Below are positions 1 to 64,000 of a stretch of 64,000 nucleotides of DNA, piece by piece. The position numbers were made by a program, and so were the translations under genes. The notes below the pieces were generated by a model. The model was not told where the DNA came from, did not search any database, and worked only from the letters and a program-made list of their open reading frames with translations. Numbering within the stretch: position 1 is the stretch's first letter; the number at the start of each line of letters is the position of its first letter. Origin of the DNA: an uncultured Candidatus Rokubacteria bacterium. Its GTDB lineage: Bacteria; Methylomirabilota; Methylomirabilia; Rokubacteriales; CSP1-6. Location: the NCBI GenBank assembly GCA_963747235.1, contig CAVVEU010000008.1:448001-512000 (forward strand), read 5' to 3'.

Positions 1-450
1 ACCGTGCTGGTGGACACCGTCCAGCTCGTGATGAAGCACCTCAAGGCGGTGGGCATCGACGCGCGGCTGGATCAGAAGGAGTACGGCGCGTATCAGGCGA
101 GCTGCCGGCTCGGGAAGTTCGACTCGATGGTGTTCGGGCCCCTGACCCCGTTCCTCGAGCCCGACAATTTCCTGTTCGGCCAGTACTACACCGGCGAGCC
201 GCGCAACCGGAGCCACGTCAAGGACCCGGCGCTCGACGACCTGCTCGTCCGGCAGCGGCGCGCCATGGACGTGAAGGCCCGCCGCGAGATCATCAACGAC
301 ATCCAGCGGCATCTCGCCAAGCAGCAGTACTACGTCCACGCGCCGACCCGGAGCTACATCGCGGTGTGGGACGGGGCGCTCAAGAACTACGGGCCGAACC
401 TGGGCTACGACTACGGCGGGCGGGTCATCACCGCCTGGCTCGACCGCTGA
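1..450 (+). CDS. ABC transporter substrate-binding protein, family 5 (C-terminal part, truncated by window start)
   Basis: LKAVGIDARL...DPALDDLLVRQRRAMDVKARREIINDIQRHLA...WLDR, typical family 5 SBP C-terminus. Confidence 0.85.
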   Translation, partial: TVLVDTVQLVMKHLKAVGIDARLDQKEYGAYQASCRLGKFDSMVFGPLTPFLEPDNFLFGQYYTGEPRNRSHVKDPALDDLLVRQRRAMDVKARREIINDIQRHLAKQQYYVHAPTRSYIAVWDGALKNYGPNLGYDYGGRVITAWLDR

Positions 451-457
451 TCGCGCG

Positions 458-1239
458 ATGATTCTCGCCGATCGTGTCGCGATCGTCACCGGCGCCGGCA
501 ACGGCATCGGGAAGGCCACCGCGCTGGCCCTCGCCCGCGCCGGAGCGCGCGTCGCCGCGGTGGACGTGGACGGGGGCGCGGCCAAGCTCACCGCGGACGC
601 CGCCGCGGCGCTCGGGGCCCGCGGAGCCTGGCGCTGGACACCGACGTGGGCGATCTGGCCGCCATCGACCGGATGGTCCAGCGGGTGATGGAGACGTTCG
701 GGCGGGTCGACATCCTGGTGAACAATGCCGGGGTCACGCGGCGCGCCTACATCATGGATCTCACCGAGCAGGACTGGGACCGCATCATGCGCGTCAACGC
801 CAAGGGCGTCTTCTTCTGCCTGCAGCGGGTGGCGCGCGAGATGATCCCGCGGCGGAGCGGCACCATCATCAACATCGCGTCCATCGCGGGGAAGGGCTAC
901 GCGGGCACCTCGAACGCGATCTACGCGGCCAGCAAGGGGAGCGTGATCTCGCTGACCCGCACCGCCGCGCTCCAGCTCGCCCGGCACGACATCAACGTGA
1001 ACGCGATCTGCCCCGGCATCACGGTCACCGCGCTGTCCGAGGCCAACGTGGCGGTCCGCGCCCGCGACGAGGGGTTGTCGCTCGAGGAGATGACGCGCCG
1101 GCGCAACGCGGTCATTCCGCTCGGGCGGCCGAACGACCCGGAGGACCTGGCCGCACTGGCGGTGTTCCTGGCCTCGCCGGGCGCGCGGAACATCACCGGC
1201 CAGTCCTTCAACGTGGACGGCGGCATCATCTTCGACTGA
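458..1239 (+). CDS. SDR family oxidoreductase (one apparent frameshift near 625)
   Basis: TGAGNGIG in the 458 frame; NNAG, YAASK and NVDGG in the 646 frame. Confidence 0.9.
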
Positions 1240-1262
1240 TTCCGGACCAAGGAGAGCTCACC

Positions 1263-2111
1263 ATGAACATCGGCGTCTCGGTGCCCCTGCCTGCCTATCT
1301 CGTGGACGTCGGGGCCATGGCCCGCAAGGCCGAGGAGCTCGGGTTCGAGTCCTTCTGGTGCGCGGAGCACCCGTTCATCCCGGTGCAGACCGCGAGCCGC
1401 TTTCCGGGCTCGGCGGACGGCGTCATCCCGGAGGAGTACTCGCACTTCGTGGATCCCTTCGTGGCGCTCGCGCGCGCCTCGGGGACGACCAGCCGCATCA
1501 AGCTCGCCACCGGCATCGTGCTGGTGCCGGAGCGGCATCCGCTGGTGCTGGCCAAGGAGGTGTCCACGCTCGATCTCTTCAGCGGCGGGCGCTTCCTGTT
1601 CGGCATCGGGGCGGGGTGGCTGCGCGAGGAGACGCAGATCATGGGCGGCGACTTCGACCACCGCTGGACCCAGACGCGGGAGTCGGTCCTGGCCATGAAG
1701 GAGCTGTGGACGAAGACCGACGCCGAGTACCACGGCAAGTACTACGATTTCCCGCCGGTGCGCTCGTATCCCAAGCCGGCGCAGAAGCCGCACCCGCCGG
1801 TGCTCCTGGGCGGCGGCGCGAAGAACGTGCTCCAGCGGGTGGCGTCGTGGGGCGACGGCTGGCTGCCCAACCGGGTGACGCCGGATCAGCTTCGCGAGAG
1901 CCGCGCCACGCTCGACCGGCTCGCCAAGGAGAACGGCCGCGATCCGGCCGCCATCACCATCTCGGTGCATGGCCAGCCCGCCGACCGGGACCTGGTGCGC
2001 CGCCTCCTCGACGCGGGCGCCACGCGCGTGATCATCCGGCCGGCCACGTCGAAGTCGGAGCCGGACATGGTGCGCGAGCTGACCCGCATCGCGGAGACGG
2101 TGATGCGGTAG
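1263..2111 (+). CDS. LLM-class (F420/FMN-dependent luciferase-like) oxidoreductase
   Basis: RBS AAGGAG; AEELGFESFWCAEH, DPFVALA, RFLFGIGAGW, PKPAQKPHPP. Confidence 0.9.
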   Translation: MNIGVSVPLPAYLVDVGAMARKAEELGFESFWCAEHPFIPVQTASRFPGSADGVIPEEYSHFVDPFVALARASGTTSRIKLATGIVLVPERHPLVLAKEVSTLDLFSGGRFLFGIGAGWLREETQIMGGDFDHRWTQTRESVLAMKELWTKTDAEYHGKYYDFPPVRSYPKPAQKPHPPVLLGGGAKNVLQRVASWGDGWLPNRVTPDQLRESRATLDRLAKENGRDPAAITISVHGQPADRDLVRRLLDAGATRVIIRPATSKSEPDMVRELTRIAETVMR

Positions 2112-2126
2112 GCCCCGGTCCCAGGA

Positions 2127-2929
2127 TCAGGCGTTCGGGATCCAGGGCCAGTACTTGGCGATCGCGCCGGCGTCCACGCGCAGGTCGGTGCCGGTGATCA
2201 TCTCCGCGTCGTCCGAGGCCAGGAAGACCACCGCGCGGGCGTAGTGCCGCGGGCTCGGCAGCTTCCCCATCGGGACCATCTTCGGGAAGTCGAGGCCGCG
2301 GGCGCGCGGCTCGGGCCGCGGGCGGCCCCAGGCCACCGCGCGATCGGCGGCCTCCTCGGTGTCGGTGGCGGTCGGCGTCAGGCTGTTCACCCGGATGCCG
2401 TGGCGGGCCAGGTCCATCGCGGCGGCGCGCGTGAAGTTGAGCAGCCCGCTCTTGCTGGTGGAGTAGGCGATGTTGCCGGCCTGGCCCTGGTGGCCGGCGG
2501 TCGAGACCACCACCACGATGTTGCCGCGCCGCCGCTGCTCCACCATGAGCCGGGCCACGTGCTTGGTGCAGAGGAACGTCCCGGTGAGGTTGACCGCGAT
2601 CTGGCGATTCCAGCGCTCGACCGGCATCTCGAGCACGCTCAGGCCGCCGAGGATGCCCGCGTTGTTGACCAGGATGTCCACGCCGCCGTAGGCGTCCCGG
2701 ACCCGCGCCACCATCGCTTCCACCTGGCTCTCGTCGGTGACGTCGCACGTGAGGCCCAGGGCCGTCGCGGCCCTGGCGCGTGATCGCCTCCGCGCACTGG
2801 AGCGGCGTTGTCCGGCGTCACGTCCACGCACACCACGGTGGCGCCCTCCTCGGCGAGGCCCTCCGCGATGCCGCCGCCGATGTTGGGGCTGGTCCCGGTC
2901 ACGATCGCGATCTTCTTCGCTAGACGCAC
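2127..2929 (-). CDS. SDR family oxidoreductase (frameshift near 2790-2810)
   Basis: GTG start MRLAKKIAIVTGTSPNIGGGIA; NNAG; YSTSK; ITGTDLRVDAG. Confidence 0.85.
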
Positions 2930-2937
2930 GGGCGGTC

Positions 2938-4669
2938 TCAGCCGACGCCGCCTGCGCAGCCCGAGCAGGCGGGCGAACAGGGCACCGGCCAGCGAGACGA
3001 ACATGATGATGCAGGCGACGACCACCGCCTCCTCGAACTTGCGCTGGGCGACGTAGTCGAGCTGGAGGATCGAGAGCGGGCGGTTGGCGCTGGTGGTGAG
3101 CAGGGCGAAGTTGCCGATGTTGCGCGCGGCGCCCACGAAGGTGATCATGCCCACCGCGAGCAGGGTCGGGGCCATCAGGCGCAGGACGATGCGGCGATAG
3201 GTCGTCCACCACGAGGCGCCGGCGATCCGCGAGGCCTCCTCGAGCTCGGCGCCGAGCTGCATGAGCCCGCTCTTGATGATCTGCACGCCGAGCGGCATGC
3301 CGGCGATGACGCCGGCGATGATCAGGAGCGCGGTGGTGCCGTAGAGCGGGCGCAGGAACGCCACGCCGAGGAAGAGCCAGAGCAGGGCCAGGCCCAGGAT
3401 GATGCCCGGCACCGTGAAGGGCAGCCAGGAGATGAAGTCGAGCACGCGGCGCCCCGCGTAGCGACGTGCGCACGACGATGTAGGCGATGAGCGAGTGGAC
3501 GAGCGATGGCGGCCACCGCGGTGCCGATCGACGAGCACGAGCGTGTTGTGGAGCGAGCGCAGGAACAGCTCGTCGGCCAGGACGGTCTGCCAGTTGGCGA
3601 GCGTCCACGGCTCCGGCGACGTGGAAGAAGCCGAAGAGCTTCATGAAGGTGCCGAGCAGCGCGAACAGCCACCGGGACCCCGAGCACCACCACGACCAGC
3701 CGCCAGCACGCCGATCGTGACGGGCCCGCGCGCACCGCCCGAGCGGCGTGGACCCGGTTCTGGAACTGGCCGGTGACCGTGGTGTAGCGCCGGCCCCGCG
3801 TCAGCCACTGCTGGGCGAAGACGAGCGGGAGCATGGCGGCCAGGATCACGACCGGCGAGCGCGGTGGCCGCGTCGTAGCGCGGCACGCGGGTGACGAGCA
3901 GGTCGTAGATCGTGGTGCTGAAGACGAAGAAGCGGAAGGGCAGGCCCAGCACCTGCTCCACCTCGAAGGTCTGGAGCGACACCATGGTGCCGAGCAGCAG
4001 CACCGACAGGATGACGGGGGCCATGACCGGCACCGTGATGCGCAGCGCGGTGCGGAGCGTGCCCGCGCCGGCCACCCGCGAGGCCTCCTCGAACGCCGCG
4101 TTCATGTTGCGGAACGCGGGGGTGAGGAGGATCACCTTGACGGTCAGCGAGCCGGTCACGATGTGGACCCAGACGATGCCCCAGAACGAGTAGATGTTGA
4201 ACGGGCCCGCGCCCACGAACGGCAGCGCGGCGATCGAGGTGTTGACCAGGCCGTACTCCGGATCGAGGAGCAGGATCCAGCTCGAGCGTCACGGTGAACG
4301 GCGGCAGGAAGAAGGCGGCCCAGAACGCGAACTCGATCCAGCGAGCGGCCGGGCAGGTCGGTGCGGGCGAGGAGCCAGGCGATGAGCACGGCGAGCGGCA
4401 GCGAGATGAGCTGGCGCGCGAAGGTGACGGTGAGCGTGTTGACGAGGGCGGCGCGGAGGCCGGGCTCGCCGAGCGCGGCCCGCCACCCGTCGAGGCCGTA
4501 GCGGGCCGGCTGGCCCGGCGGCGCGACCTGCAGGCTCTGCAGCGCGACCAGGAGCAGCGGGAACACCACGCAGAGGGCCACCGCGGCGAGCACGAGCGTG
4601 CACAGCACGCCCTGCAGCTCGAGCCGCCGCGGCCGCGGGGCCGGCGAGCGCTTCGCTCAGGCCGGCCAC
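2938..4669 (-). CDS. ABC transporter permease, FbpB/iron-thiamine type with two EAA loops (several apparent frameshifts)
   Basis: Hydrophobic segments across ORFs 4156-4608, 3641-4216, 3322-3849 and 2639-3538; EEASRVAGA and [11 protein letters not shown] motifs. Confidence 0.8.
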
Positions 4670-5804
4670 ACGCTCACCATCTCCGGCGGGAAGGCGAGCC
4701 GCACCCGCTCGCCCTCGCGCCACTCGCGCGCCCGGGTCAGGAGCAGCACGATGGCGTGCTCGCCGCCGAAGGTGACGCGGGCCTCGTAGCGGTCGCCCAC
4801 GAAGGACAGGGCGTCGATGGTGCCGAGGCAGCGTGGTGCGCGTCGGGAGCACCCGCGTCGTCCGGCGCCACCCGGATGTCCTCGGGGCGGATCGCGATCG
4901 TCGCGGCCGTCGCCCGGCGCGAGCGCGGCCTCCGCCGCGTGGCGGCCGGTGAGCGTGCAGCCGCTCAGCGTTCCGTTCATCGCCACCGTGACGCTGCCGG
5001 CCGCCTGACCGGACGCGGGCGCCGCGACGCGCCCGCGTCAGCACCACGGTCTGGCCCAGGAAGTCGCGCACGAAGGCGGAAGTCGGGTGCTCGTAGAGCG
5101 CGCGCGGCGACCCGACCTGCTCCACGCGCCCGCGGTGCATCACCGCGATGCGGTCGGAGAGGCTCAGCGCCTCGACCTGGTCGTGGGTGACGAACAGCAC
5201 CGTGATGCCGAGCCGGCGCTGCAGCAGCTTCACCTCGACGCGCATCTGCTCGCGCAGCTTGGCGTCCAGGTTGCTGAAGGGCTCGTCGAGCAGCAGGAGA
5301 TCGGGCTCGTAGACCAGCGCCCGGCAGAGGGCCAGGCGCTGCATCTGCCCGCCGCTCAGGAGCGTGCCGGGGCGCGCCTCCATGCCGCCCAGGCCCACCA
5401 GGTCGAGGACGCGCGTCGACCTTCTCCCGCACCGCGGCCTTCGGGAGGCCGCGGAGCTGCAGCGGGTAGGCGACGTTCTCGAACACGGTCATGTGGGGCC
5501 AGACCGCGTAGGACTGGAAGACCATCCCGAGGTTGCGCTGGTTGGGCGCCACGAAGTGCCGCCGGTCCGCGGAGGCCACCACCCGGTCGCGCAGGGTGAT
5601 CTCGCCCGCGTCGGGGCGCTCGAGGCCGGCCACGAGCCGCAGCGTGGTGGTCTTGCCGCAGCCGCTGGGGCCGAGCAGGGTGAAGACCTCGCCGCGCCGG
5701 ATGGACAGGGAGACGGAGTCCACCGCGGCCGCCTCGCTGAACCGCTTGCTGACGCGGTCGAGCGCGAGGACCGTCTCGCCGACGCCGGGCTCCTGCGCGC
5801 CCAC
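4657..5804 (-). CDS. ABC transporter ATP-binding protein, PotA/FbpC type with TOBE tail (frameshifts)
   Basis: Walker [35 protein letters not shown]. Confidence 0.9.
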
Positions 5805-5808
5805 TCCC

Positions 5809-6911
5809 CTACTTGATGACCGCCTTGGCGATGTCCTGCGTCTTGACGACCTCGGCCAGGTTCTCCTCGGCGTCCACCTGCAGCAGCTTGGCGTTGCGGG
5901 GGACCGTGATCTGCGGATTGCCCGGCTCCACGCCGATCCGCCGGCTGTTCGTCTCGACCTCGCGGGCCCACACGATCTGGGCGTCCTTGGTGAGCAGCCA
6001 GTTGATGAAGACCTTGGCCGCGGCGGGATGCGGCGCCCGGTTGACCAGCCAGACGACGCTGCTGCTGGAGTTGACGGTGTCCATCTCGGGGAAGTGGAAG
6101 GTCTTGAGGTTCTTGCCGAGCCCCTGCTTCTGGAACTGGCCCAGCAGCAGCGGGTTGACCCCGAGCGCGATCGGGTAGCGGCCGCGCACCATGAACTCGG
6201 CGATCTGCCGGGTGTCGCGGCTCAGCGCCGGCTCCTGGTCCACGAAGAGCTTCTTGATGATGTCGTCGCCCAGGTTGAGGCGGGCGCTCGTCATGGACCA
6301 GAACGAATCGCCCATCGTGCGCACGTCGGGCAGGAGCAGCTTGCCCTTCCACCGGGGATTCAGCAGGTCGGTGAGGCCCTTGATCTCGTCCTTCACCAGG
6401 TCGGTGTTGATCGTGATGCCCGCGCCGCGCACCGCGCAGAAGCCGTAGGCGAGCGCGCGATCCTTCACCGCCGCGAAGCCGCGCTCGAAGCCACCCTCCC
6501 AGCCCGCGTCGTCCAGCGCCTCGGGCAGCACGATGGCCGGGCGCACCGGATCCCACACGCCGGCCGGGCGCAGCACCTGGAGCGCGGTGCTGGTCGGGAT
6601 CATGGCCACGTCCCAGGTGAAGAGGCTCGCCTGGCGCTCCTGGATGATGCGCGGGGCGAAATCCTGCGAGTGCAGGCTGGTGTGCTCGAGCTTGATGTCG
6701 GGATAGGCCTGGGTGAAGGCCTTGAGCGCGCGCTTGTAGCCGTCGCCGGGGAAGGTGTTGACGACGACCTTGCCCTCCTTCTTCGCCGCGGCCACGGCCT
6801 GCTGCCATTCCGGTGGCGTCGACGGCCGCGCGGGCCGGCGTCGCGCGCGTGAGCGCGGCCGCGCCGCCGCAGGGCCAGGGTCCGGAGCAGCCGTCGCCGG
6901 CTGATCGTCAT
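5809..6911 (-). CDS. ABC transporter substrate-binding protein with Tat-like signal (frameshift after signal peptide)
   Basis: MTISRRRLL; WQQAVAAAKKEGKVVV; DLLNPRWKGK; APHPAAAKVFINWLLT. Confidence 0.85.
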
Positions 6912-8216
6912 CGGCCGGCCCTCCGCGCTCCTGCCCCCGCCGTGCTCCTGGAGGTAGCGGACCGAGACCCGCTCGAGCGGCACCGCGTCCGGCGAGAGGC
7001 CGTCCGGGTTCTTGTACTCGAACGGGGCGTCGCGGCCGCCGAACTGCTTGGTCACCACCAGCCGGCGCCACTGGATCACCTCGGCGTCGGTGGCCGAGAG
7101 CTTCTCCGGGCTGTCGTAGCGCTGGTTGATCATCACCCGCTCGTCCTGGCGCGAGAAGTTGTACTCGATGATCCACCGGTGGATCGCGGCGTAGGCCAGC
7201 CGCTCCACGATCCGGCCGAGCGCGCTCTTGGGGCGCAGGCAGTGGTAGTACCACACGCGCGTGAGGTGCTCCTCGACCGGCACGCACATGCGGGTGTAGA
7301 GATCCCAGCCGAACTCGGCGCGGAACATGCCGGGCAGGTGATGGCCGCCGCACCAGCGGGCGGACCGCGGCGGCGGAATGTGGCGGCGCGCGCGCTCGGC
7401 GAGCGGCCGGGTCAGCCAGGTCCAGAGGCGCCGGTACGTCGTCTTCGGCCACTTCCGGCCGTCGGCATACATGTCCTGGAGCGGGTTCTGCCGCATGTAG
7501 TTGCTCTCGGCCACGTCGCCGCCGAAGCCGTTGCCCACGAAGATGGGGTGCTCGCCCTGGGCGCCGCGCGCGATGAAGCCGCTGCGGGCGACCACCACCG
7601 CGTTGCGGTGCACGTAGTTGACGTGGGAGTCCATCGAGTTCTCGAGCGCGACCTCCCAGTTGCACCGCCAGTGCACCTGGCCGATGAGGATGAGGGTCTC
7701 CTCGTCGAAGAACTCCTCGGGCACGTCCTCCTCGATGGGGGCGGGCGGGCCCTCGCCGATCCACACGAAGACGAGGCCCTTGAGGGTGCGGGTCGGATAG
7801 GCCTTCGCCTCGGTGCCGGCCTTGCCGCACACGCCCGAATTGGGGCCCTCCGAGAGCACCATCACGTTCTTGCCCGACTCGTCGTAGACCCAGCCGTGGT
7901 ACGGGCAGGCCACCGTCCCGCGATAGTGGCAGTCGCCCTCGCTCAGGCGCGCGCCGCGATGCGGGCAGATGTCCTGGATGGCGGCCACCTCGCCGGCGGC
8001 GCCGCGGAACAGGCAGATCTCCTCGCCGAGCAGGGAGACCTTCACCGGCTTCCGATGCCCGACGGTGCGGTCCTCGATGGCCGGGTACCAGTAGTTGCGC
8101 AGGCCGAGCTTCGGGATCAGGTGGCGGATGTCGCCGCTGAGCCGGGGGACGCCGTTGGTCGGGGCCGCGTCGGCGACGTGGAGACGGGACGTGGGTTGCG
8201 AAGTAGGTGTCGGCAC
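6908..8216 (-). CDS. Rieske non-heme iron aromatic ring-hydroxylating oxygenase alpha subunit
   Basis: RBS GAGGAGG; LRNYWYP; Rieske CPHRGARLS...CPYHGW; ENSMDSHVNYVH; likely stop TGA overlapping next ATG after a 3' frameshift. Confidence 0.88.
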
Positions 8217-8226
8217 GCCGACCTCC

Positions 8227-9284
8227 TCAGGGCATGAACGTGGCGAAGCACTTGTTCGAGTTGAAGGACCAGGTCTCGATGAAGTCGCACTCGTCCGGCT
8301 TGCGCCCCAGGGCCTCCATGGCGCCGACCAGCATGTACCAGTTGAGCATCTCCTGCTGGCCCGACGTCTCGATGGCCTCGAGCGGCGTCTTGCGCCATGT
8401 TTCGTAGTCGCCCACGGCGCAGCGCCTCGTAGAGCCGCCGGTCCGACTCGATGTCCGGATAGAGCTGGTGGTGCTTGTCGGTGAGGAAGGCGTGCGACCA
8501 GCTCGACGAGGCGATGAGGGCGGTGCGCCAGGGGCTGTCGCGCATGACCCGCGCGGTCGCGGCGCCCACCTCCATGCAGCGCCGCGGCGACGGCGACGGC
8601 GGATCCAGGTCCGCCTCGGCGAGCGGGTTGGCGAGGCTGGCGCGCCCGCCGCGCTGGGCGATGACCCGGCGGCCGTAGCAGTTGACCTGGAACGCGACGA
8701 CCGGGTACGGGAAGCCGACGCGATCGTAGTCGAGGAACATGATCGTGTTCAGGAACGCGTGCGCGAGGCCCGGGTAGTGCAGGGGCTTGTAGGCGTAGGC
8801 CATGTCCACGCCCTGCTCGAGGAGCCCGGTCGCCAGGTACTTGCCGGCCTGGCGGTGCCCCGCGATGCGGAACGTGGTGTCGGCGGGCTCGTTCCAGACG
8901 TTCGGCGCCGACGCCGGAGCGCTGCCACGGGCGCGCCTCGATCTGATCATAGGCCAGCACGCAGAAGGGCGGGATCACGTCCTCGGTGAAGTTCTCGTGC
9001 TGGTCGTCGCCCCAGACGATCACCACGTCCGGGCGGAAGTCGTCGAGGATGCGCCGGGCCTTCCGGAAGTGCTCGACCAGCGCCTCGCGGTGGCCGGCCG
9101 CGCTCGCGGTGCCGCCGTCGGCGCCGTATTCCTCGCGCATCGCGGCCGGCCAGCTCGCGGGATCGCGGTAGCGCGCCGGGAGGCCGGGGTCCTGCTGGAC
9201 CCGGCGCAGGATCGCGGCCATGTTCTCGTCCAGGCCGGTGAGCGGCGGGTAATGCGTCATGCCCAGCCCGAGAATCTCGCCCAT
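8227..9284 (-). CDS. Class III extradiol ring-cleavage dioxygenase, LigB/MhpB-like (two frameshifts)
   Basis: GLGMTHYPPL; DFRPDVVIVWGDDQHENF; AHAFLN; IASSSWSHAFL; SGQQEMLNW. Confidence 0.85.
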
Positions 9285-9308
9285 GAGAGAGCTCCTCCGC
9301 GTCGGGGT

Positions 9309-9320
9309 GCAAGCGCTTGC
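9309..9320. promoter_or_regulatory. LacI-type operator palindrome GCAAGCGCTTGC
   Basis: Perfect 12-bp palindrome (context TGCAAGCGCTTGCG) resembling LacI/GalR operators, between the divergent lacI gene and the dioxygenase operon. Confidence 0.7.
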
Positions 9321-9323
9321 GCA

Positions 9324-9353
9324 ACCCTAGTCCGCCCGCCCGGGGCTTGTCAA
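9324..9353 (-). promoter_or_regulatory. Putative sigma70 promoter for the dioxygenase operon
   Basis: Minus strand TTGACA (9353-9348), N18, TAGGGT (9329-9324), immediately upstream of the operator. Confidence 0.55.
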
Positions 9354-9378
9354 GGCGCGCTATACTCGGCGGCGTCCC

Positions 9379-10437
9379 ATGGCACGATCCAAGCCTCCGA
9401 GCGGCCGGCGGCAGTCCAGGCGACGCGGCGCGACCCCGGTCACGCTGCGCGACGTGGCCCGGGCGGTCCGGGTCGCCGCCTCCACGGTGTCCCGCGCCCT
9501 GGCCGGCGACGCGCGCATCTCGCCGGCCACCCGGCGCGAGGTCGAGCGGGCCGCCCGCCGCCTGGGCTACGCGCCCAATGCGCTGGCGCGCGGGCTGGCC
9601 GGGGGCGGGGCCGACGTCCTCGCGGTCGTGGTCCCGCGGACCGCGGAGTACACGTTCACGAGTCCGTTCCACCTGGCCGCGCTCAAGGGCGTGAGCCGGG
9701 TGCTCCAGGAGTCGGGCCACCTCCTGCTGCTGTCGTTTCTCGAGGATCGGGATTACGTGGCCCTGCACCGCAGCGGTCTCTGCCGCGGGGTGATCGTGCT
9801 GATGTCGCGCACCGGGGATCGGCGGATCGCGGCGCTGGCCCGGCACCGCGTGCCCACCGTGCTGATCCCGGGCGATGCCTCGCTGCCGAGCGTCACGTCG
9901 CTCACCTTCGACGTCGCGGGGAGTACCGCCGCGGCCACCCGGCACCTCCTGGCGCTCGGCCATCGCCGGATCGGATTCGTCGGGGGCGTGCCGAGCTCGC
10001 TCCTGCATCGCGACCGGCTCGCCGCCTTCCGGCAGGCCCTGGTCGCGGGCGGGGTGCCGGTGGATCCCGCGCTCGAGGCGGAGACCAACTTCACGGCCGC
10101 CGAGGCCTATGACCGAGCGCTCGATCTGCTCCGGCGGCCGGAGCGCCCGACCGCGCTCCTCTGCAGCAACGACGTGATGACCGACGCCGCCCTGGCCGCC
10201 GCGCAGCACCTGGGCCTGAGCGTGCCGGGCGATCTCTCGCTGGTGAGCCTGGCCGGACTGCCCGGCCCGCGGCCCGGCGCGCCGGCCATGGCCCGGGTGA
10301 TCCTCGACTTCGAGCAGGCCGGCGCCACTGCGGCCACGCTCCTGCTGAAGCTCGTCGCGGACCCCACCGCGCCGGCGGAGGCGGTGCTGCTGCCGGCGGA
10401 GTTCGACCCGCGCGGGTCCATCGCCCGGCCGGGCTGA
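9379..10437 (+). CDS. LacI family transcriptional regulator
   Basis: VTLRDVARAVRVAASTVSRAL...LGYAPNALARGL; HLLALGHRRIG; ALLCSND. Confidence 0.95.
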   Translation: MARSKPPSGRRQSRRRGATPVTLRDVARAVRVAASTVSRALAGDARISPATRREVERAARRLGYAPNALARGLAGGGADVLAVVVPRTAEYTFTSPFHLAALKGVSRVLQESGHLLLLSFLEDRDYVALHRSGLCRGVIVLMSRTGDRRIAALARHRVPTVLIPGDASLPSVTSLTFDVAGSTAAATRHLLALGHRRIGFVGGVPSSLLHRDRLAAFRQALVAGGVPVDPALEAETNFTAAEAYDRALDLLRRPERPTALLCSNDVMTDAALAAAQHLGLSVPGDLSLVSLAGLPGPRPGAPAMARVILDFEQAGATAATLLLKLVADPTAPAEAVLLPAEFDPRGSIARPG

Positions 10438-10440
10438 GCG

Positions 10441-11208
10441 CTACTGCCCGCCGGTCACGTCGATGGTGACGCCGGTGACGAAGTCGGCGTCGGACGAGGC
10501 CAGGAAGCAGATGACCCGCGCCTGGTCCTCCGGCGTGGCCACCCGCCCGAGCGGGGTGCGCTTGATCTCGGCCGCCTGCCCCTCCGGCGTCCGGCGCTCC
10601 CAGTGCGGCCGGATGCGCTCGGAGAGCGTGAGGCTCGGCGCGATCGCGTTGACCGTGACGCCGTGGGGGCCCAGCTCGAAGGCCAGCTTGCGGGTGAGCG
10701 CGATGATGCCGCCCTTGGCGGTGGCGTAGGCGCTCGAGCTCTCGCGGCTCAGGCCGCGCCCGGCGATGGATGCCAGGTTGACGATCTTGCCGCTCCGCTG
10801 CCGCTTCATCACCGGGATCACCGCGTGGGAGAAGAGGAAGGTCCCGGTCAGGTTGAAGTGGATCAGCTTCTGCCACTCCTCGAGCGTGAGCTCGTCCAGC
10901 AGGGCGGCGGGGCGGCTGACGACGGTGCTGCCGCCCACGCCGTTGACCAGGATGTCGATGCGCCCGTAGGCCTCGACGGCCTGCCGGACCGCGCCCTCCA
11001 CGGCCGCCGCGTCGAGGGCGTCGGCGCGCACCGCGAGGGCGCGGCCGCCCGCGGCCACGACGTCGGTGGTCAGCCGCTCGAGCACGGTCGGCTCCAGGTC
11101 CACGCCCACCACGGTGCCGCCTTCGCGCGCGATGATCATCGCGGTCGCGCGGCCGATGCCGGCTCCCGCCGCCGAGATCAGCGCCACCTTGCCCTGGAAT
11201 CGCGTCAT
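10441..11208 (-). CDS. SDR family oxidoreductase
   Basis: SAAGAGIG, YATAK, PLGRVATPED, DVTGG. Confidence 0.9.
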   Translation of the reverse strand: MTRFQGKVALISAAGAGIGRATAMIIAREGGTVVGVDLEPTVLERLTTDVVAAGGRALAVRADALDAAAVEGAVRQAVEAYGRIDILVNGVGGSTVVSRPAALLDELTLEEWQKLIHFNLTGTFLFSHAVIPVMKRQRSGKIVNLASIAGRGLSRESSSAYATAKGGIIALTRKLAFELGPHGVTVNAIAPSLTLSERIRPHWERRTPEGQAAEIKRTPLGRVATPEDQARVICFLASSDADFVTGVTIDVTGGQ

Positions 11209-11252
11209 GGCTCTCTCCTCCGAGCGGGACTATACCCCGAAGCCGGTTTAGA

Positions 11253-11441
11253 ATGGCGCCCGTGACCTACGACTGCGCGTTCTGCGGGGAAGAGAACGAC
11301 GTGTTCGCCGATGACAGCGGCGGGCGGCACCAGACGTTCACCGAGGACTGCACGGTCTGCTGCCGGCCGAATCTCATCACGCTCCAGTGGGACGACGACG
11401 GTGAGGTGCAGATCGAGGTCGTCCAGGAGTACGAAGCCTAG
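11253..11441 (+). CDS. CPXCG-motif cysteine-rich small zinc-ribbon protein (start may be GTG 11262)
   Basis: CAFCGEEN...QTFTEDCTVCCRPN. Confidence 0.8.
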   Translation: MAPVTYDCAFCGEENDVFADDSGGRHQTFTEDCTVCCRPNLITLQWDDDGEVQIEVVQEYEA

Positions 11442-11909
11442 AGCCGGCGCGCCCCCACCCAGCGCGTGCGGAACCAGTCGTCCGTCGAGCCGCGCGATCT
11501 TGACCCCGCCCGGCTTGGTCGAGTGGACGAAGCGCCCGTCGCCCAGGTAGATGCCGTTGTGGCGGAGCTGGTTGAAGAACACGATGTCGCCCGGGATCAG
11601 GCGATCGCGGTCCACCGGGACGCCGAGGCGGAACTGCTGCGCGGCATTGTGGGGGATCGCGACGCCGACCTGGCTGAAGGCATACATGACGAGGCCGGAG
11701 CAGTCGAACCCGGACGGGCTCGAGCCGGCCCACACGTAGGGCGCGCCCAGGTAGCGCGTCGCCAGGCGCGCGGCGGTCGCGTTGCGGGAGCGGCGACTGC
11801 TCGGACGGGCCCGCCGTGACGGGAGGTCCGGCGACAGCACCTGTTTCGCGCAGCCGGCGACCGTGAGGAGCAGCAGCAATGGCAGGACCGCGGAAGGCCG
11901 CGCACTCAT
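11438..11909 (-). CDS. NlpC/P60 (C40) peptidoglycan peptidase, lipoprotein (frameshift near the 3' end)
   Basis: Lipobox VAGC; LGAPYVWAG...GFDCSGL; PGDIVFF..HNGIYLGDGRFVHS; corrected tail WFRTRWVGARRL-TAG. Confidence 0.85.
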
Positions 11910-11985
11910 CGCGAATCACGGTAACATGAGCCGCCCGCGGGACGCTCCGCCTGCGATGCGGGAAGCCCGAAGGCAAAGGGAAAGC

Positions 11986-12192
11986 ATGCTCCGGCGTCGG
12001 TCCGCTGCGCTGTGCGTCCTCGTGGCGATGGCGCTGACTTCCTGCGCCACGGGGCCACCGATCCCGCCCGCCTATACCCAGGAAGAGCTGGCCGAGCGGT
12101 GCGTCCGCACCGGGGGATGGTGGCACGGGGTCGCGCCGGATTCCCTGTTCAGCGGGTTCTGCGAGTATTCCTCTCCCGGCATTCTCCGCTGA
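11986..12192 (+). CDS. Small hypothetical lipoprotein
   Basis: Signal peptide plus lipobox LTSC; mature part has CVRTGGWW...FCEY. Confidence 0.6.
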   Translation: MLRRRSAALCVLVAMALTSCATGPPIPPAYTQEELAERCVRTGGWWHGVAPDSLFSGFCEYSSPGILR

Positions 12193-12220
12193 TCCGGCAT
12201 CGGGTATACTCCGCGCACCC

Positions 12221-14242
12221 GTGGCTCTCCGGATCGGCATCGACATCGGCGGCACCTTCACGGACCTGGTCGCGCTGGACGAGGCGACCGGGGCGGTGGT
12301 GGACACGAAGGCCCTGTCGACCCCGCACGACCTGCTCGAGGGCATCCTGCGCTGCGTGGACCAGGCGGGCACGCGCCTGGCCGACTGCCGTCTCGTCATC
12401 CACGGCACCACCATCGGGATCAACGCCCTGCTCGAGCGCAAGGGCGCGCTGACCGGGCTCATCACCACCGAGGGGTTCCGGGACGTGCTCGAGATCGGGC
12501 GCGGCAACTTCCTGCGGATGTACGACGTCCTGTACCGCCGGCCCGCCTCCCTGGTTCCCCGCGGCCGCCGCCTCGAGGTGAGCGAGCGCGTGACCTCGCG
12601 AGGCGAGGTGCTGACGCCGCTGGACGAGGCGGCGGTGCGCGTGGCGGCCCGGCGGCTCGGCGACGAGGGAGTGGAGTCGGTCGCGATCTCGTTCCTGTTC
12701 TCGTTCCGCAACCCGGAGCACGAGCGGCGCGCGGCCGAGCTGGTCGCGGAAGTCCTGCCGCGGGCCTCGGTGTCGGTCTCGCACCGGATCACCCAGGAGT
12801 GGCGCGAGTACGAGCGCACCAGCACCACGGTGGTGAATGCCTACATCCGGCCCATCATGGATCGCTACCTGGGCGCCTTCGAGCGGGGGCTGGCCGGGCG
12901 CGGCTTCGGGGGCCAGCTCCTGATCACCCAGTCGAACGGCGGCGCCTTCTCGGTGGCGGCGGCCGCCTCCAAGCCGGTGCACACGATCGAGTCGGGGCCC
13001 GCGGCGGGGGCCATCGGCTGCGCGAGCCTCGCGCAGGCGCTCGGCGCGGACCGGCTCATCTCCTTCGACATGGGCGGGACCACCGCCAAGTGCGCCATCG
13101 TCGCGGGCGGGCTCGTGCAGACCACCGACGAGTACCACGTGGACGGCCATCCGCTCCGCATCCCGGTCATCGACATCACCGAGGTGAGCGCGGGGGGCGG
13201 CACCATCGCCTGGGTCGACGCGGGCGGCGCGCTCGCCCTGGGCCCGCAGAGCGCGGGCGCCGAGCCGGGCCCGGTCTGCTACGGGCGCGGCGGCCTCGAG
13301 CCCACCGTCACGGACGCGAACCTGGTGCTGGGGCGCATCGCGGCCGGCCGCTTCCTCGGCGGCACCATGCCGCTCGACCACGCGGCGGCGTCGCGGGCCA
13401 TCGAGGAGCGCCTCGGGCTGCCGCTCGGCCTCGCGCGCGACAACGCGGCGGCCGGCGTCGTGCGGCTGGCCGACGTGAAGATGGCGCTGGCGGTGCGCAG
13501 CATCACCACCGAGCGCGGCCTGGACCCGCGGGACTACACGCTGGTGGCCTACGGCGGCGGCGGCCCGCTCCACGCGGTGGCGATCGCGCGCGAGCTCGGG
13601 ATCCCGCGGGTCATCATCCCGCCGGCGCCCTCCACGTTCTCGGCGTGGGGCATGCTCGCCACCGACCTCCGGCACGACCTGGTGCGCACCGTGCTGGAGC
13701 CGCTCGAGCGGACCGACGGCGCGTGGGCCGAGGCGCGGTACCGGGAGATGGAGCGCGAGATCGAGTCCATCCTGCCGCCGGTCGGCGCGGCGACCCGGCA
13801 CCGGGCGGCGGACCTACGCTACCTGGGCCAGGAGCACACGGTGACGGTGGAGGTGGGGAGCCTCGCCGACTGGGCGTCGCTCCGCGGCCGCTTCGACGCG
13901 GCGCACCAGCGCGCCTACGGCTACGCGGCGGCCGACGTGGAGGTGCAGCTCCTGAACCTGCGCCTGGCCGTCGTGTACCCCCTCGAGCGGGCGCCGCTGC
14001 CGACGCTCGAGCGCGGGACGGGGCGGGCGCCCGCCTTCGAGACGCGCAAGATCTACTCCACGCTGCTCCGCGACGTGCTCGAGTACCGCGTGTTCCCGCG
14101 GGAGCGGCTGCGGGCCGGTGACGTCGTGGAGGGTCCGGCCGCGATCGAGGAGGCGGGCACCACCACGATGCTGGAGCCGGGCGACCGCCTCCAGGTCGAG
14201 GACAACGCGTGCCTCGTGATCGACGTGGTGAAGGGAGGCTGA
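12221..14242 (+). CDS. Hydantoinase/5-oxoprolinase A subunit (ATP-dependent lactam hydrolase family)
   Basis: IGIDIGGTFTD, HGTT, EYERTSTT, ESGPAAG, DMGGTT, SAGAEPGPVCYGRGG, PTVTDA. Confidence 0.95.
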   Translation: MALRIGIDIGGTFTDLVALDEATGAVVDTKALSTPHDLLEGILRCVDQAGTRLADCRLVIHGTTIGINALLERKGALTGLITTEGFRDVLEIGRGNFLRMYDVLYRRPASLVPRGRRLEVSERVTSRGEVLTPLDEAAVRVAARRLGDEGVESVAISFLFSFRNPEHERRAAELVAEVLPRASVSVSHRITQEWREYERTSTTVVNAYIRPIMDRYLGAFERGLAGRGFGGQLLITQSNGGAFSVAAAASKPVHTIESGPAAGAIGCASLAQALGADRLISFDMGGTTAKCAIVAGGLVQTTDEYHVDGHPLRIPVIDITEVSAGGGTIAWVDAGGALALGPQSAGAEPGPVCYGRGGLEPTVTDANLVLGRIAAGRFLGGTMPLDHAAASRAIEERLGLPLGLARDNAAAGVVRLADVKMALAVRSITTERGLDPRDYTLVAYGGGGPLHAVAIARELGIPRVIIPPAPSTFSAWGMLATDLRHDLVRTVLEPLERTDGAWAEARYREMEREIESILPPVGAATRHRAADLRYLGQEHTVTVEVGSLADWASLRGRFDAAHQRAYGYAAADVEVQLLNLRLAVVYPLERAPLPTLERGTGRAPAFETRKIYSTLLRDVLEYRVFPRERLRAGDVVEGPAAIEEAGTTTMLEPGDRLQVEDNACLVIDVVKGG

Positions 14243-14245
14243 GCC

Positions 14246-15934
14246 ATGGGAAATGTTCCGCTCGACGCGGTGACGGTCGAGGTGGTCCGCGCCGCGCTCA
14301 ACGCGGCGGCCGAGCGCATGCGGATCACCATGATCAAGACCGCCTACAACCACATCATCAGCGAGAGCCTCGACTTCGGCTGCGCGATCTTCGATCCCGA
14401 CGTGCAGATGATCGCCCAGGGCATCGGGCTGCCAGTGTTCCAGGGCCACCTGGGCTTCCCCATCCAGGCCACCCTCGCCGATCGGGGCCTCGAGGCCTTC
14501 CGCGAGGGCGACGTCTTCATCCACAACGATCCCTACGCGGGCAACGGCAACCACCTGAACGACGTGGCCATGTACGCGCCGGTGTTCTGGGAGGGGGTGC
14601 TCACCGGTTTCGTCTCGGTGAAGGCCCACTGGAGCGACGTGGGCGGCCCGGTGCCGAGCTCCATGCAGGTGGGCTCGCGGGAGTTCCGGCAGGAGGGGCT
14701 TCGCTTCCAGTCGGTGCGCCTCTTCAGCCGCGGGGAGCTGAACGACGAGGTGATGCGGATGATCCGGGGCAACATCCGCACCGAGAGCGGCACGATGAAG
14801 GACATCCAGGCCATGATCGCGGTCTGCCGCGCCGGCCTGGCCTACTTCCACGAGATCCTCGGCAAGTACGGGCGCGACACCGTGCTCGACTCCACCCGGG
14901 TCTACCTCGAGCAGTCCGAGCGTCGCACGCGCGCCGAGCTGGCCCGCATCCCGTCGGGGACGTATCGGGCGGTGGCCCACTTCGACAACGACGGCATCAG
15001 CCTCGACCAGCCGGTGCGCATCGAGATGGCCATCACGGTGGACGCGGGCGCGATGACGGTGGACTTCGAGGGCTCGAGCCCGCAGGTGGTGGGCCCGTTC
15101 AACTGCGGCGACGCGATCACGGTCAGCGCGTGCCGGCTCCTGATCAAGTGCCTGACCACGCCGCTCACCCCGGTGGACGAGGGCTGCTTCCGGCCGCTCA
15201 CCGTGCGCATCCCGGCGCGCTCGGTGCTGGCCTGCGAGGAGCCCGCGCCGACCGCGCGCTACTACGTGCCGATCAACCTGCTGATCGACCTGGGCCTGCG
15301 CGCGCTCTCCGAGGCGCTGCCCGAGGGCATCCCGGCCGGCTCCTACGGGGACCAGATGCCCACGATCGCGTTCGGGACCCATCCCGACACCGGGCGCCTC
15401 TTCATCCAGGGCGATCTCAACGCGGGCGGCACCGGGGCGCGGCCGGCCTATGACGGCGAGTCCGGCATGATCATCTTCGCGGGCTCGACCGCGCGGAACA
15501 ATCCGGTCGAGGTGGTGGAGTCGCGCATCCCGACCATCCGCATCCTCAAGTACGGGCTCCGGCCGGACTCGGGCGGCGCCGGGCGGTATCGGGGCGGCCT
15601 TGGCATCGAGCGGCTCTACGAGTTCCTGGCGCCGGCCTTCATCACCTTCAGCCTCGAGCGCAAGGTCACGCCGCCCTGGGGCCTGCAAGGCGGGAAGGAC
15701 GGCGCGGTGAACGGCGTCGAGATCACCGCGCCCGACGGGGCGGTGCGGCACGTGCGCAAGGCGACCCAGCATCCGATCGCGGCGGGCGAGCGCGTGCGCA
15801 TCATGACCGGCGGCGGCGGCGGCTTCGGCCCGGCCGCCGAGCGGGATGAGGCGGCGGTGCGGCGCGACGTCCGCGAGGGCTACGTGACGCCGGAGGCCGC
15901 GCGGCGCGACTACGGCGCCCGCGGCGGGGCCTAG
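14246..15934 (+). CDS. Hydantoinase B/oxoprolinase family subunit
   Basis: NDPYAGNGNHLND, HWSDVGG, QEG, DSGGAGRYRGG, GGGGGFG. Confidence 0.95.
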   Translation: MGNVPLDAVTVEVVRAALNAAAERMRITMIKTAYNHIISESLDFGCAIFDPDVQMIAQGIGLPVFQGHLGFPIQATLADRGLEAFREGDVFIHNDPYAGNGNHLNDVAMYAPVFWEGVLTGFVSVKAHWSDVGGPVPSSMQVGSREFRQEGLRFQSVRLFSRGELNDEVMRMIRGNIRTESGTMKDIQAMIAVCRAGLAYFHEILGKYGRDTVLDSTRVYLEQSERRTRAELARIPSGTYRAVAHFDNDGISLDQPVRIEMAITVDAGAMTVDFEGSSPQVVGPFNCGDAITVSACRLLIKCLTTPLTPVDEGCFRPLTVRIPARSVLACEEPAPTARYYVPINLLIDLGLRALSEALPEGIPAGSYGDQMPTIAFGTHPDTGRLFIQGDLNAGGTGARPAYDGESGMIIFAGSTARNNPVEVVESRIPTIRILKYGLRPDSGGAGRYRGGLGIERLYEFLAPAFITFSLERKVTPPWGLQGGKDGAVNGVEITAPDGAVRHVRKATQHPIAAGERVRIMTGGGGGFGPAAERDEAAVRRDVREGYVTPEAARRDYGARGGA

Positions 15935-15946
15935 CCGGGCGGCCTC

Positions 15947-17165
15947 ATGGCTTCGCTCCGCGCGATCCGCTGCGGCACGCTGTTCGACGGGACCGGCGCG
16001 GCGCCCGTGCGCTCCGCGGTGGTGGTGGTGGACGGCGCGCGGATCACGGCCATCGGCCCCGCCGCCACCACGCCGGTGCCCGCGGGCGCCGAGGTCCTCG
16101 ACTGGAGCGATCGCTTCGTGATGCCGGGCCTGGTGGATGCCCACAGCCACATCTCGATCGTGCCGGGCGACGGCGACCAGATCGGCCAGCTCCGGCAGGA
16201 GGCGGTGCCGCAGGCGTTGCGCGCGACCGCGAACCTGCGGCGCGACCTGGCCTCCGGCACCACCACGCTGCGGGTGATGACCGAGGAGCACTTCCTCGAC
16301 GTGGCGGTGCGGGAGGCGATCGAGGCGGGCGTGATCCCGGGACCGCGCCTGCTCTGCGGCACGCGCGGCATCACCTCCAGCAACGGCCACGGCCGCGCGC
16401 ACTCCGCCTTCGACGGGGTGGACGAGATCCGCCGCGGGGTGCGCGAGAACTTCCAGCGCGGCGCCGATCACGTCAAGATCTTCGCCACCGGGGGAGTCAG
16501 CTCGCCGGGCACCACGCTGAACGCGAGCGTCTACTCGCGCGAGGAGATCCGGGCCGCGGTCGAGGAGGCGGAGCGGGCCGGGAAGTACGCGGCGGCCCAC
16601 GCCCACGGGGGCCCCGGGCTCCGTCTCTGCGTGGAGGAGGGCGTCTCCACCATCGAGCACGCCGGGCTCGCCACCGACGACGACGTCGCGCTGATGAAGG
16701 AGCATCGCGCCTGGCTCATCTGCACCTTCTCGATCTTCATGCACGCGCGCGGCATCGAGCAGGGCGACGGGCGCAACCCCGCGATCATGGCGAAGCTGGC
16801 CGCGGCGCGCCGGACGATCGCGGAGACCTTCCCGCGCCACCTGGCCTCGGGGGTGCGCTACGCCTCCGGCACCGATGGGGTGCACGGCGCGATGCCCTTC
16901 GAGCTGGAGACGCTGGTGCGCTTCGGGGTCTCCACGGCGGACGCGCTGCTGTCGGGCACGCGCTGGGCGGCCGAGGCCTGCCGCATGGACTCGGAGGTGG
17001 GCAGCCTGGCGCCGGGCAAGCGCGCGGATCTGATCGCGATCGAGGGCGACCCGCTGGCGGACATCGAGGCGCTCCGCCGGGTGCGCCTCGTCATGAAGGA
17101 CGGTGAGGTTCAGGACGTCATGTCGAACAATTATGGGAGGAACGGCAAGGGGGAGGAACGGGTGA
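15947..17165 (+). CDS. Amidohydrolase family protein, prolidase/imidazolonepropionase-like (3' end uncertain)
   Basis: MPGLVDAHSH, GADHVKIFATGG, AAHAHG, TIEH, SGTD, GSLAPGKRADLIA, VMKDG; no in-frame stop before the next gene. Confidence 0.85.
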
Positions 17166-18749
17166 TGGCGGATCGGGAGCGGACGGCGGACTGGGATCGG
17201 AGCACGCGGCGGGAGTGGCTGGGTCGGATGGGCGGGCTCGCCGCGGGGGCGGGGCTGGCCTCGATGGGCGGCGCGGGCCTCGCGGCGCGCCCGGCGTGGG
17301 CGCAGGGGCAGCCCAAGCGCGGCGGGCATCCTGAAGGTCGCCACCGTGGACAAGCCGGTGAACATGGACCCGGGCTTCGCCCAGCTCTACTCCTCGCTCC
17401 AGGTCTACCAGAACGTCTACAACAAGCTCGTCTACGTGGACGATGCCGGCCAGTTCGTGCCCGGCCTCGCGAAGTCGTGGAAGCAGGACGGCGAGAAGAC
17501 CTGGGTCTTCGACCTGGTGGACAACGCCACCTTCCACAACGGCGAGCCGTTCACCGCCAAGGACGTGGCCTTCACCTTCAACCGGCTGCTCGACGCCAAG
17601 AACAAGCTGCCGATGCGCGTGTTCTTCTCGCCGGTCGAAGGCGTGGAGGCGGTCGGGGCGCATCAGGTGCGCTTCAGCCTGAGCCGGCCGTTCGGCCCGC
17701 TCTTCGCGATGCTGTCGCAGGCCACCGAGATCGTCAACGAGAAGGCGCTCGCCGAGAAGGATCCGAAGCTGTTCCCGATCGGCACCGGGCCCTATCGCTT
17801 CGTGGAGTGGGTGAAGGACGACCACATCACGCTCGAGCGCTGGGACAAGTACTTCCGGCCCAACCGCCCGTACCTCGACCGCATCATCTTCCATTCGCCG
17901 GCCGACGACACGGTGCGGCTCACCGGGCTCCAGACCGGGCGCTTCAACTGGATCCAGACCGTGCCGCCGCAGCGCATCGCGGAGCTCGAGCGGCTGCCGC
18001 GCGAGATGAAGTCCTCGCCCGGCAAGCCCTACTTCCCGTTCTACCTGATGCTGAACGCGAGCCGCCCGCCGCTCAACGACAAGCGCCTGCGGCAGGCCCT
18101 GGCGTGGACGATCGACCGGTCCGAGATCGTCAAGCTCGTCTACTTCGACACCCACGTGGTCACCGCGGAGCCCACTCCGGCGCCGAGCCCGTGGGCCACC
18201 GGGGTGAACGCCCACAAGGGCGGCCCCGACCTGGCGAAGGCCAGGCAGCTCCTCGCCGAGGCGGGCCACGGCAACGGGCTCACCCTGACCTATCTCGTGA
18301 AGTCGCAGGTGCCGGTGCTGGTCAAGACCGGCGAGATCCTGCGCGAGCAGCTCAAGAAGGTGGGCATCACGCTCGACGTGCGGCCGCTCGAGTCCGGGCA
18401 GTACTTCGAGGAGCTGGTCGGCAAGAAGTTCGACATCGCGGGCGGGTGGTGGAGCGTCACGGTGGACCCGGACATGTTCTACTACCCGATGCAGCACTCG
18501 TCCTCGGCGTGGAACTTCTGCGGGTTCAAGTCGGAGGAGGCGGACAAGCGGCTCGACGCCTTCCGCTTCACCGCGAACGTGGCCGCGCGCAAGAAGATGT
18601 ACCCGGAGCTGGTGCGCTACTTCCAGGAGGAAGGCTCGCTGATCGTCTTCAGCAACGAGCTGCAGCGCTACTGGATGAAGCCCAACGTGCAGGGCTCGGC
18701 GCCGCTGTCCTCGCTCGAGCTGCGCTTCGAGGACACCTGGCTGAGTTGA
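17165..18749 (+). CDS. Peptide/nickel ABC substrate-binding protein with Tat signal (frameshift near 17325)
   Basis: STRREWL; AWAQGQPKRGG; FHNGEPFTAKDV; PIGTGPYRF. Confidence 0.9.
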
Positions 18750-18754
18750 TTGAA

Positions 18755-18785
18755 CTGGGGGGAGCGAGCGCCGCTCCTCCCCCAG
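18755..18785. repeat. Intergenic GC hairpin (REP-like) downstream of the binding-protein gene
   Basis: CTGGGGGGAGCG pairs with CGCTCCTCCCCCAG with a small bulge; no U-tract. Confidence 0.5.
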
Positions 18786-18814
18786 GCCCCCCCACCGCTC
18801 TCGAACAGCGCGAG

Positions 18815-19760
18815 ATGATTCTCGTACGCGGTGCGGCGGCTGGCCTTGGCGGTGCCGCTGCTGCTCGGCATGAGCGTGCTGATCTTCGCGCTCATGCGCC
18901 TGGTGCCGGGCGACCCGGCGGTGGCGGTGCTGGGCTACAAGGCCACGCCCGACGGCATCCGGGCGCTGCGCGAGGCCTTCCACCTCGACGAGCCGGTGCC
19001 GCAGCAGTACCTGCGCTGGCTCGGCGCGGCCGCGCGCGGAGACCTCGGCCACGACTTCCGCCAGAACGAGCCCATCGGCCGGATGATCCTCGACCGGTTG
19101 CCGGTGACGCTCGAGCTGACCCTGCTCGCCGCGCTCTGCACGGTGCTGATCGGGGTGCCGCTCGGCCTTCTGGCCGGCGGCCGGCGCGGCGGGGCCGCGG
19201 ATCGGGCCGCGCTCGCGGTGGGCCTGCTCGGGGTCTCGGTGCCCGACTTCTGGCTCGGGATCATGCTGATCCTGGGCCTCTCGCTGGGCGCCGGGCTGCT
19301 GCCCTCGGGCGGGTGGGTGCCGTTCGCGGAAAGTCCGCTCGAGAACCTGATCCACATGGCGCTCCCGGCCCTGACGCTGGCGGTGAGCCGCGCGGCGGTG
19401 CTCGGCCGGCTGACCCGCGCCGCGGTGCTCGACACCATGCACAAGAGCTTCGTGCAGTACGCGCGCGCCAAGGGCCTCGGCGAGCGCGCCATCCTCTTCC
19501 GGCACGTGCTGCCCAACGCGGCGATCCCGATCGTCACGGTGCTCGGGCTGCAGGTCGGCTACATGCTGGGCGGCGCCATCGTGGTCGAGATGATCTTCAC
19601 GCTGCCCGGCCTCGGGCGCATGACGCTGGACGCGGTGCTCGAGCGCAACTACCCGGTGGTGCAGAGCGCGGTGCTGGTGATCGGCGCGATGTTCATGCTG
19701 GTGAACCTGGTCACCGACGTGCTCTACGGCGCCATCGACCCGCGCGTGCGGCGGCGCTGA
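18815..19760 (+). CDS. Peptide ABC permease, DppB-like (ATG 18815 needs one indel; in-frame GTG 18831)
   Basis: MRLVPGDPA, GDLG, PDFWLG, YARAKGL, RHVLPNA, IFTLPGLG, IDPRVR. Confidence 0.92.
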
Positions 19761-20596
19761 TGCGACCGTCGGGGATGAAGCTGGAGGGAGTGACCGTGGC
19801 CGGGCTCGCGGTGGTGGCCGCGCTCGCGCTGATCGCGGTCCTCGCGCCGCATGTCGTGCCGGGCAGCCCCACCGAGATCGCCAAGGACCACGCGCTGCGC
19901 GGCCCCACCTGGGGCCAGCCCTTCGGCATGGACGACCTCGGGCGGTCCATCCTGAGCCGGGTCGCGCACGCCTACCGCGTCTCGCTCGGCGTCGCGCTGG
20001 CCTCGGTGGCGCTGGCCCTGCTGGTCGGCCTCCCGCTCGGCCTGGTGGCGGGCTACGCGGAGGGCGCGCTCGATCAGCTCATCATGCGGCCGCTCGATGT
20101 GCTGATGGCGTTCCCCGCGATTCTCCTCGCGATCGCCCTCATGAGCGTGTTCGGCACCGGCGTGGTGCTGGTGGCCGCCTCGCTCGCGGTGGTCTACACC
20201 CCGATCGTGGCGCGCGTGGTCCGGGCCGCGGTGCTCGCGGTCAAGGCGGAGGTCTACGTGGACGGCGCGAGGGCGCTGGGCGCGCCGGCGCCCCGGCTGG
20301 TGCTGCGCCACATCCTGCCCAACGCGGCGACGCCGGTGCTGGTGCAGGCCTCGGTGCTGATGGCGATCGCGATCCTGGTCGAGGCCTCGCTGTCGTTCCT
20401 CGGGGTCGGCGTGCGGCCGCCGACGCCCTCGCTCGGGCTCATGCTGGCCGACGGCCGCGGCTTCATGGTGCAGGCGCCCTGGATGGTGATCTTCCCCGGG
20501 CTGGCCATCATGGCCGCGGTGCTCGGCTTCAACATGGTGGCCGACGGACTGCGCGACTGGCTCGACCCGCGTTCTGGCGGTAGCATGGGGGCATGA
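19760..20596 (+). CDS. Peptide ABC permease, DppC-like
   Basis: PFGMDDLGRSILSR, AFPAILLA, RHILPNA, EASLSFLG, DGLRDWLDPR. Confidence 0.92.
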   Translation: MRPSGMKLEGVTVAGLAVVAALALIAVLAPHVVPGSPTEIAKDHALRGPTWGQPFGMDDLGRSILSRVAHAYRVSLGVALASVALALLVGLPLGLVAGYAEGALDQLIMRPLDVLMAFPAILLAIALMSVFGTGVVLVAASLAVVYTPIVARVVRAAVLAVKAEVYVDGARALGAPAPRLVLRHILPNAATPVLVQASVLMAIAILVEASLSFLGVGVRPPTPSLGLMLADGRGFMVQAPWMVIFPGLAIMAAVLGFNMVADGLRDWLDPRSGGSMGA

Positions 20597-21840
20597 AGAC
20601 TCAGCGGTTCGTCATCGTGGGGGCCGCCCTGGCGGGCGCGAGCGCGGCGGCGGCGCTCCGTGAAGGGGGCTTCGACGGCCGGATCACCCTGATCGGCGCC
20701 GAGCCGCTGATGCCGTACAATCGCCCGCCGCTCTCGAAGGGCTATCTCCGCGGCCAGGACCGCTTCGAGGATCAGCTCGTCAATCCGCCCGCGTACTATG
20801 CCGAGCACGACATCACGCTGCGGTCGGGGGTGCGCGCGGACGCCATCGATCCGGGGCGCAAGATCGTCACCCTGGAGCGCGGCGACGAGGTCCCGTACGA
20901 CCGGCTCCTGGTGACCACCGGCGGGCGCAACCGGACGCTGACGACGCCCGGGGCCAACCTGCCCGGCATCTTCCAGCTCCGGACCGTGGAGGACTGCGAT
21001 CGGCTCCGCGCCGTGGCCAAGCCCGGGCGCCGCGCGGTCGTGATCGGCCTGGGGTTCATCGGCTCCGAGGTGACCGCGTCGCTCCGCCAGATGGGCGTCG
21101 AGGTCACGGCGGTCGAGGGCAATCCGGCGCCGCTGGCGCGGGTGCTCGGCCCGGAGGTCGGCGCGGTGCTGGCCGGCATCCATCGCGAGAAGGGCGTGGA
21201 GCTGGTCCTGGAAGACTCGGTCGCGGCCTTCGAGGGCACGGGCTGGGTGGAGCGCGTGCGCACGACGAAGGGGCGGGTGCTGCCGTGCGACTTCGTGGTG
21301 GCCGGCATCGGCATCGTGCCCAACGCGGAGCTGCTCGCCGCCGCGGGGGCGACGGTGGACAACGGCGTGCTCGTGGACGAGCGCTGTCGCACCTCGCTGC
21401 CGGACGTCTACGCGGCGGGCGACGTGGCGAACCATCTCCATCCCGTCTTCGGGCGGCTGCGCGTCGAGCACTGGAACAATGCCTACCGGCAGGGGCGGGC
21501 CGCGGCCCGCGCGATGCTGGACGGGCCCGAGCCCTACGACTACATGCACTCGTTCTGGTCGGATCAGTACGAGCACGTGATCGAGTACATCGGCTTCGCG
21601 GCGTCCTGGGACCGGCTCGTGTTCCGGGGCGATCCGGCCGGCCGGAAGTTCCTCGGCTTCTACGTGAAGGACGGGGTCGTGCGCGCGGCGGTGGGGCTCG
21701 ATCGCGGCGGCGATCCGGAGGATCCCAAGGGCGACAGCGAGCTGGCGGTGGTCGCGGGCCTCATCCGGGATCGCGTCCCGGCCGATCCGGGGCGGCTGGC
21801 CGACGAGGGCGTGGACCTCAAGCGCCTCGCCCGCCCATAG
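20593..21840 (+). CDS. FAD-dependent NAD(P)H:ferredoxin reductase-like oxidoreductase
   Basis: PYNRPPLSKGYL, GLGFIGSE, TSLPDVYAAGDVA, RVEHW, FWSDQY. Confidence 0.92.
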   Translation: MKTQRFVIVGAALAGASAAAALREGGFDGRITLIGAEPLMPYNRPPLSKGYLRGQDRFEDQLVNPPAYYAEHDITLRSGVRADAIDPGRKIVTLERGDEVPYDRLLVTTGGRNRTLTTPGANLPGIFQLRTVEDCDRLRAVAKPGRRAVVIGLGFIGSEVTASLRQMGVEVTAVEGNPAPLARVLGPEVGAVLAGIHREKGVELVLEDSVAAFEGTGWVERVRTTKGRVLPCDFVVAGIGIVPNAELLAAAGATVDNGVLVDERCRTSLPDVYAAGDVANHLHPVFGRLRVEHWNNAYRQGRAAARAMLDGPEPYDYMHSFWSDQYEHVIEYIGFAASWDRLVFRGDPAGRKFLGFYVKDGVVRAAVGLDRGGDPEDPKGDSELAVVAGLIRDRVPADPGRLADEGVDLKRLARP

Positions 21841-21858
21841 TGGTAAACTCCTGACATC

Positions 21859-22810
21859 ATGAGCTTCGACTACGGCAAGTACTTCGGCGAGATCAAGCTG
21901 ACGCACGACCTCCTCTCGAAGAAGGAGGAGCGCACCTGGCTGCTCAAGCCGCCGCGCGACGGCGAGCGCCACGATGTCGTCCTCTACCTGGGCTGCAACG
22001 TGCTGCGGACCTCGCACCTGGTCGAGACGGTGGGCGCGGTCTTCGACCGGCTCGGGCTCGACTACGTGGCCGCGGGCGGGCCGACCTACTGCTGCGGCAT
22101 CCAGCACCACCGCCGCGGGCAGGAGGCGTCGGGCGAGCGCTACGCCAATCACACCGTGGAGCTGCTGCAGAGCATGGCGCCGCGCGAGGTCGTGATGTGG
22201 TGCCCGTCGTGCATCCAGTTCTACGACGAGGTGCTGCAGGCCGAGCTGCCGTTCCCGAAGCGCCACACCGCCGAGTTCCTGGCCGACTGTCTCGACCGCG
22301 GGCTCTTCACGTTCACCCAGCGGGTCGAGGCCACCGTGGCGCTGCACTATCACTACGCGACGGAGGCCCGGGCGCGCGAAGGGCGGGCCGCGCGGCGGCT
22401 GCTGGAGGCGGTGCCCGGTATCACGGTGATCGACTTCGAGCCCGACGCGCGCTGGGGGCGCACGTGCACGCCGGCGCTCCAGGAGCAGCTCGGGCCCGCG
22501 GTCTGGCGGCAGATGGCGCTCGACGACATCGACCGGGCGGTCGGGGCGGGGGCCACGCACCTGGCCGGCATCTACCACGGCTGCCATCGCGATCAGTGCC
22601 GGTTCGAGCGCGAGCGGCCCGATCGTGGTCGAGCACTACCTGACGCTCTTCGCGCGCGCCCTCGGCATCGAGTTCGAGGACACCTACAAGAAGTACATGC
22701 ACATGGGCGACCCCGACCGGATCCTGGAGGACGCGAGCCCCTGCATGGCCGCCAACGGGGTCGATCCCGAGAAGGCGCGCGGGCTCGTCATCAAGACCTT
22801 CTCGGCGTGA
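21859..22810 (+). CDS. CCG-domain (HdrB/GlpC-like) Fe-S binding protein (frameshift near 22620)
   Basis: LYLGCN, YCCG, WCPSC, YHGCHR; continues VEHYLTLFARALGIEFEDTYKKY. Confidence 0.75.
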
Positions 22811-23735
22811 CGCCGGTCGCCCGAGCAGGTCCAGTTCGCCCCGGAGGACGACGTGCCGATCCGGTACATGGATCGGACGCGTGAGTACTACCAGGCGCTC
22901 GGCTTCGCCCCGTACCGCTGGGCCCACTTCACCGACGCGCCGTTCACGCCGCTCGCCATGCCGCTCGCGCGGGCCCGGGTCGCGCTGATCACGACCGCGG
23001 CGCCCGTTCCAGCCGGAGGCCGGCGACCAGGGGCCGCGCGCGCCGTACAACGCGGCCGCGAAGTTCTACCAGGTGTACTCGGCGCCGGTGGACAGCAAGC
23101 CCGATCTCCGCATCTCGCACGTGGGCTACGATCGGGCGAACACGGTGCCCGAGGACCTCAACGCCTACGTTCCGCTGGCCAGGCTGCAGGACGCGGTCGC
23201 GGCGGGACGGATCGGCAGCCTGACCCCGCGCTTCCATGGCGCGCCGACGAATCGCAGCCACCGGGTGACCATGGAGACCGACGCCCCCGAGCTGCTGCGC
23301 CGCTGCCGGGAGGACGGCGCCGACGCGGTCGTCCTCGTCCCGAGCTGACCGGTCTGCCACCAGACCGTGGGTCTGGCCGCCCGGCACCTGGAGGCGAACG
23401 GCATCCCGACCGTGATCATGGGCTGCGCCAAGGACATCGTGGAGCACTGTGGCGTGCCGCGCTTCGTGTGGAGCGACTTCCCGCTCGGCAACTCGGCCGG
23501 GCGGCCCTTCGACGTGGAGTCCCAGGCGCAGACGCTCGAGCTGGCCTTCCGGCTGCTCGAGACCGCGCCGGTGGCCCGGACCACGGTGGCGTCGCCGCTC
23601 CGCTGGGCCGCGGACGCGGCGTGGAAGCATCGCTTCCTCGACGTCGGGAAGCTCTCGCCGGAGGCCATCGCGGAGCGGCGGAAGGAGTTCGACGTGGTGA
23701 AGGCGGTGGCGAAGGCCAAGCGCGAGGGCGCGTGA
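22807..23735 (+). CDS. PrdB/GrdB-family reductase selenoprotein B; in-frame TGA 23346-23348 read as Sec (indels near 22815 and 23003)
   Basis: PFTPL...RVALITTAA, ISHVGYD, DLNAYVPLARL, DGADAVVLVPS-U-PVCHQT, LEANGIPTV, DFPLGNSAGRP; the ORFs either side of the TGA are in the same frame and both match D-proline reductase PrdB. Confidence 0.85.
23360..23376 (+). promoter_or_regulatory. Candidate bacterial SECIS hairpin of the PrdB-like gene
   Basis: CCAGACC-GTG-GGTCTGG perfect stem starting 11 nt after the UGA, with G in the apical loop. Confidence 0.7.
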
Positions 23736-24925
23736 GCAAGCCGTTCGCGGGCGTCCGCATCCTGGACTTCACCCGCTATCTCGCCGGCCCGTACGGGACC
23801 TACCAGCTCGCCCTCCTGGGCGCCGACGTCATCAAGATCGAGTCGCACGAGGGCGACGAGACGCGCCTCTCGCCCGCCGATCCCAAGTGGGCGGAGCGGA
23901 AGATGGCCCCGTCGTTCCTCTCCATGAACGGCAACAAGCGGTCGATCACGCTCGATCTCCGGCGCAAGGAGGCGATCGAGGTCGTCCGGCGCCTGGTCGT
24001 CGGGGCGGACGTGGTGTGGGAGAACTTCCGGGGCGGGGTGATGGACCGGCTCGGGCTCGGCTACGAGGCCCTGTCCGCGATCAATCCCAAGCTCATCTAC
24101 TGCGGCGTCTCCGGCTTCGGCCGGACCGGGCCGGAGAAGGCCACCGCGGCCTTCGACGGCAAGCTGCAGGCGATGTCCGGGATCATGTCCATCACCGGCG
24201 AGCCCGCCTCGGGCCCCACGCGCGCCGGGTTCGCGCTCTGCGACACCATCGGCGGCATCACCGCGGCGCTCGCGGTGGCGAGCGCGCTCTACCAGCGGAC
24301 GCATACCGGGCGCGGCCAGCTCGTGGACGTGGCGATGCTGGACGCGGCGCTGGCCTTCATCGCGGGGCCGGTGTCGGAGTACACGGTGGCGGGCGTCGAG
24401 CAGAAGCAGATCGGCAACGGCTCGGTGAGCCGCAAGCCCACCGCGAGCCGCTTCCGCTGCGGCAACGGATTCATCGTGCTGGCGGTGCTGACCGAGAAGC
24501 AGTTCGTCGGCCTGATGAAGGCGCTCGGTCGGCCCGACGCGCTGGCCGACCCGCGCTTCAAGGACTGGCCGGCGCGCACCGCCAACGAGCCGGCGCTGCG
24601 CGAGATCATCGAGAAGGCGCTGGCCACCGACGATCCGCGCACGTGGGAGGCACGGCTGACCGCGGCCGACGTGCCCTGCGGCTCGATCTGGAAGGTGGAC
24701 GAGATCGTGGGCCACCCGCAGCTCGAGCACCGCGACGTGCTCCAGACCATCGACTCGCGCTACGGCCCGATGCGGCTCGTGGGCGCGGGCTTCCGTCTCG
24801 AGCACGGCAGCCCGGGGATCGACCGGGAGCCGCCGACGCTCGGCGAGCACACCGACGAGATCCTGGCCGAGGCCGGCTACACCGCGGAGGAGATCGAGCG
24901 GCTCCGGCGCGACGCGGTGGTGTGA
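23732..24925 (+). CDS. CoA transferase family III (CaiB/BaiF)
   Basis: GVRILDFTRYLAGPY, LGADVIKIE, NKRSITLDL, ENFR, LGLGYE, PPTLGEHT. Confidence 0.95.
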   Translation: MSKPFAGVRILDFTRYLAGPYGTYQLALLGADVIKIESHEGDETRLSPADPKWAERKMAPSFLSMNGNKRSITLDLRRKEAIEVVRRLVVGADVVWENFRGGVMDRLGLGYEALSAINPKLIYCGVSGFGRTGPEKATAAFDGKLQAMSGIMSITGEPASGPTRAGFALCDTIGGITAALAVASALYQRTHTGRGQLVDVAMLDAALAFIAGPVSEYTVAGVEQKQIGNGSVSRKPTASRFRCGNGFIVLAVLTEKQFVGLMKALGRPDALADPRFKDWPARTANEPALREIIEKALATDDPRTWEARLTAADVPCGSIWKVDEIVGHPQLEHRDVLQTIDSRYGPMRLVGAGFRLEHGSPGIDREPPTLGEHTDEILAEAGYTAEEIERLRRDAVV

Positions 24926-24938
24926 GGGGGCGCGTCGC

Positions 24939-25985
24939 GTGAGGCTCCCGGTGACGGACGGCGTCGTGAAGACGGACCGGCACACCACGTTCTATCTCGA
25001 TGCCGGCGCCCCCGACGCGCCCCTCATCGTGTTCGTGCACGGCTGGCCCGAGCTCTCGCTCTCCTGGCGGCATCAGCTCCCGTGCTTCGCCGACCTCGGC
25101 TTCCGCGCGATCGCGCCGGACATGCGCGGCTACGGCCGCTCCGGCGTGTATCGACGCCACGAGGACTACGCGCTCGAGCACGCGGTGCGCGACATGCTCG
25201 AGCTGCTCGACGCGCTCGGGCGGGAGAAGGCGGTCTGGGTCGGCCACGACTGGGGCAGCCCGGTGGTCTGGAGCCTGGCGAGCCACCACCCGGAGCGCTG
25301 CTGGGGCGTGGCCAACCTCTGCGTGCCGTATCTCGCGGCCGGGTTCTCCCCGCGCAACCTGATCCCGCTCGTGAATCGCGCGGTCTATCCGGAGGCGCAG
25401 TACCCGGCGGGGCAATGGGACTACATGCTCTTTTACGAGGAGAGCTTCGCGAAGGCCTGTGCCGGCTTCGACGCCGATCCGCGCAACATGGTCAAGGCCT
25501 TGTTCCGGAAGGGGAGCCCGGGCGGCAAGGGCAAGCCGTCCCGCACCGCGCAGACCCGAAAGGACGGCGGCTGGTTCGGCGGCACCGGCCGGGCGCCCGA
25601 CGTGCCGATGGACGCCGACGTGGTGACCGCGGAGGAGCTCGACACGTACGCGGCCGGCCTCGCGCGCAACGGCTTCTTCGGCCCGGACTCCTGGTACATG
25701 AACGCGGAGCGCAACCTGGCTTACGCGACGCGGGCAAAGGACGGCGGCAGGATCAGCCTGCCCGTCCTGTTCCTGCACGGCGAGTACGACTACACGTGCG
25801 AGACCGTCGATTCCCGGCTGGCCGAGCCCATGCGGCGCGACTGCCGGAACCTCACCGAGGTGGTGGTGCCGTCGGGGCACTGGATGGCGCAGGAGAAGCC
25901 GCACGCCGTGAACGCGGCGCTGGCGGGATGGCTGGCCACCGCACTGCCGCAGGTGTGGCCGATCCGGCCCCGCCCGCGAGCCTGA
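24939..25985 (+). CDS. Alpha/beta hydrolase, soluble epoxide hydrolase type
   Basis: VHGWPE, APDMRGYGRS, GHDWGS nucleophile, GHWMAQEKP. Confidence 0.92.
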   Translation: MRLPVTDGVVKTDRHTTFYLDAGAPDAPLIVFVHGWPELSLSWRHQLPCFADLGFRAIAPDMRGYGRSGVYRRHEDYALEHAVRDMLELLDALGREKAVWVGHDWGSPVVWSLASHHPERCWGVANLCVPYLAAGFSPRNLIPLVNRAVYPEAQYPAGQWDYMLFYEESFAKACAGFDADPRNMVKALFRKGSPGGKGKPSRTAQTRKDGGWFGGTGRAPDVPMDADVVTAEELDTYAAGLARNGFFGPDSWYMNAERNLAYATRAKDGGRISLPVLFLHGEYDYTCETVDSRLAEPMRRDCRNLTEVVVPSGHWMAQEKPHAVNAALAGWLATALPQVWPIRPRPRA

Positions 25986-25992
25986 GCCCTCC

Positions 25993-26967
25993 ATGTTACG
26001 CACGCGCATCTGCGAGCTGCTCGGTATCGAGCACCCGATCGTCCTGGGCGGGATGGGAAGCGCCACGTCGCCCGAGCTGGTGGCCGCGGTCTGTTCCGCC
26101 GGTGCCTTCGGGGTGCTGGGCGCGACGCGGCAGAGCCCCGAGGAGGTGGCACGCGACGCCGCGGCGATTCGCGCGGCGACCGGCAAGGGCTTCGGGCTCA
26201 ACCTTCTCCTGTTCCTGGAGCGCCCCGGCCAGTACGACGGCCTCCTGGCCGCGCGGCCCCGGGTCATCTCCACCGCGTGGCCGACGCTCCAGCAGGATTT
26301 GAGCGGCTACGTCGCGCGGGCCCACGCGATCGGCGCCCTGTTCATGCACATGGTCTCGACGGTGGCCGACGCGAAGGCCGCGGCCCGCGCGGGCGTGGAC
26401 GTCATCGTGGCGCAGGGGACCGAGGGCGGCGGCCACGTCGGGGTCATGGGCACGATGCCGCTCGTGCCCATGGTGGTGAGCGCGGTGGCGCCGACGCCGG
26501 TGCTGGCCGCGGGCGGGGTCGCGGACGGGCGCGGCCTGGCCGCCGCGCTGGCCCTGGGCGCCGACGGCGTGCTGCTGGGCACGCGCTTCCTCGCGTCCGA
26601 CGAGGCGCCGATCGCCAAGGGCTTCAAGCAGGCGATCGTGGAGAGCGACGGGCACGACACGCTGGTGACCGAGATCCCGGACGTGGCCAACGGGCAGGTC
26701 TGGCCCGGGGCCTACGTGCGGGTGCGGCGGAATCGGTTCATCGAGGAGTGGGTCGGGCGGGAGAACGAGCTGCGCCTGCGGCGCGTCGAGGTGAGCGCCC
26801 AGCTCCGCGAGGCCGCCAAGGCGGGCGATCCGGACCGGGGCGCGATCATGATCGGCCAGACCGCCGGCCTCATCGACCGGGTCGAGCCGGCCGCCGACCT
26901 GGTCCGGCAGATCAGCCGCGACGCCGAGGCCATCCTGCGCGAGCGCCTGCCGCGCCTGCTCGCCTGA
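25993..26967 (+). CDS. Nitronate monooxygenase / FabK-like flavoprotein
   Basis: LGIEHPIVLGGM, AQGTEGGGH, AAGGVADGRG, LGTRF. Confidence 0.92.
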   Translation: MLRTRICELLGIEHPIVLGGMGSATSPELVAAVCSAGAFGVLGATRQSPEEVARDAAAIRAATGKGFGLNLLLFLERPGQYDGLLAARPRVISTAWPTLQQDLSGYVARAHAIGALFMHMVSTVADAKAAARAGVDVIVAQGTEGGGHVGVMGTMPLVPMVVSAVAPTPVLAAGGVADGRGLAAALALGADGVLLGTRFLASDEAPIAKGFKQAIVESDGHDTLVTEIPDVANGQVWPGAYVRVRRNRFIEEWVGRENELRLRRVEVSAQLREAAKAGDPDRGAIMIGQTAGLIDRVEPAADLVRQISRDAEAILRERLPRLLA

Positions 26968-26974
26968 GGGAGCC

Positions 26975-28632
26975 ATGACCGAGAAGAGACCGGCGACGGC
27001 GTCACGCGGCATGGTGGTCACCAATCACCCGCTCGGCTCGGCGGCGGGGGCCGAGATGCTCGCCGCGGGCGGCAACGCGGTGGACGCGGCCATCGGCGCG
27101 CTCTTCGCGCTCACGGTGGTGGAGCCGATGATGGTGGGCATCTTCGGCGCGGGCATGACGCACCTGCGGCTGGCCGACGGCCGGCACCTCGTCATCGACA
27201 ACTACACCACCGCGCCCGCCGCCTCGCGGCCCGACATGTTCAAGCCGGTCTCCGACACCTGGCCCGACTACCTGCGCGCGGAGGGCGACGTCAACCTGGT
27301 CGGCCTGCTCTCGGTGGGCGTGCCCGGCACGCTCAAGGCGTGGGCGGAGGCGGTGGCGCGCTTCGGCCGTCTCGACCTCGAGACCGTGATGCAGCCCGCG
27401 ATCCGTCACGCCGAGCGCGGCTTCCGCGCCACGCCGTACCTGGTGGCGGCGGTGACCGAGACCGCGCCGGAGATCGCGCGCTTCCCCGACACCGCGCGCA
27501 CCTTCCTGCCCGGCGGCGCGCCCATCAAGGCGGGCGATCTGATCCAGATGCCGGAGTACGCGGCGACCCTGCGCCTGATCGCGGCGAAGGGGCCCGGCGT
27601 GCTCTACGGCGGCGATCTCGGCGCGACGGTGGCCGACTACATGCGCCGGGACGGCGGCATCATCACCCTGGACGACCTGGCGCGCTACGCCACGATCGAG
27701 CGGCAGCCCATCCGCGGTCGCTACCGCGGCTTCGAGATCACGGGCCCTCCGCCGCCGACCGCGGGCGGGCTCCACCTGGTCGAGATGCTCAACATCCTGG
27801 AGGGCTTCGACCCGCGCGGCCTGGGCTTCGGCACCGCGGACTACTTCCACCTGATGGCCGAGGTGCTCAAGATCGGCTTCGCGGACCGCAACGCGTGCAC
27901 CGGCGATCCGGCCTTCGTGGACATCCCGGTCGAGCGCCTGCTCTCGAAGGAGCACGCGGCCATGCGGCGCGCCCAGATCCGCCCGGATCGGGCGGGGGAG
28001 TACGGCGTGACGGCACGCGTGGCGGCCGGCTCCGCGCACACCACGCACGTCACGACCGCGGACGCCGACGGCAACGTGGTCGCGATGACCCAGACCATCA
28101 ACAACCTGTTCGGGTCGAAGGCCACGGTGCCCGGCACCGGCATGCTGCTCAACAACACCATGGCGCTCTTCGACCCGCACCCCGGGACGCCCGCCTCCAT
28201 CGCGCCCGGCAAGCGGGTGACCAGCAGCATGGCGCCGACGATCGTGCTGCGCGACGGCAAGCCCGCGTGGGCGCTCGGGCTGCCGGGCGGCGTGCGCATC
28301 TTCACCTCCGTGTTCCAGGCGGTGGTCAACCTGATCGACCACCGCATGAGCGCTTCAAGAAGCGGTGGAGGCGCCGCGGATCTGGAGCCAGGGCCAGGAG
28401 CTCGAGATGGAGCAGGATATCCCGGCCGCGGTGCGCGACGCGGTCGCCGCGCGCGGCCACGAGGTGGTGGCCGTCGGCGGGCGTGGCGGGCGGGATGAAC
28501 GCGGTGGCCTTCGCCGCCGACGGCACGCTCGAGGGCGCGGCCTGCTGGCGCGCCGACGGCACGCCCATCGGCGTGAGCGGCGGGCTCGCGCGGCCGGGGA
28601 GCCGCTTCCGGCCGGACGTGAAGCGGCCCTAG
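26975..28632 (+). CDS. ggt: Gamma-glutamyltransferase (frameshifts near 28355 and 28480)
   Basis: GGNAVDAAI, SVGVPG, HTTHVTTAD (Thr nucleophile), LLNN, PGKRVTSSMAP, GLPGG. Confidence 0.9.
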
Positions 28633-29388
28633 CGCTTCGCGCCCGCCGCGGCGCGGTCCATCAGGTCCTTCGCGCCGGCCTGGATCCACGGGAAGAAGCT
28701 GGTCATGATGCAGCGCACGCCCTTGCGCGTGTAGCTCTCCACGTTCGCCGAGCTGACCAGGGTGCCCGCGGTGCGCCCCGCCTGCACGATCTTGGCGATC
28801 GCCCCGTCCACCGTCTTCTGGACCTCCGGCTGCGTCATGTTGCCGATGTGGCCCATGGAGGTGGCGAGGTCGTTCGGGGCCACGAAGAAGACGTCGATGT
28901 GGTCCACGGTCAGGATCGCGTCGAGGTTGTTCACCGCCACGATGTCCTCGATCAGGACGATGAGCAGGCTCTGGTCGTTGGCGGTCTTGAGGTAGTCGCC
29001 CACGCCGAAGCCCTGGCGGCTCGTGAACATGCCGCGCTTGCCGAGCGGGGCGAACTTGGCGCCCTCCACCACCGCCTGGGCCTCCGCGCGGGTGTTGACG
29101 TGCGGCACGACGATTCCCTGCGCCCCGCGGTCGAGCGTCCGGTAGATCGTGGCGTAGTCGTTGTCCATCACGCGCACCACGCTGGTCACGTCCCAGAGGT
29201 CGCAGGCGCGGGTGAGGTTGCCCAGGTCGCGCGTAGTCCACGCCGCCGTGCTCGCCCTCGAGCCAGATGCCGTCGGCGCCCAGCGGCCCGAGCTGGTCGA
29301 TCAGGTCCGGATCGTTGGTGCCCGACAGGATGGTCGCCACCTGGCCCGCGGCCAGCCGCTGCTTCACCTTGTTCGCTCGGATGCTCAT
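28629..29388 (-). CDS. HpcH/HpaI aldolase family protein (frameshift near 29232)
   Basis: NKVKQRL, WLEGEHG, LDRGAQGIVVPHV, APLGKRG, LIED, FVAPNDL. Confidence 0.9.
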
Positions 29389-29410
29389 GGGATCGTCCTC
29401 TCGTGTCGGG

Positions 29411-30236
29411 TTAGGGGCGGGGCAGCGCGTCGCCGAGCATGCGGCCGAACACGACCATCTCGGGACTGGTCTTGCGATACGTGTCGAGCGCGGCCAGCAC
29501 CTCCGTGAACTCGGCGGCGGGCGGCATCGCGGGTGCGGCGGGCAGCGACGGCAGGGTGGCGAACACGCGCGGGATCTCGGCATCCACCGCGGCCAGGAGC
29601 CGCTGGCCGGCCGCGCGCGTGGCCGCGTCGTCCAGATGCGGCCGCAGCACCGTCGCCACGTGGGCGAGGAAGGCGGGCCACGACGGCGAGCATCCGGTAG
29701 AGCCCCGGGACGAAGACCTGGCCGGCCACGGTGGTGCCGAGCGTGGCCAGCACCGCGCGCTGGGCGGGCGGCAGCGCGGCGGGATCGGCGAGGGCGGGTA
29801 GCGGGCCGATCGGCGTCGGCGGCGTCCAGGCCGGCGCGCCGTTGCGGGCGCCGGTCGGGCGATCACCGGTCAGGATTCGCCGCAGCAGACCCGACAGCAC
29901 GAGGTTGACCGGGCTCACGCGGACGAAGCTCGCGCAGGTCGCGCGGATCGCCGCCTCGCCGGCCGCGTCCACGCCCCACACCGCGAGCGCGTCGCGCGAG
30001 AGCGGCGCGAGCCGGGGAACCGCGAGGCCGTCGGCGGCGCGCCAGGCCGCGGCCTGCGCGACGCCGCTCGTGAAGGCGGGGCCGAGCGCGGTCCACGTCC
30101 ATTCGAGCCAGCCCGGCCGCGTGGCCAGGTGGCGCTGGAGCGAGGAGACGTACGGCACGCCCCAGAGGCGCCGGATCTGCTCGTAGATGCCGGCGATCTC
30201 GCCGGTGGCATCGCTCTCCCGCAGCTCGGCCAGCAT
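29411..30236 (-). CDS. DehI/AhpD-like two-repeat helical protein (frameshift near 29685)
   Basis: ESDATGEIAGIYEQIRRLWGVPYV...RHLATRPGWLEWTW, with an internal repeat VPGLYRMLA.WPAFL. Confidence 0.5.
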
Positions 30237-30245
30237 CGCGCCGCC

Positions 30246-33162
<2,917 letters not shown>

Positions 33163-33167
33163 TCACG

Positions 33168-33196
33168 TTGACCCGCGGGGGTCGCCCTGATAGCAT
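33168..33196 (+). promoter_or_regulatory. sigma70 promoter for the sensor kinase
   Basis: TTGACC-N17-TAGCAT with extended -10 TG. Confidence 0.65.
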
Positions 33197-33222
33197 GCCG
33201 CCGGGTCGCCGGAGCACGTCGC

Positions 33223-34886
33223 ATGTCCCCTAACGAGAGCGAGAGTCGCGTCGCGTTCACCGATCCGGTCCCGGAGACCAGCCCGGCCTGGCCGAGAAGC
33301 TCCCGCGTCTCCTCCTCGCCTATTCGCCGCTCGGCGGGCTCGTGCGGCGCGTCGCGCGCCTGCGCGTGTCGGTCCACGCCAAGCTCCTCGGCGCGTTTCT
33401 CCTGATCGCCCTGCTGCTGATCGCGATGGGGGCCATGAGCCTCCGGTCGATCGCGAGCGTCGCCCGCCAGAGCCGCCTCCTGGATCAGGCGCGGGAGCGG
33501 GTGGACGCCTCGCGCCAGATCGAGCACGCGCTGGGCGTCCAGATGAGCTTCACGCGCAACGCGCTGCTGCTGCGCGACGACGCCACCATCGAGAGCATGT
33601 TCCGCGAGAACAACCGGTTCTACGACACGTTCAACCGTCTCGAGGCGGGCGCCACGCCGGAGCAGCGCGAGACGATCCAGGGCCTGCGCGGGGCGCAGGA
33701 CCGGGTCATGGCCACGGTGGCCCGCATCGCGGCCCTGATCCGCGACGACAAGGCCGACGAGGCGATGGCGCTGCACCTGAACGAAGGCTATCCGCTCTAC
33801 CGGGAGATCGCGACCCTCGTGACGCGGGCGGTCCGGGCCGAGGAGGCGGGCATGGGCCAGCTCCGGGAGGGCGTCGAGACCACGTATCGCCGGGCCCTGC
33901 TGCTCACCGGCGGTTTCGCGGCCGCGTCTATCGTCCTGGCCCTGGGCCTCGGCTTCGTCATCTCGTGGTCCTTCATCCTCCCGGTCCGCCAGGCGGAGGG
34001 ATTCCTCGGCCAGGTCGCCAAGGGCGACTTCAGCGCCAGCATCGACGTGCCGAACCGCGACGAGTTCGGGGCCCTCGCCCGCCAGATGAACGAGATGAGC
34101 CGCGAGCTGCACGAGCTCTACGACGCCCAGCGGCGGGCCGCGCATCAGCTCCGGGTGCTCAACGCGGAGCTCGAGCAGGCCAGCCGGGCCAAGTCCAACT
34201 TCCTCGCCAGCATGAGCCACGAGCTCCGCACGCCGATGAACGCGATCCTGGGCTTCACCGAGATGATCCGCGACGGGCTGTACGGGGAGATCCCGCCCGA
34301 GATCCAGGAGCCGGTGTCGGACATCCACACCTGCGGCAAGCAGCTCCTCGGCCTGATCAACAACGTGCTCGACCTCTCCAAGATCGAGGCCGGGCACATG
34401 GAGCTGGCCCTGGGGGAATACGTGGTCGAGGACATCGTGAGCACCGTGAAGGGCTCGCTGCGCTCGCTGGCGGCGACCAAGGGGCTGGACCTCGTCACCA
34501 CCGTGTCCCCCGACCTGCCCCTCGCGGTGGGCGACGGCAAGCGGATCACGCAGTGCCTGATGAACCTGGCGGGCAACGCGCTCAAGTTCACGCGCGAGGG
34601 GCGCGTGGAGATCCGCGTGGAGCGCGAGGGCGAGCACCTGCGCTTCGCGGTGGCCGACACCGGGATCGGCATCCCCGCCGATCAGATCGACGGCATCTTC
34701 GAGGAGTTCCGACAGGCGGACGCGACGGTGAGCCGGGATTTCGGGGGGACCGGGCTCGGCCTGTCGATCACCCGGAAGCTGGTCGAGCTGCACGGCGGGC
34801 GGATCTGGGTCGAGAGCCTGCCGGGCAAGGGCTCGACGTTCTTCTTCTCGATCCCGGTGCGGGTGGCGAAGGAGGCGGCCGCGTGA
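33223..34886 (+). CDS. Membrane sensor histidine kinase, four-helix periplasmic sensor + HAMP (5' frameshift; alternative start 33342)
   Basis: Two TM segments; NRDEFGAL; FLASMSHELRTP; NLAGNALKFT; DTGIG; GGTGLGL. Confidence 0.92.
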
Positions 34887-35251
34887 AGACGGTCCTGTAC
34901 GTCGAGGACAACGAGTTCAACCGCAAGATCGTGCGGCACCTGCTCGGCCGCACGTCGTATCGCCTCCTCGAGGCAGGCGACGGGGAGGCGGGCGTGACGA
35001 CCGCGCGCGAGGCGGTCCCGGACCTGATCATCATGGACATCCAGCTCCCGAAGCTCTCCGGGCTCGAGGCCACCCGGCAGCTCCACGCCGACCCGGTGAC
35101 CGCGCCGATTCCCGTCATCGTCATCACCTCGTTCGCGCTGGCCGGGGACGAGGAGAAGGCGCGGGAGGCGGGCGCCGCCGCCTACCTGGCGAAGCCCTAC
35201 AGCCCGCGCGAGCTGCTCCAGATGATCCGGCAGCTCGCCCCGGAGAGCTGA
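34883..35251 (+). CDS. Single-domain response regulator (DivK-like)
   Basis: VLYVEDN, PDLIIMDIQLP, YLAKP; GTGA overlap with the kinase stop. Confidence 0.92.
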   Translation: MKTVLYVEDNEFNRKIVRHLLGRTSYRLLEAGDGEAGVTTAREAVPDLIIMDIQLPKLSGLEATRQLHADPVTAPIPVIVITSFALAGDEEKAREAGAAAYLAKPYSPRELLQMIRQLAPES

Positions 35252-35267
35252 CGTCGCGCGGTCGACC

Positions 35268-36428
35268 GTGAACGGCGCCGAGGCGAGCCCGTGGCGCGTG
35301 CTCGCGGCCTCGACGGCGCTGAACGCGCCGATCGGCTCGCTCTACGCGTTCAGCGTGTTCCTGCAGCCGCTGGAGGCGCTGCTCGGGCTGACCCGGGCCG
35401 ACCTGGCGTTCGTCTTCGCCCTGGCCGCCGCCGCGTTCGGCGTCGGCATGATGCTGGCGCCGAGCCTCTACCGCGTCGCTTCGACTCCGCTGCTCGTGAC
35501 GGCCTGCGCGCTCACGAACGCGCTGGGGCTGGCGCTGGCCGCGACCGCGGGCGGGCTGACCCAGCTCGCGATCGGCTACGGGGTGCTCTTCGGGCTCGGC
35601 GGCGGCGCGGCCTACATCCTCGTGCAGCAGATGGTGAACCTGGCGGTGACGCGCCGCCAGGGCCTGGTCAACGGCTACATCGTGAGCCTGCTGCCCGCCG
35701 GCGCGATGATCGCGGCCCCGGTGTTCGGCTGGGCGATCCGCGCCTTCGGCGTGCGCGCCACCCTCGGCGGCTTCGCCGCGGTCCTGGCCATCACCGGGTT
35801 CGCCAGCGCGTGGCTGGTGGCCCATGCCGGTGTGGCCGTCTCGGCGGAGACCGGGAGCGTCACGCTGGACGCGGGCGAACGGCGCCGGGCGGTCTTCTGG
35901 CGGCTTTCGATCGTCTTCTTCCTGGCCGCCTCGGCCGGGCTGATGGTGCTGAGCCAGGCCGCGGGCATCATCGCCGCGTACGGCGGCGCGGCCGCGCTCG
36001 CGGTGTACGGCACCACGTTCATCACCGCCACCATCGCGGCCGCGCGCCTGGGCGGCGGGTGGATGGTGGACTGGCTCGCCATCCCCACCGTCGCGGCCGG
36101 CGCCCACGCGGTCGCGCTCGCCGGCAATGTCGCGCTGACCGTGTGGCCCGGGCCGCTGGTGTCCGTCTTCTCGCTGGCCCTGGTGGGGATGGGCTACGGG
36201 GTGATCTCGGGCGTGACCGCGGCCGCGGTCGCCGTCTACTGGCGGCGGGCGGTCTACGGTCGCGTGGCCAGCCGCGTCTACATCGCGTGGGCCGCGGCGG
36301 CCATCGTCCTGCCCATCATCGCGGGCCGCCTCTTCGACCTCACGCAGGGCTACGGCACCGCGGTGCTGATCGCGGCGGGGGCCAATGCGCTCGGCATTCT
36401 CGTGTCGCTCGGGCTGCCGCGGCGCTGA
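35268..36428 (+). CDS. MFS transporter (oxalate:formate antiporter-like)
   Basis: GSLYAFSVF, GYGVLFGLGGG, multiple hydrophobic helices, FDLTQGY. Confidence 0.85.
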   Translation: MNGAEASPWRVLAASTALNAPIGSLYAFSVFLQPLEALLGLTRADLAFVFALAAAAFGVGMMLAPSLYRVASTPLLVTACALTNALGLALAATAGGLTQLAIGYGVLFGLGGGAAYILVQQMVNLAVTRRQGLVNGYIVSLLPAGAMIAAPVFGWAIRAFGVRATLGGFAAVLAITGFASAWLVAHAGVAVSAETGSVTLDAGERRRAVFWRLSIVFFLAASAGLMVLSQAAGIIAAYGGAAALAVYGTTFITATIAAARLGGGWMVDWLAIPTVAAGAHAVALAGNVALTVWPGPLVSVFSLALVGMGYGVISGVTAAAVAVYWRRAVYGRVASRVYIAWAAAAIVLPIIAGRLFDLTQGYGTAVLIAAGANALGILVSLGLPRR

Positions 36429-36443
36429 GGTACTATCACCCCC

Positions 36444-37269
36444 ATGCCGACCACGCCCCGGCCGATCTCGCTCGCGCACCTGACCGTGCTGGACACGACG
36501 CCCCCCGAGCTGATCACGGTGGCGGCCGCCGCGGGCTTCCGGACCGTCGGCATCCGCCTGACCGCGACGCCGAGCGTGGGCGTCCCGCCGTACGACGTGC
36601 TGCACGAAGGCCCGATGCTGCGGGAGACCCTCCTGCGCTTGAAGGACACCGGCGTCTCCGTGCTCGACACCGAGTTCCTCCGCTTCGAGCCGGAGCACCC
36701 GATCGGCGTCCCGGAGGGCTTCCTGGAGGTCTCGGCGCGGCTGGGCGCGAAGCACGTGCTGGTCATGAGCGCCGAGCCGGAGGAGGCGCGCACGCTCGAG
36801 CGCTTCGGCGAGCTCTGCGACCGGGCGGCCCAGTACGGCCTGTCCGTCGGCCTGGAGTTCGCGGTCTACACGGGGGTCCGCACGCTCGCCCACGCCGCGC
36901 AGATGGTCGCCCAGTCGAAGCGGGCGAACGTATCGGTGGTGGTGGACGCGCTCCACTTCAGCCGGTCGGGCGGGCTTCCGGCGCACATCGGGCAGGTGGA
37001 TCGCGGCGCTGTTCCGCTACGCGCAGATCTGCGACGCGTCGGCCGACATGCCCGGGCCCACCGACACGCCGAACCTGATCCGCGAGGCGCGGACCGGGCG
37101 GCTGCTTCCGGGTGAGGGCGTGCTGCCGCTCCGCGAGCTGGTGGCGGCGCTCCCGGCCGGTATTCCCCTGGCGATCGAGGCGCCCTCCCGGGCGACCGCC
37201 GATCTGCCCGCGCTCGAGCGGGCCCAGCGCGCGTACCGGGCGCTGTCCGCCCTGCTGGCGCTGCGCTAG
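36444..37269 (+). CDS. Sugar phosphate isomerase/epimerase TIM-barrel protein (frameshift near 37005)
   Basis: SLAHLTV, GLEF, VDALHFSRSGG, YAQICDA, RLLPGEG. Confidence 0.85.
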
Positions 37270-38203
37270 CTGATCTCGACCAGCTCCAGGGCCTCGCGGC
37301 TCGGCCCCTCGATCATCACCGCCCGCGTGTCGCCGAGCGGGTAGGGCTCCTCGAGGAACCGCACGCCCTCGCCGCGCAGCTTGGCGACCCAGGCGTCGAG
37401 ATCGGTGACGCTCAGCGCGATGTGATCGTAGAGCTGGCCGCGCGTGCTCGCGAGCGGCCGGTCACCCTGGCGCACGTACCAGGGCAGGGCCACGTCGCCG
37501 AACACGACCGCGGCCGAGGGCGCCCGGAACATCCCGTCGCGATCCAGCGCCGGCCAGCTCCGATCGGGCCCGCGCGGCACCGTGCAGGTGGACTCGGTCA
37601 CCGGCGCGCGGCTGGCGCGCCCGGCATAGACCGGCGCGTTGAGATGGGTCTGGTACCAGAGCTGCGCGCAGAACGGATCGTCCTGGTAGAGGTGCACGTG
37701 GTTGAAGCGCTCGGCCGGGTGATTGCCCGCGTACTCCACGAGGGCGTCGTCGGGGCCGCGCATGTAGCCGAAGCCGCCGCTGCGGGTCGGCTCGGCGCCG
37801 GCGGCCCGCGCCTCGGCGATCTGCGCCTTCGTGAGCCCGGGCGTGGGTCCCTTGCTCGGCCACGTATCGCTGCTGACGAGGACCGACCCGCCTTCGTCTG
37901 TCGTGTAGAGCGGCAGGAGCTCGAGGTCGGGCCGCGCCTCGAAGGTCCGCGAGGCTGGCCCGCGTGTCCGGCACGTGCCAGCCGAAGTGCCAGATCGCGG
38001 TCTGGGGTGACGTGGCGGGCGGGGTCGCGACCCGGGTGAACAGGACCAGCACGTCGTTCGGCGCCGCGAGCGCCGGCCAGGCCGGCCCAGCGCGTCTTCG
38101 CGGAGGTCGGGAAGTGCCGGACGTAGAACTCGATCGCGGCGTCGGGGTCCACCGAGTTCAGGTGGAGATGGTGGAAGCCCGGGGCGGGAAGCATCTCACC
38201 CAT
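37266..38203 (-). CDS. VOC/glyoxalase family protein (frameshifts)
   Basis: FHHLHLNSVDP, IWHFGWHV, FNHVHL, YDHIALSVTDL, IEGPSREALELVE. Confidence 0.8.
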
Positions 38204-38833
38204 CCTCGCCGGCCTCCGCGGCCTCGGCCTTGGCCTGCTTCACGAGCTGCTCGATGACTTCATAGGGCTGCGCGCCCACGACGCCGCGGTGGCCCGCGAC
38301 GAAGGTCGGCACGCCGGTGATGCCGTACTGGCGCGAGAGCGCCCAGTCCCGGTCCACCGCGTCCTTGAACGTGCGCTTCTCCAGGACCTCGCGCGGCGCC
38401 CGCGACGGGCAGCCCCACCTCCGCCACGATCTCGAGGAGCACGGCCGGCTCGGAGATGTTGCGCGCGTCCACGAAGTAGGCGCGGAACATCGCGTCGTGG
38501 AAGGCCTCGCCGCCCGGCTGGGTGTCGGCCCACTTGCCCAGCTCCTGGGACAGGCGGCTGTTGTAGGTCATGGTGCGCTCGCCGTAGGGGAGGCCCTCGG
38601 CGTCCATGCGCGCCTTCATCTGCGCGTGCATGGCCTTGCGGTCCACGTTGCGGCCCCGGAAGAGCTCCTCGAGCGACTGGCCTTCCGCCGGGGTCTCCGG
38701 GTGCAGCGGGAAGTGCACCCACTCGATCTTCACGTTGTGCTCGACGCCGGAGCTTCTCAATACGCACGGTACTGAGATAGCACCAGGGTCAGACGTAGTC
38801 GGAGAAGACCTGGAGCGTGATGGGCTTGGTCAT
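38196..38833 (-). CDS. DsbA/FrnE-family thioredoxin-fold selenoprotein; in-frame TGA at 38791-38789 read as Sec (further indels near 38745 and 38400)
   Basis: RBS AAGGAGG; MTKPITLQVFSDYV-U-PWCY matches the FrnE SDxVCPWCY motif; FPLHPETP, AYFVD..NI, GITGVPTF, GAQP. Confidence 0.85.
38756..38776 (-). promoter_or_regulatory. Candidate bacterial SECIS hairpin of the DsbA-like gene
   Basis: Minus strand CTCAGTAC-CGTGC-GTATTGAG (8-bp stem with one G-U), starting 12 nt after the UGA. Confidence 0.7.
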
Positions 38834-39797
38834 GTTGCCTCCTTGACGAGCTTCTGCAGGCTTCGCAGGCCGGGCGGAATGCGGCTGGCCCTTGTAGCGA
38901 TTGCCCCAGTTAGTGTACGACACCTCGCCCACGTAGATGTCGCCGCGCGAGTCCACCGCGAGGCCGTGCGGGGAGACGAACTGGCCGGGCTCGAGGCCCG
39001 CGAGGCGGTCGCCGAGGCGCGCCAGCCGCTCGCCCCGATGACTGTAGATGCTGACCCGCGGGCCGATATTCGGGCACGTCGTAGTTGACGGGGAGCGCGC
39101 CGCCGATCTCGCCCACGTAGAAGCGGCCCTGGCCGCCGCGCTCCATGAAGAGGCCCGAGGGGCGGTGCATGTCGTGCCACTGCGTCTCGAACCGGCCGTT
39201 GCCGTCGAAGACCTGGACGCGGTGGTTCTCGCGGTCGGCCACGTAGACCCAGCCGTCGGCGTCACAGCAGATGTTGTGCGGGATATTGAACTGGCCGGGA
39301 TCGGTGCCGGGCTCGCCCCACGACGAGAGCAGGGTGCCGTCCGGCGCGTACTTGTGGATGCGCGCGTTGCCGTAGCCGTCGGAGACGTAGAGATCGCCCC
39401 GCGGCGAGAGCGCGGTGTGCGTGCAGCGATGGAACGGCTCGCCGCTCATGTAGGGCCGGGGCTTGCCGGGGATCCCGATGGTCAGGAGCACCTTGCCGTC
39501 GAGCGTGCAGTGGCGAACCGTGTGATCGCCGTCGTCGGTCAGCCACAGGGTGTCGTCGGGCGCCACGTGGACGCCGTGCGCGCGGTGGAAGACGCCTTCG
39601 CCCCAGGAGCGGAGGAAGTTGCCCTCGCGGTCGAGCACGACCATCGGGTGGGCGCCGCGGTTGAAGGCGTAGACCTGGTCCCGCGCGTCCACGCCGACCG
39701 CGGCCACGTCGGCGTTGAACTCCTGGCCCGGCGGCAGCTTGGCCCAGCGGTCGTCCACCCGGTAGCGATAGGCGCCGGTGCCCAGGATGGCCGGCAT
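38830..39797 (-). CDS. NHL-repeat beta-propeller protein, peptidyl-alpha-hydroxyglycine amidating lyase-like (frameshifts)
   Basis: VYAFNRGAHP, SWGEG..RAHG, YVSDGYGNARIHK, GQFNIPHNI, YVADRENHRVQVFD, PHGLAVDSRGDIYVGEV. Confidence 0.85.
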
Positions 39798-40751
39798 CAG
39801 CTGCTCCCGGGCCGCGCGCCTCGAAGATCGCGCGCGGGTTGCCCACGAGCATCTGCTGGATCTGCTCCTCGGCGACGCCCGCCTTGCGGAGCGCGGGCAG
39901 GATGTCGTCGGGGATGTGGTTGTAGTTCCAGAGCGGCCGGGTCCGGCGCTTGTCGTCCTCGGAGAGCATGTCGCTCCAGCAGTTGGCGTCGTGCGAGAGG
40001 ACCATGCGCCCGGCGTAGCCTTCCGCGCACAGGCGGGCGATGACCTCGACCCGCTTGGGCGTCGGCAGGAAGTGCTCGAGGCCGAAGCGGTCCATGCCGA
40101 TCGTGCTGCCCCGGTCCATGAGCCCGCGGAGGTAGCCCAGGTCCTCGCTGTCGCCGCTGTGGCCGATGATGACGCGGCGGAGATCCACGCCCTCCTGGGC
40201 GAAGATGGCCTGCTGCGCCTCGCCGGTCCGGCCCGCGGCCCAGGTGTGGGTCGAGATCGGCACCCCGGTCGCCTTCTGGGCCCGCGCGGAGGCGCGCAGG
40301 ATGTTCTCGATGACCGGGGTCACGCCCGCGGTGTCGGTGGCGCACTTGATGATGGCGGCCTTGACGCCGCTCGTCCCCGATGCCCTGCGGTGATGTCGCG
40401 GACGAAGAGATCGGCCACCGCGTCCACCCCGTGGCCGCTGAAGTACCGCTGCGGCATCCACCAGACGCCGGTGGCCACGATCACGTGGACGCGGGAGCGG
40501 CGGGCCACGTCCAGGATCAGGCCGATGTCGCGGCCCAGGTCCACGGTGGTCAGGTCCACGATCGCGCGGATGCCGCGCGCGTGGAGATCGGCCATCTTCC
40601 GCTCCGCCATCGCGAGGATGCCCGCGCGGTCCCAGAGGTGCGGCCAGTTCTCCTGCACCCCGGGCGAGCGGGTGACGATGTGCTCGTGCATCAGCGTGGC
40701 GCCGAGCTCGGCCGTGGCCACCGGCCCGAGGGCTGTCTCCACCGTGGTCAT
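39797..40751 (-). CDS. Phosphotriesterase/lactonase (Php) family protein (frameshift near 40380)
   Basis: [40 protein letters not shown]. Confidence 0.9.
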
Positions 40752-40762
40752 GCTGAGTTCTC

Positions 40763-41933
40763 CTATCCCGCGACCGCGCGCACGAAGCGCTCGACCTCGG
40801 TCTCGTCGTTGTAGTAGTGGACGCTGGCGCGGACCAGCGCGTCGAAGCCGCGCGCGGGCAGGTCGAGCCGCGAGGAGCGGGCCTGGGTGTGGGTGACGTT
40901 GATGTCCAGGGCCCGGAGGCGCCGGCGCGTGGCCTCCGGCGCCTCGCCCGCCTTGAGAAAGGTCACGATCCCGCACTGCTCGACACCCAGGTCGTGGACG
41001 GTCACGCCCGGCCGCTTCGCCAGCTCCCGCCGCAGCAGGGCGGCGAGCGCCTTGACGCGGGCCTCGATGGCCTCGATGCCCAGCGCCAGCGCGTAGCGCA
41101 CCGCCACCGCGAGGCCGATCTGGCCGGCCACGAAGCGCTCCCAGTTCTCGAAGCGCCGGGCGTCGTCGCGGAGCGTGTAGGTGTCGGCGTCGATCCAGGC
41201 CGCGGCCTCGAGATCGATGAAGGGCGGCTCCAGCGCGCCGATGGTGTCGCGCCGCACGTAGAGGAAGCCGGTGCCGCGCGGGCCGCGCAGGTACTTGCGC
41301 CCGGTGGCCGAGAGCATGTGGCAGCCGATGTGGCGGACGTCCACCGCGAGCTGGCCGACCGACTGGCAGGCGTCGAGCAGGTAGAGGATGCCGTGCCGCG
41401 CCGCGACCCGGCCCACCGCCGCGGCCGGGTTCACGAGCCCGCCCTGGGTCGGGCACGTGGGTGATCGCGATGAGCCGGGTGCGCGGCCGGATCGCGCGCT
41501 CGAGCGCGGCCACGTCGAGCTGCCCGGAGGCGTCGTCGTCCACCACGTCGATCTCGACGCCCGCGCGCCGCTTCATCTGGAGGAACGCGAGGTAGTTGGA
41601 CGCGTACTCGGCCCGCGCGGTGATGATGCGGTCCCCGGCGCGGAAGGGGATCGCGTAGAAGGCCATGTCCCAGGCGCGGGTCGCGTTCTCCACGAACGCG
41701 ATCTCGTCCGGCCCGGCGCCGATCAGCGCGGCGACCGCGTCGTAGACGTCGGCGATCCGGTCCGCGGCCTCCGCGGCGGCCTCGTAGCCGCCGATGGCCG
41801 CCTCGCGCTGCAGGTGGCCGATCACCGCGTCGAGCACCGGGCGCGGGGACAGGGCTGCGCCCGCGTTGTTGAAGTGCAGGACATTGGCGACGCCCGGCGT
41901 GTCGGCTCGGAGGCGCGGCACGTCGAGCGTCAT
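40763..41933 (-). CDS. Aminotransferase class V PLP enzyme, SufS/EgtE-like C-S or C-Se lyase fold (frameshift near 41452)
   Basis: [43 protein letters not shown] (PLP Lys), RASVHYYN. Confidence 0.88.
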
Positions 41934-42691
41934 CGCGCGCAGACCTCGAGCACCGGCTCCTCCGCGCGTACCGACGCCAGGACGACCGAATGGATCGCGG
42001 GCTCGCGCAGGAGGCACTCGGCCGTCTCGCGCGCCGGGGCCCGATCCGGGAGCGTGTCCACCTTGTTGATCAGGACGATGACGCGGGCGCCGGCGGGCAC
42101 GCCCTTCCGCCCGCCATCGGGATGGGCCAGGACCCGGGCCACGATCGCGGGGGTCACGCGTGCCCCCATCGGCGCGCCGCTGAGCGCGCTGACGAGCTCC
42201 GGCCGGTGCACGTGCTCGGCGTCCAGGGGTGCGCCGAAGACGTCGGCGCCGACCACGGGGACGACGAGGGTCGTCTCCGGCGGGATCACCGGCTCGTAGT
42301 CGGCCGGAGCCTTGAAGGGGCGCATGCGCGAGCCGTCGGCCTCGTTCAGGAGGCACACGTCCGGGAACCAGGCGCGCAGGCGCCGGAAGAGGTCGAGGGA
42401 GACGCCCTCGGCCTTGCCGCTGCCCGCCTCGGTCGGGCCGATGACGAGCACGTGCCCGTGGGCGGCCAGCGCGGCCGCGACGCGCTCCCGCGTCGCGTCG
42501 GCGGCGGGGACGTGGGCGGGCGCCAGCGCGATCTGCGCGCCGAAGATGCGGGTGGTCGTGGTGGTGATCGCGCGCCCGCCGCGGTCCACCATCTCGCGCG
42601 CCAGGCGAAACATGGCGGTGGTCTTCCCGCCGCCGCCCACCAGCGCGACGCTCTCGTCCGCCGTCATCCGGAGCGCGTCCGCCAGCGTCAT
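41930..42691 (-). CDS. yqeC: Selenium cofactor biosynthesis / Se-dependent hydroxylase accessory protein YqeC
   Basis: [56 protein letters not shown]. Confidence 0.85.
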
Positions 42692-44877
42692 CGACGCGCG
42701 CGGAAGCGGTCCAGGACATTGCGCAGGATGCGGGAGACATTGTTGTCGTAGCGGTTGTGCGACAGGCTGCCGCAGAAGGTGATGGAGCCCACCGCGAAGA
42801 CCGCGCCGCCGCCGGGCAGCTCGGCATAGGTCATGTCGGCCCGCAGGAGCCGGGCGGGCTTCTCGCCGGTGACCGTCGCCAGGTGCGAGAGCAGCTCCTC
42901 GGGCACCACGATGAAGCTCGGGCCGTGGCCCTCGGAGCTGGCCACCACGATGGCGCCCGCGGGCGTGCCGAGCGCGGGGTCCGCGCGGTCGAGCTCGAAG
43001 CCGGCCGCGCCGCCGCCCGAGAGGCCGAAGTCGCCGATCACCGCGTCCGTGACGCCGTCGAGGATCCAGGCCGCCTTCGGATCGTCCGCGCCGGGCTGGC
43101 GGCGATAGTACGAGCCCTCGAAGAGCCCTTGCCCGGAGAAGCCCACCGCGCCGATCCGCTGCGGCGGGCGCCCGTTGCGGCGCCAGAGGCCGCCGTAGGC
43201 GCCGTCGAGCGCGTGATAGTACTCGCCGGTCTGGGCGTCCCACGCCCGGATGCCGCCCTCGGCGCGCCGCACCTCGATGACGCCGGGCACCGCCGGGCTG
43301 GTGGCGATGCGCCAGTAGAAGCCGTTGCCGCCCAGGTAGACCAGCTTGCCGCCGCCGTCGAGATAGCCCTGGTGGGCGTCGAGCGTGCGCGCGGTGTGGT
43401 ACTCGGGGTGCGAGCCGGTGAGCACGGTCGCGTACGGCGCGAGCAGCGCCGCGCCCTCGGCCTCCACGTCCTCGTCGGTGACGACGTCGTACCGGATGCC
43501 CTGCATCTCGAGCCAGTCGAGCAGGTGGGTGTCCGCCGAGTAGTGGCGCAGGCCCGAGCCGCGCGCGTCGAAGAACGTGAGATAGCGGGGCCGGAACGTC
43601 AGCACGGGGCGCAGGCGCGACGAGTAGCAGATGCCGCTGCCGTCCCGGTGCCGGTTGTACGTGGACCAGCCGTAGTCGGGATGGCTGTCCGGGGTGTGGG
43701 GCGTGGCGCCCCACGCGGCGACCCGCTCGCGGTACGCGGCGTCCGTCGAGCCCCGCGCATGATTCGCGTAGGCCTGGTAGGTGTAGGTGGACGCGATGTA
43801 GAGGACGTCCGCGCTCGGGCGGCCGAGCGGCGGCCGCACGTAGAACGGCAGGTCGTCGGCGTGGCCCTCAGCGGAGAGGCGCATCAGGTAGGCGCCGCTC
43901 GGCAGGTCGTCCGGCACCGTGAGCTCGAAGTCGGTGGCCCATCCCGCGTCGTGGACGTCGTCGTCGTGGAAGTGGATGGCCGCGTACTCGCGCGGGGCGT
44001 GGCGCCAGCACATCTCGCGGCCCGTCCAGCGCGCCCCGGTGACCGCGCGCGTGGGCAGGTTCACGAGCCGCCCGCCGAGGCGATGCGGGCCCACGTCGGC
44101 GACGTCGAGCCCGTCGATGCCCCGGGAGAAATCCCAGCCCGCGATCAGATCCGCGGGCGGGAGCAGGGGATCGAGGACCAGCGTCTCCGGCGCGGCCGTC
44201 GCCGCGGCGAGCAGCAGCGGGTCCTCGATCTTGCCGTTGTAGTGCTCGCGCGCCTCGGGCGCGAGCCGCGCGCCGATCAGCAGCGGCGCCGCCGTGTCGA
44301 GCCGGGCCGCCGGCGGCAGCGGCGCCGACGCTTCCTCCCGGCCGCCGCCGGTGAGCGGAGCGTGGCCGACGCGCAGCGTGCCCGCGGCCGGATCGGCCAC
44401 GAGCCAGATCCGCTGCCACTGCCGCAGCGGAAGCGCCTGGCGGGTGGTCACGGTGATCGGCGCGCCGCCCGGCGCGCCGACGCGCGCGGTCACACCGCCG
44501 GGCCCGAGCGACAGGGCCCAGCCCGCCCGTCCGGTCTCGTCCCAGCGCGAGATCACGCACTGCTCGCGCCGGGCCGCGTAGGTCGGCCAGACCAGGGCGG
44601 TCACGGTGAGTGGCCCCGGCGTGCGCAGGGCCGCCGCCCCATCCACGCGCACGTAGGAGCCCTGGGCGAGCGGCTGGACGCGGGAGGGGCGCTCGATCGA
44701 GAACCGCGCGGCGAGATCCTCGATCTTCACGCCGGGCCCGGCCGGGTTCGGATCGGCGTGGATGACGCGCGCGAGGCTGGCGCGGTACGGCCCCGCCGCC
44801 GCGCTCGAGACCTTGAAGGCGATGCGCTCGCCGGGCGCGGCGGAGAGCCGGTCGCTATAGCCGGTGAGCGGGATCAC
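42688..44877 (-). CDS. N,N-dimethylformamidase large (beta) subunit family protein
   Basis: GYSDRLS, LamG-like domain, [52 protein letters not shown]. Confidence 0.88.
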
Positions 44878-46226
44878 TTACGCGAGGAACTGCTCGCACA
44901 CCTCGAGCCAGGCCTGGGTGGTCAGGGCCAGGGATTCGACGTCGATGCGCTCGTCGTTGCCGTGGAAGCGGCCGGACATCGCCTCCGCGGTCAGCGTGCG
45001 CGAGAAGAGCCCGAAGCCGTAGGCCACCGCGCCCTTCTCGCGGAAGTAGGGCGCGTCGGTGAAGCCCGACGATCATCTTGGGCAGGAGCTTCGCGCCCGG
45101 GTAGTGCGCGTCCACCACGCGGCCCAGCACGTGCCAGAGCGGGGTCCCGGTGGGCGACATGGACGCGGGCTTGGAGAAGAGCTTCTCGACCTCGATCTCC
45201 TCGGCCAGGCCGCCCAGGGCCTTGTCCAGATGCCGGCGCACCTCGTCCTCGTTGTCGCCGGGGACGGTGCGGATGTCCACCTCGACGTCCACCGCGTCCG
45301 GGATCACGTTGGTCTTCACGCCGCCGTGGCAGACATTCGGCGAGAACGTGGTGTGGGTGGCCGACCACGAGAGCTTGGCGAGGGCGGGCGCGAGGCCTTC
45401 GATCGCCTCGTCCACGCGCGAGGGATCGGCGAGGGCTTCCTTCACCGCGGGGTCGAGGTGGAGCGTGTCCACGAAGGCCCGCCACAGCTCGTCGACATAG
45501 GGCGAGGGCCGGTAGTCGGCCAGGCGGCTCACCACCTGCGCGGCCTTGACCAGGGCATTGTTCGCGCCGTAGGGCATCGAGCCGTGGCCGGGCGTGCCCT
45601 TGACGCGCAGGCGGCGCCAGGCCACGCCCTTCTCGCCCACGTGCACGGTGACGTTGAGCTCGTCGCCCTTGGCTCCCGCGGCTCACGGTGCCGCCGTTCT
45701 CGGTCAGGCAGTAGTCCGCCTTGAGCGCGTCCCAGTGCCGCTCGACCACGTGCCCGGCGCCGAGGGTGCCGCCGGCCTCCTCGTCCGCGCAGGCCAGGTA
45801 GACCAGCGTGCCGCGCGGCCGCCAGCCGCGGCCGGCCAGCGTCTTGAGCGCGACGGCCTGCGAGGCGGTGAGGTTCAGCATGTCCACCGCGCCGCGGCCC
45901 CACACCTCGCCGTTGACGAGCTCGCCGCCGAAGGGATCGCGCGTCCAGGTCTTGGGGTTCACCGGCACCACGTCGGTGTGGCCCATGAGGCACAGCGTGG
46001 GCGCCTTCGGGTCGCTGCCCTCGATGCGGGCCACCAGGCTCGCGCGCCCCGGGGCGTGCGCGGGCTCGTAGACCTCGAGGTCGAGGCCGCTGCCCTCGAA
46101 ATAGCTGCGCAGCGTGTCGCTGTTGCGGGTCTCCTGGCCGGAGAGCAGGGTGCCGTCGTTCACGCACTGGTTGCGGATCATCTGCTGCAGCAGCTCCACC
46201 GTCTGTCCGGTCAGGGCATCGCTCAT
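44878..46226 (-). CDS. M20/M25/M40 metallopeptidase, ArgE/DapE-like (frameshifts)
   Basis: MGHTDVVP, VWGRGAVDM, ADEEAGG, GHGSMP, NVIPD, FHGNDERI. Confidence 0.9.
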
Positions 46227-46237
46227 GGATCGGTATC

Positions 46238-47077
46238 CTAGCCAGCGGGCGCGGTCTTGTCGAGGGGCCGCTCGAAGACCGCCTGGATCGAGACGAGGCG
46301 GTCCTCGTCGCGGTTGCGATGGCCCACGCGGATGATCTCGTCGATGGCGTCGCCCATCACGAGGCGCTGGATGCTGTGCGCGGGAATGCTGGCCGCGGTC
46401 GGCGGGCCCGCGGTCTCCGCGGTCACGTCGTCCCACGCGCGGAGGCGGAAGCCGGCGCCCTCGATCACCGCCTGCATCTCGGCCGGCGTGCGCAGGAAGG
46501 TCGTGGAGGCATCGCGCGCCCACATCACCGGGTAGAGCAGGGGCTCGACCGGGCCGGCCATCGGCTCCTGCAGCGCCAGGAGGCCGCCGGGCCGCAGCAC
46601 CCGGTGGAAGCCCGCGTAGAGGCGCTCCTTGTCCGCGATGCTCATGCCGCTGTTCTGCGTCCACACGAGATCGAAGGTCTCGTCGGGGAAGGGCAGGGCC
46701 AGCGCGTTGCCGATGTGATGGCTCACCCGATCGTCGAGGCGCATCCGCGTGGTCAGCGCCTGCGCGGCGCGCACGTAGGAGGCGGTCAGGTCCACGGTCG
46801 TGACGAGGCAGCCGAACTCCACCGCCAGCGTGCGGGCCGGGCCGCCGAATCCGCCGCCGACGTCGAGCACCTGCATGCCGGGCGCGGCCCCGGCGAGGCG
46901 CGCGAGCCGGTCGGTGGCGGGCTTGCCGCCCCCGTGGAACTGGTCCACCGGCGCCACGGTGTCGGGCGTGAGCGCGTCGAGATCGGCGCCCCGCGCGGTG
47001 AGGGCGGCCAGGATGGCCTCCGCGAGGTTCTCGCGGCCCCAGTAGGTGTCGATCGTCCGCGGGTCGAGCTCGGGCAT
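46238..47077 (-). CDS. Class I SAM methyltransferase (sarcosine/dimethylglycine N-methyltransferase-like)
   Basis: DQFHGGG, VLDVGGGFGGPAR, LPFPDETFD, RVLRPGG. Confidence 0.85.
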   Translation of the reverse strand: MPELDPRTIDTYWGRENLAEAILAALTARGADLDALTPDTVAPVDQFHGGGKPATDRLARLAGAAPGMQVLDVGGGFGGPARTLAVEFGCLVTTVDLTASYVRAAQALTTRMRLDDRVSHHIGNALALPFPDETFDLVWTQNSGMSIADKERLYAGFHRVLRPGGLLALQEPMAGPVEPLLYPVMWARDASTTFLRTPAEMQAVIEGAGFRLRAWDDVTAETAGPPTAASIPAHSIQRLVMGDAIDEIIRVGHRNRDEDRLVSIQAVFERPLDKTAPAG

Positions 47078-47078
47078 G

Positions 47079-47915
47079 TCAGGAGGCGAGCGTGGCCATG
47101 CGGTCGAGGAAGGGCAGCGCGTCGTCGAGACGGCGCGGCGCGACCATGGTGACGCGCGCCACGCCCAGGTCCTCCATGCGCCTCACCGCGTCGGGCGTGG
47201 GCGGCTTGAAGGCGAAGACCGAGACGGCGAGCTCGTCCGGCCGGCGGCCCGCGGCCTGGGCCTTCTGCCGGAGATCGGCGATGGCGGCGGGGAGATCGTC
47301 CAGCAGCACGTCGATCGGGATCCAGCCGTCGCAGTACTCCACCACGCGCGCGCGGCCCTGGGCGGTGGCCCCGCCGAACAGGATCGGCGGATGCGGCGTC
47401 TGGACGGGCTTGGGGAACGAGATCGCGCGGTCGAAGTTGACGAACTCGCCGTGAAACGACGCCTCCTCCTGCGTCCAGAGCGCCTTCATGGCCAGCACGC
47501 GCTCGCGCAGGACGCGCCACCGCGCGGCGAACGGCGTGCCGTGATGCTCCATCTCCTCGCGGTTCCAGCCGCCGCCGATGCCGAAGAGCACGCGGCCGCG
47601 GGAGAGCCAGTCGAGCGTGGCGACCGCCTTGGCCAGCACGATGGGGTCGTGCTCGACCACGAGGCAGATGCCGGTGCCGAGCTTGATCGTCCGCGTCGCG
47701 GCCGCGGCGGCCATCAGCGAGACGAACGGATCGGCCATGTGGTAGTACGGCTTGGGCAGCGGCTCGCCGCCCGGGTAGGGCGTCTGCCGGGCGGCCGGGA
47801 TGTGGGTGTGCTCGCCCACCCAGAAGGACTCGAACCCGCGGTCCTCCGCGGCGCGGGCCAGCTCGTCCGGCCGCGCGCCGTACTCCACGTTGTAGCTGAA
47901 GACGCCGAGGTGCAT
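47079..47915 (-). CDS. LLM-class (F420/FMN-dependent) oxidoreductase
   Basis: GFESFWVGEHTHIP, DPFVSL, GIGGGWNREEMEHHG, PKPVQTPHPP. Confidence 0.9.
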   Translation of the reverse strand: MHLGVFSYNVEYGARPDELARAAEDRGFESFWVGEHTHIPAARQTPYPGGEPLPKPYYHMADPFVSLMAAAAATRTIKLGTGICLVVEHDPIVLAKAVATLDWLSRGRVLFGIGGGWNREEMEHHGTPFAARWRVLRERVLAMKALWTQEEASFHGEFVNFDRAISFPKPVQTPHPPILFGGATAQGRARVVEYCDGWIPIDVLLDDLPAAIADLRQKAQAAGRRPDELAVSVFAFKPPTPDAVRRMEDLGVARVTMVAPRRLDDALPFLDRMATLAS

Positions 47916-47934
47916 CGCCGGCTCCCGGCCGCGC

Positions 47935-48945
47935 CTACCGGCCCCGCCGCACGCGCCCGGGCGCGTAGACCTCGGGGTTGACCACGTTGATCGGGCGCTC
48001 CTTCAGCAGCAGGCGGGCGATCTCCTCGCCGCAGCGCTTCGGCACCTGGGCCACCGCGGGAGAGGAGAAGTAGGCCGCGTGCGGCGTGAGGATCACGTTG
48101 TCCATGCGGCGGAGCGGGCTGTCCGCGGCGAGCGGCTCCTCCTCGAAGACGTCGAGCGCCGCGCCGGCCAGCTTGCCCTCCTGCAGCGCGCGGACGAGGG
48201 CGCCCTCGTCCACCACCGGCCCGCGCGAGGTATTGACGAGGCACGCGGTGGGCTTCATGCGGCGGAAGAAGGCCTCGTTGATCAGGCCGCGCGTCTCCGC
48301 GTTCAGCAGCGCGTGGACCGAGACGTAGTCCGCCCGCGCGGCCAGCGTGGGCAGGTCCACGCGCTCGACGCCGAGCGTCTTGAAGCGGGCGTCGTCCACG
48401 TAGGGGTCGCAGGCGATCACGCGCGTCTCGAGCGCGGCGATCCGGCGGGCGAAGGCGCTGCCGATATTGCCGAGCCCGACGATGCCCACCGTCTCGCCGT
48501 GGAGCGAGCCGGTGACCGCGCCCGGGACCCGCGAGCTCCACGTGCCGGCGTGCACCTCGCGGTCGAGGGTGACGATCTTGCGGTTCCAGGCCAGCAGCAG
48601 CGCGAGGGCGTGGTTGGCGACCTCGCGGATCCAGATGTCGGGCACGTTGATCACCACCACGCCCAGCTCCGTCGCGGCGGGCACGTCGATGACGTCGTAG
48701 CCCACGCCGGTGCGCATGACCGCCTTGACGCCCTCGAGCGCCTCCATCACGCGGCGGGTGACCGGCGAGGACGAGATGATGAGCGCGTCGGCGTCGCGGG
48801 TGCGCGCGATCACCTCGTCGGCGTCGCCGATGAAGGGCAGCGAGATCATCTGGGCGGGCACGCGATCGAGCGCGGTCTGGCAGTCGGCGTAGTCGCGCTC
48901 GCCGCGGCCCTGGATGACGTACACCTTGAACGGTCGGTCGGCCAC
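47935..48945 (-). CDS. D-2-hydroxyacid dehydrogenase (CtBP/SerA-like)
   Basis: GVGYD, GLGNIG, VNTSRGPVVDE, ALDVFEEEP, TPHAA. Confidence 0.92.
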   Translation of the reverse strand: MADRPFKVYVIQGRGERDYADCQTALDRVPAQMISLPFIGDADEVIARTRDADALIISSSPVTRRVMEALEGVKAVMRTGVGYDVIDVPAATELGVVVINVPDIWIREVANHALALLLAWNRKIVTLDREVHAGTWSSRVPGAVTGSLHGETVGIVGLGNIGSAFARRIAALETRVIACDPYVDDARFKTLGVERVDLPTLAARADYVSVHALLNAETRGLINEAFFRRMKPTACLVNTSRGPVVDEGALVRALQEGKLAGAALDVFEEEPLAADSPLRRMDNVILTPHAAYFSSPAVAQVPKRCGEEIARLLLKERPINVVNPEVYAPGRVRRGR

Positions 48946-48983
48946 TGGTCTCTCCGTCGGAATGGGGTGTCGGTCAGAATCGG

Positions 48984-49746
48984 TCAGAATTGGCCGTGGC
49001 GGCCGGCGCCGGCCGCGAAGCGCCGCGCGCCCGCCTGGCTCTCGCCGGTGTCGTGCGTGGCCTTGCCCAGCCTGAACTCGTTGGCCATGGCGGCGGGCAG
49101 GGGCAGGCCCGCGCTCTCCCACGCGGAGCGCCGGTCGCTGCGCACGCAGTGCGGCGGGAAGGCCGCGATGTCCCGCGCCAGCGCTTCCGCCTCGTCGCGG
49201 GCCCGGCCGGCCGGGACCACGCGATTGGCGAGCCCGAAGCCGAGGGCCTCCCGGGCGTCCACCGGGCGGCCGGTCAGGATCATGTCGAGCGCGCGCGACA
49301 GGCCGATCAGCTGGCGGCAGTCTGACCGTGCCGCCGTCGAGCAGGGGCACGCCCCAGCGCCGGCAGAAGACCCCGAAGATCGCGGTGTCGCCGGCCACGC
49401 GCAGATCGCACATCAGCGAGAGCTCGAGCCCGCCCGCCACCGCGTGGCCCTCGACGGCGGCGATCGTCGGCTTCGTGAAGGCCATCCGGGTCGGGCCCAT
49501 GGGTCCCGGGCCCTCCGGCGACAGGGTCAACCCGTTCCCGGTCCCCCGCGCCTTGAGATCCGCGCCCGCGCAGAAGGTGCCGCCCGCGCCCCAGAGCACG
49601 GCGACCCGCAGGGCCTCGTCCCGCTCGAACTCCTCGAAGGCCTCGATCAGGGCCCGCGCCGCGGGCCCGTCCACCGCGTTCCGGGCCTCGGGGCGATCCA
49701 TGACGATCGTCGCCACCATGTCGCTTCGCTCGATCCGAATGGCCAT
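48984..49746 (-). CDS. Enoyl-CoA hydratase/isomerase family protein (frameshift near 49315)
   Basis: RPEARNAVD, FCAGADL, AVAGGLEL, CRRWGVPLLDGGTVRL, GAGRHG. Confidence 0.9.
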
Positions 49747-49869
49747 TGGGTCTCCTCGTGCCGGTCGCGGCCCCGGACGAATCTACCACTTCACCTGGGC
49801 CTCTTTCACAACGGCTCCCGGCCGGGGTCTCACGCGAAAGAAGCGAGACCCATCACCCGGGAGGAAGCC

Positions 49870-50319
49870 ATGAGCGAGAAGGCCACGATGTTGCGGGACG
49901 CGGACCTGGCGTTCGGGGAGCTGCGGGGAGCGATCGACGGGCTGACCGACGAGGACATGCGCCGGGTCTGGCTCGGCACCTGGGGCGTGCGCGAGATCCT
50001 GATCCACATCTCGGGCTGGCACGACGAGATGGCCACCGCGCTCGGCCGGGTCGCGAAGGGGGATGCGCCGTACCCGAAGGGGACGTACGATGACTTCGAT
50101 GCGTGGAACGCGCGATTCGTGGACCAGAAGGCGGGCGTGAAGAGCGCCGACGTGGTGGCCGAGGTGGAGACCTCGCACCGCAAGCTGCTGGCCGCGGCCG
50201 CCGCGCTGCCGGAGGCGCTCTTCGCCGCGGACGGCGCCGCGCGGGGCCCGTTCGACGGGGCCGGCGCCGGGCACTACCGCGAGCACACGGAGCAGATCCG
50301 TCAATGGCGACAGGGCTAG
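49870..50319 (+). CDS. DinB/ClbS/DfsB-like four-helix bundle protein
   Basis: WGVREILIHISGW, FDAWNARFV, HYREH. Confidence 0.75.
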   Translation: MSEKATMLRDADLAFGELRGAIDGLTDEDMRRVWLGTWGVREILIHISGWHDEMATALGRVAKGDAPYPKGTYDDFDAWNARFVDQKAGVKSADVVAEVETSHRKLLAAAAALPEALFAADGAARGPFDGAGAGHYREHTEQIRQWRQG

Positions 50320-50887
50320 CAACCGGCTTCGCGCTCTTCGACACCGCGATCGGCGCGTGCGGGATCGCGTGGAACGGGCGCGGGATCGCGGGCGTGCAGC
50401 TTCCGGAAGGGAGTCCGCCCGAGACGCGGGCCCGGCTGCGGCGGCGCTTCCCGGAGGCGCGCGAGGCGCCGCCGCCCGCGCCGGTGCGGCGGGCCATCGA
50501 CGGCGTGATCGCGCTGCTCCGGGGTGAGCCGTGCGAGCTCGACACCGTGACGCTCGACATGGACGGGGTGCCGCCGTTTCATCGGCGGGTGTACGAAGTC
50601 GCGCGCACGATCCCGCCCGGCACGACGCTGTCCTACGGGGAGATCGCGGCCCGCATGGGCGAGCCGGGCGCCGCGCGCGACGTGGGGCAGGCGCTGGGCC
50701 AGAACCCGTTCGCGATCATCGTGCCGTGCCATCGCGTGCTCGCCGCCAATGGCAAGGTCGGCGGCTTCTCCGCGCGCGGGCGGGGTCAGGACCAAGCTCC
50801 GGCTGATCTCGAGCGAGCGGGCCGGGGGACACGGCGCATTGCCCCTCTTCGGGGGCGGCCACGGACGACCGGCCCCCGTCGCGCTAG
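50304..50887 (+). CDS. ogt: Methylated-DNA-[protein]-cysteine S-methyltransferase (frameshifts near 50780 and 50853)
   Basis: FDTAIG, IPPGTTLSYGEIA, ARDVGQALGQNP, IVPCHRV. Confidence 0.88.
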
Positions 50888-50911
50888 GCCGTCGCGTGCT
50901 AGACTCCCGCC

Positions 50912-51781
50912 GTGCACATCGGCGTGGTGTTCCCGCAGGTCGAGATCGGAGTGGATCCGGGCGCGATCCGTGACTACGCCCAGGCGGTCGAGGCGATGGG
51001 CTACACGCACATCCTCACCTTCGACCACGTGCTGGGCGCGAACCCCGAGCGGCCCGGCGGCTGGAAGGGCCCGTACACCTACCGCCACGCCTTCCACGAG
51101 CCCTTCGTGCTCTTCGGGTTCCTCGCCGCGGCCACCCGCCGCGTGGAGCTGGTCACCGGGATCCTGATCCTGCCCCAGCGGCAGACCGCGCTCGTGGCGA
51201 AGCAGGCCGCCGCGGTGGACGTGCTCTCGGGCGGGCGGCTGCGCCTGGGGGTCGGGGTCGGCTGGAACGCGGTGGAGTTCGAGGCCCTCGGCGAGCGCTT
51301 CACGAATCGCGGGGCGCGCATCGAGGAGCAGATCGCGGTGCTGCGCGCGCTCTGGGCCCGCGACCTGGTGACCATCGAGGGCCAGTGGCACCGGGTCACC
51401 GACGCGGGCCTCAATCCCTTGCCGCCGCGGCCGACGATCCCGATCTGGATGGGCGGCGAGAGCGAGCCCGTCGTGCGCCGCGCGGCGCGGCTGGCGGACG
51501 GGTGGATGCCCCATTTCCGCCCGGGGCCCCCGGCGCAGGCCATCGTGGATCGGCTGCACGGCCTGATCCGGGAGGCCGGACGCGACCCCGCGGCGTTCGG
51601 GATCGAGGGGCGCATGACGCTGGCGCAGGTGCCCCCCGACCAGCGGCCGGCCGAGCTCGCGGCATGGCGCGCGATGCGAGGAATCACGCATCTTTGCGTC
51701 CACACGGTGGGACTGGGCTTGAAGACGCCGGCCGAGCACGTGCAGGCCCTCGAGCGCTTCAAGAAGGACCTGCTGACCTAG
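50912..51781 (+). CDS. LLM-class (F420/FMN-dependent) oxidoreductase
   Basis: IGVVFPQ, FDHVLGA, FHEPFVLF, LPQRQTALVAKQAA, GVGWNAVEFEALG. Confidence 0.9.
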   Translation: MHIGVVFPQVEIGVDPGAIRDYAQAVEAMGYTHILTFDHVLGANPERPGGWKGPYTYRHAFHEPFVLFGFLAAATRRVELVTGILILPQRQTALVAKQAAAVDVLSGGRLRLGVGVGWNAVEFEALGERFTNRGARIEEQIAVLRALWARDLVTIEGQWHRVTDAGLNPLPPRPTIPIWMGGESEPVVRRAARLADGWMPHFRPGPPAQAIVDRLHGLIREAGRDPAAFGIEGRMTLAQVPPDQRPAELAAWRAMRGITHLCVHTVGLGLKTPAEHVQALERFKKDLLT

Positions 51782-51788
51782 GGTCCCG

Positions 51789-52421
51789 ATGCGGGGGGTC
51801 GAGCAGATCCCGTGGCTCTACGACGCGCTCTGCGCCCTGTGCGAAGCCACGGGCCTCGCCCGCTGGCGGAGCTGGCTCGTGGCCGGCGCGCGCGGCCGCG
51901 TGCTCGACCTGGGCTGCGGCACCGGGCGTAACCTGCCGCTCCTGCCGGCGGGTACGCATGCCGTGGGCCTGGAGCCGTCGTGGGAGGCGCTCCAGCGTGC
52001 CCGTCGTCGCGCCCCGCGGGTGCCACTGGTGGTCGGAAGCGCGGAGGCCCTCCCGTTCCGCGACGCGGCCTTCGACACGGTCCTGAGCGGCCTCGTCTTC
52101 TGCAGCGTCCCCGATCCACGCCAGGGTTTGCGTGAGGTCCGGCGTGTGCTGCGGCCGGACGGCCAGCTCCGGATGCTCGAGCACGTGCGCGCGACGCGGG
52201 CGTGGAAGGCGCGGCTCCAGGACCTCCTGCAGCCGGCCTGGACGCGGATCACCGGCGGCTGCCATCCGAACCGCGAGACCGAGCGGGCGGTCGAGGCGGG
52301 CGGCTTCCGGATCGATGCCGAGAGTCGGCGGGCGAAGGGCGACATGCGCCGGTTCTCGGCGCGGCCGATTATCGTAGACCGCCACGGGGCGGGGAACCAC
52401 CGGGCCGGTCCCGGGGTTTAG
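51789..52421 (+). CDS. Class I SAM-dependent methyltransferase
   Basis: VLDLGCGTGRN, AEALPF, LVFCSV, LEHV, GGCHPNR. Confidence 0.88.
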   Translation: MRGVEQIPWLYDALCALCEATGLARWRSWLVAGARGRVLDLGCGTGRNLPLLPAGTHAVGLEPSWEALQRARRRAPRVPLVVGSAEALPFRDAAFDTVLSGLVFCSVPDPRQGLREVRRVLRPDGQLRMLEHVRATRAWKARLQDLLQPAWTRITGGCHPNRETERAVEAGGFRIDAESRRAKGDMRRFSARPIIVDRHGAGNHRAGPGV

Positions 52422-52471
52422 TGCCAGACGTACTCCTTGATCCATCACCGTCACCCACCGAGGAGGAAAGC

Positions 52472-52970
52472 ATGACGAGACAACGACTGCTGTCCCTGGC
52501 CATCGGCACGGCACTGGTCTTCACGGCCGCCACCGCGGGCGCGCAGGCGCCGGCGCCACCGCCGGCCTACGGCCCCGGCATCACGCTCGATCAGGCGAAG
52601 AAGGCGATGGCGGGCGCGGAGGCGGAGGCCAAGAAGAACAACTGGCCGGTGGTGATCACCATTCTCGATTCCGGCGGCAACGCTCGTGATGTCCAGCGCC
52701 TGGACGGCGCCCAGTTCGGCAGCGTCGAGGTGTCACGCGACAAGGCGTACTCCGCGGTGGCGTTCCGCCGGCCCACGAAGGCCTTCGAGGACGGGCTCGC
52801 TCAGGGAGGCGCCAATCTGAGGCTGCTCAATCTGACGGGGCGCAAGCCTGCTTGACGGCGGGTGGCCGATCGTCATGGACGGCAAGATCGTCGGGGGAAT
52901 CGGCGTGTCGGGCGTGACCGGGGCGCAGGACGCTCAGATCGGAAAGGCGGGCGTCGACGCCCTGAAGTAG
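52472..52970 (+). CDS. GlcG/HbpS family heme-binding protein with signal peptide (frameshift near 52840)
   Basis: ITLDQAKK, ILDSGG, KAYSAVAFRRPT, GGWPIVMDGKIVGGIGVSG..QDAQI. Confidence 0.85.
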
Positions 52971-52988
52971 CTTCTCAGCTGTTTCGTG

Positions 52989-53031
52989 CTCACCCCTCAC
53001 CCTGCCCTCTCCCCATCGGGGAGAGGGTGGG
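52989..53031. repeat. boxC-like intergenic palindromic element
   Basis: CCCCTCACCCTGCCCTCTCCCCATCGGGGAGAGGG: pyrimidine tail plus CCCTCTCCCC/GGGGAGAGGG stem, between convergent genes. Confidence 0.6.
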
Positions 53032-53035
53032 GAGG

Positions 53036-54238
53036 TCAGAACTCGACGGGGAGGGCCTTGAGGCCCCGCAGCGTCGAGGACTCGCGCCACTCGAGCTCGG
53101 GGCCGGCGAGCCGGAGCTTCGGCATCCGCCGCATCAGCGCGCCCAGGGCGAGCTGGCCCTCCACGCGGGCCAGCGGCGCGCCCAGGCAGAAGTGGATCCC
53201 GAACCCGAAGGCGATGTGGCGGTTCTCGCTCCGGCCGATGTCCAGCCGGTCGGGCTCGGGGAAGTGCCGCGGATCCCGGTTGGCCGCGCCGATGGCGGTC
53301 ACCACGAAGGCGCCCGCCGGCAGGGTCTTGCCGCCCACCTCCACCTCCGCGTTGGTGATGCGGGCGGTGCGCTGCACGGGGCTGTCGAAGCGGAGCAGCT
53401 CCTCCACCGCGGAGCCGAGCAGCGCCGGCTGCGCGCGCAGGCGCTCGAGCTCGGCGGGGTGCCGCAGCAGGGCCAGCAGGCCGTTGCCGATCAGGTTGAC
53501 GGTGGTCTCGTGGCCCGCGATGAAGAGCAGCACGCAGGTCGCGAGCAGCTCGCCCTCGGTGAGCCGGTCGCCCTGCTCCTCCGCCGCGATCAGCGAGGAC
53601 AGGAGATCGGCGCGCGGGTGCCGGCGCCGCTCGGGCAGGAGCGCGCGGAAGTATTCCGCGATGCCCCGCCGCCCAACGCGCCCGCGCTCGACCACCGAGT
53701 CGTCCGACGGGATCCCGATGGCGTCGAGGCTCCTGATGATGTCGGAGGACCAGTCCCGCATCTGCTCGTGATCGCCGACCGGCACGCCGAGCATGTCGCA
53801 GATCACGGTGACCGGCAGGGGATAGGCCAGATCGCCGATGACGTCCATGTGGCCGCGCCGCTCGACCTGGTCGAGCAGCCGGTCCACCACGGCCTGGATC
53901 TGCCCGCGCATGCCCTCGATCACCCGCGGGGTGAACGCGCGACTGACGAGCGCGCGCAAGCGCGTGTGATCCGGCGGATCGCGAAAGAGCATGGACCGGG
54001 GCAGGCGGCCGGTCTCGGACTCCTCGCCGTACTGGGCGGACAGGATGGCCTCGAAGCCGTCGCGCCCGAAGCGCGGATCGCGCAGCGACGTCACGCAGTC
54101 GTCGTAGCGCGTGAGGACCCAGAGGCCGAGCGGGCTCAGGTGGACCGGATCGCGCTCGCGCAGGCGCTGGTAGAACGGATACGGGTTGGCGTGGAACTCC
54201 GGCGTGAGCGGATTGAAGAGCGCCTCGTCCGTCGCCAT
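53036..54238 (-). CDS. Cytochrome P450
   Basis: DPPDHTRLR, AGHETT, EELLRFDSP, FGFGIHFCLG heme ligand. Confidence 0.95.
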   Translation of the reverse strand: MATDEALFNPLTPEFHANPYPFYQRLRERDPVHLSPLGLWVLTRYDDCVTSLRDPRFGRDGFEAILSAQYGEESETGRLPRSMLFRDPPDHTRLRALVSRAFTPRVIEGMRGQIQAVVDRLLDQVERRGHMDVIGDLAYPLPVTVICDMLGVPVGDHEQMRDWSSDIIRSLDAIGIPSDDSVVERGRVGRRGIAEYFRALLPERRRHPRADLLSSLIAAEEQGDRLTEGELLATCVLLFIAGHETTVNLIGNGLLALLRHPAELERLRAQPALLGSAVEELLRFDSPVQRTARITNAEVEVGGKTLPAGAFVVTAIGAANRDPRHFPEPDRLDIGRSENRHIAFGFGIHFCLGAPLARVEGQLALGALMRRMPKLRLAGPELEWRESSTLRGLKALPVEF

Positions 54239-54245
54239 CGCGCGC

Positions 54246-55241
54246 TCAGCTCACCATCGGGTAGGTGCGCTCGATGTTGGCCAGCAGGCCCTGGCGCCAC
54301 GGCCGGTAGTGCTGATAGGCCGCGAACGCGGGCTCGTAGGTGGGCGCCAGGCGCGCGGTCACGCGCTGCTTGACCTCGTCCAGGCTCGCGCCGGTCGCGG
54401 CTTCCTCGCGCACCGCCGTCACCATGTCGTGGATGTAGCCGCGGAAGGTCCGCAGCCAGTCCCGCCCGGCGGGCTCGCCGTGGCCCATGACGAGCGTGTC
54501 CCAGTCGAGCTCGGCGAGCCGATCCAGGGTCGTGACCCAGTCCTCCGGGTAGCCGTCGCCCATGAACGGCGTCCAGCCGATGACCGCGTCGCCGGTGATG
54601 ACCACCTTCTCCTTCGGCAGGTAGACGAAGACGTCCCCCTCGGTGTGCGCCCGGCCCAGGTAGAGGAGCTGGATCTCCCGGTCGCGCCGGTAGAGCGTCA
54701 TCGTCCGCTCGAAGGCCATGGTGGGGAGCGCGGGCTTCATCGCCCGCACCTCGGCGAGATACGACTCGGCGAGGCGGAGGTCGGCCTGGAGCTTCGCGCG
54801 CTGCTCGGCGGTGGCCGCGGCGGCCAGCTCGGCGCGGAGCCGGGCGATCTCCGTGGGCACCTGCCGCACGTGGTCCTGGATGCGCTTGAGGCCCTTCTTG
54901 ACCATCGCCTCGCGGGTGAGCTGGTTGGTGATGATCTCCGCGCCCGGGTAGGCCGCGGGGTAGACCTCGTTGCCGTGCCAGTGGTCCCAGTGGAAGTGGG
55001 TGTTGACCACGTAGCGCACCGGCCGGGGCGTGAGGTCGCGGAGATGGTCCACGATCACCCGCGCCGCGGAGGGCTTGGAGTGGGTGTCCACGATCACCGC
55101 GCCGTCGTCGCTCTCGATGATCGCGGTGTTGGAGTTGACCTTGTAGGCGGGGGCGGCGACCGCGACGTGGACGCCGTCGGCCACCCGGCGGAAGTCGAAG
55201 CGGGCGTCGCCGCCCGGGCCCTCGTGACCGCAACAGTCCAT
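54246..55241 (-). CDS. MBL-fold metallo-hydrolase
   Basis: [27 protein letters not shown]. Confidence 0.88.
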
Positions 55242-55312
55242 GGCGCGCTCTCCTCTCCCGGCGATACTATGCGAACGCGAGAGACGGCTCAAGCAAGCCA
55301 CGGGGAGGTCCC

Positions 55313-56707
<1,395 letters not shown>

Positions 56708-56714
56708 ACGCCCG

Positions 56715-57902
56715 ATGCCAGATCCGCTCCGGTCCATCTTCGCCGTCTTCCTGCGCCTGGGCCTCACGTCCTTCGGCGGCCCGATCGCGCACCTGGGTTA
56801 CTACCGGACCGAGTTCGTCGAGCGGCGGCGGTGGCTGAGCGAGGCGGCCTACGCGGACCTGGTGGCCCTCTGCCAGCTCCTGCCCGGCCCGGCCAGCAGC
56901 CAGGTGAGCTTCGCGGTGGGCCTCTCGCGCGGCGGGCTCGCGGGCGGGCTGGCCGCCTGGCTCGGCTTCACGCTGCCGTCCGCGGTGGCCATGGTCCTCT
57001 TCGCGCGGGGCGCCGCCCGGTTGACCGGCCCGCTCAGCATCGGGATGCTCCACGGGCTGCAGGTGGTGGCGGTGGCGGTGGTCGCGCAGGCGGTGTGGAG
57101 CATGGCGCGAAGCCTCTGTCCGGATCGGCCCCGGGCCACCATCGCGGTCGTCGCCACGCTCATCGTGACCGCCGCCCCCACCGCGATCGGGCAGATCGCC
57201 GCGATCCTCGCGGGCGCCGCGGCCGGCGCGTGGCTCTGCCGCGAGGCGCCCGCGCGCGCCGCGGCCGAGCGATTGTCGGTGCCGGTGCCGCGCGCCCTCG
57301 CGCTCGCCGCCCTCGCGCTGTTCGCGCTGCTGCTGATCGGGCTGCCCATCGCCGCCGCCGTCTCGTCCGCGCCGGCCCTCGCGGTGGCGGACGCGTTCTA
57401 CCGGGCCGGCGCGCTCGTCTTCGGCGGGGGGCACGTGGTGCTGCCGCTGCTGCACGCCTCGGTGGTGGAGCCCGGCTGGGTGAGCGAGGACGCGTTTCTC
57501 TCCGGCTACGGCGCCGCGCAGGCGGTGCCCGGACCGCTCTTCACCTTCGCGGCCTACCTGGGCGCGATCATGACCGAGCCGCCCGCCGGCTGGCCGGGCG
57601 CGGCGCTGTGCCTGGTCGCGATCTTCCTGCCCGGCCTGCTGCTCGTGCTGGGCGTGCTGCCGTTCTGGGTGTCGCTCGGGCGCGCGGCGCTCATGCCCGC
57701 GAGCCTGCGCGGCGTCAATGCCGCGGTGGTCGGCGTGCTGCTGGGCGCGCTCTACGATCCGGTGTGGACCAAGGGCATCGGGGGACCCGCGGACTTCGCG
57801 CTGGCCCTGGTGGCCTTCGCGCTGCTGGTGATCTGGAAGGCGCCCCCGTGGCTGGTGGTGCTGGTCAGCGCGGCGGGGGGCGCGGCCGTCTTCGGCCGCT
57901 GA
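56715..57902 (+). CDS. chrA: Chromate ion transporter (long-chain CHR)
   Basis: [48 protein letters not shown]. Confidence 0.92.
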
Positions 57903-57908
57903 GCCGCG

Positions 57909-60881
57909 TCAGGCGGTGGGGCTGGGCGCGGTCTCGGCCTCGGCGGCCCGCGTGGGGTCGGTCATCTTGGAGAGGACCTCGCGCAGGGTGGCGAGCCGGA
58001 TCGGCTTCTTCACCACCATGTCCACCCCGTCCGGCTTCTCGCCGGCCGCGTTCATCAGATCGCCGAAGCCGGTGAGCAGGATGATCGGGGTGTCGGGCGC
58101 GATCTCCTTGACCATCGCGGCGAGCTGATCGCCGCCCACTTCCGGCATCGCCCGGTCCGTGATGACGAGCGCGTAGCGGCCCACCTTGAACTTCTCGAAG
58201 GCCTCGCGCCCGTTGACCGCGGTGTCCACCGTGTGGCCGTCGCCCATGAGGTACTCGCTGAGCACGTCGCGGGCGATCGGCTCGTCGTCCACCACCAGGA
58301 CGTGGAGCGGTCCGGAGGAGGGGCCCTGCGCGCGCGGCTGGATCTCGCGGGCGACGCTGGTGTCCGCGGGCAGCAGGACGATGAACGTGGTGCCCTTGCC
58401 CACGGTGGACTCGATGTCCATGGTGCCGCGGTGGCGCTTGACGATGCCGTACACCATGGGCAGGCCGAGGCCGGTGCCGCGCTCGCCCTTGGTGGAGAAG
58501 AAGGGCTCCAGGCAGCGGCGGCGCACGTCCTCGGTCATGCCGGTGCCGGTATCGCTCACCTCGAGGAACACCTGGGGCACCCGCGGGGCCAGCGGCGTCT
58601 CCTCGCTCGCGGAGGCCTCGCGCATGCCGGTGCGGATGCGGATCAGGCCGCCCTCGGGCATGGCGTCGACCGCGTTGAAGATGAGGTTGGCGAGCATCTC
58701 GCGCATCTCGGACTCGCTGCCCAGGATGCGGGGCACCGGCCGCATGTCGGCCTCCACCAGGATCGTGCGGCCGCTGCCGAGCGCCTCGTCGCGCCAGCGG
58801 GGGCGGGTGAGGGCCACCGCCTGCTCGACCATCTGGTTGAGCGAGAGCGGCCGGTAGGTCTCGCCCTCCTCGCGCTTGCGGTAGAACTCGCGCAGGCGGC
58901 TCACCACGCTCGCCGCGTCCTCCACACCGGTCATGATCAGCTTGAGGTAGCGGGTGGACTTGGGCGCGTCCTGGAGGATCTCGGGGTGCTCGAGCAGCAT
59001 CTCCGCGTAGCCGGAGATCGGCACCAGCGCGTTGTTGAAGTCGTGGGCGAGCCCGCTCGCCATCTTGCCGACCGCGTTGAGCCGCTCCTGCTCGATGATG
59101 TGCCGCTGCGTACGGTGCAGCTCGATGGCCACCGCCGCCTGCTTGGCGATGCCGTCGGCGAGGCGCAGGTCGTCCATCGTGAAGGCGTGCGCGTCGCGCA
59201 CCCAGGAGATGGCGAAGATGCCCAGGAGCTCGTCGCTGACCTGGACCGGCTGGATGAGGAGCGACGCCTGGGGCAGGAGCTGGAGCGCGGCCTGGTTGAA
59301 GCGCGGGTCCGTCTTGCTGTTGCTCGAGTGCAGCGCGGTGCGCAGGCGCTTCACGAGGTCGAGCAGCGGGTCGTCCGGGGCCAGCGGCAGGCCCGACAGC
59401 GGCTCGCGCAGGTCGCGCGGCACGTGGTAGCCCGCGAGCGGGATGAAGCGGTCGCCGCCGCCCGTCACGCACCACGCCACGCCGGTGTCGGCGCCGAGAA
59501 TCCGTACCATTTCTCTGGTAGTCCGGCGGACGGCCTCGGGGAGATCGGGGGCCGAGCCGATGGCCTGGCTGACCGCGAGCAGCGTCTCGGTCTGCTGCAG
59601 GCGCTGCTGGATCTCGTCGTAGAGCCGCGCCTTCTCGAGCGCCACCGCGGCCTGGGCGGCCAGCGTGGTGGCGAGGCGGATCTCCTCGTCGGTGAACACG
59701 TGGAGCGTCTTCAAGTGGTCCAGGATGAGCACGCCCGCGGTCCGGCCCTGGTGGATGAGCGGCACCACCAGCGCGGACTTGGCCTGGAAGAGCCCGACCC
59801 AGCCCTGGGGCACGCGCGGGTCGCTGCCCGGGTCGGAGATGACCACCGGCTCCTGGCGCCGTACCGCCTCGAGCAGGAACGAGGGCATCTCCTCGAGCGC
59901 GAGCGCGCGGAGGGTCTCGGCGCCGTCCGCGCCGCGGGCCGCGCCCGCGCGGTCGGCGAGCTGCGAGCTGACCGGGACCATGAGCTGGCCCGACTTGTCG
60001 CGCAGGAAGATCGAGCCGCGGTCCACTCTACAAGCGCGTGCCGCCCCGTGGGCGATGACCTCGAACAGCGCCTTCTGCTCGATCGCCGAGCCGATGGCCT
60101 CGGTCACCTCGAGCATCCGGTCGGTCTCCTCGGCGCGCTGCTTCACCGCCTTGAGCGCGTCGCGGAGCTGCTCGGTGGTGCGCTGCAGCTCCTGGGTGCG
60201 CTGCACCGAGCGCTGCGAGGTCGAGCTGGCCTCGGCCATCGTGCGCCGGTGGCTGCGCCAGGCCGCGGGCAGGAGGATCAGGCAGAGGATCCCGCCGGTG
60301 CCGAGGGCGATGTTCCAGGCGAGCAGGCTCCAGCGCTCGTGGGCCTGGTCCATGCGGAGCGGTGCCTGGGAGAGCTCGACCACGCCGACCACGCGCGCGG
60401 CGCCCGGGCTGTAGACGGGCACGAACAGGTCGGCCACGTTGGGCGAGACGAAGCTCTGGGCTTCCGCGTTCGGCGGGGCCACCGAGGAGAACCGGACCGC
60501 CACGCGGCCGTTGATGGCGTCACGGAGCTCGTGGCCGTCGGAGCGCTGGCCGATGAACCCGGACTGCACGGCCCACACCACCGTGCCCTGCGGGTCCCAG
60601 ACCTTGATGTTGACGACGCCGGGCAGCTCCCGGACGAAGCGCGCGCTCTCCTCGGCCCAGCGCTTGGGGCTGCGCGCGTTCTGGCCCGCGAGCAGCTCGG
60701 GCAGCCCGCTCCGGTCCACCGCGCGCTGGGCGACCGCGGCGGTCTCGGTCCACTCCGGCTCGGAGACGGCCATCTCGAGGAGCCACGACAGGCCGATCCC
60801 GAGCGCGCCGGTGAAGGCCACGATCCCGATGAGCCGCACCACGAGGGTGCGGGCGAGCCCGCGCAGGGTCAACCGAGCCAT
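57909..60881 (-). CDS. Hybrid sensor histidine kinase (TM sensor, two GAF, HisKA, HATPase, REC)
   Basis: GAF repeats; MASGLAHDFNN; NAVDAMP; DTGTG; GTGLGL; LVVDDE; ITDRAMP. Confidence 0.93.
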   Translation of the reverse strand: MARLTLRGLARTLVVRLIGIVAFTGALGIGLSWLLEMAVSEPEWTETAAVAQRAVDRSGLPELLAGQNARSPKRWAEESARFVRELPGVVNIKVWDPQGTVVWAVQSGFIGQRSDGHELRDAINGRVAVRFSSVAPPNAEAQSFVSPNVADLFVPVYSPGAARVVGVVELSQAPLRMDQAHERWSLLAWNIALGTGGILCLILLPAAWRSHRRTMAEASSTSQRSVQRTQELQRTTEQLRDALKAVKQRAEETDRMLEVTEAIGSAIEQKALFEVIAHGAARACRVDRGSIFLRDKSGQLMVPVSSQLADRAGAARGADGAETLRALALEEMPSFLLEAVRRQEPVVISDPGSDPRVPQGWVGLFQAKSALVVPLIHQGRTAGVLILDHLKTLHVFTDEEIRLATTLAAQAAVALEKARLYDEIQQRLQQTETLLAVSQAIGSAPDLPEAVRRTTREMVRILGADTGVAWCVTGGGDRFIPLAGYHVPRDLREPLSGLPLAPDDPLLDLVKRLRTALHSSNSKTDPRFNQAALQLLPQASLLIQPVQVSDELLGIFAISWVRDAHAFTMDDLRLADGIAKQAAVAIELHRTQRHIIEQERLNAVGKMASGLAHDFNNALVPISGYAEMLLEHPEILQDAPKSTRYLKLIMTGVEDAASVVSRLREFYRKREEGETYRPLSLNQMVEQAVALTRPRWRDEALGSGRTILVEADMRPVPRILGSESEMREMLANLIFNAVDAMPEGGLIRIRTGMREASASEETPLAPRVPQVFLEVSDTGTGMTEDVRRRCLEPFFSTKGERGTGLGLPMVYGIVKRHRGTMDIESTVGKGTTFIVLLPADTSVAREIQPRAQGPSSGPLHVLVVDDEPIARDVLSEYLMGDGHTVDTAVNGREAFEKFKVGRYALVITDRAMPEVGGDQLAAMVKEIAPDTPIILLTGFGDLMNAAGEKPDGVDMVVKKPIRLATLREVLSKMTDPTRAAEAETAPSPTA

Positions 60882-62623
60882 GAGGGACTCCCGTTGCGCT
60901 CGTCGGCGCCGAGGCTTGCGAGGAGCTCGGGCACGCGATCTCCCGAGACCGGTCGCGCGAAGTAGTAGCCCTGGCCCTGGTCGCAGCCGACCGCGCGGAG
61001 CTGGACGAGCTGGTCCTGCGTCTCGATGCCTTCCGCGGTGACCGTGATCCCGAGGCTGTGCGCGAGGCTGGTCACCGCCCGGATGATGGCGGTGTCCTCC
61101 GTTTCGTAGCCGACGCCCTTGACGAGCGATCGATCGATCTTGAGACAGTCCACCGGCAGGCGCTTCAGGTAGGACAGGGAGGCGTAGCCCGTGCCGAAGT
61201 CGTCGATGGCGAGGCGCACGCCTAGGGCTCTGAGGGCCTCGAGCCGGTCGAACATCCGCGGGTCGTCGCGCATCAGGACGGCCTCGCTGATCTCGAGCTG
61301 GAGTCGGCGCGGGTCGAACCCGGTCTCACGCACGATGGTCGCGACTTCGTCGGGAAGCGCGTCCCGCTCGAACTGGCCCGCCGAGAGATTGACGCTGACG
61401 ATCAACGGGGGCACGCCGGAGGACTCCGCCTGCCAGGCCCGCGCCTGGCGGCACGCCTCACGCAGGATCCAGCGGCCCATCGGCAGGATCAGGCCCGTCT
61501 CTTCCGACAGGCCGATGAAGTCGGCGGGAAGCAGCGCGCCGCGCCGGCGGTGGTCCCAGCGGACGAGGGCCTCGACCTCGACGGGACGCATCGTGCCCAG
61601 CGCGATCACGGGCTGGAAGCGCAGGCTCAGCTCCTGGCGCGCGCCCGCGGTGCGGAGATCGGCCTGGAGGTCCAGGCGCTCGCGGGTGGAGACGCTGAGG
61701 CCGGGCTCGTAGAGCTCGTACCGGGCGCGGCCCTCCGCCTTCGCCTGGTACATGGCCAGGTCCGCGTTGTGGAGCACCTCCTCCGGCTGCATGGATCCGC
61801 CGCCGGTGAGGGCGACCCCGATGCTCGCCGAGATCAGGACGTCGCGCCCGTCCACGACGAACGGCCGCTGGATCTCGGCGGAGACCTTCTCCGCCAGAGC
61901 GGTGGCGCCCCGGAGGTCCGAGGCGTCTTCCAGCAGCAGCGCGAACTCGTCGCCGCCCAGGCGCGCGACGGTGTCCTCCGGGCTCAGGCACCCGGCCAGG
62001 CGATGGCCGACCTCCACCAGGAGCCGGTCGCCGACCTCCTGGCCGAGCGTGTCGTTCAGGATCTTGAAGCGGTCGAGGTCGAGGAAGAGGACCGCCAGGT
62101 TGGTGCCGCCCCGCTCCGCCCGGGTCAGGGCATGAGTGAGGCGATCCATGAAGAGGGCGCGGTTGGGCAGCCCGGTCAGGGAATCGCGGAAGGCCTCGCG
62201 GGTGAGCTGGTCCAGCCGGCGCGGGAACTCGTTGATCTCCTGCGACTGCTGCTCGATCGTCGCGAGCATGCGCGCGAAGGAGCTCATGAGGGTGCCGATC
62301 TCGTCTTTACGCGAAGACTCCACCGGCAGCTCCGGGCTCTGCTCGTTGCTGAGCTGCGCGGCCCGCGAGAGCGCGGTGGCGATGTCCCAGACGATGAAGG
62401 CGCCGCCCGCCATGAGGAGCGCAGTGAAGGCGAGCAGCGCGGGAATGCTCACCGAGTCCTTCAGCCCCACGATCGGGCCCAGGAACTCGCGGACCGGGGC
62501 ATGGAACGCGTAGGTCAGGAGGAGCAGGGGGATGACCGAGCACAGGGTGAGGGCGAAGATCACCTTGCGCCGGACCTGCTGTCCGGCGAGCGCCACCTCG
62601 CGATTGATCGAGCCCTTGGTCAT
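60869..62623 (-). CDS. Membrane HAMP-GGDEF-EAL c-di-GMP enzyme
   Basis: DSLTGLPNR, RLGGDEF, EALVRW, DDFGTGYASL, LKIDRS, AEGIE, QGYYF. Confidence 0.95.
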   Translation of the reverse strand: MTKGSINREVALAGQQVRRKVIFALTLCSVIPLLLLTYAFHAPVREFLGPIVGLKDSVSIPALLAFTALLMAGGAFIVWDIATALSRAAQLSNEQSPELPVESSRKDEIGTLMSSFARMLATIEQQSQEINEFPRRLDQLTREAFRDSLTGLPNRALFMDRLTHALTRAERGGTNLAVLFLDLDRFKILNDTLGQEVGDRLLVEVGHRLAGCLSPEDTVARLGGDEFALLLEDASDLRGATALAEKVSAEIQRPFVVDGRDVLISASIGVALTGGGSMQPEEVLHNADLAMYQAKAEGRARYELYEPGLSVSTRERLDLQADLRTAGARQELSLRFQPVIALGTMRPVEVEALVRWDHRRRGALLPADFIGLSEETGLILPMGRWILREACRQARAWQAESSGVPPLIVSVNLSAGQFERDALPDEVATIVRETGFDPRRLQLEISEAVLMRDDPRMFDRLEALRALGVRLAIDDFGTGYASLSYLKRLPVDCLKIDRSLVKGVGYETEDTAIIRAVTSLAHSLGITVTAEGIETQDQLVQLRAVGCDQGQGYYFARPVSGDRVPELLASLGADERNGSPSWLG

Positions 62624-62650
62624 GGGTGCCGTCCAGGCGGTGTGAAATCG

Positions 62651-62666
62651 AGCAAGAGCGGTGCCA
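62651..62666 (-). promoter_or_regulatory. sigma54 (-24/-12) promoter
   Basis: Minus strand TGGCAC-CGCTC-TTGCT, 27 nt upstream of the ATG at 62623. Confidence 0.75.
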
Positions 62667-62680
62667 CGAAAAGGAGAGGC

Positions 62681-62693
62681 TAAGCGGTTGATA
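62681..62693 (-). promoter_or_regulatory. IHF binding site
   Basis: Minus strand TATCAACCGCTTA fits WATCAANNNNTTR, just upstream of the sigma54 box. Confidence 0.6.
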
Positions 62694-62753
62694 ACACGAG
62701 GGTCCGGAGTACGCCGGACCTTAAAAAACGTCCACGCGGACGACGATTTTCGT

Positions 62754-63293
62754 CTACGGCGCCTTCCAGACGGCGTTGCCCTCTCGATCGGAAAGCTGAA
62801 GGCTCGGGCTCAGGGTCGGGCTGGTGGCGACCGTGATCTGGGGCTTGCCCGGGTCGTTGCCGAGCGCCAGGCTCGATCCGGTCGGGGCCGCGACGAGCCA
62901 TCCCCGTTGCCCCCGGGCGGTGACCGAGAGCTGGCCGGTCTCGCCCGCGGCCGCGAGCTGGGCCTGGGCCCCCGCGCGACTGACCGAGAGGGCCGCGGAC
63001 TGCCCGGGCGTGACGGTCAGGTCCGCGGTGGTGGCGCCGTCACGGTCGGTGAGCGACAGGCGCGTGCGGTCGCTCTCGTCCACCGTGAAGACGGCGCGTC
63101 CCCGGCCCTCGCCGTCGGTGATCACGAGCCGGCGGGTCTTCACCTCGTCGGGATTCGTGGTGACGGTGGCCGCGATGGCGCCGAAGAGGCCCACGCCGGC
63201 GAGCGCGGCGACGCCGACGCGGCGCCACCAGCCGACCTCACGCTCGAGACGCTCCAGCCGTGCGTGCAGTCCATCGAGTGACGGCTCCCTCAT
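62754..63293 (-). CDS. Hypothetical membrane-anchored protein (coiled coil, TM, beta-strand repeats)
   Basis: RBS GGAGGA; LHARLERLERE; hydrophobic helix; repeated L.l.D.dG units. Confidence 0.65.
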   Translation of the reverse strand: MREPSLDGLHARLERLEREVGWWRRVGVAALAGVGLFGAIAATVTTNPDEVKTRRLVITDGEGRGRAVFTVDESDRTRLSLTDRDGATTADLTVTPGQSAALSVSRAGAQAQLAAAGETGQLSVTARGQRGWLVAAPTGSSLALGNDPGKPQITVATSPTLSPSLQLSDREGNAVWKAP

Positions 63294-63445
63294 CGCGCTT
63301 CCTCCCCCTGCTGGGCCCGGTGGTGTGTGGTGTCGGGGTCGCCGCGCCTTGACCCCCCTCGACCCGGCATGTTACACAAGGGCGGCTTCCGATGACGCCC
63401 TCGCTTCCCGTTGCCGTGCCCGACCGACTCCGAGGAGAACCGACC

Positions 63446-64000
63446 ATGCATCGTTGCCTGGCTCTCGTCGTCGCCCTCTGCCTGGCCGCCGTTCTGGGCG
63501 CGCCGTCCGTCGCCCCCGCGCAACCCGTCATCGTGTGGAAGGCGGGCACGGCGACCGCCGGCGGCAACCCGCTGAATGACACGATGGAGATCTTCTCGAA
63601 GCAGATGGCCGAGCGAAGCCGGGGGCGGGTCAAGGTCGACGTGCACATCGCCAACGCGCTGGCCAAGGGCGAGGCCGCGCATCTGGAAGGCGTGCAGCTC
63701 GGCACCATCGACGTGGCCGCGATCGGCAGCGCGCCGGTGGGCGGCATGTTCGAGCCTTCCTACCAGGCCCTCGACCTGCCGTTCCTCTGGGCCACCCGCG
63801 AGCAGGTGTGGAAGGTCATGGACGGGCCGCTCGGCCAGGAGCTGCTCAAGAAGATGGAGGCCAAGAACCTGAAGGCCTTCTGCTTCGGCGGCGGCTGGGG
63901 CTTCCGCAACATGATGTCCAACAAGCGCGCGATCACGACGCCGGAGGACATGAAGGGGCAGACCATCCGGGTGCAGGAGTCGCCCACCTACGTGGCCATG
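63446..64000 (+). CDS. TRAP transporter substrate-binding protein DctP (truncated by window end; absent from the ORF track)
   Basis: RBS GAGGAG; signal peptide; ERSRGRVKVDVH, EGVQLGTID, LDLPFLW, WGFRN, PEDMKGQTIRVQESP. Confidence 0.88.
   Translation, partial: MHRCLALVVALCLAAVLGAPSVAPAQPVIVWKAGTATAGGNPLNDTMEIFSKQMAERSRGRVKVDVHIANALAKGEAAHLEGVQLGTIDVAAIGSAPVGGMFEPSYQALDLPFLWATREQVWKVMDGPLGQELLKKMEAKNLKAFCFGGGWGFRNMMSNKRAITTPEDMKGQTIRVQESPTYVAM

Follow-up and report, generated by a model that had tools for sequence, protein, structure and literature searches.

A PrdB-like selenoprotein gene paired with a family III CoA-transferase gene in a soil bacterium of the Rokubacteria group

Gene content and reading frames of the locus

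The window analysed here is a 64,000-nucleotide stretch from the genome (88% complete) of a soil bacterium of the Rokubacteria group. Four co-directional genes at 20593-24925 encode an FAD reductase, a CCG-domain protein, a PrdB-like protein and a family III CoA-transferase (Table 1). These four adjacent genes are real, as stated in the original prediction. They do not, however, form the stand-alone module that had been envisaged, but sit within a co-directional array (12221-28498). From the FAD reductase onward the gaps between the genes of this array measure 0-18 nt, the exact end of the amidohydrolase gene and the exact start of the second permease gene being left unplaced in this account of gap sizes. 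Among NCBIfam models the FAD reductase comes closest to the HcaD/AndAa-type ferredoxin-NAD+ reductases but reaches none of their curated cut-offs. The alpha/beta hydrolase gene comes after the CoA-transferase gene in the loci of the genus. In two loci of other genera (L048 and L029) the NMO/FabK-like gene directly follows the CoA-transferase. The NMO/FabK-like protein scores 218 bits against NCBIfam FabK (cut-off 453), and the gamma-glutamyltransferase exceeds the cut-off of TIGR00066 (389 bits against 357.85). The equivalog scores for PrdB, FabK, AcuI and the CoA-transferases all lie below the curated cut-offs. Rieske, P450 and luciferase-like genes are present in the window, in agreement with the earlier remark that the organism encodes oxygenases.

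Table 1 Features of the locus, with coordinates counted from the first nucleotide of the window.
Feature	Position	Strand	Size	Details
FAD/NAD(P)H oxidoreductase, ferredoxin-reductase type	20593..21840	+	415 aa	Pfam Pyr_redox_2 224.5 bits, Reductase_C 62.7 bits
HdrB-like CCG-domain Fe-S protein	21859..22810	+	316 aa in relatives	Pfam CCG; true stop TGA 22808-22810
PrdB-like selenoprotein gene	22807..23735	+	~306 aa in relatives	start GTG 22807, end TGA 23733-23735
Sec codon TGA	23346..23348	+		motif S-U-P-V-C-H-Q-T
SECIS-like hairpin	23360..23376	+		CCAGAC-CGUGG-GUCUGG; begins 11 nt past the UGA
Family III (CaiB/BaiF-type) CoA-transferase	23732..24925	+	397 aa	Pfam CoA_transf_3 379 bits, full-length match
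Alpha/beta hydrolase, next array gene	24939..25985	+		Pfam Abhydrolase_1 107.8 bits
NMO/FabK-like FMN oxidoreductase, candidate enoyl-thioester reductase	25993..26967	+		Pfam NMO 188 bits
Gamma-glutamyltransferase, last gene of the co-directional array	26975..28498	+		Pfam 425 bits

Because of three frame-breaking changes, a literal reading of the window yields a CCG ORF of 341 aa whose C-terminus is false, and an ORF of 690 aa (22853-24925) that crosses the PrdB-like gene out of frame and continues into the CoA-transferase gene. The CCG gene carries an extra C in the run 22618-22620, as seen against five relatives and also against L040 and L044; the PrdB-like gene carries a net +1 within 22811-22830 and an extra C in the run 23003-23005. 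These insertions are missing from 19/19 relatives, in all of which the N- and C-terminal parts of the PrdB-like protein share one frame, unlike in the window copy. The CCG protein of the relatives terminates in KTFSA, and the stop codon after it forms a G/ATGA overlap with the PrdB-like start. Of the two GTGA overlaps claimed for the window, the one between the PrdB-like stop and the GTG start of the CoA-transferase gene (23732-23735) stands, while that between the CCG and PrdB-like genes lies at 22807-22810 and not at 22881-22884. A PrdB-like start at the latter site was rejected, as its frame yields an Arg/Ser-rich off-frame product.

We read the three frameshifts as probable assembly errors, because breaks of this kind abound throughout the assembly: a genome scan gave 1209 candidates (13.9 per 64 kb), compared with 3 in 166 kb of other Rokubacteria loci and 7 in 1.18 Mb of alphaproteobacterial loci, and thus 12 to 36 times the rate of the comparison loci. 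The gene for SelD, an essential part of the Sec machinery, is likewise split between frames, both clear insertions extend a C run from CC to CCC, and the parts of the proteins retain 88-94% identity to the intact orthologue L014 and up to 95-98% to L013. All of this speaks against the alternative in which the three insertions are genuine and have recently turned the CCG and PrdB-like genes of this organism into pseudogenes. We regard this alternative as very improbable even though the three changes are clustered within ~390 nt (22618-23005) and no other unpaired single-base indel relative to L044 occurs in the aligned coding sequence from 20592 to ~28300.

Selenocysteine decoding and relationship to known reductases

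Comparative evidence indicates that the in-frame TGA is a genuine Sec codon, positioned and equipped for reading as Sec. In database homologues the corresponding position is an invariant Cys, and the TGA is found at an S/T-U-P-V-C motif in all 19 relatives, as well as in 13 further orthologous Rokubacteria loci and one paralogue. Among 52 matches, which come from 30/41 related genomes, 50 contain the in-frame TGA and the other two do not span the site. A hairpin with a perfect 6-bp stem occurs in 33/34 Sec-type genes but in only 2/67 Cys-type genes, with a mean energy of the 17-mer of -8.7 and -2.0 kcal/mol, respectively, and the Gly/Ser codon in its 3' arm is always GGT or AGT among the Sec types. 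The 55-nt stretch past the UGA folds no better than shuffled sequences (z = -0.51), so that the evidence for the hairpin rests on the comparison of Sec and Cys types within one related group. The genome also encodes the machinery for Sec incorporation, i.e. tRNA-Sec (69.3 bits) with adjoining SelA (499 bits) and SelB, and SelD (227.8 bits against a cut-off of 125). The original prediction of a Sec-decoded PrdB relative with a U-x-x-C centre is thus borne out by the Cys alignment, the conserved TGA, the hairpin and the Sec machinery.

The protein aligns with PrdB over almost the whole length and retains the U-x-x-C centre, the motif listed for PrdB (PMC13188914, PMC1088965). The intact orthologue L014 matches the NCBIfam profile TIGR04483 at positions 18-235 of 238 (102.7 bits, E 2e-29), a score that is a third of the curated cut-off of 300. 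The likeness to the D-proline reductase subunit of Clostridium sticklandii and Clostridioides difficile thus extends to near-full profile homology and to Sec in the motif. The Rokubacteria protein differs from it in having extra N- and C-terminal segments of ~40 aa each, in being encoded beside a CoA-transferase gene rather than prdA or prdC, and in its host, which has oxygenase genes and in whose genome no gene for the PrdA proprotein was found. GrdB, GrdF and GrdH, the protein B subunits of glycine, sarcosine and betaine reductases (PF07355, TIGR01918), belong, like the proposed fluoroacetate reductase FarB, to the same superfamily and give weak matches of 34-42 bits. The PrdB-like protein shares with them the concept of a Sec nucleophile by which a bond alpha to a carboxyl is reductively cleaved (PMC13188914, PMC10838667). 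In contrast to the ~435-aa GrdB, GrdF and GrdH, the PrdB-like protein has ~310 aa, matches only the C-terminal half of their profiles and scores 35.5 against a TIGR01918 cut-off of 65.45, and searches of the genome found neither a GrdA nor a GrdE gene.

The original prediction spoke of a new selenoenzyme; the protein family itself is not new, having been catalogued as "PrdB" since 2005. PrdB-type U-x-x-C selenoproteins have been listed as abundant in oxic ocean metagenomes, with Sec-type gene counts of 42 for the Sargasso Sea and 235 for GOS, the latter alongside 110 Cys genes (PMC1088965, PMC2398784). As in the family studied here, both Sec and Cys forms occur outside Stickland fermenters; the surveys list the family only, and the marine sequences may belong to another subfamily. 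The available portions of these surveys name no partner genes, make no remark on a missing PrdA (a term that occurs 0 times in that of PMC2398784) and give no function beyond the clostridial one. The gene contexts of the family appear to have been undescribed.

Gene neighbourhoods of the PrdB-like family

The PrdB-like gene is inherited as a pair with the family III CoA-transferase gene, and this link is strong. A CoA-transferase gene lies immediately downstream in 19/19 loci and in all 13 Sec-type loci with room for it, two sets that may share genomes. Among Cys-type loci it is downstream in 22/66, which make up three alphaproteobacterial clades; the other 44 sampled loci have no adjoining CoA-transferase, and 38 of them form one Nitrobacteraceae clade with a housekeeping context. 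Mapped on the tree, presence of the CoA-transferase requires 3 changes, compared with a mean of 26.5 for shuffled labels. A second Sec paralogue (T-U-P-F-C, 37% identical) is located elsewhere in the genome in a CoA-transferase cluster of its own, together with an acrylyl-CoA-reductase-like MDR protein and a CoA-transferase that shares 34% identity with that of the window locus. Of 12 loci with orthologues of this paralogue, 8 preserve the cluster in full, one more has the CoA-transferase but lacks the MDR gene, and three are short contigs that end before it. Thioesterase, enoyl-CoA hydratase and SDR genes are recurrent neighbours of PrdB-like genes. The CoA-transferase linkage proposed for the window is thus kept far beyond this genome and recurs at the second paralogue, which together favour a CoA-activated substrate for the predicted enzyme. 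The transferase matches the family that includes CaiB, Frc, BaiF and SUGCT (PF02515) over its full length but reaches no equivalog cut-off; among NCBIfam models it matches succinate-glutarate and formyl-CoA transferases below cut-off (best, succinate-glutarate, 274 against 750). We found no paper on co-inheritance of a family III CoA-transferase with a PrdB-like gene. A PrdB-like selenoprotein without the usual partners and, in the Sec-type loci examined, always beside a CoA-transferase offers a starting point for testing what this widespread, uncharacterised family of enzymes does.

The CCG protein (31-32 bits against Pfam CCG, cut-off 20.6) has the complete motif C-x31-CCG-x35-C-x2-C, and C46, C78-C79-G80, C115-x2-C118, C203, C242, C247 and C295 are invariant among 18 sequences. 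It thus shares one complete CCG motif with HdrB and other CCG-domain proteins (PF02754), while its second half contains four other invariant Cys instead of a second CCG motif, no HdrC or HdrA partner adjoins its gene, and only in this genus does a ferredoxin-reductase-type flavoprotein accompany it. Its gene lies directly upstream of the PrdB-like gene in 16/16 loci of the genus, with stop and start overlapping in every one examined, and in one locus of another genus (L129). This part of the predicted linkage holds to that extent; elsewhere, in other Rokubacteria and in all alphaproteobacterial loci examined, the link is absent. The FAD reductase gene lies upstream of the CCG gene in 13/16 loci of the genus and is missing there from at least one genome of the genus (G001, L122), and also from L129. 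These counts are phylogenetically narrow and come from kin that are not independent.

Possible function and competing explanations

The explanation that accounts best for the whole, which we hold tentatively and at somewhat less than even confidence, is that of a genuine Sec enzyme from a large branch of the GrdB/PrdB superfamily that would function without PrdA, GrdE or GrdA in CoA-thioester chemistry, the frameshifts being assembly errors. The CoA-transferase would form the CoA thioester of an acid whose alpha carbon bears a leaving group. This carbon would then be attacked by the selenolate, as in proline, glycine and betaine reductases, and the adjacent Cys would resolve the selenoether into an acyl-CoA enolate and a selenenylsulfide; the CoA thioester would thus replace the pyruvoyl group or the GrdA/GrdC relay of Stickland enzymes. 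Re-reduction of the selenenylsulfide would probably fall to the upstream CCG protein and the FAD reductase, with NAD(P)H, in this genus, and to a general thiol system outside it. We propose the substrate chemistry of the pair by analogy; electron supply by the CCG protein and FAD reductase is plausible, and the electrons may pass from NAD(P)H to FAD, then to the CCG protein and finally to the selenenylsulfide.

It is possible, if rather unlikely, that the functional unit comprises only the PrdB-like protein and the CoA-transferase together with acyl-CoA enzymes encoded downstream. In that case a general thiol system would re-reduce the selenoprotein, and the CCG protein and FAD reductase would be unrelated neighbours serving the upstream peptide or gamma-glutamyl utilisation genes or another redox task. 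Their genes adjoin the pair in only 2/13 Rokubacteria-labelled loci and in 0 alphaproteobacterial loci, the ATG of the FAD reductase overlaps the stop of the upstream ABC permease gene, and the reductase is absent upstream in L122 and L129. Moreover, 17/19 further loci with CCG homologues (59-83% identical) have no adjoining PrdB-like, FAD reductase or CoA-transferase gene and the other two only a weak SBP match; the neighbours vary (acyl-CoA synthetase, amine oxidase, enoyl-CoA hydratase). Against this stand the consistent CCG/PrdB-like overlap in the genus, the adjacency of both genes in a locus of a second genus, and the thiol/disulfide chemistry for which CCG domains are known from HdrB. 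We consider it doubtful that the PrdB-like protein instead acts as a thiol/selenol oxidoreductase of the U-x-x-C type, without cleavage of a C-X bond and with a disulfide, a persulfide or a mixed disulfide of CoA as its possible substrate, the CoA-transferase adjacency reflecting CoA-thiol chemistry or mere co-regulation. Selenoproteome surveys do class PrdB with the U-x-x-C selenoproteins of thiol-dependent redox function (PMC1088965 Table 3), many genes of the Cys type occur singly in a housekeeping setting, and the FAD reductase is itself a member of the pyridine-nucleotide-disulfide oxidoreductase superfamily. Yet the PrdB homology extends well beyond the redox motif, the bond cleaved by the characterised members of the superfamily is in each case alpha to a carboxyl group, the proposed fluoroacetate reductase included (PMC10838667), and two separate paralogue loci each join a CoA-transferase with an enoyl-thioester-reductase-like gene.

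The absence of PrdA/GrdE (PF09338) and GrdA (PF04723) genes from the window, as noted originally, extends to this genome as far as it is assembled. That the protein is a canonical D-proline or glycine-type reductase subunit with these partners in the unassembled 12% seems extremely improbable, despite the GrdE-like and Sec-GrdA genes that some Rokubacteria carry. Both families occur in only 1/20 genomes of the genus, although 19/20 have a PrdB-family match, which in at least 17 of those 19 is a close orthologue (>=85% identity), and the TIGR04483 score is far below its cut-off. The same searches do detect PF09338 in 9/41 and PF04723 in 8/41 genomes of other Rokubacteria, where these genes adjoin not the PrdB-like gene but a distant GRDB match that is 21-25% identical to it.

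Gene array and reading frames of the PrdB-like gene

The four genes under study, encoding a FAD reductase, a CCG-domain protein, a PrdB-like protein and a family III CoA-transferase, had been predicted to form a module. They are indeed co-directional, but they do not constitute a self-contained unit, because co-directional neighbours on both sides place them in the middle of a longer array (12221-28498), the genes of which were named by Pfam and NCBIfam. The window has a G+C content of 70-74% and belongs to contig C8 of a 5.57 Mb genome in 42 contigs, estimated to be 88% complete; the same locus occurs in the nearest named records, labelled Candidatus Methylomirabilota or Rokuibacteriota. No Rfam family matched anywhere in the window at gathering thresholds.

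Positions of the genes of the array and of the selenocysteine signals within the window
Feature	Position	Strand	Basis
Hydantoinase/oxoprolinase A and B	12221-15934	+	Pfam/NCBIfam
Amidohydrolase	from 15947	+	Pfam/NCBIfam
Family-5 solute-binding protein (peptide-type ABC)	17346-18749	+	Pfam/NCBIfam
Two ABC permeases	18831-20596	+	Pfam/NCBIfam
Ferredoxin-reductase-type FAD oxidoreductase	20593-21840	+	Pfam/NCBIfam
CCG-domain protein	from 21859	+	Pfam/NCBIfam
PrdB-like gene (between CCG and CoA-transferase genes)	start 22807, stop 23733-23735	+	comparison with relatives
S-U-P-V-C motif of PrdB-like gene	23343-23357		
Hairpin CCAGAC-N5-GUCUGG	23360-23376		
Family III CoA-transferase	23732-24925	+	Pfam/NCBIfam
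Alpha/beta hydrolase	24939-25985	+	Pfam/NCBIfam
NMO/FabK-like FMN enzyme	25993-26967	+	Pfam/NCBIfam
Gamma-glutamyltransferase	26975-28498	+	Pfam/NCBIfam

The selenoprotein genes are flanked (12221-20596, 26975-28498) by co-directional genes for hydantoinase/oxoprolinase, amidohydrolase, ABC uptake and gamma-glutamyltransferase, a set reminiscent of pathways that import and degrade gamma-glutamyl compounds or peptides. The organism had also been said to encode oxygenases, and genes for a Rieske ring-hydroxylase, two luciferase-like monooxygenases and a cytochrome P450 lie within the window (6600-9284, 47079-47915, 50912-51781, 53036-54238) and fit an oxygen-using lifestyle.

The PrdB-like gene is broken in the assembly. 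A start at GTG 22881 was rejected, as it puts an Arg/Ser-rich, off-frame peptide ahead of the homologous part. The conserved N-terminus (…DDVPIRYMDRTREYYQALGF…ITTAAP) is encoded in a different frame, from 22853, and the remainder of the protein (FQPEAGDQGP… to …KAKREGA) in a third, while the N- and C-terminal parts are contiguous in a single frame in all 19 related loci. In those loci the ATG or GTG start overlaps the TGA of the CCG gene, the product of which ends in …KTFSA*. In the window, the CCG gene truly ends at TGA 22808-22810 and the PrdB-like gene opens with GTG 22807-22809; therefore the GTGA overlap predicted between these two genes exists, but 74 nt upstream of its literal-ORF position, and that between the PrdB-like and CoA-transferase genes (GTG 23732, TGA 23733-23735) is as originally described.

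Alignment of the window copy with five relatives and the Rokubacteria-labelled loci L040 and L044 revealed an extra C in the run 22618-22620 within the CCG gene, a net gain of one base within the variable stretch 22811-22830 and an extra C in the run 23003-23005 of the PrdB-like gene; both clear insertions turn CC into CCC. Under translation table 11, an uninterrupted 690-aa ORF at 22853-24925 begins with the true PrdB-like N-terminus, continues off-frame without a stop and has the CoA-transferase at its end. It was rejected as a fusion protein, being an out-of-frame run entered via the insertion at 23003-23005, and is an artefact of that insertion and of the high G+C content.

A codon-position G+C scan, which flags a same-strand change of coding phase with the previous frame remaining open over more than 150 nt, recovered both single-base sites (22590 and 22980 in scan coordinates) among 22 candidates in the window. 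Further candidates lie, for example, at 17265, 29235-31140, 39795-41445 and 55590-56505. The whole genome gave 1209 candidates (13.9 per 64 kb), against three in 166 kb of other Rokubacteria loci (1.16 per 64 kb) and seven in 1.18 Mb of alphaproteobacterial loci (0.38 per 64 kb), a rate 12 to 36 times that of the comparison loci. In addition, selD is split between two frames (G000:C27:46033-46945), and another SelD-like gene, on contig C8 like the window, is split among three (G000:C8:303114-303868). This genome-wide rate, the split SelD genes and the CC to CCC insertions together lead us to conclude that the assembly contains many indel errors and that the breaks in the window are most probably of that kind. 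Counter to this reading, three breaks fall inside 390 nt, and the coding sequence aligned with that of L044, from 20592 to ~28300, has no other unpaired single-base indel. The rpoB gene was matched over profile positions 3-868 without a break, a partial match that is uninformative on the error rate, and rpoC was not found; 16,000 bases of contig C24, the one with rpoB, lay outside the sequence searched, which may account for the missing parts. No sequencing run contained as much as half of the words sampled (highest fraction 0.47). The many apparent frame breaks may have lowered the completeness estimate of 88%, and ORF-based readings of this genome need care.

Selenocysteine decoding

The PrdB-like gene had been predicted to encode a selenoprotein, and a genome search for selABCD found tRNA-Sec, SelA, SelB and SelD alike. 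The single tRNA-Sec gene (aragorn; Rfam RF01852, 69.3 bits) is adjoined by those for SelA (499 bits) and SelB, and SelD, in two frames in the assembly, reaches 227.8 bits, the cut-off being 125. A multihaem cytochrome gene with Cytochrome_C554 and MtrC/MtrF-like domains (L009:9515-10828, on G000:C14) lies directly beside the tRNA-Sec gene, on the strand opposite to selA/selB.

A six-frame search of 41 genomes, the organism's own and those of 40 relatives, gave a match in 30, with an in-frame TGA in 50 of the 52 matches listed; the other two cover query residues 2-82 or 211-244 only, and the site lies outside both. The TGA always falls within (S/T)-U-P-V-C-H-Q-T in the loci that were read (19/19), and the same motif with TGA occurs at 14 further Rokubacteria sites, one of which is a paralogue. 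The position is an invariant Cys in database homologues, including proteins 81-87% identical to the Sec form, and the frame is kept on both sides of the TGA in homologues.

Bacterial SECIS elements are expected about 11 nt after the UGA, with a G/U-containing loop. A 17-nt hairpin begins 11 bases after the UGA of the PrdB-like gene. All six base pairs of its stem form in 33 of 34 Sec-type genes, which are all kin, versus two of 67 Cys-type genes, and the mean energies of the 17-mer are -8.7 and -2.0 kcal/mol, respectively. A Gly/Ser codon in the 3' arm is GGT or AGT in every Sec type (34/34), and mostly AGC or GCG in the Cys types. The 55-nt stretch after the UGA folds no better than its shuffles (z = -0.51). 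At the level of sequence, both the signals and the machinery for decoding Sec in the PrdB-like gene are present.

Gene partners of the PrdB-like gene

The original prediction linked the PrdB-like gene to a CaiB-type CoA-transferase, and neighbourhood analysis bears this out. The CoA-transferase matches PF02515 with 379.1 bits over profile positions 2-366 of 366, above the gathering score. Its gene lies directly downstream of the PrdB-like gene in 19 of 19 loci of related genomes and, among 80 named loci, in all 13 Sec-type loci with room for it, two sets that may share genomes. Of the Cys-type loci, 22 have the CoA-transferase, 44 do not and one lacked room. On a quick maximum-likelihood tree, supported by SH-aLRT only, the CoA-transferase label requires three changes versus a shuffled mean of 26.5. 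The linked Cys-type rows comprise an Acetobacteraceae-type clade (6/6), a Bradyrhizobium clade (15/15) and the single locus L064, and 38 unlinked rows form one Nitrobacteraceae clade with a housekeeping context (SLT, TrmO, PilZ, ClpA). The other neighbours at linked loci vary and are often acyl-CoA-related, i.e. thioesterases, enoyl-CoA hydratase and SDR proteins; in two of these loci, L048 and L029, an NMO/FabK-like gene directly follows the CoA-transferase. The comparative data show that the PrdB-like gene is co-inherited with a family III CoA-transferase. One linked locus, L080, from a record named Frankia sp. RB7, falls within the Bradyrhizobium clade on a branch of length 0.02, which points to a contaminating contig or to a wrong label on the record, rather than to a gene of actinobacterial origin.

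The pairing recurs at a paralogue elsewhere in the genome, a 398-aa Sec protein with the motif T-U-P-F-C (G000:C29:143247-144441; L150:7248-8441) that is 37% identical to the PrdB-like protein over 212 residues. Its gene directly follows those for a family III CoA-transferase, 34% identical to that of the window, and an MDR protein, the nearest named relatives of which, all below cut-off, are PIG3 quinone oxidoreductases and acrylyl-CoA reductases. Twelve loci, the organism's own among them, carry an orthologue of this paralogue at 79% identity or more: the complete trio is present in eight, one retains the CoA-transferase but not the MDR gene, and three are short contigs that end before it. 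A CoA-transferase is absent from three further loci, in which there are only distant relatives (30-38% identical). The gene content of both clusters therefore indicates that two distant paralogues are each accompanied by a CoA-transferase and a candidate enoyl-thioester reductase, the latter (NMO/FabK-like and MDR) having unrelated folds.

The claimed link to the CCG protein holds within the genus, but not far beyond it. The protein matches PF02754 with 32.5 bits (cut-off 20.6) and possesses one complete CCG Cys motif and four other invariant Cys; C46, C78, C79, C115 and C118 are invariant in 18 sequences. The HdrB-type CCG motif reads C-x(31-39)-CC-x(35-36)-C-x2-C. The FAD reductase matches PF07992 (224.5 bits) and PF14759 (62.7 bits), both above cut-off, and reaches no NCBIfam equivalog cut-off. 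In the genus, the CCG gene lies directly upstream of the PrdB-like gene in 16/16 loci and the FAD reductase is detectable in 13/16; at L122 there is none within 1.5 kb upstream. L129, from another genus, has the CCG, PrdB-like and CoA-transferase genes and lacks the FAD reductase. By comparison, only two of 13 Rokubacteria-labelled loci, L040 and L044, carry both the CCG and the FAD reductase genes, and their PrdB-like proteins are each 89% identical to the query orthologue. Few proteins belong to the CCG family: of 8000 database candidates scored, 662 reached E 1e-10 or better. In the phylum sample, the family occurs in 79 of the 151 genomes (a tally that includes G095 and G132). At 17 of 19 further loci with CCG homologues, which are 59-83% identical, the surrounding 1.5 kb lack genes for a PrdB-like protein, a FAD reductase or a CoA-transferase, and the other two gave only a weak SBP match; the neighbours of these loci vary. 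Complex prediction with database CCG and PrdB-like proteins gave scores of 0.00 and 0.00 versus a mark of 0.32, which speaks neither for nor against binding.

As had been anticipated from the window, the canonical partners were not found: in this 88% complete genome, there was no match to PF09338 (PrdA/GrdE) or PF04723 (GrdA). The same searches detected PF09338 in nine and PF04723 in eight of 41 genomes, mainly of another genus and in one of 20 of the window's own, and since both families are thus found in relatives, the search method works. The relatives' genes adjoin GRDB matches that are just 21-25% identical to the query, and their GrdA has its own TGA. The gene comparisons indicate that the PrdB-like gene is independent of the PrdA/GrdE and GrdA systems. 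As a separate observation, the loci in these 8-9 of 41 Rokubacteria genomes appear to be canonical glycine-reductase genes, with a GrdA containing an in-frame TGA, a GrdE-like PF09338 protein and a distant GrdB (e.g. G034:C8:18061-22235, G040:C10:1702250-1705284 and G001:C260:603-4430).

Family placement and a possible reaction

Using the intact orthologue L014 in place of the frame-broken window copy, we obtained 102.7 bits against the NCBIfam PrdB model (TIGR04483), a match that spans profile positions 18-235 of 238 and is far below the cut-off of 300; the C29 paralogue reaches 139.9 bits, likewise below it. L014 also matches the GrdF, GrdH and GrdB models weakly (TIGR01918, 35.5 bits; cut-off 65.45), and Pfam GRDB (PF07355) is borderline, at 20.3-21.6 bits for the window pieces versus a cut-off of 22 and at 29-31 bits for pieces of the orthologues L043, L050 and L084. 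At least 8000 database proteins match the PrdB-like protein at E <1e-5; among the matches listed, most are Cys proteins of ~311 aa from Bradyrhizobium, Acetobacteraceae and similar soil Alphaproteobacteria, named 'glycine/sarcosine/betaine reductase selenoprotein B family', 'D-proline reductase PrdB' or 'hypothetical'. Relatives of the protein are therefore very common, mostly as Cys forms. By sequence, no solved structure is related (best E 0.58, a designed protein). Foldseek of an AF2 model (mean pLDDT 74.8, pTM 0.79) against the PDB returned nothing at E 0.001 or better, a wide VIA-align search gave only generic Rossmann-like matches to LacI/periplasmic-binding and SDR folds (top Z 10.6), and the ESM Atlas gave only Pseudomonadota clusters named 'glycine reductase family'. 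The prediction amounts to a Rossmann-like alpha/beta domain of generic type, from which function cannot be read.

Nonetheless, the profile matches show homology of the protein to PrdB with a U-x-x-C centre. Like D-proline reductase PrdB, it carries Sec in this motif. Clostridial D-proline reduction needs the pyruvoyl proprotein PrdA (PF09338), whereas the PrdB-like gene is found without it in this 88% complete genome; likewise, selenoprotein B of the glycine, sarcosine and betaine reductases has GrdA (PF04723) and GrdE as partners, neither of which was found here. The motif of PrdB is given as UxxC in one account (PMC13188914). Surveys of oxic ocean metagenomes have, since 2005, ranked PrdB-type selenoproteins with their most abundant selenoprotein families; in the available parts of these surveys, clostridial D-proline reduction is the only function quoted for them, and neither partner genes nor any other role are mentioned (PMC1088965, PMC2398784). 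U-x-x-C selenoproteins of PrdB type outside Stickland fermenters have been in print since then and are not new. Our searches of the literature outside subscription journals found no paper on a PrdB-like/CoA-transferase pairing, the one match concerning iron regulation in C. difficile, none on a CCG partner, none on 'PrdB-like' and, by title or abstract, nothing relevant on Rokubacteria and selenocysteine.

The pairing with the CoA-transferase, and its recurrence at a distant paralogue beside an enoyl-CoA-reductase-like gene, lead to the testable hypothesis that the substrate is a CoA thioester. By analogy with the outlined selenolate/Cys chemistry of the known reductases, in the parts available of two accounts (PMC13188914, PMC10838667), the selenolate would attack the alpha carbon of such a thioester, in parallel to the proline, glycine and betaine reductases, the thioester would stabilise the enolate and the Cys would resolve the adduct to a selenenylsulfide. 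In the genus, electrons might then pass from NAD(P)H via the FAD reductase to the CCG protein and close the cycle, which is the least supported step. The outline of the reductase chemistry reportedly also stands in the work of Andreesen. We propose, as a reading that is improbable in its entirety, that the CoA-transferase-linked GrdB/PrdB-superfamily proteins, with Sec or Cys, constitute a reductase class that operates independently of PrdA, GrdA and GrdC. On this reading, aerobic soil, and perhaps marine, bacteria would use these enzymes to strip acyl-CoA thioesters reductively of an alpha-substituent, with the thioester taking the place of the pyruvoyl and acetyl-phosphate chemistry in the Stickland systems. 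In this Rokubacteria genus, the reducing power would come from NAD(P)H, via a FAD reductase dedicated to the task and a CCG iron-sulfur protein of HdrB-like type that would reduce the selenenylsulfide. If the CCG protein were the reductant, HdrB-type chemistry would be extended to a selenenylsulfide. Bradyrhizobium strains possess the Cys-type PrdB-like/CoA-transferase pair and are cultivable and genetically tractable, and therefore offer an experimental entry point.

A very divergent Sec gene (L043:15351-16235; …TAV-U-PVCHQTVSL, branch length 6.5) lies 5 kb downstream of the PrdB-like/CoA-transferase pair on a Rokubacteria contig.

Follow-up and report, generated by a model that had tools for sequence, protein, structure and literature searches.

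A predicted selenoprotein remotely related to PrdB and GrdB, and paired with a family III CoA-transferase, in a Candidatus Rokubacteria genome

GrdB, GrdF and GrdH are proteins of about 430 residues which work together with GrdA and GrdE. The SECIS element of the Escherichia coli fdhF type is a hairpin within the coding sequence, shortly after the UGA, with a small apical loop whose first base is a G some 20 nt from that codon. Selenoproteome papers print a UxxC motif (where U is selenocysteine, Sec) for both PrdB and GrdB, and the GrdB motif is given as UxxCxxC in a review. Metagenomes have yielded reports of UxxC 'PrdB' selenoproteins since 2005, and the PrdB-like UxxC sequences placed under pfam07355 number 42 in the Sargasso Sea and 235 in the Global Ocean Survey (GOS) (PMC1088965, PMC2398784). 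Compared by their published descriptions, these sequences share with the family treated here an in-frame TGA within UxxC and the existence of Cys homologues. However, they are named as proline reductase, and the passages that describe them mention neither a CoA-transferase partner nor a missing PrdA (PMC1088965, PMC2398784). The phylum is described in a review as rich in selenoproteins, and the present family adds to such reports. The family itself is not new: this kind of selenoprotein is known, and standard annotation cuts the gene in two. Literature searches for a link between PrdB-like proteins and a CoA-transferase returned nothing relevant.

Here we describe a locus on a 64,000 nt stretch of DNA (hereafter the window; contig CAVVEU010000008.1, positions 448,001 to 512,000) from an uncultured Candidatus Rokubacteria bacterium. 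Judged from sequence comparison, positions 22807-23735 very probably encode a selenoprotein of ~306 aa, a remote member of the GrdB/PrdB superfamily whose UGA would be decoded via SelB and tRNA-Sec. The features of the locus are as follows.

20593..21840, + strand: FAD/NAD(P)H pyridine nucleotide-disulphide oxidoreductase of the ferredoxin-reductase type (Pyr_redox_2, 224 bits; Reductase_C)
21859..22810, + strand: CCG-domain (HdrB/GlpC-like cysteine-rich) protein, frame-broken at 22618-22620 (Pfam CCG, 32 bits; weak NF045663 match)
22807..23735, + strand: gene of the probable PrdB/GrdB-like selenoprotein, from a GTG start to a TGA stop at 23733-23735 (three-frame translations, GC3 frame plot)
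22820..22822, + strand: CCC run with a second, inferred extra C, which would join GTG 22807 to the QFAPEDD frame
23003..23005, + strand: CCC run with one extra C, changing the frame from start mod 3 = 2 to mod 3 = 0 (alignment with relatives)
23346..23348, + strand: Sec codon UGA, which opens the U-P-V-C motif (TGA conserved at this codon)
23351..23366, + strand: hairpin proposed by the initial annotation, GGUCUG-CCAC-CAGACC (-10.6 kcal/mol)
23355..23357, + strand: TGC, the cysteine of U-P-V-C and presumed resolving thiol (Se-S bond with Sec)
23360..23376, + strand: likely SECIS apical hairpin (covariation; Sec against Cys forms)
23732..24925, + strand: family III (CaiB/BaiF-type) CoA-transferase (Pfam CoA_transf_3, E 5.9e-114)

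The initial annotation of the window had noted two ORFs, 23073-23348 and 23367-23735, lying in the same frame with a TGA between them. The sequence and its translations agree with this: both are in frame with start mod 3 = 0, and the TGA at 23346-23348 is followed by CCG GTC TGC CAC CAG ACC. Reading the TGA as U gives ...GADAVVLVPS-U-PVCHQTVGLAARHLE..., with the core VVLVPS-U-PVCHQT. In the GC3 frame plot, third-position GC stays at 0.90-1.00 across the TGA in this frame, and therefore coding continues through it. The cysteine of the motif (C181) occupies an invariant column in alignment A4, and its role as resolving thiol is suggested by the UxxC motif of PrdB and GrdB. The start that had been proposed at 22807 was only partly borne out. 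There is a GTG at this position and it overlaps the upstream stop (GTGA), but it lies in a different frame from the N-terminal homology (EQVQFAPEDDVPIRYMDRT...ITTAAP), which is in frame with start mod 3 = 2. An intact orthologue (L035:1306-2223) has 306 codons, and the product of the gene is placed at ~306-310 aa. TGA is the usual stop in the window, ending 23 of 37 high-GC3 ORFs. Three further same-frame TGA junctions, at 448-450, 14240-14242 and 36426-36428, were rejected as Sec sites, being ordinary borders of unrelated genes.

The TGA was then followed through relatives of the gene. Searching 251 genomes of the class gave 128 matches, of which 126 have TGA at the site and two do not cover it; those with TGA extend to paralogues of about 50% and 40% identity. 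Read codon by codon in DNA, it was found at 125 loci, 51 from genomes and 74 from metagenomes. The gene is present in 18/20 genomes of the genus, and the gene or a paralogue in 112/251 genomes of the class. Cys homologues, which the initial annotation had expected at the TGA, were seen as DNA at 86 loci with TGC or TGT, mostly in alphaproteobacterial genomes. All 80 genome loci labelled Acetobacteraceae, Rhodopila, Bradyrhizobium and others carry Cys, whilst the 80 metagenome loci divide into 74 with TGA and 6 with a Cys codon. Moreover, the Sec machinery that had been named as a check is complete in the window's genome, with selA (578 bits), selB (365 bits), selD (228 bits) and a tRNA-Sec (69 bits, anticodon TCA); all of these but selD are grouped on contig C14. 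Conservation far beyond chance, in orthologues and paralogues alike, strongly supports from comparative sequence that TGA 23346-23348 is a genuine Sec codon, and with it the proposal that a PrdB/GrdB-type selenoprotein lies hidden here, its Sec heading the U-P-V-C motif.

Six database proteins (P0002-P0007) of 308-309 aa, 87-90% identical, have C printed at the site. Since the database print shows U as C, they were left out of the Cys-form counts. Their DNA was searched for among the metagenome loci and was not found there; the closest loci, 84-86% identical, all carry TGA. A hint that they may be true Cys forms is the V-A-L or I-A-L that they contain, against V-G/S-L in Sec forms. In public sequencing runs the best share of words was at most 0.46, corresponding to relatives only, and that in RNA runs was 0.14-0.21.

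A hairpin shortly downstream of the TGA separates Sec from Cys forms. Its arms are CCAGACC (23360-23366) and GGUCUGG (23370-23376), and its loop, GUG (23367-23369), opens with a G at a distance of 21 nt downstream from the U in UGA. Over 49 Sec sites, 92.2% of cells are paired, 4/7 pairs have changed on both sides and there are 13 compensatory cells; the observed values were reached in 0/500 shuffles. The compensatory changes include A-U to U-A and C-G to G-C, and in a paralogue from the same genome (L046) the stem is wholly different with pairing kept. Two stem pairs are invariant and many of the scored sequences are close kin. Six or seven of the 7 pairs form in 123/123 Sec sites, and the complete hairpin (7/7) occurs in 0/86 Cys forms, most of which make 5/7 pairs, with AGC or GCG replacing the AGT or GGT of Sec forms. 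In the 3' arm the Ser codon is AGT in 72/72 Sec forms against AGC in 19/23 Cys forms, a pattern of synonymous-site constraint on the Sec forms. Part of the hairpin reflects coding constraint, because conserved residues fix the letters in such a way that 4-5 of its 7 pairs are present even in Cys forms. We conclude that 23360-23376 is likely the SECIS, the putative signal bound by SelB. It resembles the E. coli fdhF-type element in being an in-gene hairpin soon after the UGA with G first in a small apical loop. In contrast to that element, it is much shorter, with a stem of 6-7 bp, has a loop of 3 nt (5 nt if the closing pair is lost), and shows no evident bulged U.

The hairpin following the TGA in the initial annotation is a different one, pairing GGTCTG (23351-23356) with CAGACC (23361-23366). 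It exists as predicted, at -10.6 kcal/mol, but it does not behave as a SECIS, which falls instead to the overlapping 23360-23376. As the CAGACC arm is common to both hairpins, the two are mutually exclusive. When scored as the SECIS, the earlier hairpin had 79.7% of cells paired and no compensatory change, with 500/500 shuffles equal, and it was complete in 50/80 Cys forms against 23/49 Sec forms. By this comparison the codons for P-V-C-H-Q-T account for it. The SECIS hairpin folded alone gives -11.1 kcal/mol. Within a 35-nt context folding prefers the earlier hairpin over it, and the fold of the 60 nt after the TGA has z = -0.06 with a minimum-energy structure that omits the SECIS hairpin; single-sequence thermodynamics therefore cannot decide between the two. 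An Rfam search gave four matches at chance level, none of them a SECIS.

The reading frame of the window's copy is broken by additional bases. At 23003-23005 the window has GCGCCCGTTCC, where each of the 11 relatives from the genus that the alignment displays has GCG-CCGTTCC. The further C at 22820-22822 is not proven by alignment, because the length of the N-terminal stretch varies among relatives. In the preceding CCG-domain gene, the extra C at 22618-22620 is absent in 16/16 relatives. The insertions at 23003-23005 and 22618-22620 are shared by none of the relatives examined. The selD-like genes of this genome, a draft that is 88% complete in 42 contigs, are also split between frames. The frameshifts are one-base C insertions private to the assembly and most likely represent sequencing errors.

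Such errors raise the question of whether the TGA itself is one, or whether a Cys codon recently mutated from TGC to this stop. The insertions here and in the preceding gene, together with the occurrence of Cys forms elsewhere, would fit; yet the TGA is shared by 126/128 class matches and 74/80 metagenome loci, it always occurs together with the hairpin specific to Sec forms and the rare codons AGT or GGT, and the errors seen in the assembly are C insertions, not substitutions. We consider an erroneous TGA exceedingly improbable. Hardly less improbable is that the TGA is a true stop, leaving an N-terminal polypeptide of ~177 aa and a separate C-terminal product (122-128 aa) that begins at GTG 23367. 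Database entries of 122-123 aa do begin directly after the site, one of them named 'glycine reductase, partial' and originating from a Candidatus Rokuibacteriota MAG. However, the Cys homologues are single chains of ~310 aa, a split would cut through the redox motif, and the genome has the Sec machinery. Moreover, GTG 23367 is the loop of the conserved hairpin, and it is no conserved start because the codon is GTC, GCC or GTT at some loci. It is also conceivable that the family encodes a selenoprotein but that the window's copy is a dead gene, with the C insertions as real mutations. The gene carries one insertion relative to the relatives shown and one inferred, its CCG-domain neighbour carries another, and no insertion is shared with any relative examined. 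Against this, all three insertions fall in one context, G-CCC-G, and GC3 is at least 0.9 on either side of each, so that there is no decay of the gene. Frame splits also affect this genome's selD genes, something that a Sec-using organism could not afford, and the assembly is an incomplete draft. A dead copy is thus unlikely, and we retain the reading of an intact selenoprotein gene with sequencing errors.

We next consider how close the protein stands to PrdB and GrdB proper. The best-scoring curated NCBIfam family is PrdB (TIGR04483): where its cut-off is 300 bits, the fragment encoded in the window reaches 89.3 and the intact orthologue 92.1. With Pfam PF07355 (cut-off 22) this Sec-form orthologue scores 16.3, and with TIGR01918 (cut-off 65.45) 28.9; two Cys forms exceed the Pfam cut-off (27.1, 28.2) and remain below that of TIGR01918 (41.5-41.7). 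Despite these sub-cut-off scores, E-values of 1e-7 to 1e-26 establish homology to the GrdB/PrdB superfamily. Homology to the PrdB and GrdB models spans both sides of the Sec, and the Pfam GRDB match stops 3 residues before the U. The protein resembles PrdB of Clostridia in its U-x-x-C motif, as this is printed in papers, and in its homology on both sides of the Sec. It is also of the same size class (238 positions in the PrdB model, ~306 residues here). It differs from PrdB in an N-terminal extra stretch of ~40 residues and a C-terminal helix, in its pairing with a CoA-transferase, and in its hosts, which are soil Rokubacteria-type and alphaproteobacterial genomes rather than amino-acid-fermenting anaerobes. 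With GrdB, GrdF and GrdH (PF07355, TIGR01917/01918) it shares the superfamily (E 1e-7 to 1e-11) and Sec as first residue of UxxC. Unlike them, it is shorter (~306 against ~430 residues), its site, U-P-V-C-H-Q-T, is without the third Cys of UxxCxxC, and no GrdA match was found in the 88% complete genome. The Cys homologues of Bradyrhizobium, Rhodopila, Acidisphaera and other Acetobacteraceae are 55-68% identical over the matched stretches, and are alike in length, in the C/U-P-V-C-H-Q-T motif and in the downstream CoA-transferase. They differ in having TGC or TGT in place of TGA, and an incomplete SECIS hairpin.

Is the protein then a genuine D-proline reductase (PrdB), or a B subunit of glycine, sarcosine or betaine reductase? 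PrdB is its top NCBIfam hit, UxxC is present, and relatives appear in some sources under the name 'D-proline reductase (dithiol) PrdB'. However, a score of 92 bits against 300, the TIGR01918 shortfall and the lack of the third Cys all speak against it, as does a constant partner, the CoA-transferase, which is foreign to both systems. PF09338 (PrdA/GrdE) had no match in the window's 88% complete genome, nor in any of 14 control genomes, and PF04723 (GrdA) likewise had none there or in its positive controls. As no pyruvoyl partner (PrdA/GrdE) or GrdA was found in this incomplete genome, we regard the protein as most probably neither a D-proline nor a glycine reductase, and consider the contrary very unlikely. 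The earlier label of a PrdB/GrdB-like protein with U-x-x-C holds as regards the motif and the two-sided homology, but not as PrdB or GrdB proper, the scores lying under the curated cut-offs.

Structure prediction added little. The U-P-V-C redox pair is flanked by a beta-strand on one side and the beginning of a helix on the other. The intact orthologue was modelled with AlphaFold (pLDDT 78.2, pTM 0.83). A Foldseek search of this model against the PDB gave no match at E <= 0.001, and solved structures searched by sequence yielded nothing relevant up to E 1. VIA-align returned generic three-layer alpha/beta folds alone (best Z 10.3, LacI and periplasmic-binding-type domains), and hence structure offers no functional lead.

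The GTG start of the CoA-transferase overlaps the selenoprotein stop (GTGA), and this gene lies directly downstream in 19/19 Sec-form orthologue loci and 76/80 Cys-form loci. It is the sole conserved neighbour, the remaining neighbourhood being lineage-specific. The CCG-domain gene was found in 16/16 same-genus loci and in 0/3 loci outside the genus, and the flavoprotein (20593..21840) was matched in 12/16 same-genus loci, several loci ending inside or before the gene. This pair is confined to the genus. There, the Se-S bond may be reduced by the CCG-domain protein, with the flavoprotein as a candidate electron input. Paralogues of the selenoprotein also adjoin redox partners, namely a Sec-glutaredoxin or a disulphide oxidoreductase.

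What such a protein might do can be proposed from gene order and the chemistry of the family. By analogy with PrdB and GrdB, the selenolate would attack a carbon of the substrate and displace a leaving group. The neighbouring Cys would then turn the selenoether into a Se-S bond, releasing the reduced product, and a disulphide-reductase system would re-reduce the Se-S bond. In the genus, this last step may be carried out by the co-transcribed flavoprotein and CCG-domain protein. The adjacent family III CoA-transferase would handle the substrate or product, probably a carboxylic acid, in the form of its CoA thioester. As a class of chemistry, reductive cleavage by a selenolate and a resolving Cys has, in our estimation, an even chance of being correct. 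More tentatively, and with less confidence, the PrdB-like seleno-/thiol-protein and the CoA-transferase might together form a two-gene reductive module without a pyruvoyl subunit, in which U/C-x-x-C cleaves a carbon-heteroatom bond. The substrate carbon would in that case be activated as a CoA thioester, or bear a good leaving group.

These data place a full selenoprotein behind a gene that public annotation gives merely as a 122-123 aa 'glycine reductase, partial'. They set its subfamily apart from the true proline and glycine reductases, with the CoA-transferase as a testable partner. Moreover, Sec and Cys forms of the same mRNA stretch provide a clean comparison of the bases that make a SECIS. 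As the conserved H-Q-T..L codons of Cys forms supply 4-5/7 of its pairs, a switch from Cys to Sec would need just two or three base changes. If the two-gene module is real, soil bacteria would have in it a counterpart to the Stickland reductases, one common to Rokubacteria-type genomes in its Sec form and to Alphaproteobacteria in its Cys form.

The initial annotation proposed a hidden selenoprotein at 22807-23735 (+), and the in-frame TGA at 23346-23348 on which it turned was confirmed in the DNA. ORFs 23073-23348 and 23367-23735 have a single frame in common, the TGA is followed by CCG GTC TGC CAC CAG ACC, and with U entered for the TGA the translation runs ...EDGADAVVLVPS-U-PVCHQTVGLAARHLEANGIP.... 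The G+C content of the window is 72%, and since GC3 in this frame stays at 0.90-1.00 on both sides of the TGA (~22980 to 23700), coding runs past it. A reassigned genetic code is ruled out because TGA is the usual stop in the window, ending 23 of 37 high-GC3 ORFs (the Sec codon counted as one of the 23). Three more TGAs lie between long ORFs of one frame; as selenoproteins they were rejected, being plain junctions of unrelated genes.

Other TGA junctions in the window
448-450: solute-binding protein / SDR
14240-14242: hydantoinase A / hydantoinase B
36426-36428: MFS transporter / TIM-barrel protein

The TGA is conserved well beyond this genome. Forty relatives yielded 25 matches beyond the window's own, each with one internal TGA (in the genus, 18 of its 20 genomes; in the family, one further genus; in another family, 5 of the 8 genomes of a single genus). 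Class-wide, a 241-residue query with the Sec site at residue 113 matched in 112 of 251 genomes, giving 128 rows, three of them from genomes marked as unpublished (G233, G116), on which no claim rests. TGA is present in 126 of these rows (three also with TAG, two with two TGAs), and the two without a stop span query residues 139-240 and 1-79 and so miss the site. Moreover, the codon was seen as TGA in the DNA of 20 orthologue loci, a distant paralogue in the window's own genome (L046), 17/17 loci of a paralogue group at ~50% identity, 13/13 loci of two groups at ~40% identity and 74/80 metagenome loci; in every locus checked it is the U of U-x-x-C. We are highly confident that TGA 23346-23348 is a real Sec codon. 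The genome also encodes the selenocysteine machinery that the initial annotation had asked for, in full.

Selenocysteine machinery of the window's genome
selA: contig C14, 578 bits
selB: contig C14, 365 bits
tRNA-Sec: contig C14, 69 bits; anticodon TCA by ARAGORN
selD: contig C27, 228 bits

Cys homologues with C at the TGA position, likewise anticipated, were found at 80 genome loci (TGC in 69, TGT in 11) and at 6 of the 80 metagenome loci (TGC/TGT). Titles of the Cys-form records include Acetobacteraceae, Rhodopila, Acidisphaera, Siccirubricoccus, Bradyrhizobium and others. Proteins in the databases at 83-90% identity appear with C and were left out of this count, since the source renders U as C. 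Proteins P0002-P0007 (308-309 aa, 87-90% identical) have C printed at the site by this same source and, in place of the V-G/S-L of all Sec forms, show V-A-L or I-A-L; the DNA behind them was looked for, metagenome loci included, and not found. Should these prove to be genuine Cys forms, both versions, Sec and Cys, would exist side by side at ~90% identity.

A hairpin had also been noted just after the TGA. It exists, but it overlaps another, and the two are mutually exclusive because the arm CAGACC is common to both.

Hairpins downstream of the TGA
First, 23351-23366: GGUCUG-CCAC-CAGACC, -10.6 kcal/mol
Second, 23360-23376: CCAGACC-GUG-GGUCUGG, -11.1 kcal/mol

Folding of this single copy does not choose between them; comparison among homologues does. 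Across 49 Sec sites (46 distinct), 92.2% of cells in the second hairpin are paired and both sides have changed in 4 of its 7 pairs (13 cells); 0 of 500 shuffles match any of five measures, and shifting the partner by 1-3 columns leaves only 16-49% pairing. The changes are compensatory: nine sequences of a small-genome group have exchanged A-U for U-A (CAGUCC...GGACUG), one paralogue, L139, has exchanged C-G for G-C (CAGAGC...GCUCUG), and L046 holds another stem sequence in the same register (GCACACC-GGA-GGUGUGC). The first loop base is an invariant G. The first hairpin has 79.7% of cells paired and no compensatory changes, and is equalled by 500/500 shuffles. Because it lacks covariation and is complete more often in Cys forms (50/80) than in Sec forms (23/49), it is a side effect of the codons for P-V-C-H-Q-T.

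Of its 7 pairs, the second hairpin makes 6-7 in 49/49 and 74/74 Sec sites, whereas among 86 Cys forms 7 pairs occur in none, 6 in five and mostly 4-5. This comparison is limited by the close kinship of many of the sequences, by two invariant pairs and by the share of the stem that conserved residues already give to Cys forms. The difference comes down to one codon, which in Sec forms is GGT (41), AGT (72), GGA (9, with a compensating U) or GCT (1). Serine at this codon is AGT in 72/72 Sec forms, as against AGC 19, TCC 2, TCG 1 and AGT 1 among the Cys forms; where genomic GC3 is near 0.95, codons ending in T are rare. Covariation and the contrast between Sec and Cys forms thus support 23360-23376, in place of the first hairpin, as the putative SECIS. 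With the UGA in the A site, the ribosome would open the first hairpin and free CAGACC for the second, which, starting 12 nt past the UGA, would offer its G-first loop to SelB.

The reading frame is broken in this assembly. The N-terminal homology (EQVQFAPEDDVPIRYMDRTREYYQALGF...LITTAAP) lies in a different frame from the TGA-spanning part, the switch being one extra C in the run 23003-23005, where the window has GCGCCCGTTCC against GCG-CCGTTCC in 11/11 same-genus relatives shown. Relatives start at an ATG overlapping the upstream stop as ATGA; the window counterpart, GTGA at 22807-22810, lies in the third frame; bringing it into phase takes another extra C, which we would place at 22820-22822. 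The upstream gene has an extra C at 22618-22620, without counterpart in 16/16 relatives. These three sites, in two adjacent genes, have the context G-CCC-G in common (two shown against relatives, one that we infer), a pattern that points less to decay than to a sequencing or polishing method that errs systematically at homopolymers or at a motif. The selD-like genes at G000:C8:303114-303868 and G000:C27:46033-46945 (loci L010-L012, L015, L016) match the selD model in 2-3 consecutive pieces in different frames, again pointing to frameshift errors across the assembly. Given that the C insertions are absent in relatives, that selD-like genes are also split and that the genome is a draft (88% complete, 42 contigs), the frame breaks in and beside the selenoprotein gene are read as assembly errors.

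The intact orthologue L035:1306-2223 (306 codons, ATG start, U at residue 178) was used for family scoring and structure modelling.

Scores of the L035 orthologue against family models (bits; cut-off)
PrdB TIGR04483: 92.1; 300
GrdF: 34.0; 800
GrdH: 32.4; 775
GrdB TIGR01917: 29.7; 602.2
TIGR01918: 28.9; 65.45
Pfam GRDB: 16.3; 22 (match stops three residues short of U)

The label PrdB/GrdB-like holds for the homology and for Sec in U-P-V-C, but with all scores under the curated cut-offs the protein is not PrdB proper; by these scores it belongs to the PrdB/GrdB superfamily, outside every curated family. For this reason public entries hold only pieces, namely, in GenBank, a 123-aa entry of a Candidatus Rokuibacteriota MAG named 'glycine reductase, partial' and, in ENA, 122-aa pieces beginning just past the site. 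PrdA/GrdE (PF09338) and GrdA (PF04723) had no match in the 88% complete genome, and the control genomes gave none either. No solved structures related by sequence were found; the predicted structure (pLDDT 78.2) has an alpha/beta fold of Rossmann-like type in which U178 comes after strand 171-175 and before helix 181-194, and fold searches with it gave generic matches only.

Passages of the Sargasso Sea and GOS papers report 42 (PMC1088965) and 235 (PMC2398784) UxxC 'proline reductase PrdB' selenoprotein sequences, in both cases with Cys homologues too and called abundant; going by these passages, they are of the same kind as the window's gene. A 2022 review has an entry listing UxxC for PrdB and GrdB (PMC9312934), and one from 2026 has a passage on 63 selenoprotein genes predicted in one Methylomirabilota MAG (PMC13188914). 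The kind is already known, and the initial annotation rightly spotted an unannotated member; its hidden-selenoprotein reading is supported with three corrections, concerning which hairpin is the likely SECIS, the distinction from PrdB proper and the frameshifts private to the assembly. In the literature searched, neither a CoA-transferase pairing of a PrdB-like protein nor a short SECIS with a Cys-form precursor was found in print.

Within one GTGA (23732-23735) the selenoprotein gene ends and the gene of a family III CoA-transferase begins, its start codon being GTG. The CoA-transferase matches Pfam at E 5.9e-114, and its best NCBIfam match is succinate--glutarate CoA-transferase (274 bits vs a cut-off of 750). 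This gene lies directly downstream in 19/19 Sec-form orthologue loci and 76/80 Cys-form loci. When neighbours of the 80 Cys loci were clustered, only the CoA-transferase and the PrdB-like reductase itself reached 69-70 loci; the next clusters hold at most 33 and reflect lineage-specific synteny, the largest being probably Bradyrhizobium synteny, judging from loci L078-L117. In this genus only, a flavoprotein gene and a CCG-domain protein gene lie upstream, the second translationally coupled to the selenoprotein gene.

Genes around the selenoprotein gene
12038-15934: oxoprolinase-type hydantoinase A + B
17166-20596: family-5 solute-binding protein with permeases
20593-21840: flavoprotein, ferredoxin-reductase type
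21859-22810: CCG-domain protein
26975-28498: gamma-glutamyltranspeptidase

The flanks lend the operon a gamma-glutamyl/oxoproline flavour, and an alpha/beta hydrolase and an NMO-type flavoenzyme lie farther out. The flanking genes, like these farther ones, lack conservation in other lineages, and the flanks may therefore carry no information on the substrate.

Paralogues have their own surroundings. In L136-L143, of the ~50%-identity group, a glutaredoxin-like gene lies ~40-50 nt downstream of the paralogue (e.g. L143:3217). It too has a TGA in frame, in U-G-P-C or U-R-P-C, with a Pfam Glutaredoxin match after the TGA and a hairpin CCUGCG-GUC-CGCAGG ~30 nt past it; the gene likely encodes another selenoprotein, a candidate for reducing the adjoining PrdB-like paralogue. 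One ~40%-identity group has a disulphide oxidoreductase with a dimerisation domain nearby. L046 (G000:C29:143412-143933), the second PrdB-like gene of the window's genome at 34% identity, likewise carries a TGA in frame, in U-P-F-C; it is preceded by a zinc-type dehydrogenase and a fragment of a CoA-transferase.

Lastly, the U-x-x-C pair may act as in PrdB and GrdB, in which case the selenolate would attack a substrate carbon, the Cys would resolve the selenoether to give an Se-S bond, and a reductase system would restore the selenol. By analogy, we put this class of chemistry at about even odds, and any named substrate at far less. The missing pyruvoyl subunit, with no match in the 88% complete genome, suggests a substrate that would not need a Schiff base, and the constant CoA-transferase neighbour suggests that an acid substrate or product may be handled as its CoA thioester.

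Follow-up and report, generated by a model that had tools for sequence, protein, structure and literature searches.

A yqeC- and selenoprotein-bearing operon in Rokubacteria reads better as a degradation pathway than as a dedicated selenium-handling unit

Does an operon that carries yqeC together with a gene for a selenocysteine-containing (Sec) thiol oxidoreductase handle selenium, or have the two been brought together by other circumstances? The question is raised by a window of 64,000 nt (the whole stretch of DNA analysed here) from the genome of an uncultured soil 'Rokubacteria' (Methylomirabilota), labelled G000, in which Pfam matches and a tblastn map against intact orthologues delimit eight minus-strand genes between 37266 and 46226: M20, an acylase-like gene ('DMFase-beta'), yqeC, a PLP enzyme, PTE, NHL, dsbA(U) and VOC. 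The initial annotation had seen here the joining of two selenium-utilization traits. On balance, we think it somewhat more probable that the operon encodes a degradation pathway with yqeC as a passenger cofactor-maturation gene. The features are as follows.

46235..46263, minus strand: promoter-like element (-35 TCGACA, 17-nt spacer, -10 TAGGAT)
44878..46226, minus strand: M20/M25/M40-family metallo-amidohydrolase of the ArgE/DapE/aminoacylase type (Pfam, orthologue map)
42688..44877, minus strand: DMFase large-subunit family protein, 729 aa, intact (DMFA2_C, 318 bits)
41930..42691, minus strand: yqeC, 253-aa SIMIBI-class P-loop NTPase, intact frame (PF19842, 136 bits)
40763..41933, minus strand: class-V PLP enzyme, SufS/EgtE/C-DES-like (Pfam; alignment to 6wci)
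39797..40751, minus strand: phosphotriesterase-family (PHP/PTE-like lactonase) hydrolase, ~317 aa (Pfam, orthologue map)
38830..39797, minus strand: NHL-repeat beta-propeller, 321 aa (Pfam, orthologue map)
38196..38833, minus strand: FrnE-type DsbA thiol oxidoreductase with Sec, U-P-W-C (Pfam; TGA conservation)
38789..38791, minus strand: in-frame TGA, selenocysteine (conservation in relatives)
38756..38776, minus strand: SECIS-like hairpin, 8-bp stem CUCAGUAC / GUAUUGAG, 5-nt loop
37266..38203, minus strand: VOC (glyoxalase/dioxygenase superfamily) protein (Glyoxalase domain, C-terminus only)

The eight-gene operon is real and tightly coupled, and lies behind a conserved promoter-like element. 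Its junctions, read from the sequence, agree with the overlaps and 0-11-nt gaps first described: the M20 stop abuts the acylase GTG (gap 0); acylase/yqeC, yqeC/PLP and NHL/dsbA each share an ATGA (4-nt overlap); PLP and PTE are separated by 11 nt containing GGAG; PTE/NHL overlap by 1 nt (TGATG) and dsbA/VOC by 8 nt. The gene order is matched in eight loci of relatives at 83-93% DNA identity. The candidate promoter likewise holds up, being the sole sigma-70-like site in 14.4 kb (36800-51200; 0.2 expected from shuffles) and kept in all 10 aligned loci (nine genomes), with TACGAT at a single locus; in four of the genomes the upstream gene does not reach it and it is intergenic, within a spacer of 46-50 nt. 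Since 8 nt separate the end of its -10 from the M20 ATG and a Shine-Dalgarno sequence is absent, translation of M20 would seem to start on a leaderless or near-leaderless transcript. The same scan found no terminator-like site 3' of the operon. Profile matches and orthologue mapping bear out the gene identities first proposed; what the initial annotation had missed were the frame breaks discussed below, the absence of a terminator and the extent of the VOC gene. A 165-aa ATG ORF was rejected as the VOC gene, which spans 38203-37266 and encodes 311 aa in an intact relative.

Several products are hydrolase-like. The M20 protein (448 aa in an intact relative) scores 276 bits to its top model, PRK07906, and does not reach the cut-off of 382. 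The acylase-like protein, with a LamG-like domain at its N-terminus, resembles over residues 1-727 both its nearest solved relative, the N-acetyl-(R)-beta-phenylalanine acylase 8huy (814 bits, E 1e-243), and the DMFase large subunit 6lvb (477 bits), but it finds no match among NCBIfam models. The PTE matches PHP 4if2 (312 bits) and SsoPox-type lactonases (221 bits; SsoPox 2vc5, 217 bits) over its whole length; across 20 orthologues HxH, K137, H170, H199 and D256 are invariant, six positions that we take to be the metal ligands, and yet it falls below the cut-offs of the OPH and PHP equivalogs (197 vs 500 and 138 vs 486). Among solved relatives of the NHL propeller the sole enzyme is a peptidyl-alpha-hydroxyglycine alpha-amidating lyase (PAL 3fvz, 77 bits), the rest being TRIM NHL domains. 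The VOC protein has no solved relative by sequence, and its gene was not found at the operon locus in two relatives (G005, G020). A catabolic role is most likely for this gene set, although its substrate is guessed from the family names, a point against this reading.

The Sec codon of dsbA stands on firm ground. The TGA occupies the first Cys position of the FrnE CPWC motif in all 28 genomes, which represent two families, and is followed, beginning 12 nt 3' of the UGA, by the SECIS-like hairpin (-25.4 kcal/mol, z -3.96). Across 11 distinct sequences seven of the nine pairs tested are invariant, a compensatory change (U-A to C-G) occurs in two, and the ninth, outer pair is broken in three; T-ending codons are retained here in a genome whose GC3 is ~0.95. 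With tRNA-Sec, selA, selB and selD all found in G000, the prediction of DsbA as a selenoprotein, made from the outset, is well supported. A DsbA-like UxxC family already appears among the prokaryotic selenoproteins in the tabulated portions of PMC1794560 and PMC13188914. The window protein shares with this DsbA-like form 1 (PF01323, UxxC) the DSBA fold family and the U at the redox motif, but differs in its setting, seventh in an operon of hydrolase genes; to the counterpart with Cys, Deinococcus radiodurans FrnE (5cnw), it scores 80 bits only, and no NCBIfam selenoprotein model matches it at cut-off. In a sister family (f4) DsbA(U) is solitary. The genome at large is rich in selenoproteins, a crude scan having given 17 candidates with an in-frame TGA close to a Cys, and the 64-kb window itself contains a second selenoprotein candidate.

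Comparison with relatives shows the operon to be modular. Four genes, in the order M20 hydrolase - PTE-like lactonase - NHL propeller - FrnE-type DsbA, make up a backbone that is stable within the genus; the other four (yqeC, VOC and those for the acylase-like protein and the PLP lyase without Cys) are cassettes gained and lost between species. In four congeners the order is MT-M20-acylase-PLP-PTE-NHL-DsbA (L095), MT-M20-PLP-PTE-NHL-DsbA (L096), MT-M20-acylase-PLP-PTE-NHL-DsbA-VOC (L097) and MT-M20-PTE-NHL-DsbA (L098); none of these genomes (completeness 100, 100, 84 and 93%) has yqeC in the operon or elsewhere. In G020 an in-frame partial deletion leaves the first 95 codons of yqeC. The linkage of yqeC, lyase and dsbA(U) on which the initial annotation relied is conserved only in part: six genera of the family (g1, g20, g22, g23, g32, g57) have yqeC no more than 10 kb from PTE, NHL and/or dsbA(U), but the operon does without it in the four congeners. 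Nor is the linkage unique to this genome, and, on the other side, xdh-type genes do adjoin yqeC in some relatives, namely L061 and the two closest outgroups, L116 and L118. The placement of yqeC is non-random across the six genera, which, like the ATGA coupling on both sides in the window, speaks against a mere passenger; PTE directly follows yqeC in several of them, and yqeC adjoins the PLP gene in four genera (g1; L024; L064; L065). A DsbA(U) orthologue is present in 44 of 50 yqeC-positive and 36 of 109 yqeC-negative family genomes, a contrast that also tells against a passenger but comes from a hand count of kin that are not independent; genus g1, taken by itself, shows no association between the two.

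What, then, does YqeC serve? The family assignment made at the start is upheld by the TIGR03172 equivalog cut-off (183 vs 73 bits) and by the P-loop GGGGKT and EADGS motifs. As first stated, yqeB, selD and Mo-hydroxylase genes are absent from the window. A profile search of the genome found no yqeB, which exceeds the cut-off in 6 of 159 family genomes and 0 of 21 genomes of the genus; in genus g56, where a yqeC gene does occur 4.5 kb from yqeB, its product is of a second, divergent type (37% identity). G000 does contain selD, and its 33 MoCoBD_1 matches represent ~22 Mo-hydroxylase genes, all outside the window, with XdhC at two loci and an xdh-like gene set directly adjoining a Pyr_redox-fused selD on contig C27. 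Among 68 yqeC loci of non-Rokubacteria type (flanks up to 10 kb), 35 have a Mo-hydroxylase large subunit or XdhC near yqeC, and none has the lyase, NHL, DsbA or HpcH. The Rokubacteria YqeC clade (10 rows, SH-aLRT 99) nests inside Chloroflexota YqeCs, and in L116 and L118, its sisters in succession, yqeC is preceded upstream by a Mo-hydroxylase gene; in L061 the orthologue (78% identity) runs into the 5' end of a gene for a Mo-hydroxylase large subunit, after which come CoxG and a 2Fe-2S subunit, and in L070 yqeC adjoins XdhC. Judged from phylogeny and neighbourhood, the ancestral association of the YqeC lineage is with genes for molybdenum hydroxylases and XdhC, and its client is most likely at least one of the ~22 Mo hydroxylases whose genes lie elsewhere in the genome. 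Against this speak the lack of any such gene in the window and, according to the portion of PMC11448449 consulted, a C. difficile yqeC deletion that had no phenotype and a literature that establishes no client for any YqeC.

The same absences set the operon apart from known yqeC systems. With the Se-dependent molybdenum-hydroxylase trait (E. coli yqeB-yqeC-ygfJ; E. faecalis EF2563-EF2564) it shares the YqeC family, and G000 also has selD and many Mo hydroxylases; but yqeB is missing from G000 and from 21 of 21 genus genomes, the operon contains no Mo-hydroxylase, XdhC or MocA-type gene, and yqeC is dispensable for it, as the four congeners show. The purine-catabolic, selenium-linked regions of E. 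coli (ygeW-ygfM) and E. faecalis (EF2563-EF2582; 2,8-dioxopurine pathway) are closer in gene classes: as far as the available portions of the sources describe them, an M20 hydrolase (YgeY), enzymes of the amidohydrolase superfamily (SsnA, HyuA) and a PLP enzyme surround yqeC, with a NifS-like lyase also in the E. faecalis region (PMC2276186; bioRxiv 10.1101/2025.04.24.650524). The window genes are nevertheless not their orthologues (M20 against YgeY 69 bits, cut-off 321; the PLP enzyme against SclA 84, cut-off 525), and xdh, ygfK, yqeB and selD are lacking from the operon.

The best of the alternatives, though in our view still unlikely, is that YqeC serves an operon product, not (or not only) Mo hydroxylases, for instance as an NTP-dependent factor that helps to mature or assemble the binuclear-metal enzyme of PTE type. 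The yqeC-to-PTE adjacency recurs over nine loci (L057, L059, L062, L063, L072, L108, L109, L114, L119), and recurrence beside PTE, NHL or DsbA(U) in six genera leaves a local client some probability; the ATGA coupling, the frequency of DsbA(U) in yqeC-positive genomes and the rarity of yqeB in the family and genus point the same way. The predicted YqeC model (pLDDT 97.4) belongs to the fold class of the metallocentre GTPases UreG (Z 10.4) and HypB (Z 9.8), but its best matches are SRP/FlhF GTPases (Z 13.3) at only moderate similarity (TM 0.47). G3E metallochaperones use conserved Cys/His; the YqeC alignment has no invariant Cys or His. At least four congeners keep PTE, NHL and DsbA(U) in the absence of yqeC, the loci all come from one bacterial family, so that shared ancestry can account for much of the synteny, and outside the family the context of yqeC is a Mo hydroxylase or XdhC.

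The salvage or trafficking unit originally proposed, in which the PLP lyase would free Se, Sec-DsbA reduce or carry it and YqeC deliver it, we regard as highly improbable. In its favour stand two selenium-associated markers within one operon, the adjacency of yqeC to the PLP gene in four genera, and the canonical E. faecalis cluster, where in the parts of the reports available yqeC likewise has an M20 hydrolase and a Sec lyase of NifS type nearby (PMC2276186; bioRxiv 10.1101/2020.02.07.939272). The selenoprotein-rich genome has been counted for it too, but with so many selenoproteins one beside yqeC is only mildly surprising, and the second candidate in the window argues to the same effect. 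The evidence against it begins with the PLP enzyme (389 aa in a relative). Its fold group includes the C-S lyase C-DES 1elq (95 bits) and EgtE 8irk (81 bits), but it scores higher to true desulfurases (6wci, 159 bits), and alignment to 6wci shows the catalytic-loop Cys replaced (THTQARSS). The mobile-loop catalytic Cys of SufS/NifS, which forms the persulfide or perselenide, is absent from all 30 loci compared, which represent 14 genomes; C-DES and EgtE likewise lack it. Every NCBIfam model tested is below cut-off, including SclA, SufS and EgtE (160 vs 400). No ergothioneine or selenoneine genes were seen near the PLP enzyme, and the SenB model at the second selD locus reaches 89 bits against a cut-off of 300. 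YqeC also lacks a Cys for a selenium relay, and the operon has no selD, yqeB or Se-linked type of transporter. The proposed union of two selenium traits is also weak: operon and DsbA(U) are widespread without yqeC (four congeners; 36 yqeC-less genomes; the solitary DsbA(U) of the sister family), yqeC is partly deleted in G020, and the YqeC clade nests among Chloroflexota sequences beside Mo-hydroxylase or XdhC genes. Such genes lie near yqeC at 35 of the 68 outside loci, and none of the 68 has the lyase, NHL or DsbA.

It remains to account for the reading frames. Against relatives with intact genes, 12 single-base indels break six of the eight genes, namely insertions (n = 11) in M20 (45677, 45068; its Peptidase_M20 and M20_dimer matches fall in different frames), PLP (41450), PTE (40390, 40372), NHL (39075, 38881), dsbA (38746, 38394) and VOC (38077, 37946), and one deletion near 39800 in PTE; the frames of the acylase-like gene and yqeC alone are unbroken. 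Most likely these are assembly errors and not decay. That the operon is a recently inactivated pseudogene array with only those two genes functional is the least probable reading of all, for although the spread is uneven (0 indels in their 2.95 kb vs about 4 expected; Poisson P ~0.02 at an even rate) and insertion 38077 is common to the closest relative, G013, the same splitting affects both selD copies and about nine Mo-hydroxylase genes elsewhere in a clearly Sec-dependent organism, GC3 is >=0.9 on either side of every break, and the broken genes show no stop-codon substitutions or larger deletions. Few-contig assemblies of the family have low marker completeness (G000 42 contigs, 88%; G013 30, 88%; G148 30, 66%; G174 4, 62%), which fits indel-prone long-read data, and intact operon genes are carried by many-contig assemblies.

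For this organism, a degradation pathway with yqeC as passenger would mean that a promoter-led, translationally coupled operon encodes modular hydrolytic and lyase enzymes, which most likely degrade an organic compound with an amide or lactone group that may be N-acylated or (hetero)aromatic. Selenocysteine takes the place of the attacking cysteine of CPWC in DsbA, and YqeC is most likely just co-expressed with the pathway, still serving one or more of the Mo hydroxylases encoded elsewhere.

The eight minus-strand genes between 37266 and 46226 encode an M20 peptidase-family protein, an acylase-like protein, YqeC, a PLP enzyme, a PTE-family protein, an NHL propeller, a DsbA with a predicted selenocysteine (DsbA(U)) and a VOC protein. 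The best-supported reading is that of a modular catabolic operon in which yqeC is a passenger. The window corresponds to 448001-512000 of contig C8. Because its G+C content is ~72%, most of its long ORFs are spurious; genes were traced by third-position G+C together with Pfam searches of all 45 minus-strand frames that run from stop to stop over 40 codons or more in 37200-46300. All eight gene families named in the initial annotation were recovered on these frames. Only the 729-aa DMFA2_C protein (42688-44877) and YqeC (41930-42691) are uninterrupted, and the remaining domains are split across two frames (class-V aminotransferase, PTE, NHL) or three (M20, DSBA, VOC).

The breaks were located by alignment with six orthologous congener loci at 90-93% DNA identity. 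They comprise ten single-base insertions unique to the window, an insertion at 38077 common to the window and its nearest relative G013 only, and a single-base deletion near 39800. The genes are intact in relatives, with lengths of 448 aa (M20), 389 aa (PLP enzyme), 316 aa (PTE), 321-322 aa (NHL) and 311 aa (VOC). Broken frames recur elsewhere in the source genome, G000: the two selD copies lie in two and three frame pieces, and ~9 of ~22 molybdenum (Mo) hydroxylase genes are split. Few-contig assemblies have low marker completeness (G000, 42 contigs and 88%; G013, 30 and 88%; G148, 30 and 66%; G174, 4 and 62%), and many-contig assemblies in the same family reach up to 100%. Given the intact genes of relatives, the splits elsewhere in G000 and the low completeness of few-contig assemblies, the 12 operon indels are read as assembly errors. 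Single-base indels that split frames occur genome-wide in G000 (for example at C8:303114-303868, C24:795425-796145 and C33:219314-220041), and since such frameshifts are so widespread its 88% completeness is probably an underestimate. The stretch that holds the acylase-like gene and yqeC (41930-44877, 2.95 kb) carries none of the 12 indels, where ~4 would be expected under an even spread. Of the words sampled, no more than a fraction of 0.41 was present in any of 21 soil, sediment or bog sequencing runs.

Features of the operon; junctions were read from the sequence
46263-46235, minus strand: promoter-like element TCGACA-17-TAGGAT, from a sigma-70-like scan
M20 / acylase junction: 0 nt
Acylase / yqeC junction: ATGA, 4-nt overlap
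yqeC / PLP gene junction: ATGA, 4-nt overlap
PLP gene / PTE junction: 11 nt, with GGAG inside
PTE / NHL junction: TGATG, 1-nt overlap
NHL / dsbA junction: ATGA, 4-nt overlap, preceded by AAGGAGG
38833, minus strand: start ATG of dsbA, which reads MTKPITLQVFSDYV-TGA-PWCYL
dsbA / VOC junction: 8-nt overlap

The candidate promoter of the initial annotation is the sole sigma-70-like site in 36800-51200 (one found versus 0.2 expected). The element is kept in all ten aligned loci, from nine genomes; in four of these nine the upstream methyltransferase gene (MT) stops earlier, leaving the element within a 46-50-nt spacer. The M20 ATG lies 8 nt past the end of the -10 element and has no Shine-Dalgarno sequence, which together suggest a leaderless start. 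A scan of 36800-51200 returned no terminator-like site, and a plus-strand gene faces the 3' end of the operon in convergent orientation.

The enzymes of the operon belong to known families. The M20 protein is an ArgE/DapE/aminoacylase-type member that falls under every equivalog cut-off and matches no PDB entry by sequence search (E up to 1e-20); assignment to the selenium-linked YgeY was discarded (68.9 versus 321 bits). The label 'DMFase-beta' given earlier to the acylase-like protein is right as to family, but its nearest solved relative is an N-acetyl-(R)-beta-phenylalanine acylase (8huy, 814 bits), with DMFase 6lvb at 477 bits; at the level of search listings, nothing useful was found in the literature on a link between the two activities. 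The PTE protein matches PF02126 as pieces of 174 and 75 bits in two frames (268-280 bits in an intact relative), and is nearest to a 'phosphotriesterase homology protein' (4if2, 312 bits) and also to SsoPox-type lactonases. Its H-x-H, Lys, His, His and Asp positions, which we take to be the metal ligands, are invariant in 20 orthologues. The sole enzymatic solved relative of the NHL propeller is the PAL lyase domain (77 bits). The VOC protein found no match in a PDB sequence search (E up to 0.01), and its gene was not found at the operon locus in two genomes, G005 and G020.

The PLP enzyme is SufS/EgtE/C-DES-like and scores under all family cut-offs (SufS 178 versus 475; SclA 84 versus 525; EF2568 family 115 versus 377; EgtE 160 versus 400). 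The catalytic cysteine of desulfurases (GQHCAHP of 6wci) aligns with THTQARSS, and the catalytic-loop cysteine is missing in all 30 stored loci, from 14 genomes. Without the sulfur- or selenium-accepting loop cysteine, and with scores under the cut-offs, the enzyme does not fit the cysteine desulfurase or selenocysteine lyase families. Orthology to YgeY, SclA, SufS, EgtE and OPH was likewise set aside, every score lying under its cut-off.

All 28 genomes compared, which belong to two families, have the in-frame TGA of dsbA, and the selenocysteine (Sec) position, read as cysteine, aligns with the first cysteine of the CPWC motif of FrnE (5cnw, 80 bits). The 40 nt 3' of the TGA are near-invariant and keep T-ending codons, though the GC3 of the genome is ~0.95. 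A hairpin starts 12 nt 3' of the UGA (-25.4 kcal/mol, z -3.96). Across 30 loci, which amount to 11 distinct sequences, seven of its nine pairs never vary, one pair changes from U-A to C-G in two sequences and the outermost pair is broken in three; with so little sequence variation, covariation is thin. At the gathering threshold, an Rfam scan of the whole window returned no family, leaving the hairpin with no curated match. G000 encodes tRNA-Sec (C14:45384-45481), selA (578 bits) and selB (365 bits), the latter two also on contig C14 and over their cut-offs, and selD. A DSBA domain, a TGA at the redox cysteine, a SECIS-type hairpin and Sec machinery agree with the DsbA-like UxxC type (PF01323), a selenoprotein family tabulated in the available parts of PMC1794560 and PMC13188914. 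The prediction from sequence that dsbA encodes a selenoprotein is sound, and already known in kind. Literature listings returned nothing relevant on selenoproteins of Rokubacteria.

Selenoproteins appear to be common in this genome, so finding one in the vicinity of yqeC is a mild surprise at most. A crude scan of G000 gave 121 in-frame TGA candidates, 17 of them with a cysteine within four residues, including UGSC-type, AhpD-like CxxU and PrdB-like proteins. A second candidate lies in the window itself at 22989-23735 on the plus strand, where two adjacent ORFs of 119 and 128 aa with no Pfam match are joined by an in-frame TGA (23346-23348, motif PS-U-PVCH). Read through, it gives a sub-cut-off match to the D-proline reductase PrdB / GrdB-type 'selenoprotein B' (89 versus 300 bits), and a paralogue with motif TP-U-PFC lies on contig C29.

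YqeC is one of two marker genes for the labile selenium ligand of certain Mo hydroxylases, to our knowledge the selenium use that is understood least. The protein itself clearly exceeds the curated cut-offs (TIGR03172, 183.2 versus 73 bits; PF19842, 136 versus 27.6 bits over profile positions 1-145). A structure model built from 73 sequences (pLDDT 97.4) finds FlhF/SRP GTPases as its best Foldseek match (TM 0.47), with VIA-align Z scores of 13.3 for FlhF, 10.4 for UreG, 9.8 for HypB and 8.9 for MeaB; on this model, YqeC is a SIMIBI-class NTPase. The invariant residues of the 73-sequence alignment (G19, G21, G22, K23, M27, E117, D119, G120, K127, E133 and R163) include no cysteine or histidine. 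Deletion of yqeC in C. difficile was without phenotype, according to the available part of PMC11448449.

PF19842 occurs in 52 of 251 genomes of the phylum (Methylomirabilota / 'Rokubacteria') and in 49 of 158 in the family, and species-representative genomes hold 80 yqeC loci. Twelve of these, with 67% identity or more, are of Rokubacteria type (five coincide with loci already in the comparison), and they carry HpcH (seven), PTE (seven), a decarboxylase-like gene (six), NHL (four), DsbA (four), a PLP gene (two) and a Mo-hydroxylase piece (four). The other 68 come from Chloroflexota, Bacillota, Thermodesulfobacteriota, Acidobacteriota and further groups. In 35 of them the flanks contain XdhC or the large subunit of a Mo hydroxylase; the PLP gene, NHL, DsbA and HpcH are in the flanks of none of the 68, and a distant PTE is in one. 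A quick maximum-likelihood tree, with SH-aLRT as its sole support measure, places the Rokubacteria YqeC clade (ten rows, SH-aLRT 99) inside Chloroflexota sequences, where its successive sisters, L116 and L118, each lie just downstream of a Mo hydroxylase. At L061, in the same family, the yqeC orthologue overlaps the 5' end of a gene for a Mo-hydroxylase large subunit, after which come CoxG and a 2Fe-2S subunit, and at L070, from another class, XdhC adjoins yqeC.

No Mo-hydroxylase, XdhC or MocA gene accompanies yqeC in the operon or elsewhere in the window. The usual partner of YqeC, YqeB (TIGR03309), has no match in G000 (88% complete), and scores over the cut-off in none of 21 genomes of the genus and in six of 159 of the family. 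The selenium-cofactor (SDMH) trait is marked only by YqeB and YqeC together, as stated in the available part of PMC5029168; the two do not co-occur in G000, though SelD is present twice. The family holds two YqeC lineages, and only the divergent type of genus g56 is paired with YqeB. In G236, of that genus, a YqeC with 37% identity to the window's (L068) lies 4.5 kb from yqeB (C78:23804-24568, 341 bits), and its neighbours are enoyl-CoA hydratase, AMP-ligase and LigB-dioxygenase genes. In the accessible portions of the literature on YqeC and selenium, no account was found of yqeC adjoining a Sec-DsbA.

One selD of G000 (C27:46033-46945, L104) has a fused N-terminal pyridine-nucleotide-disulfide oxidoreductase domain (TIGR03169) and adjoins an xdh-like Mo-hydroxylase large subunit and FAD subunit, with DsrE, TrxR-TusA and Redoxin genes nearby. 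This locus, far from yqeC, is plausibly that of a selenium-dependent Mo hydroxylase. The second selD (C8:303114-305601, L105) is followed by a GT4 glycosyltransferase nearest to 'GPMC system family 4' (346 versus a cut-off of 400). Selenoneine synthesis, with this pair as SenC/SenB and the lyase as an EgtE analogue, was rejected, the glycosyltransferase scoring 89 against a SenB cut-off of 300.

In the source genus, g1, a DsbA(U) orthologue is found in 16 of 20 genomes and yqeC in seven. Four congeners carry the operon without yqeC, and show no yqeC match genome-wide; in another relative, G020, yqeC is reduced to its first 95 codons.

Operons without yqeC, in gene order
G001: MT-M20-acylase-PLP-PTE-NHL-DsbA
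G002: MT-M20-PLP-PTE-NHL-DsbA
G008: MT-M20-acylase-PLP-PTE-NHL-DsbA-VOC
G007: MT-M20-PTE-NHL-DsbA

By hand count across the family, DsbA(U) is present in 44 of 50 yqeC-positive genomes versus 36 of 109 yqeC-negative ones (34 of 107 once G116 and G233, which are unpublished, DsbA-positive and yqeC-negative, are set aside), an association that is inflated by relatedness and absent within g1. The sister family f4 has DsbA(U) without any other operon gene.

In other genera the typical order is an HpcH-type aldolase, yqeC, PTE, a 4,5-dihydroxyphthalate-decarboxylase-like gene and NHL, with DsbA(U) 1-9 kb further on and beta-lactamase-fold, luciferase-like, PhyH, amidase and transporter genes interspersed. 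Only in g1 and at L024, L064 and L065 does the PLP gene come right after yqeC. The gene between PTE and NHL, of ~330-350 aa and with no Pfam match (loci L057, L059, L062, L066, L067, L072, L108-L110, L114, L117 and L119), was considered as a propeller and turned out to be decarboxylase-like instead (~340 aa; 9jp7, 120 bits). The window operon lacks the decarboxylase-like gene and HpcH, but 28632-33162 of the window contains an amidase and a fragment of HpcH. At L060 (G137, genus g20), yqeC lies ~4 kb from genes for a UGSC-family protein, a selenoprotein family, and Thioredoxin_9 (3624-4970 and 6977-7609), which replace the PTE-NHL-DsbA set.

Overall, the 'selenium operon' looks like a mostly ordinary assemblage of known families whose linkage is lineage-specific synteny. 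It would be a modular catabolic set in which hydrolases for amides and lactones stand beside a PLP enzyme of beta-lyase type, a VOC enzyme and an FrnE/DsbA-family enzyme that depends on Sec. In this reading yqeC is an optional passenger, co-expressed with the set and probably serving Mo hydroxylases from other loci. The aldolase, decarboxylase, lactonase and VOC families, and the occasional Mo hydroxylase in other genera, hint from their names at breakdown of aromatic or N-heteroaromatic compounds. In such pathways a Mo hydroxylase is often the first enzyme to act.

Alternatively, YqeC may have a local, non-molybdenum client, a reading favoured by the adjacency of yqeC and PTE in several genera; a complex prediction for PTE and YqeC, run with no controls, has both scores at 0.00, where the mark is 0.32, and speaks neither for nor against this. 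It is rather improbable that an orphan, YqeB-less YqeC, derived from or shared with Chloroflexota, was recruited off Mo hydroxylases to mature, in an NTP-driven manner, some enzyme from the PTE-NHL-Sec-DsbA neighbourhood; it might, for example, assemble a PTE-type carboxylated-lysine binuclear centre, much as UreG does for urease. If true, YqeC would chaperone cofactors or metal centres in general, with no specificity for selenium. The selenium salvage or trafficking unit of lyase, Sec-DsbA and YqeC put forward in the initial annotation does not stand up to comparison between genomes, since both the operon and DsbA(U) are found without yqeC. It also lacks its chemical prerequisites, as neither the lyase nor YqeC has a relay cysteine.

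The modular catabolic operon with its passenger yqeC remains the preferred account. The Rokubacteria YqeC clade at the window locus, an optional cassette in a hydrolase operon with neither YqeB nor a Mo-enzyme cluster, supports the caution, voiced in the available part of PMC5029168, that YqeC alone is no marker of a selenium trait. The natural pairs of operons with and without yqeC can be used to test the role of YqeC. Finally, a predicted Sec-containing FrnE-type protein kept in 80 of 159 genomes of a soil family offers a testable case of Sec-for-Cys exchange in a cytoplasmic enzyme of the DsbA family.
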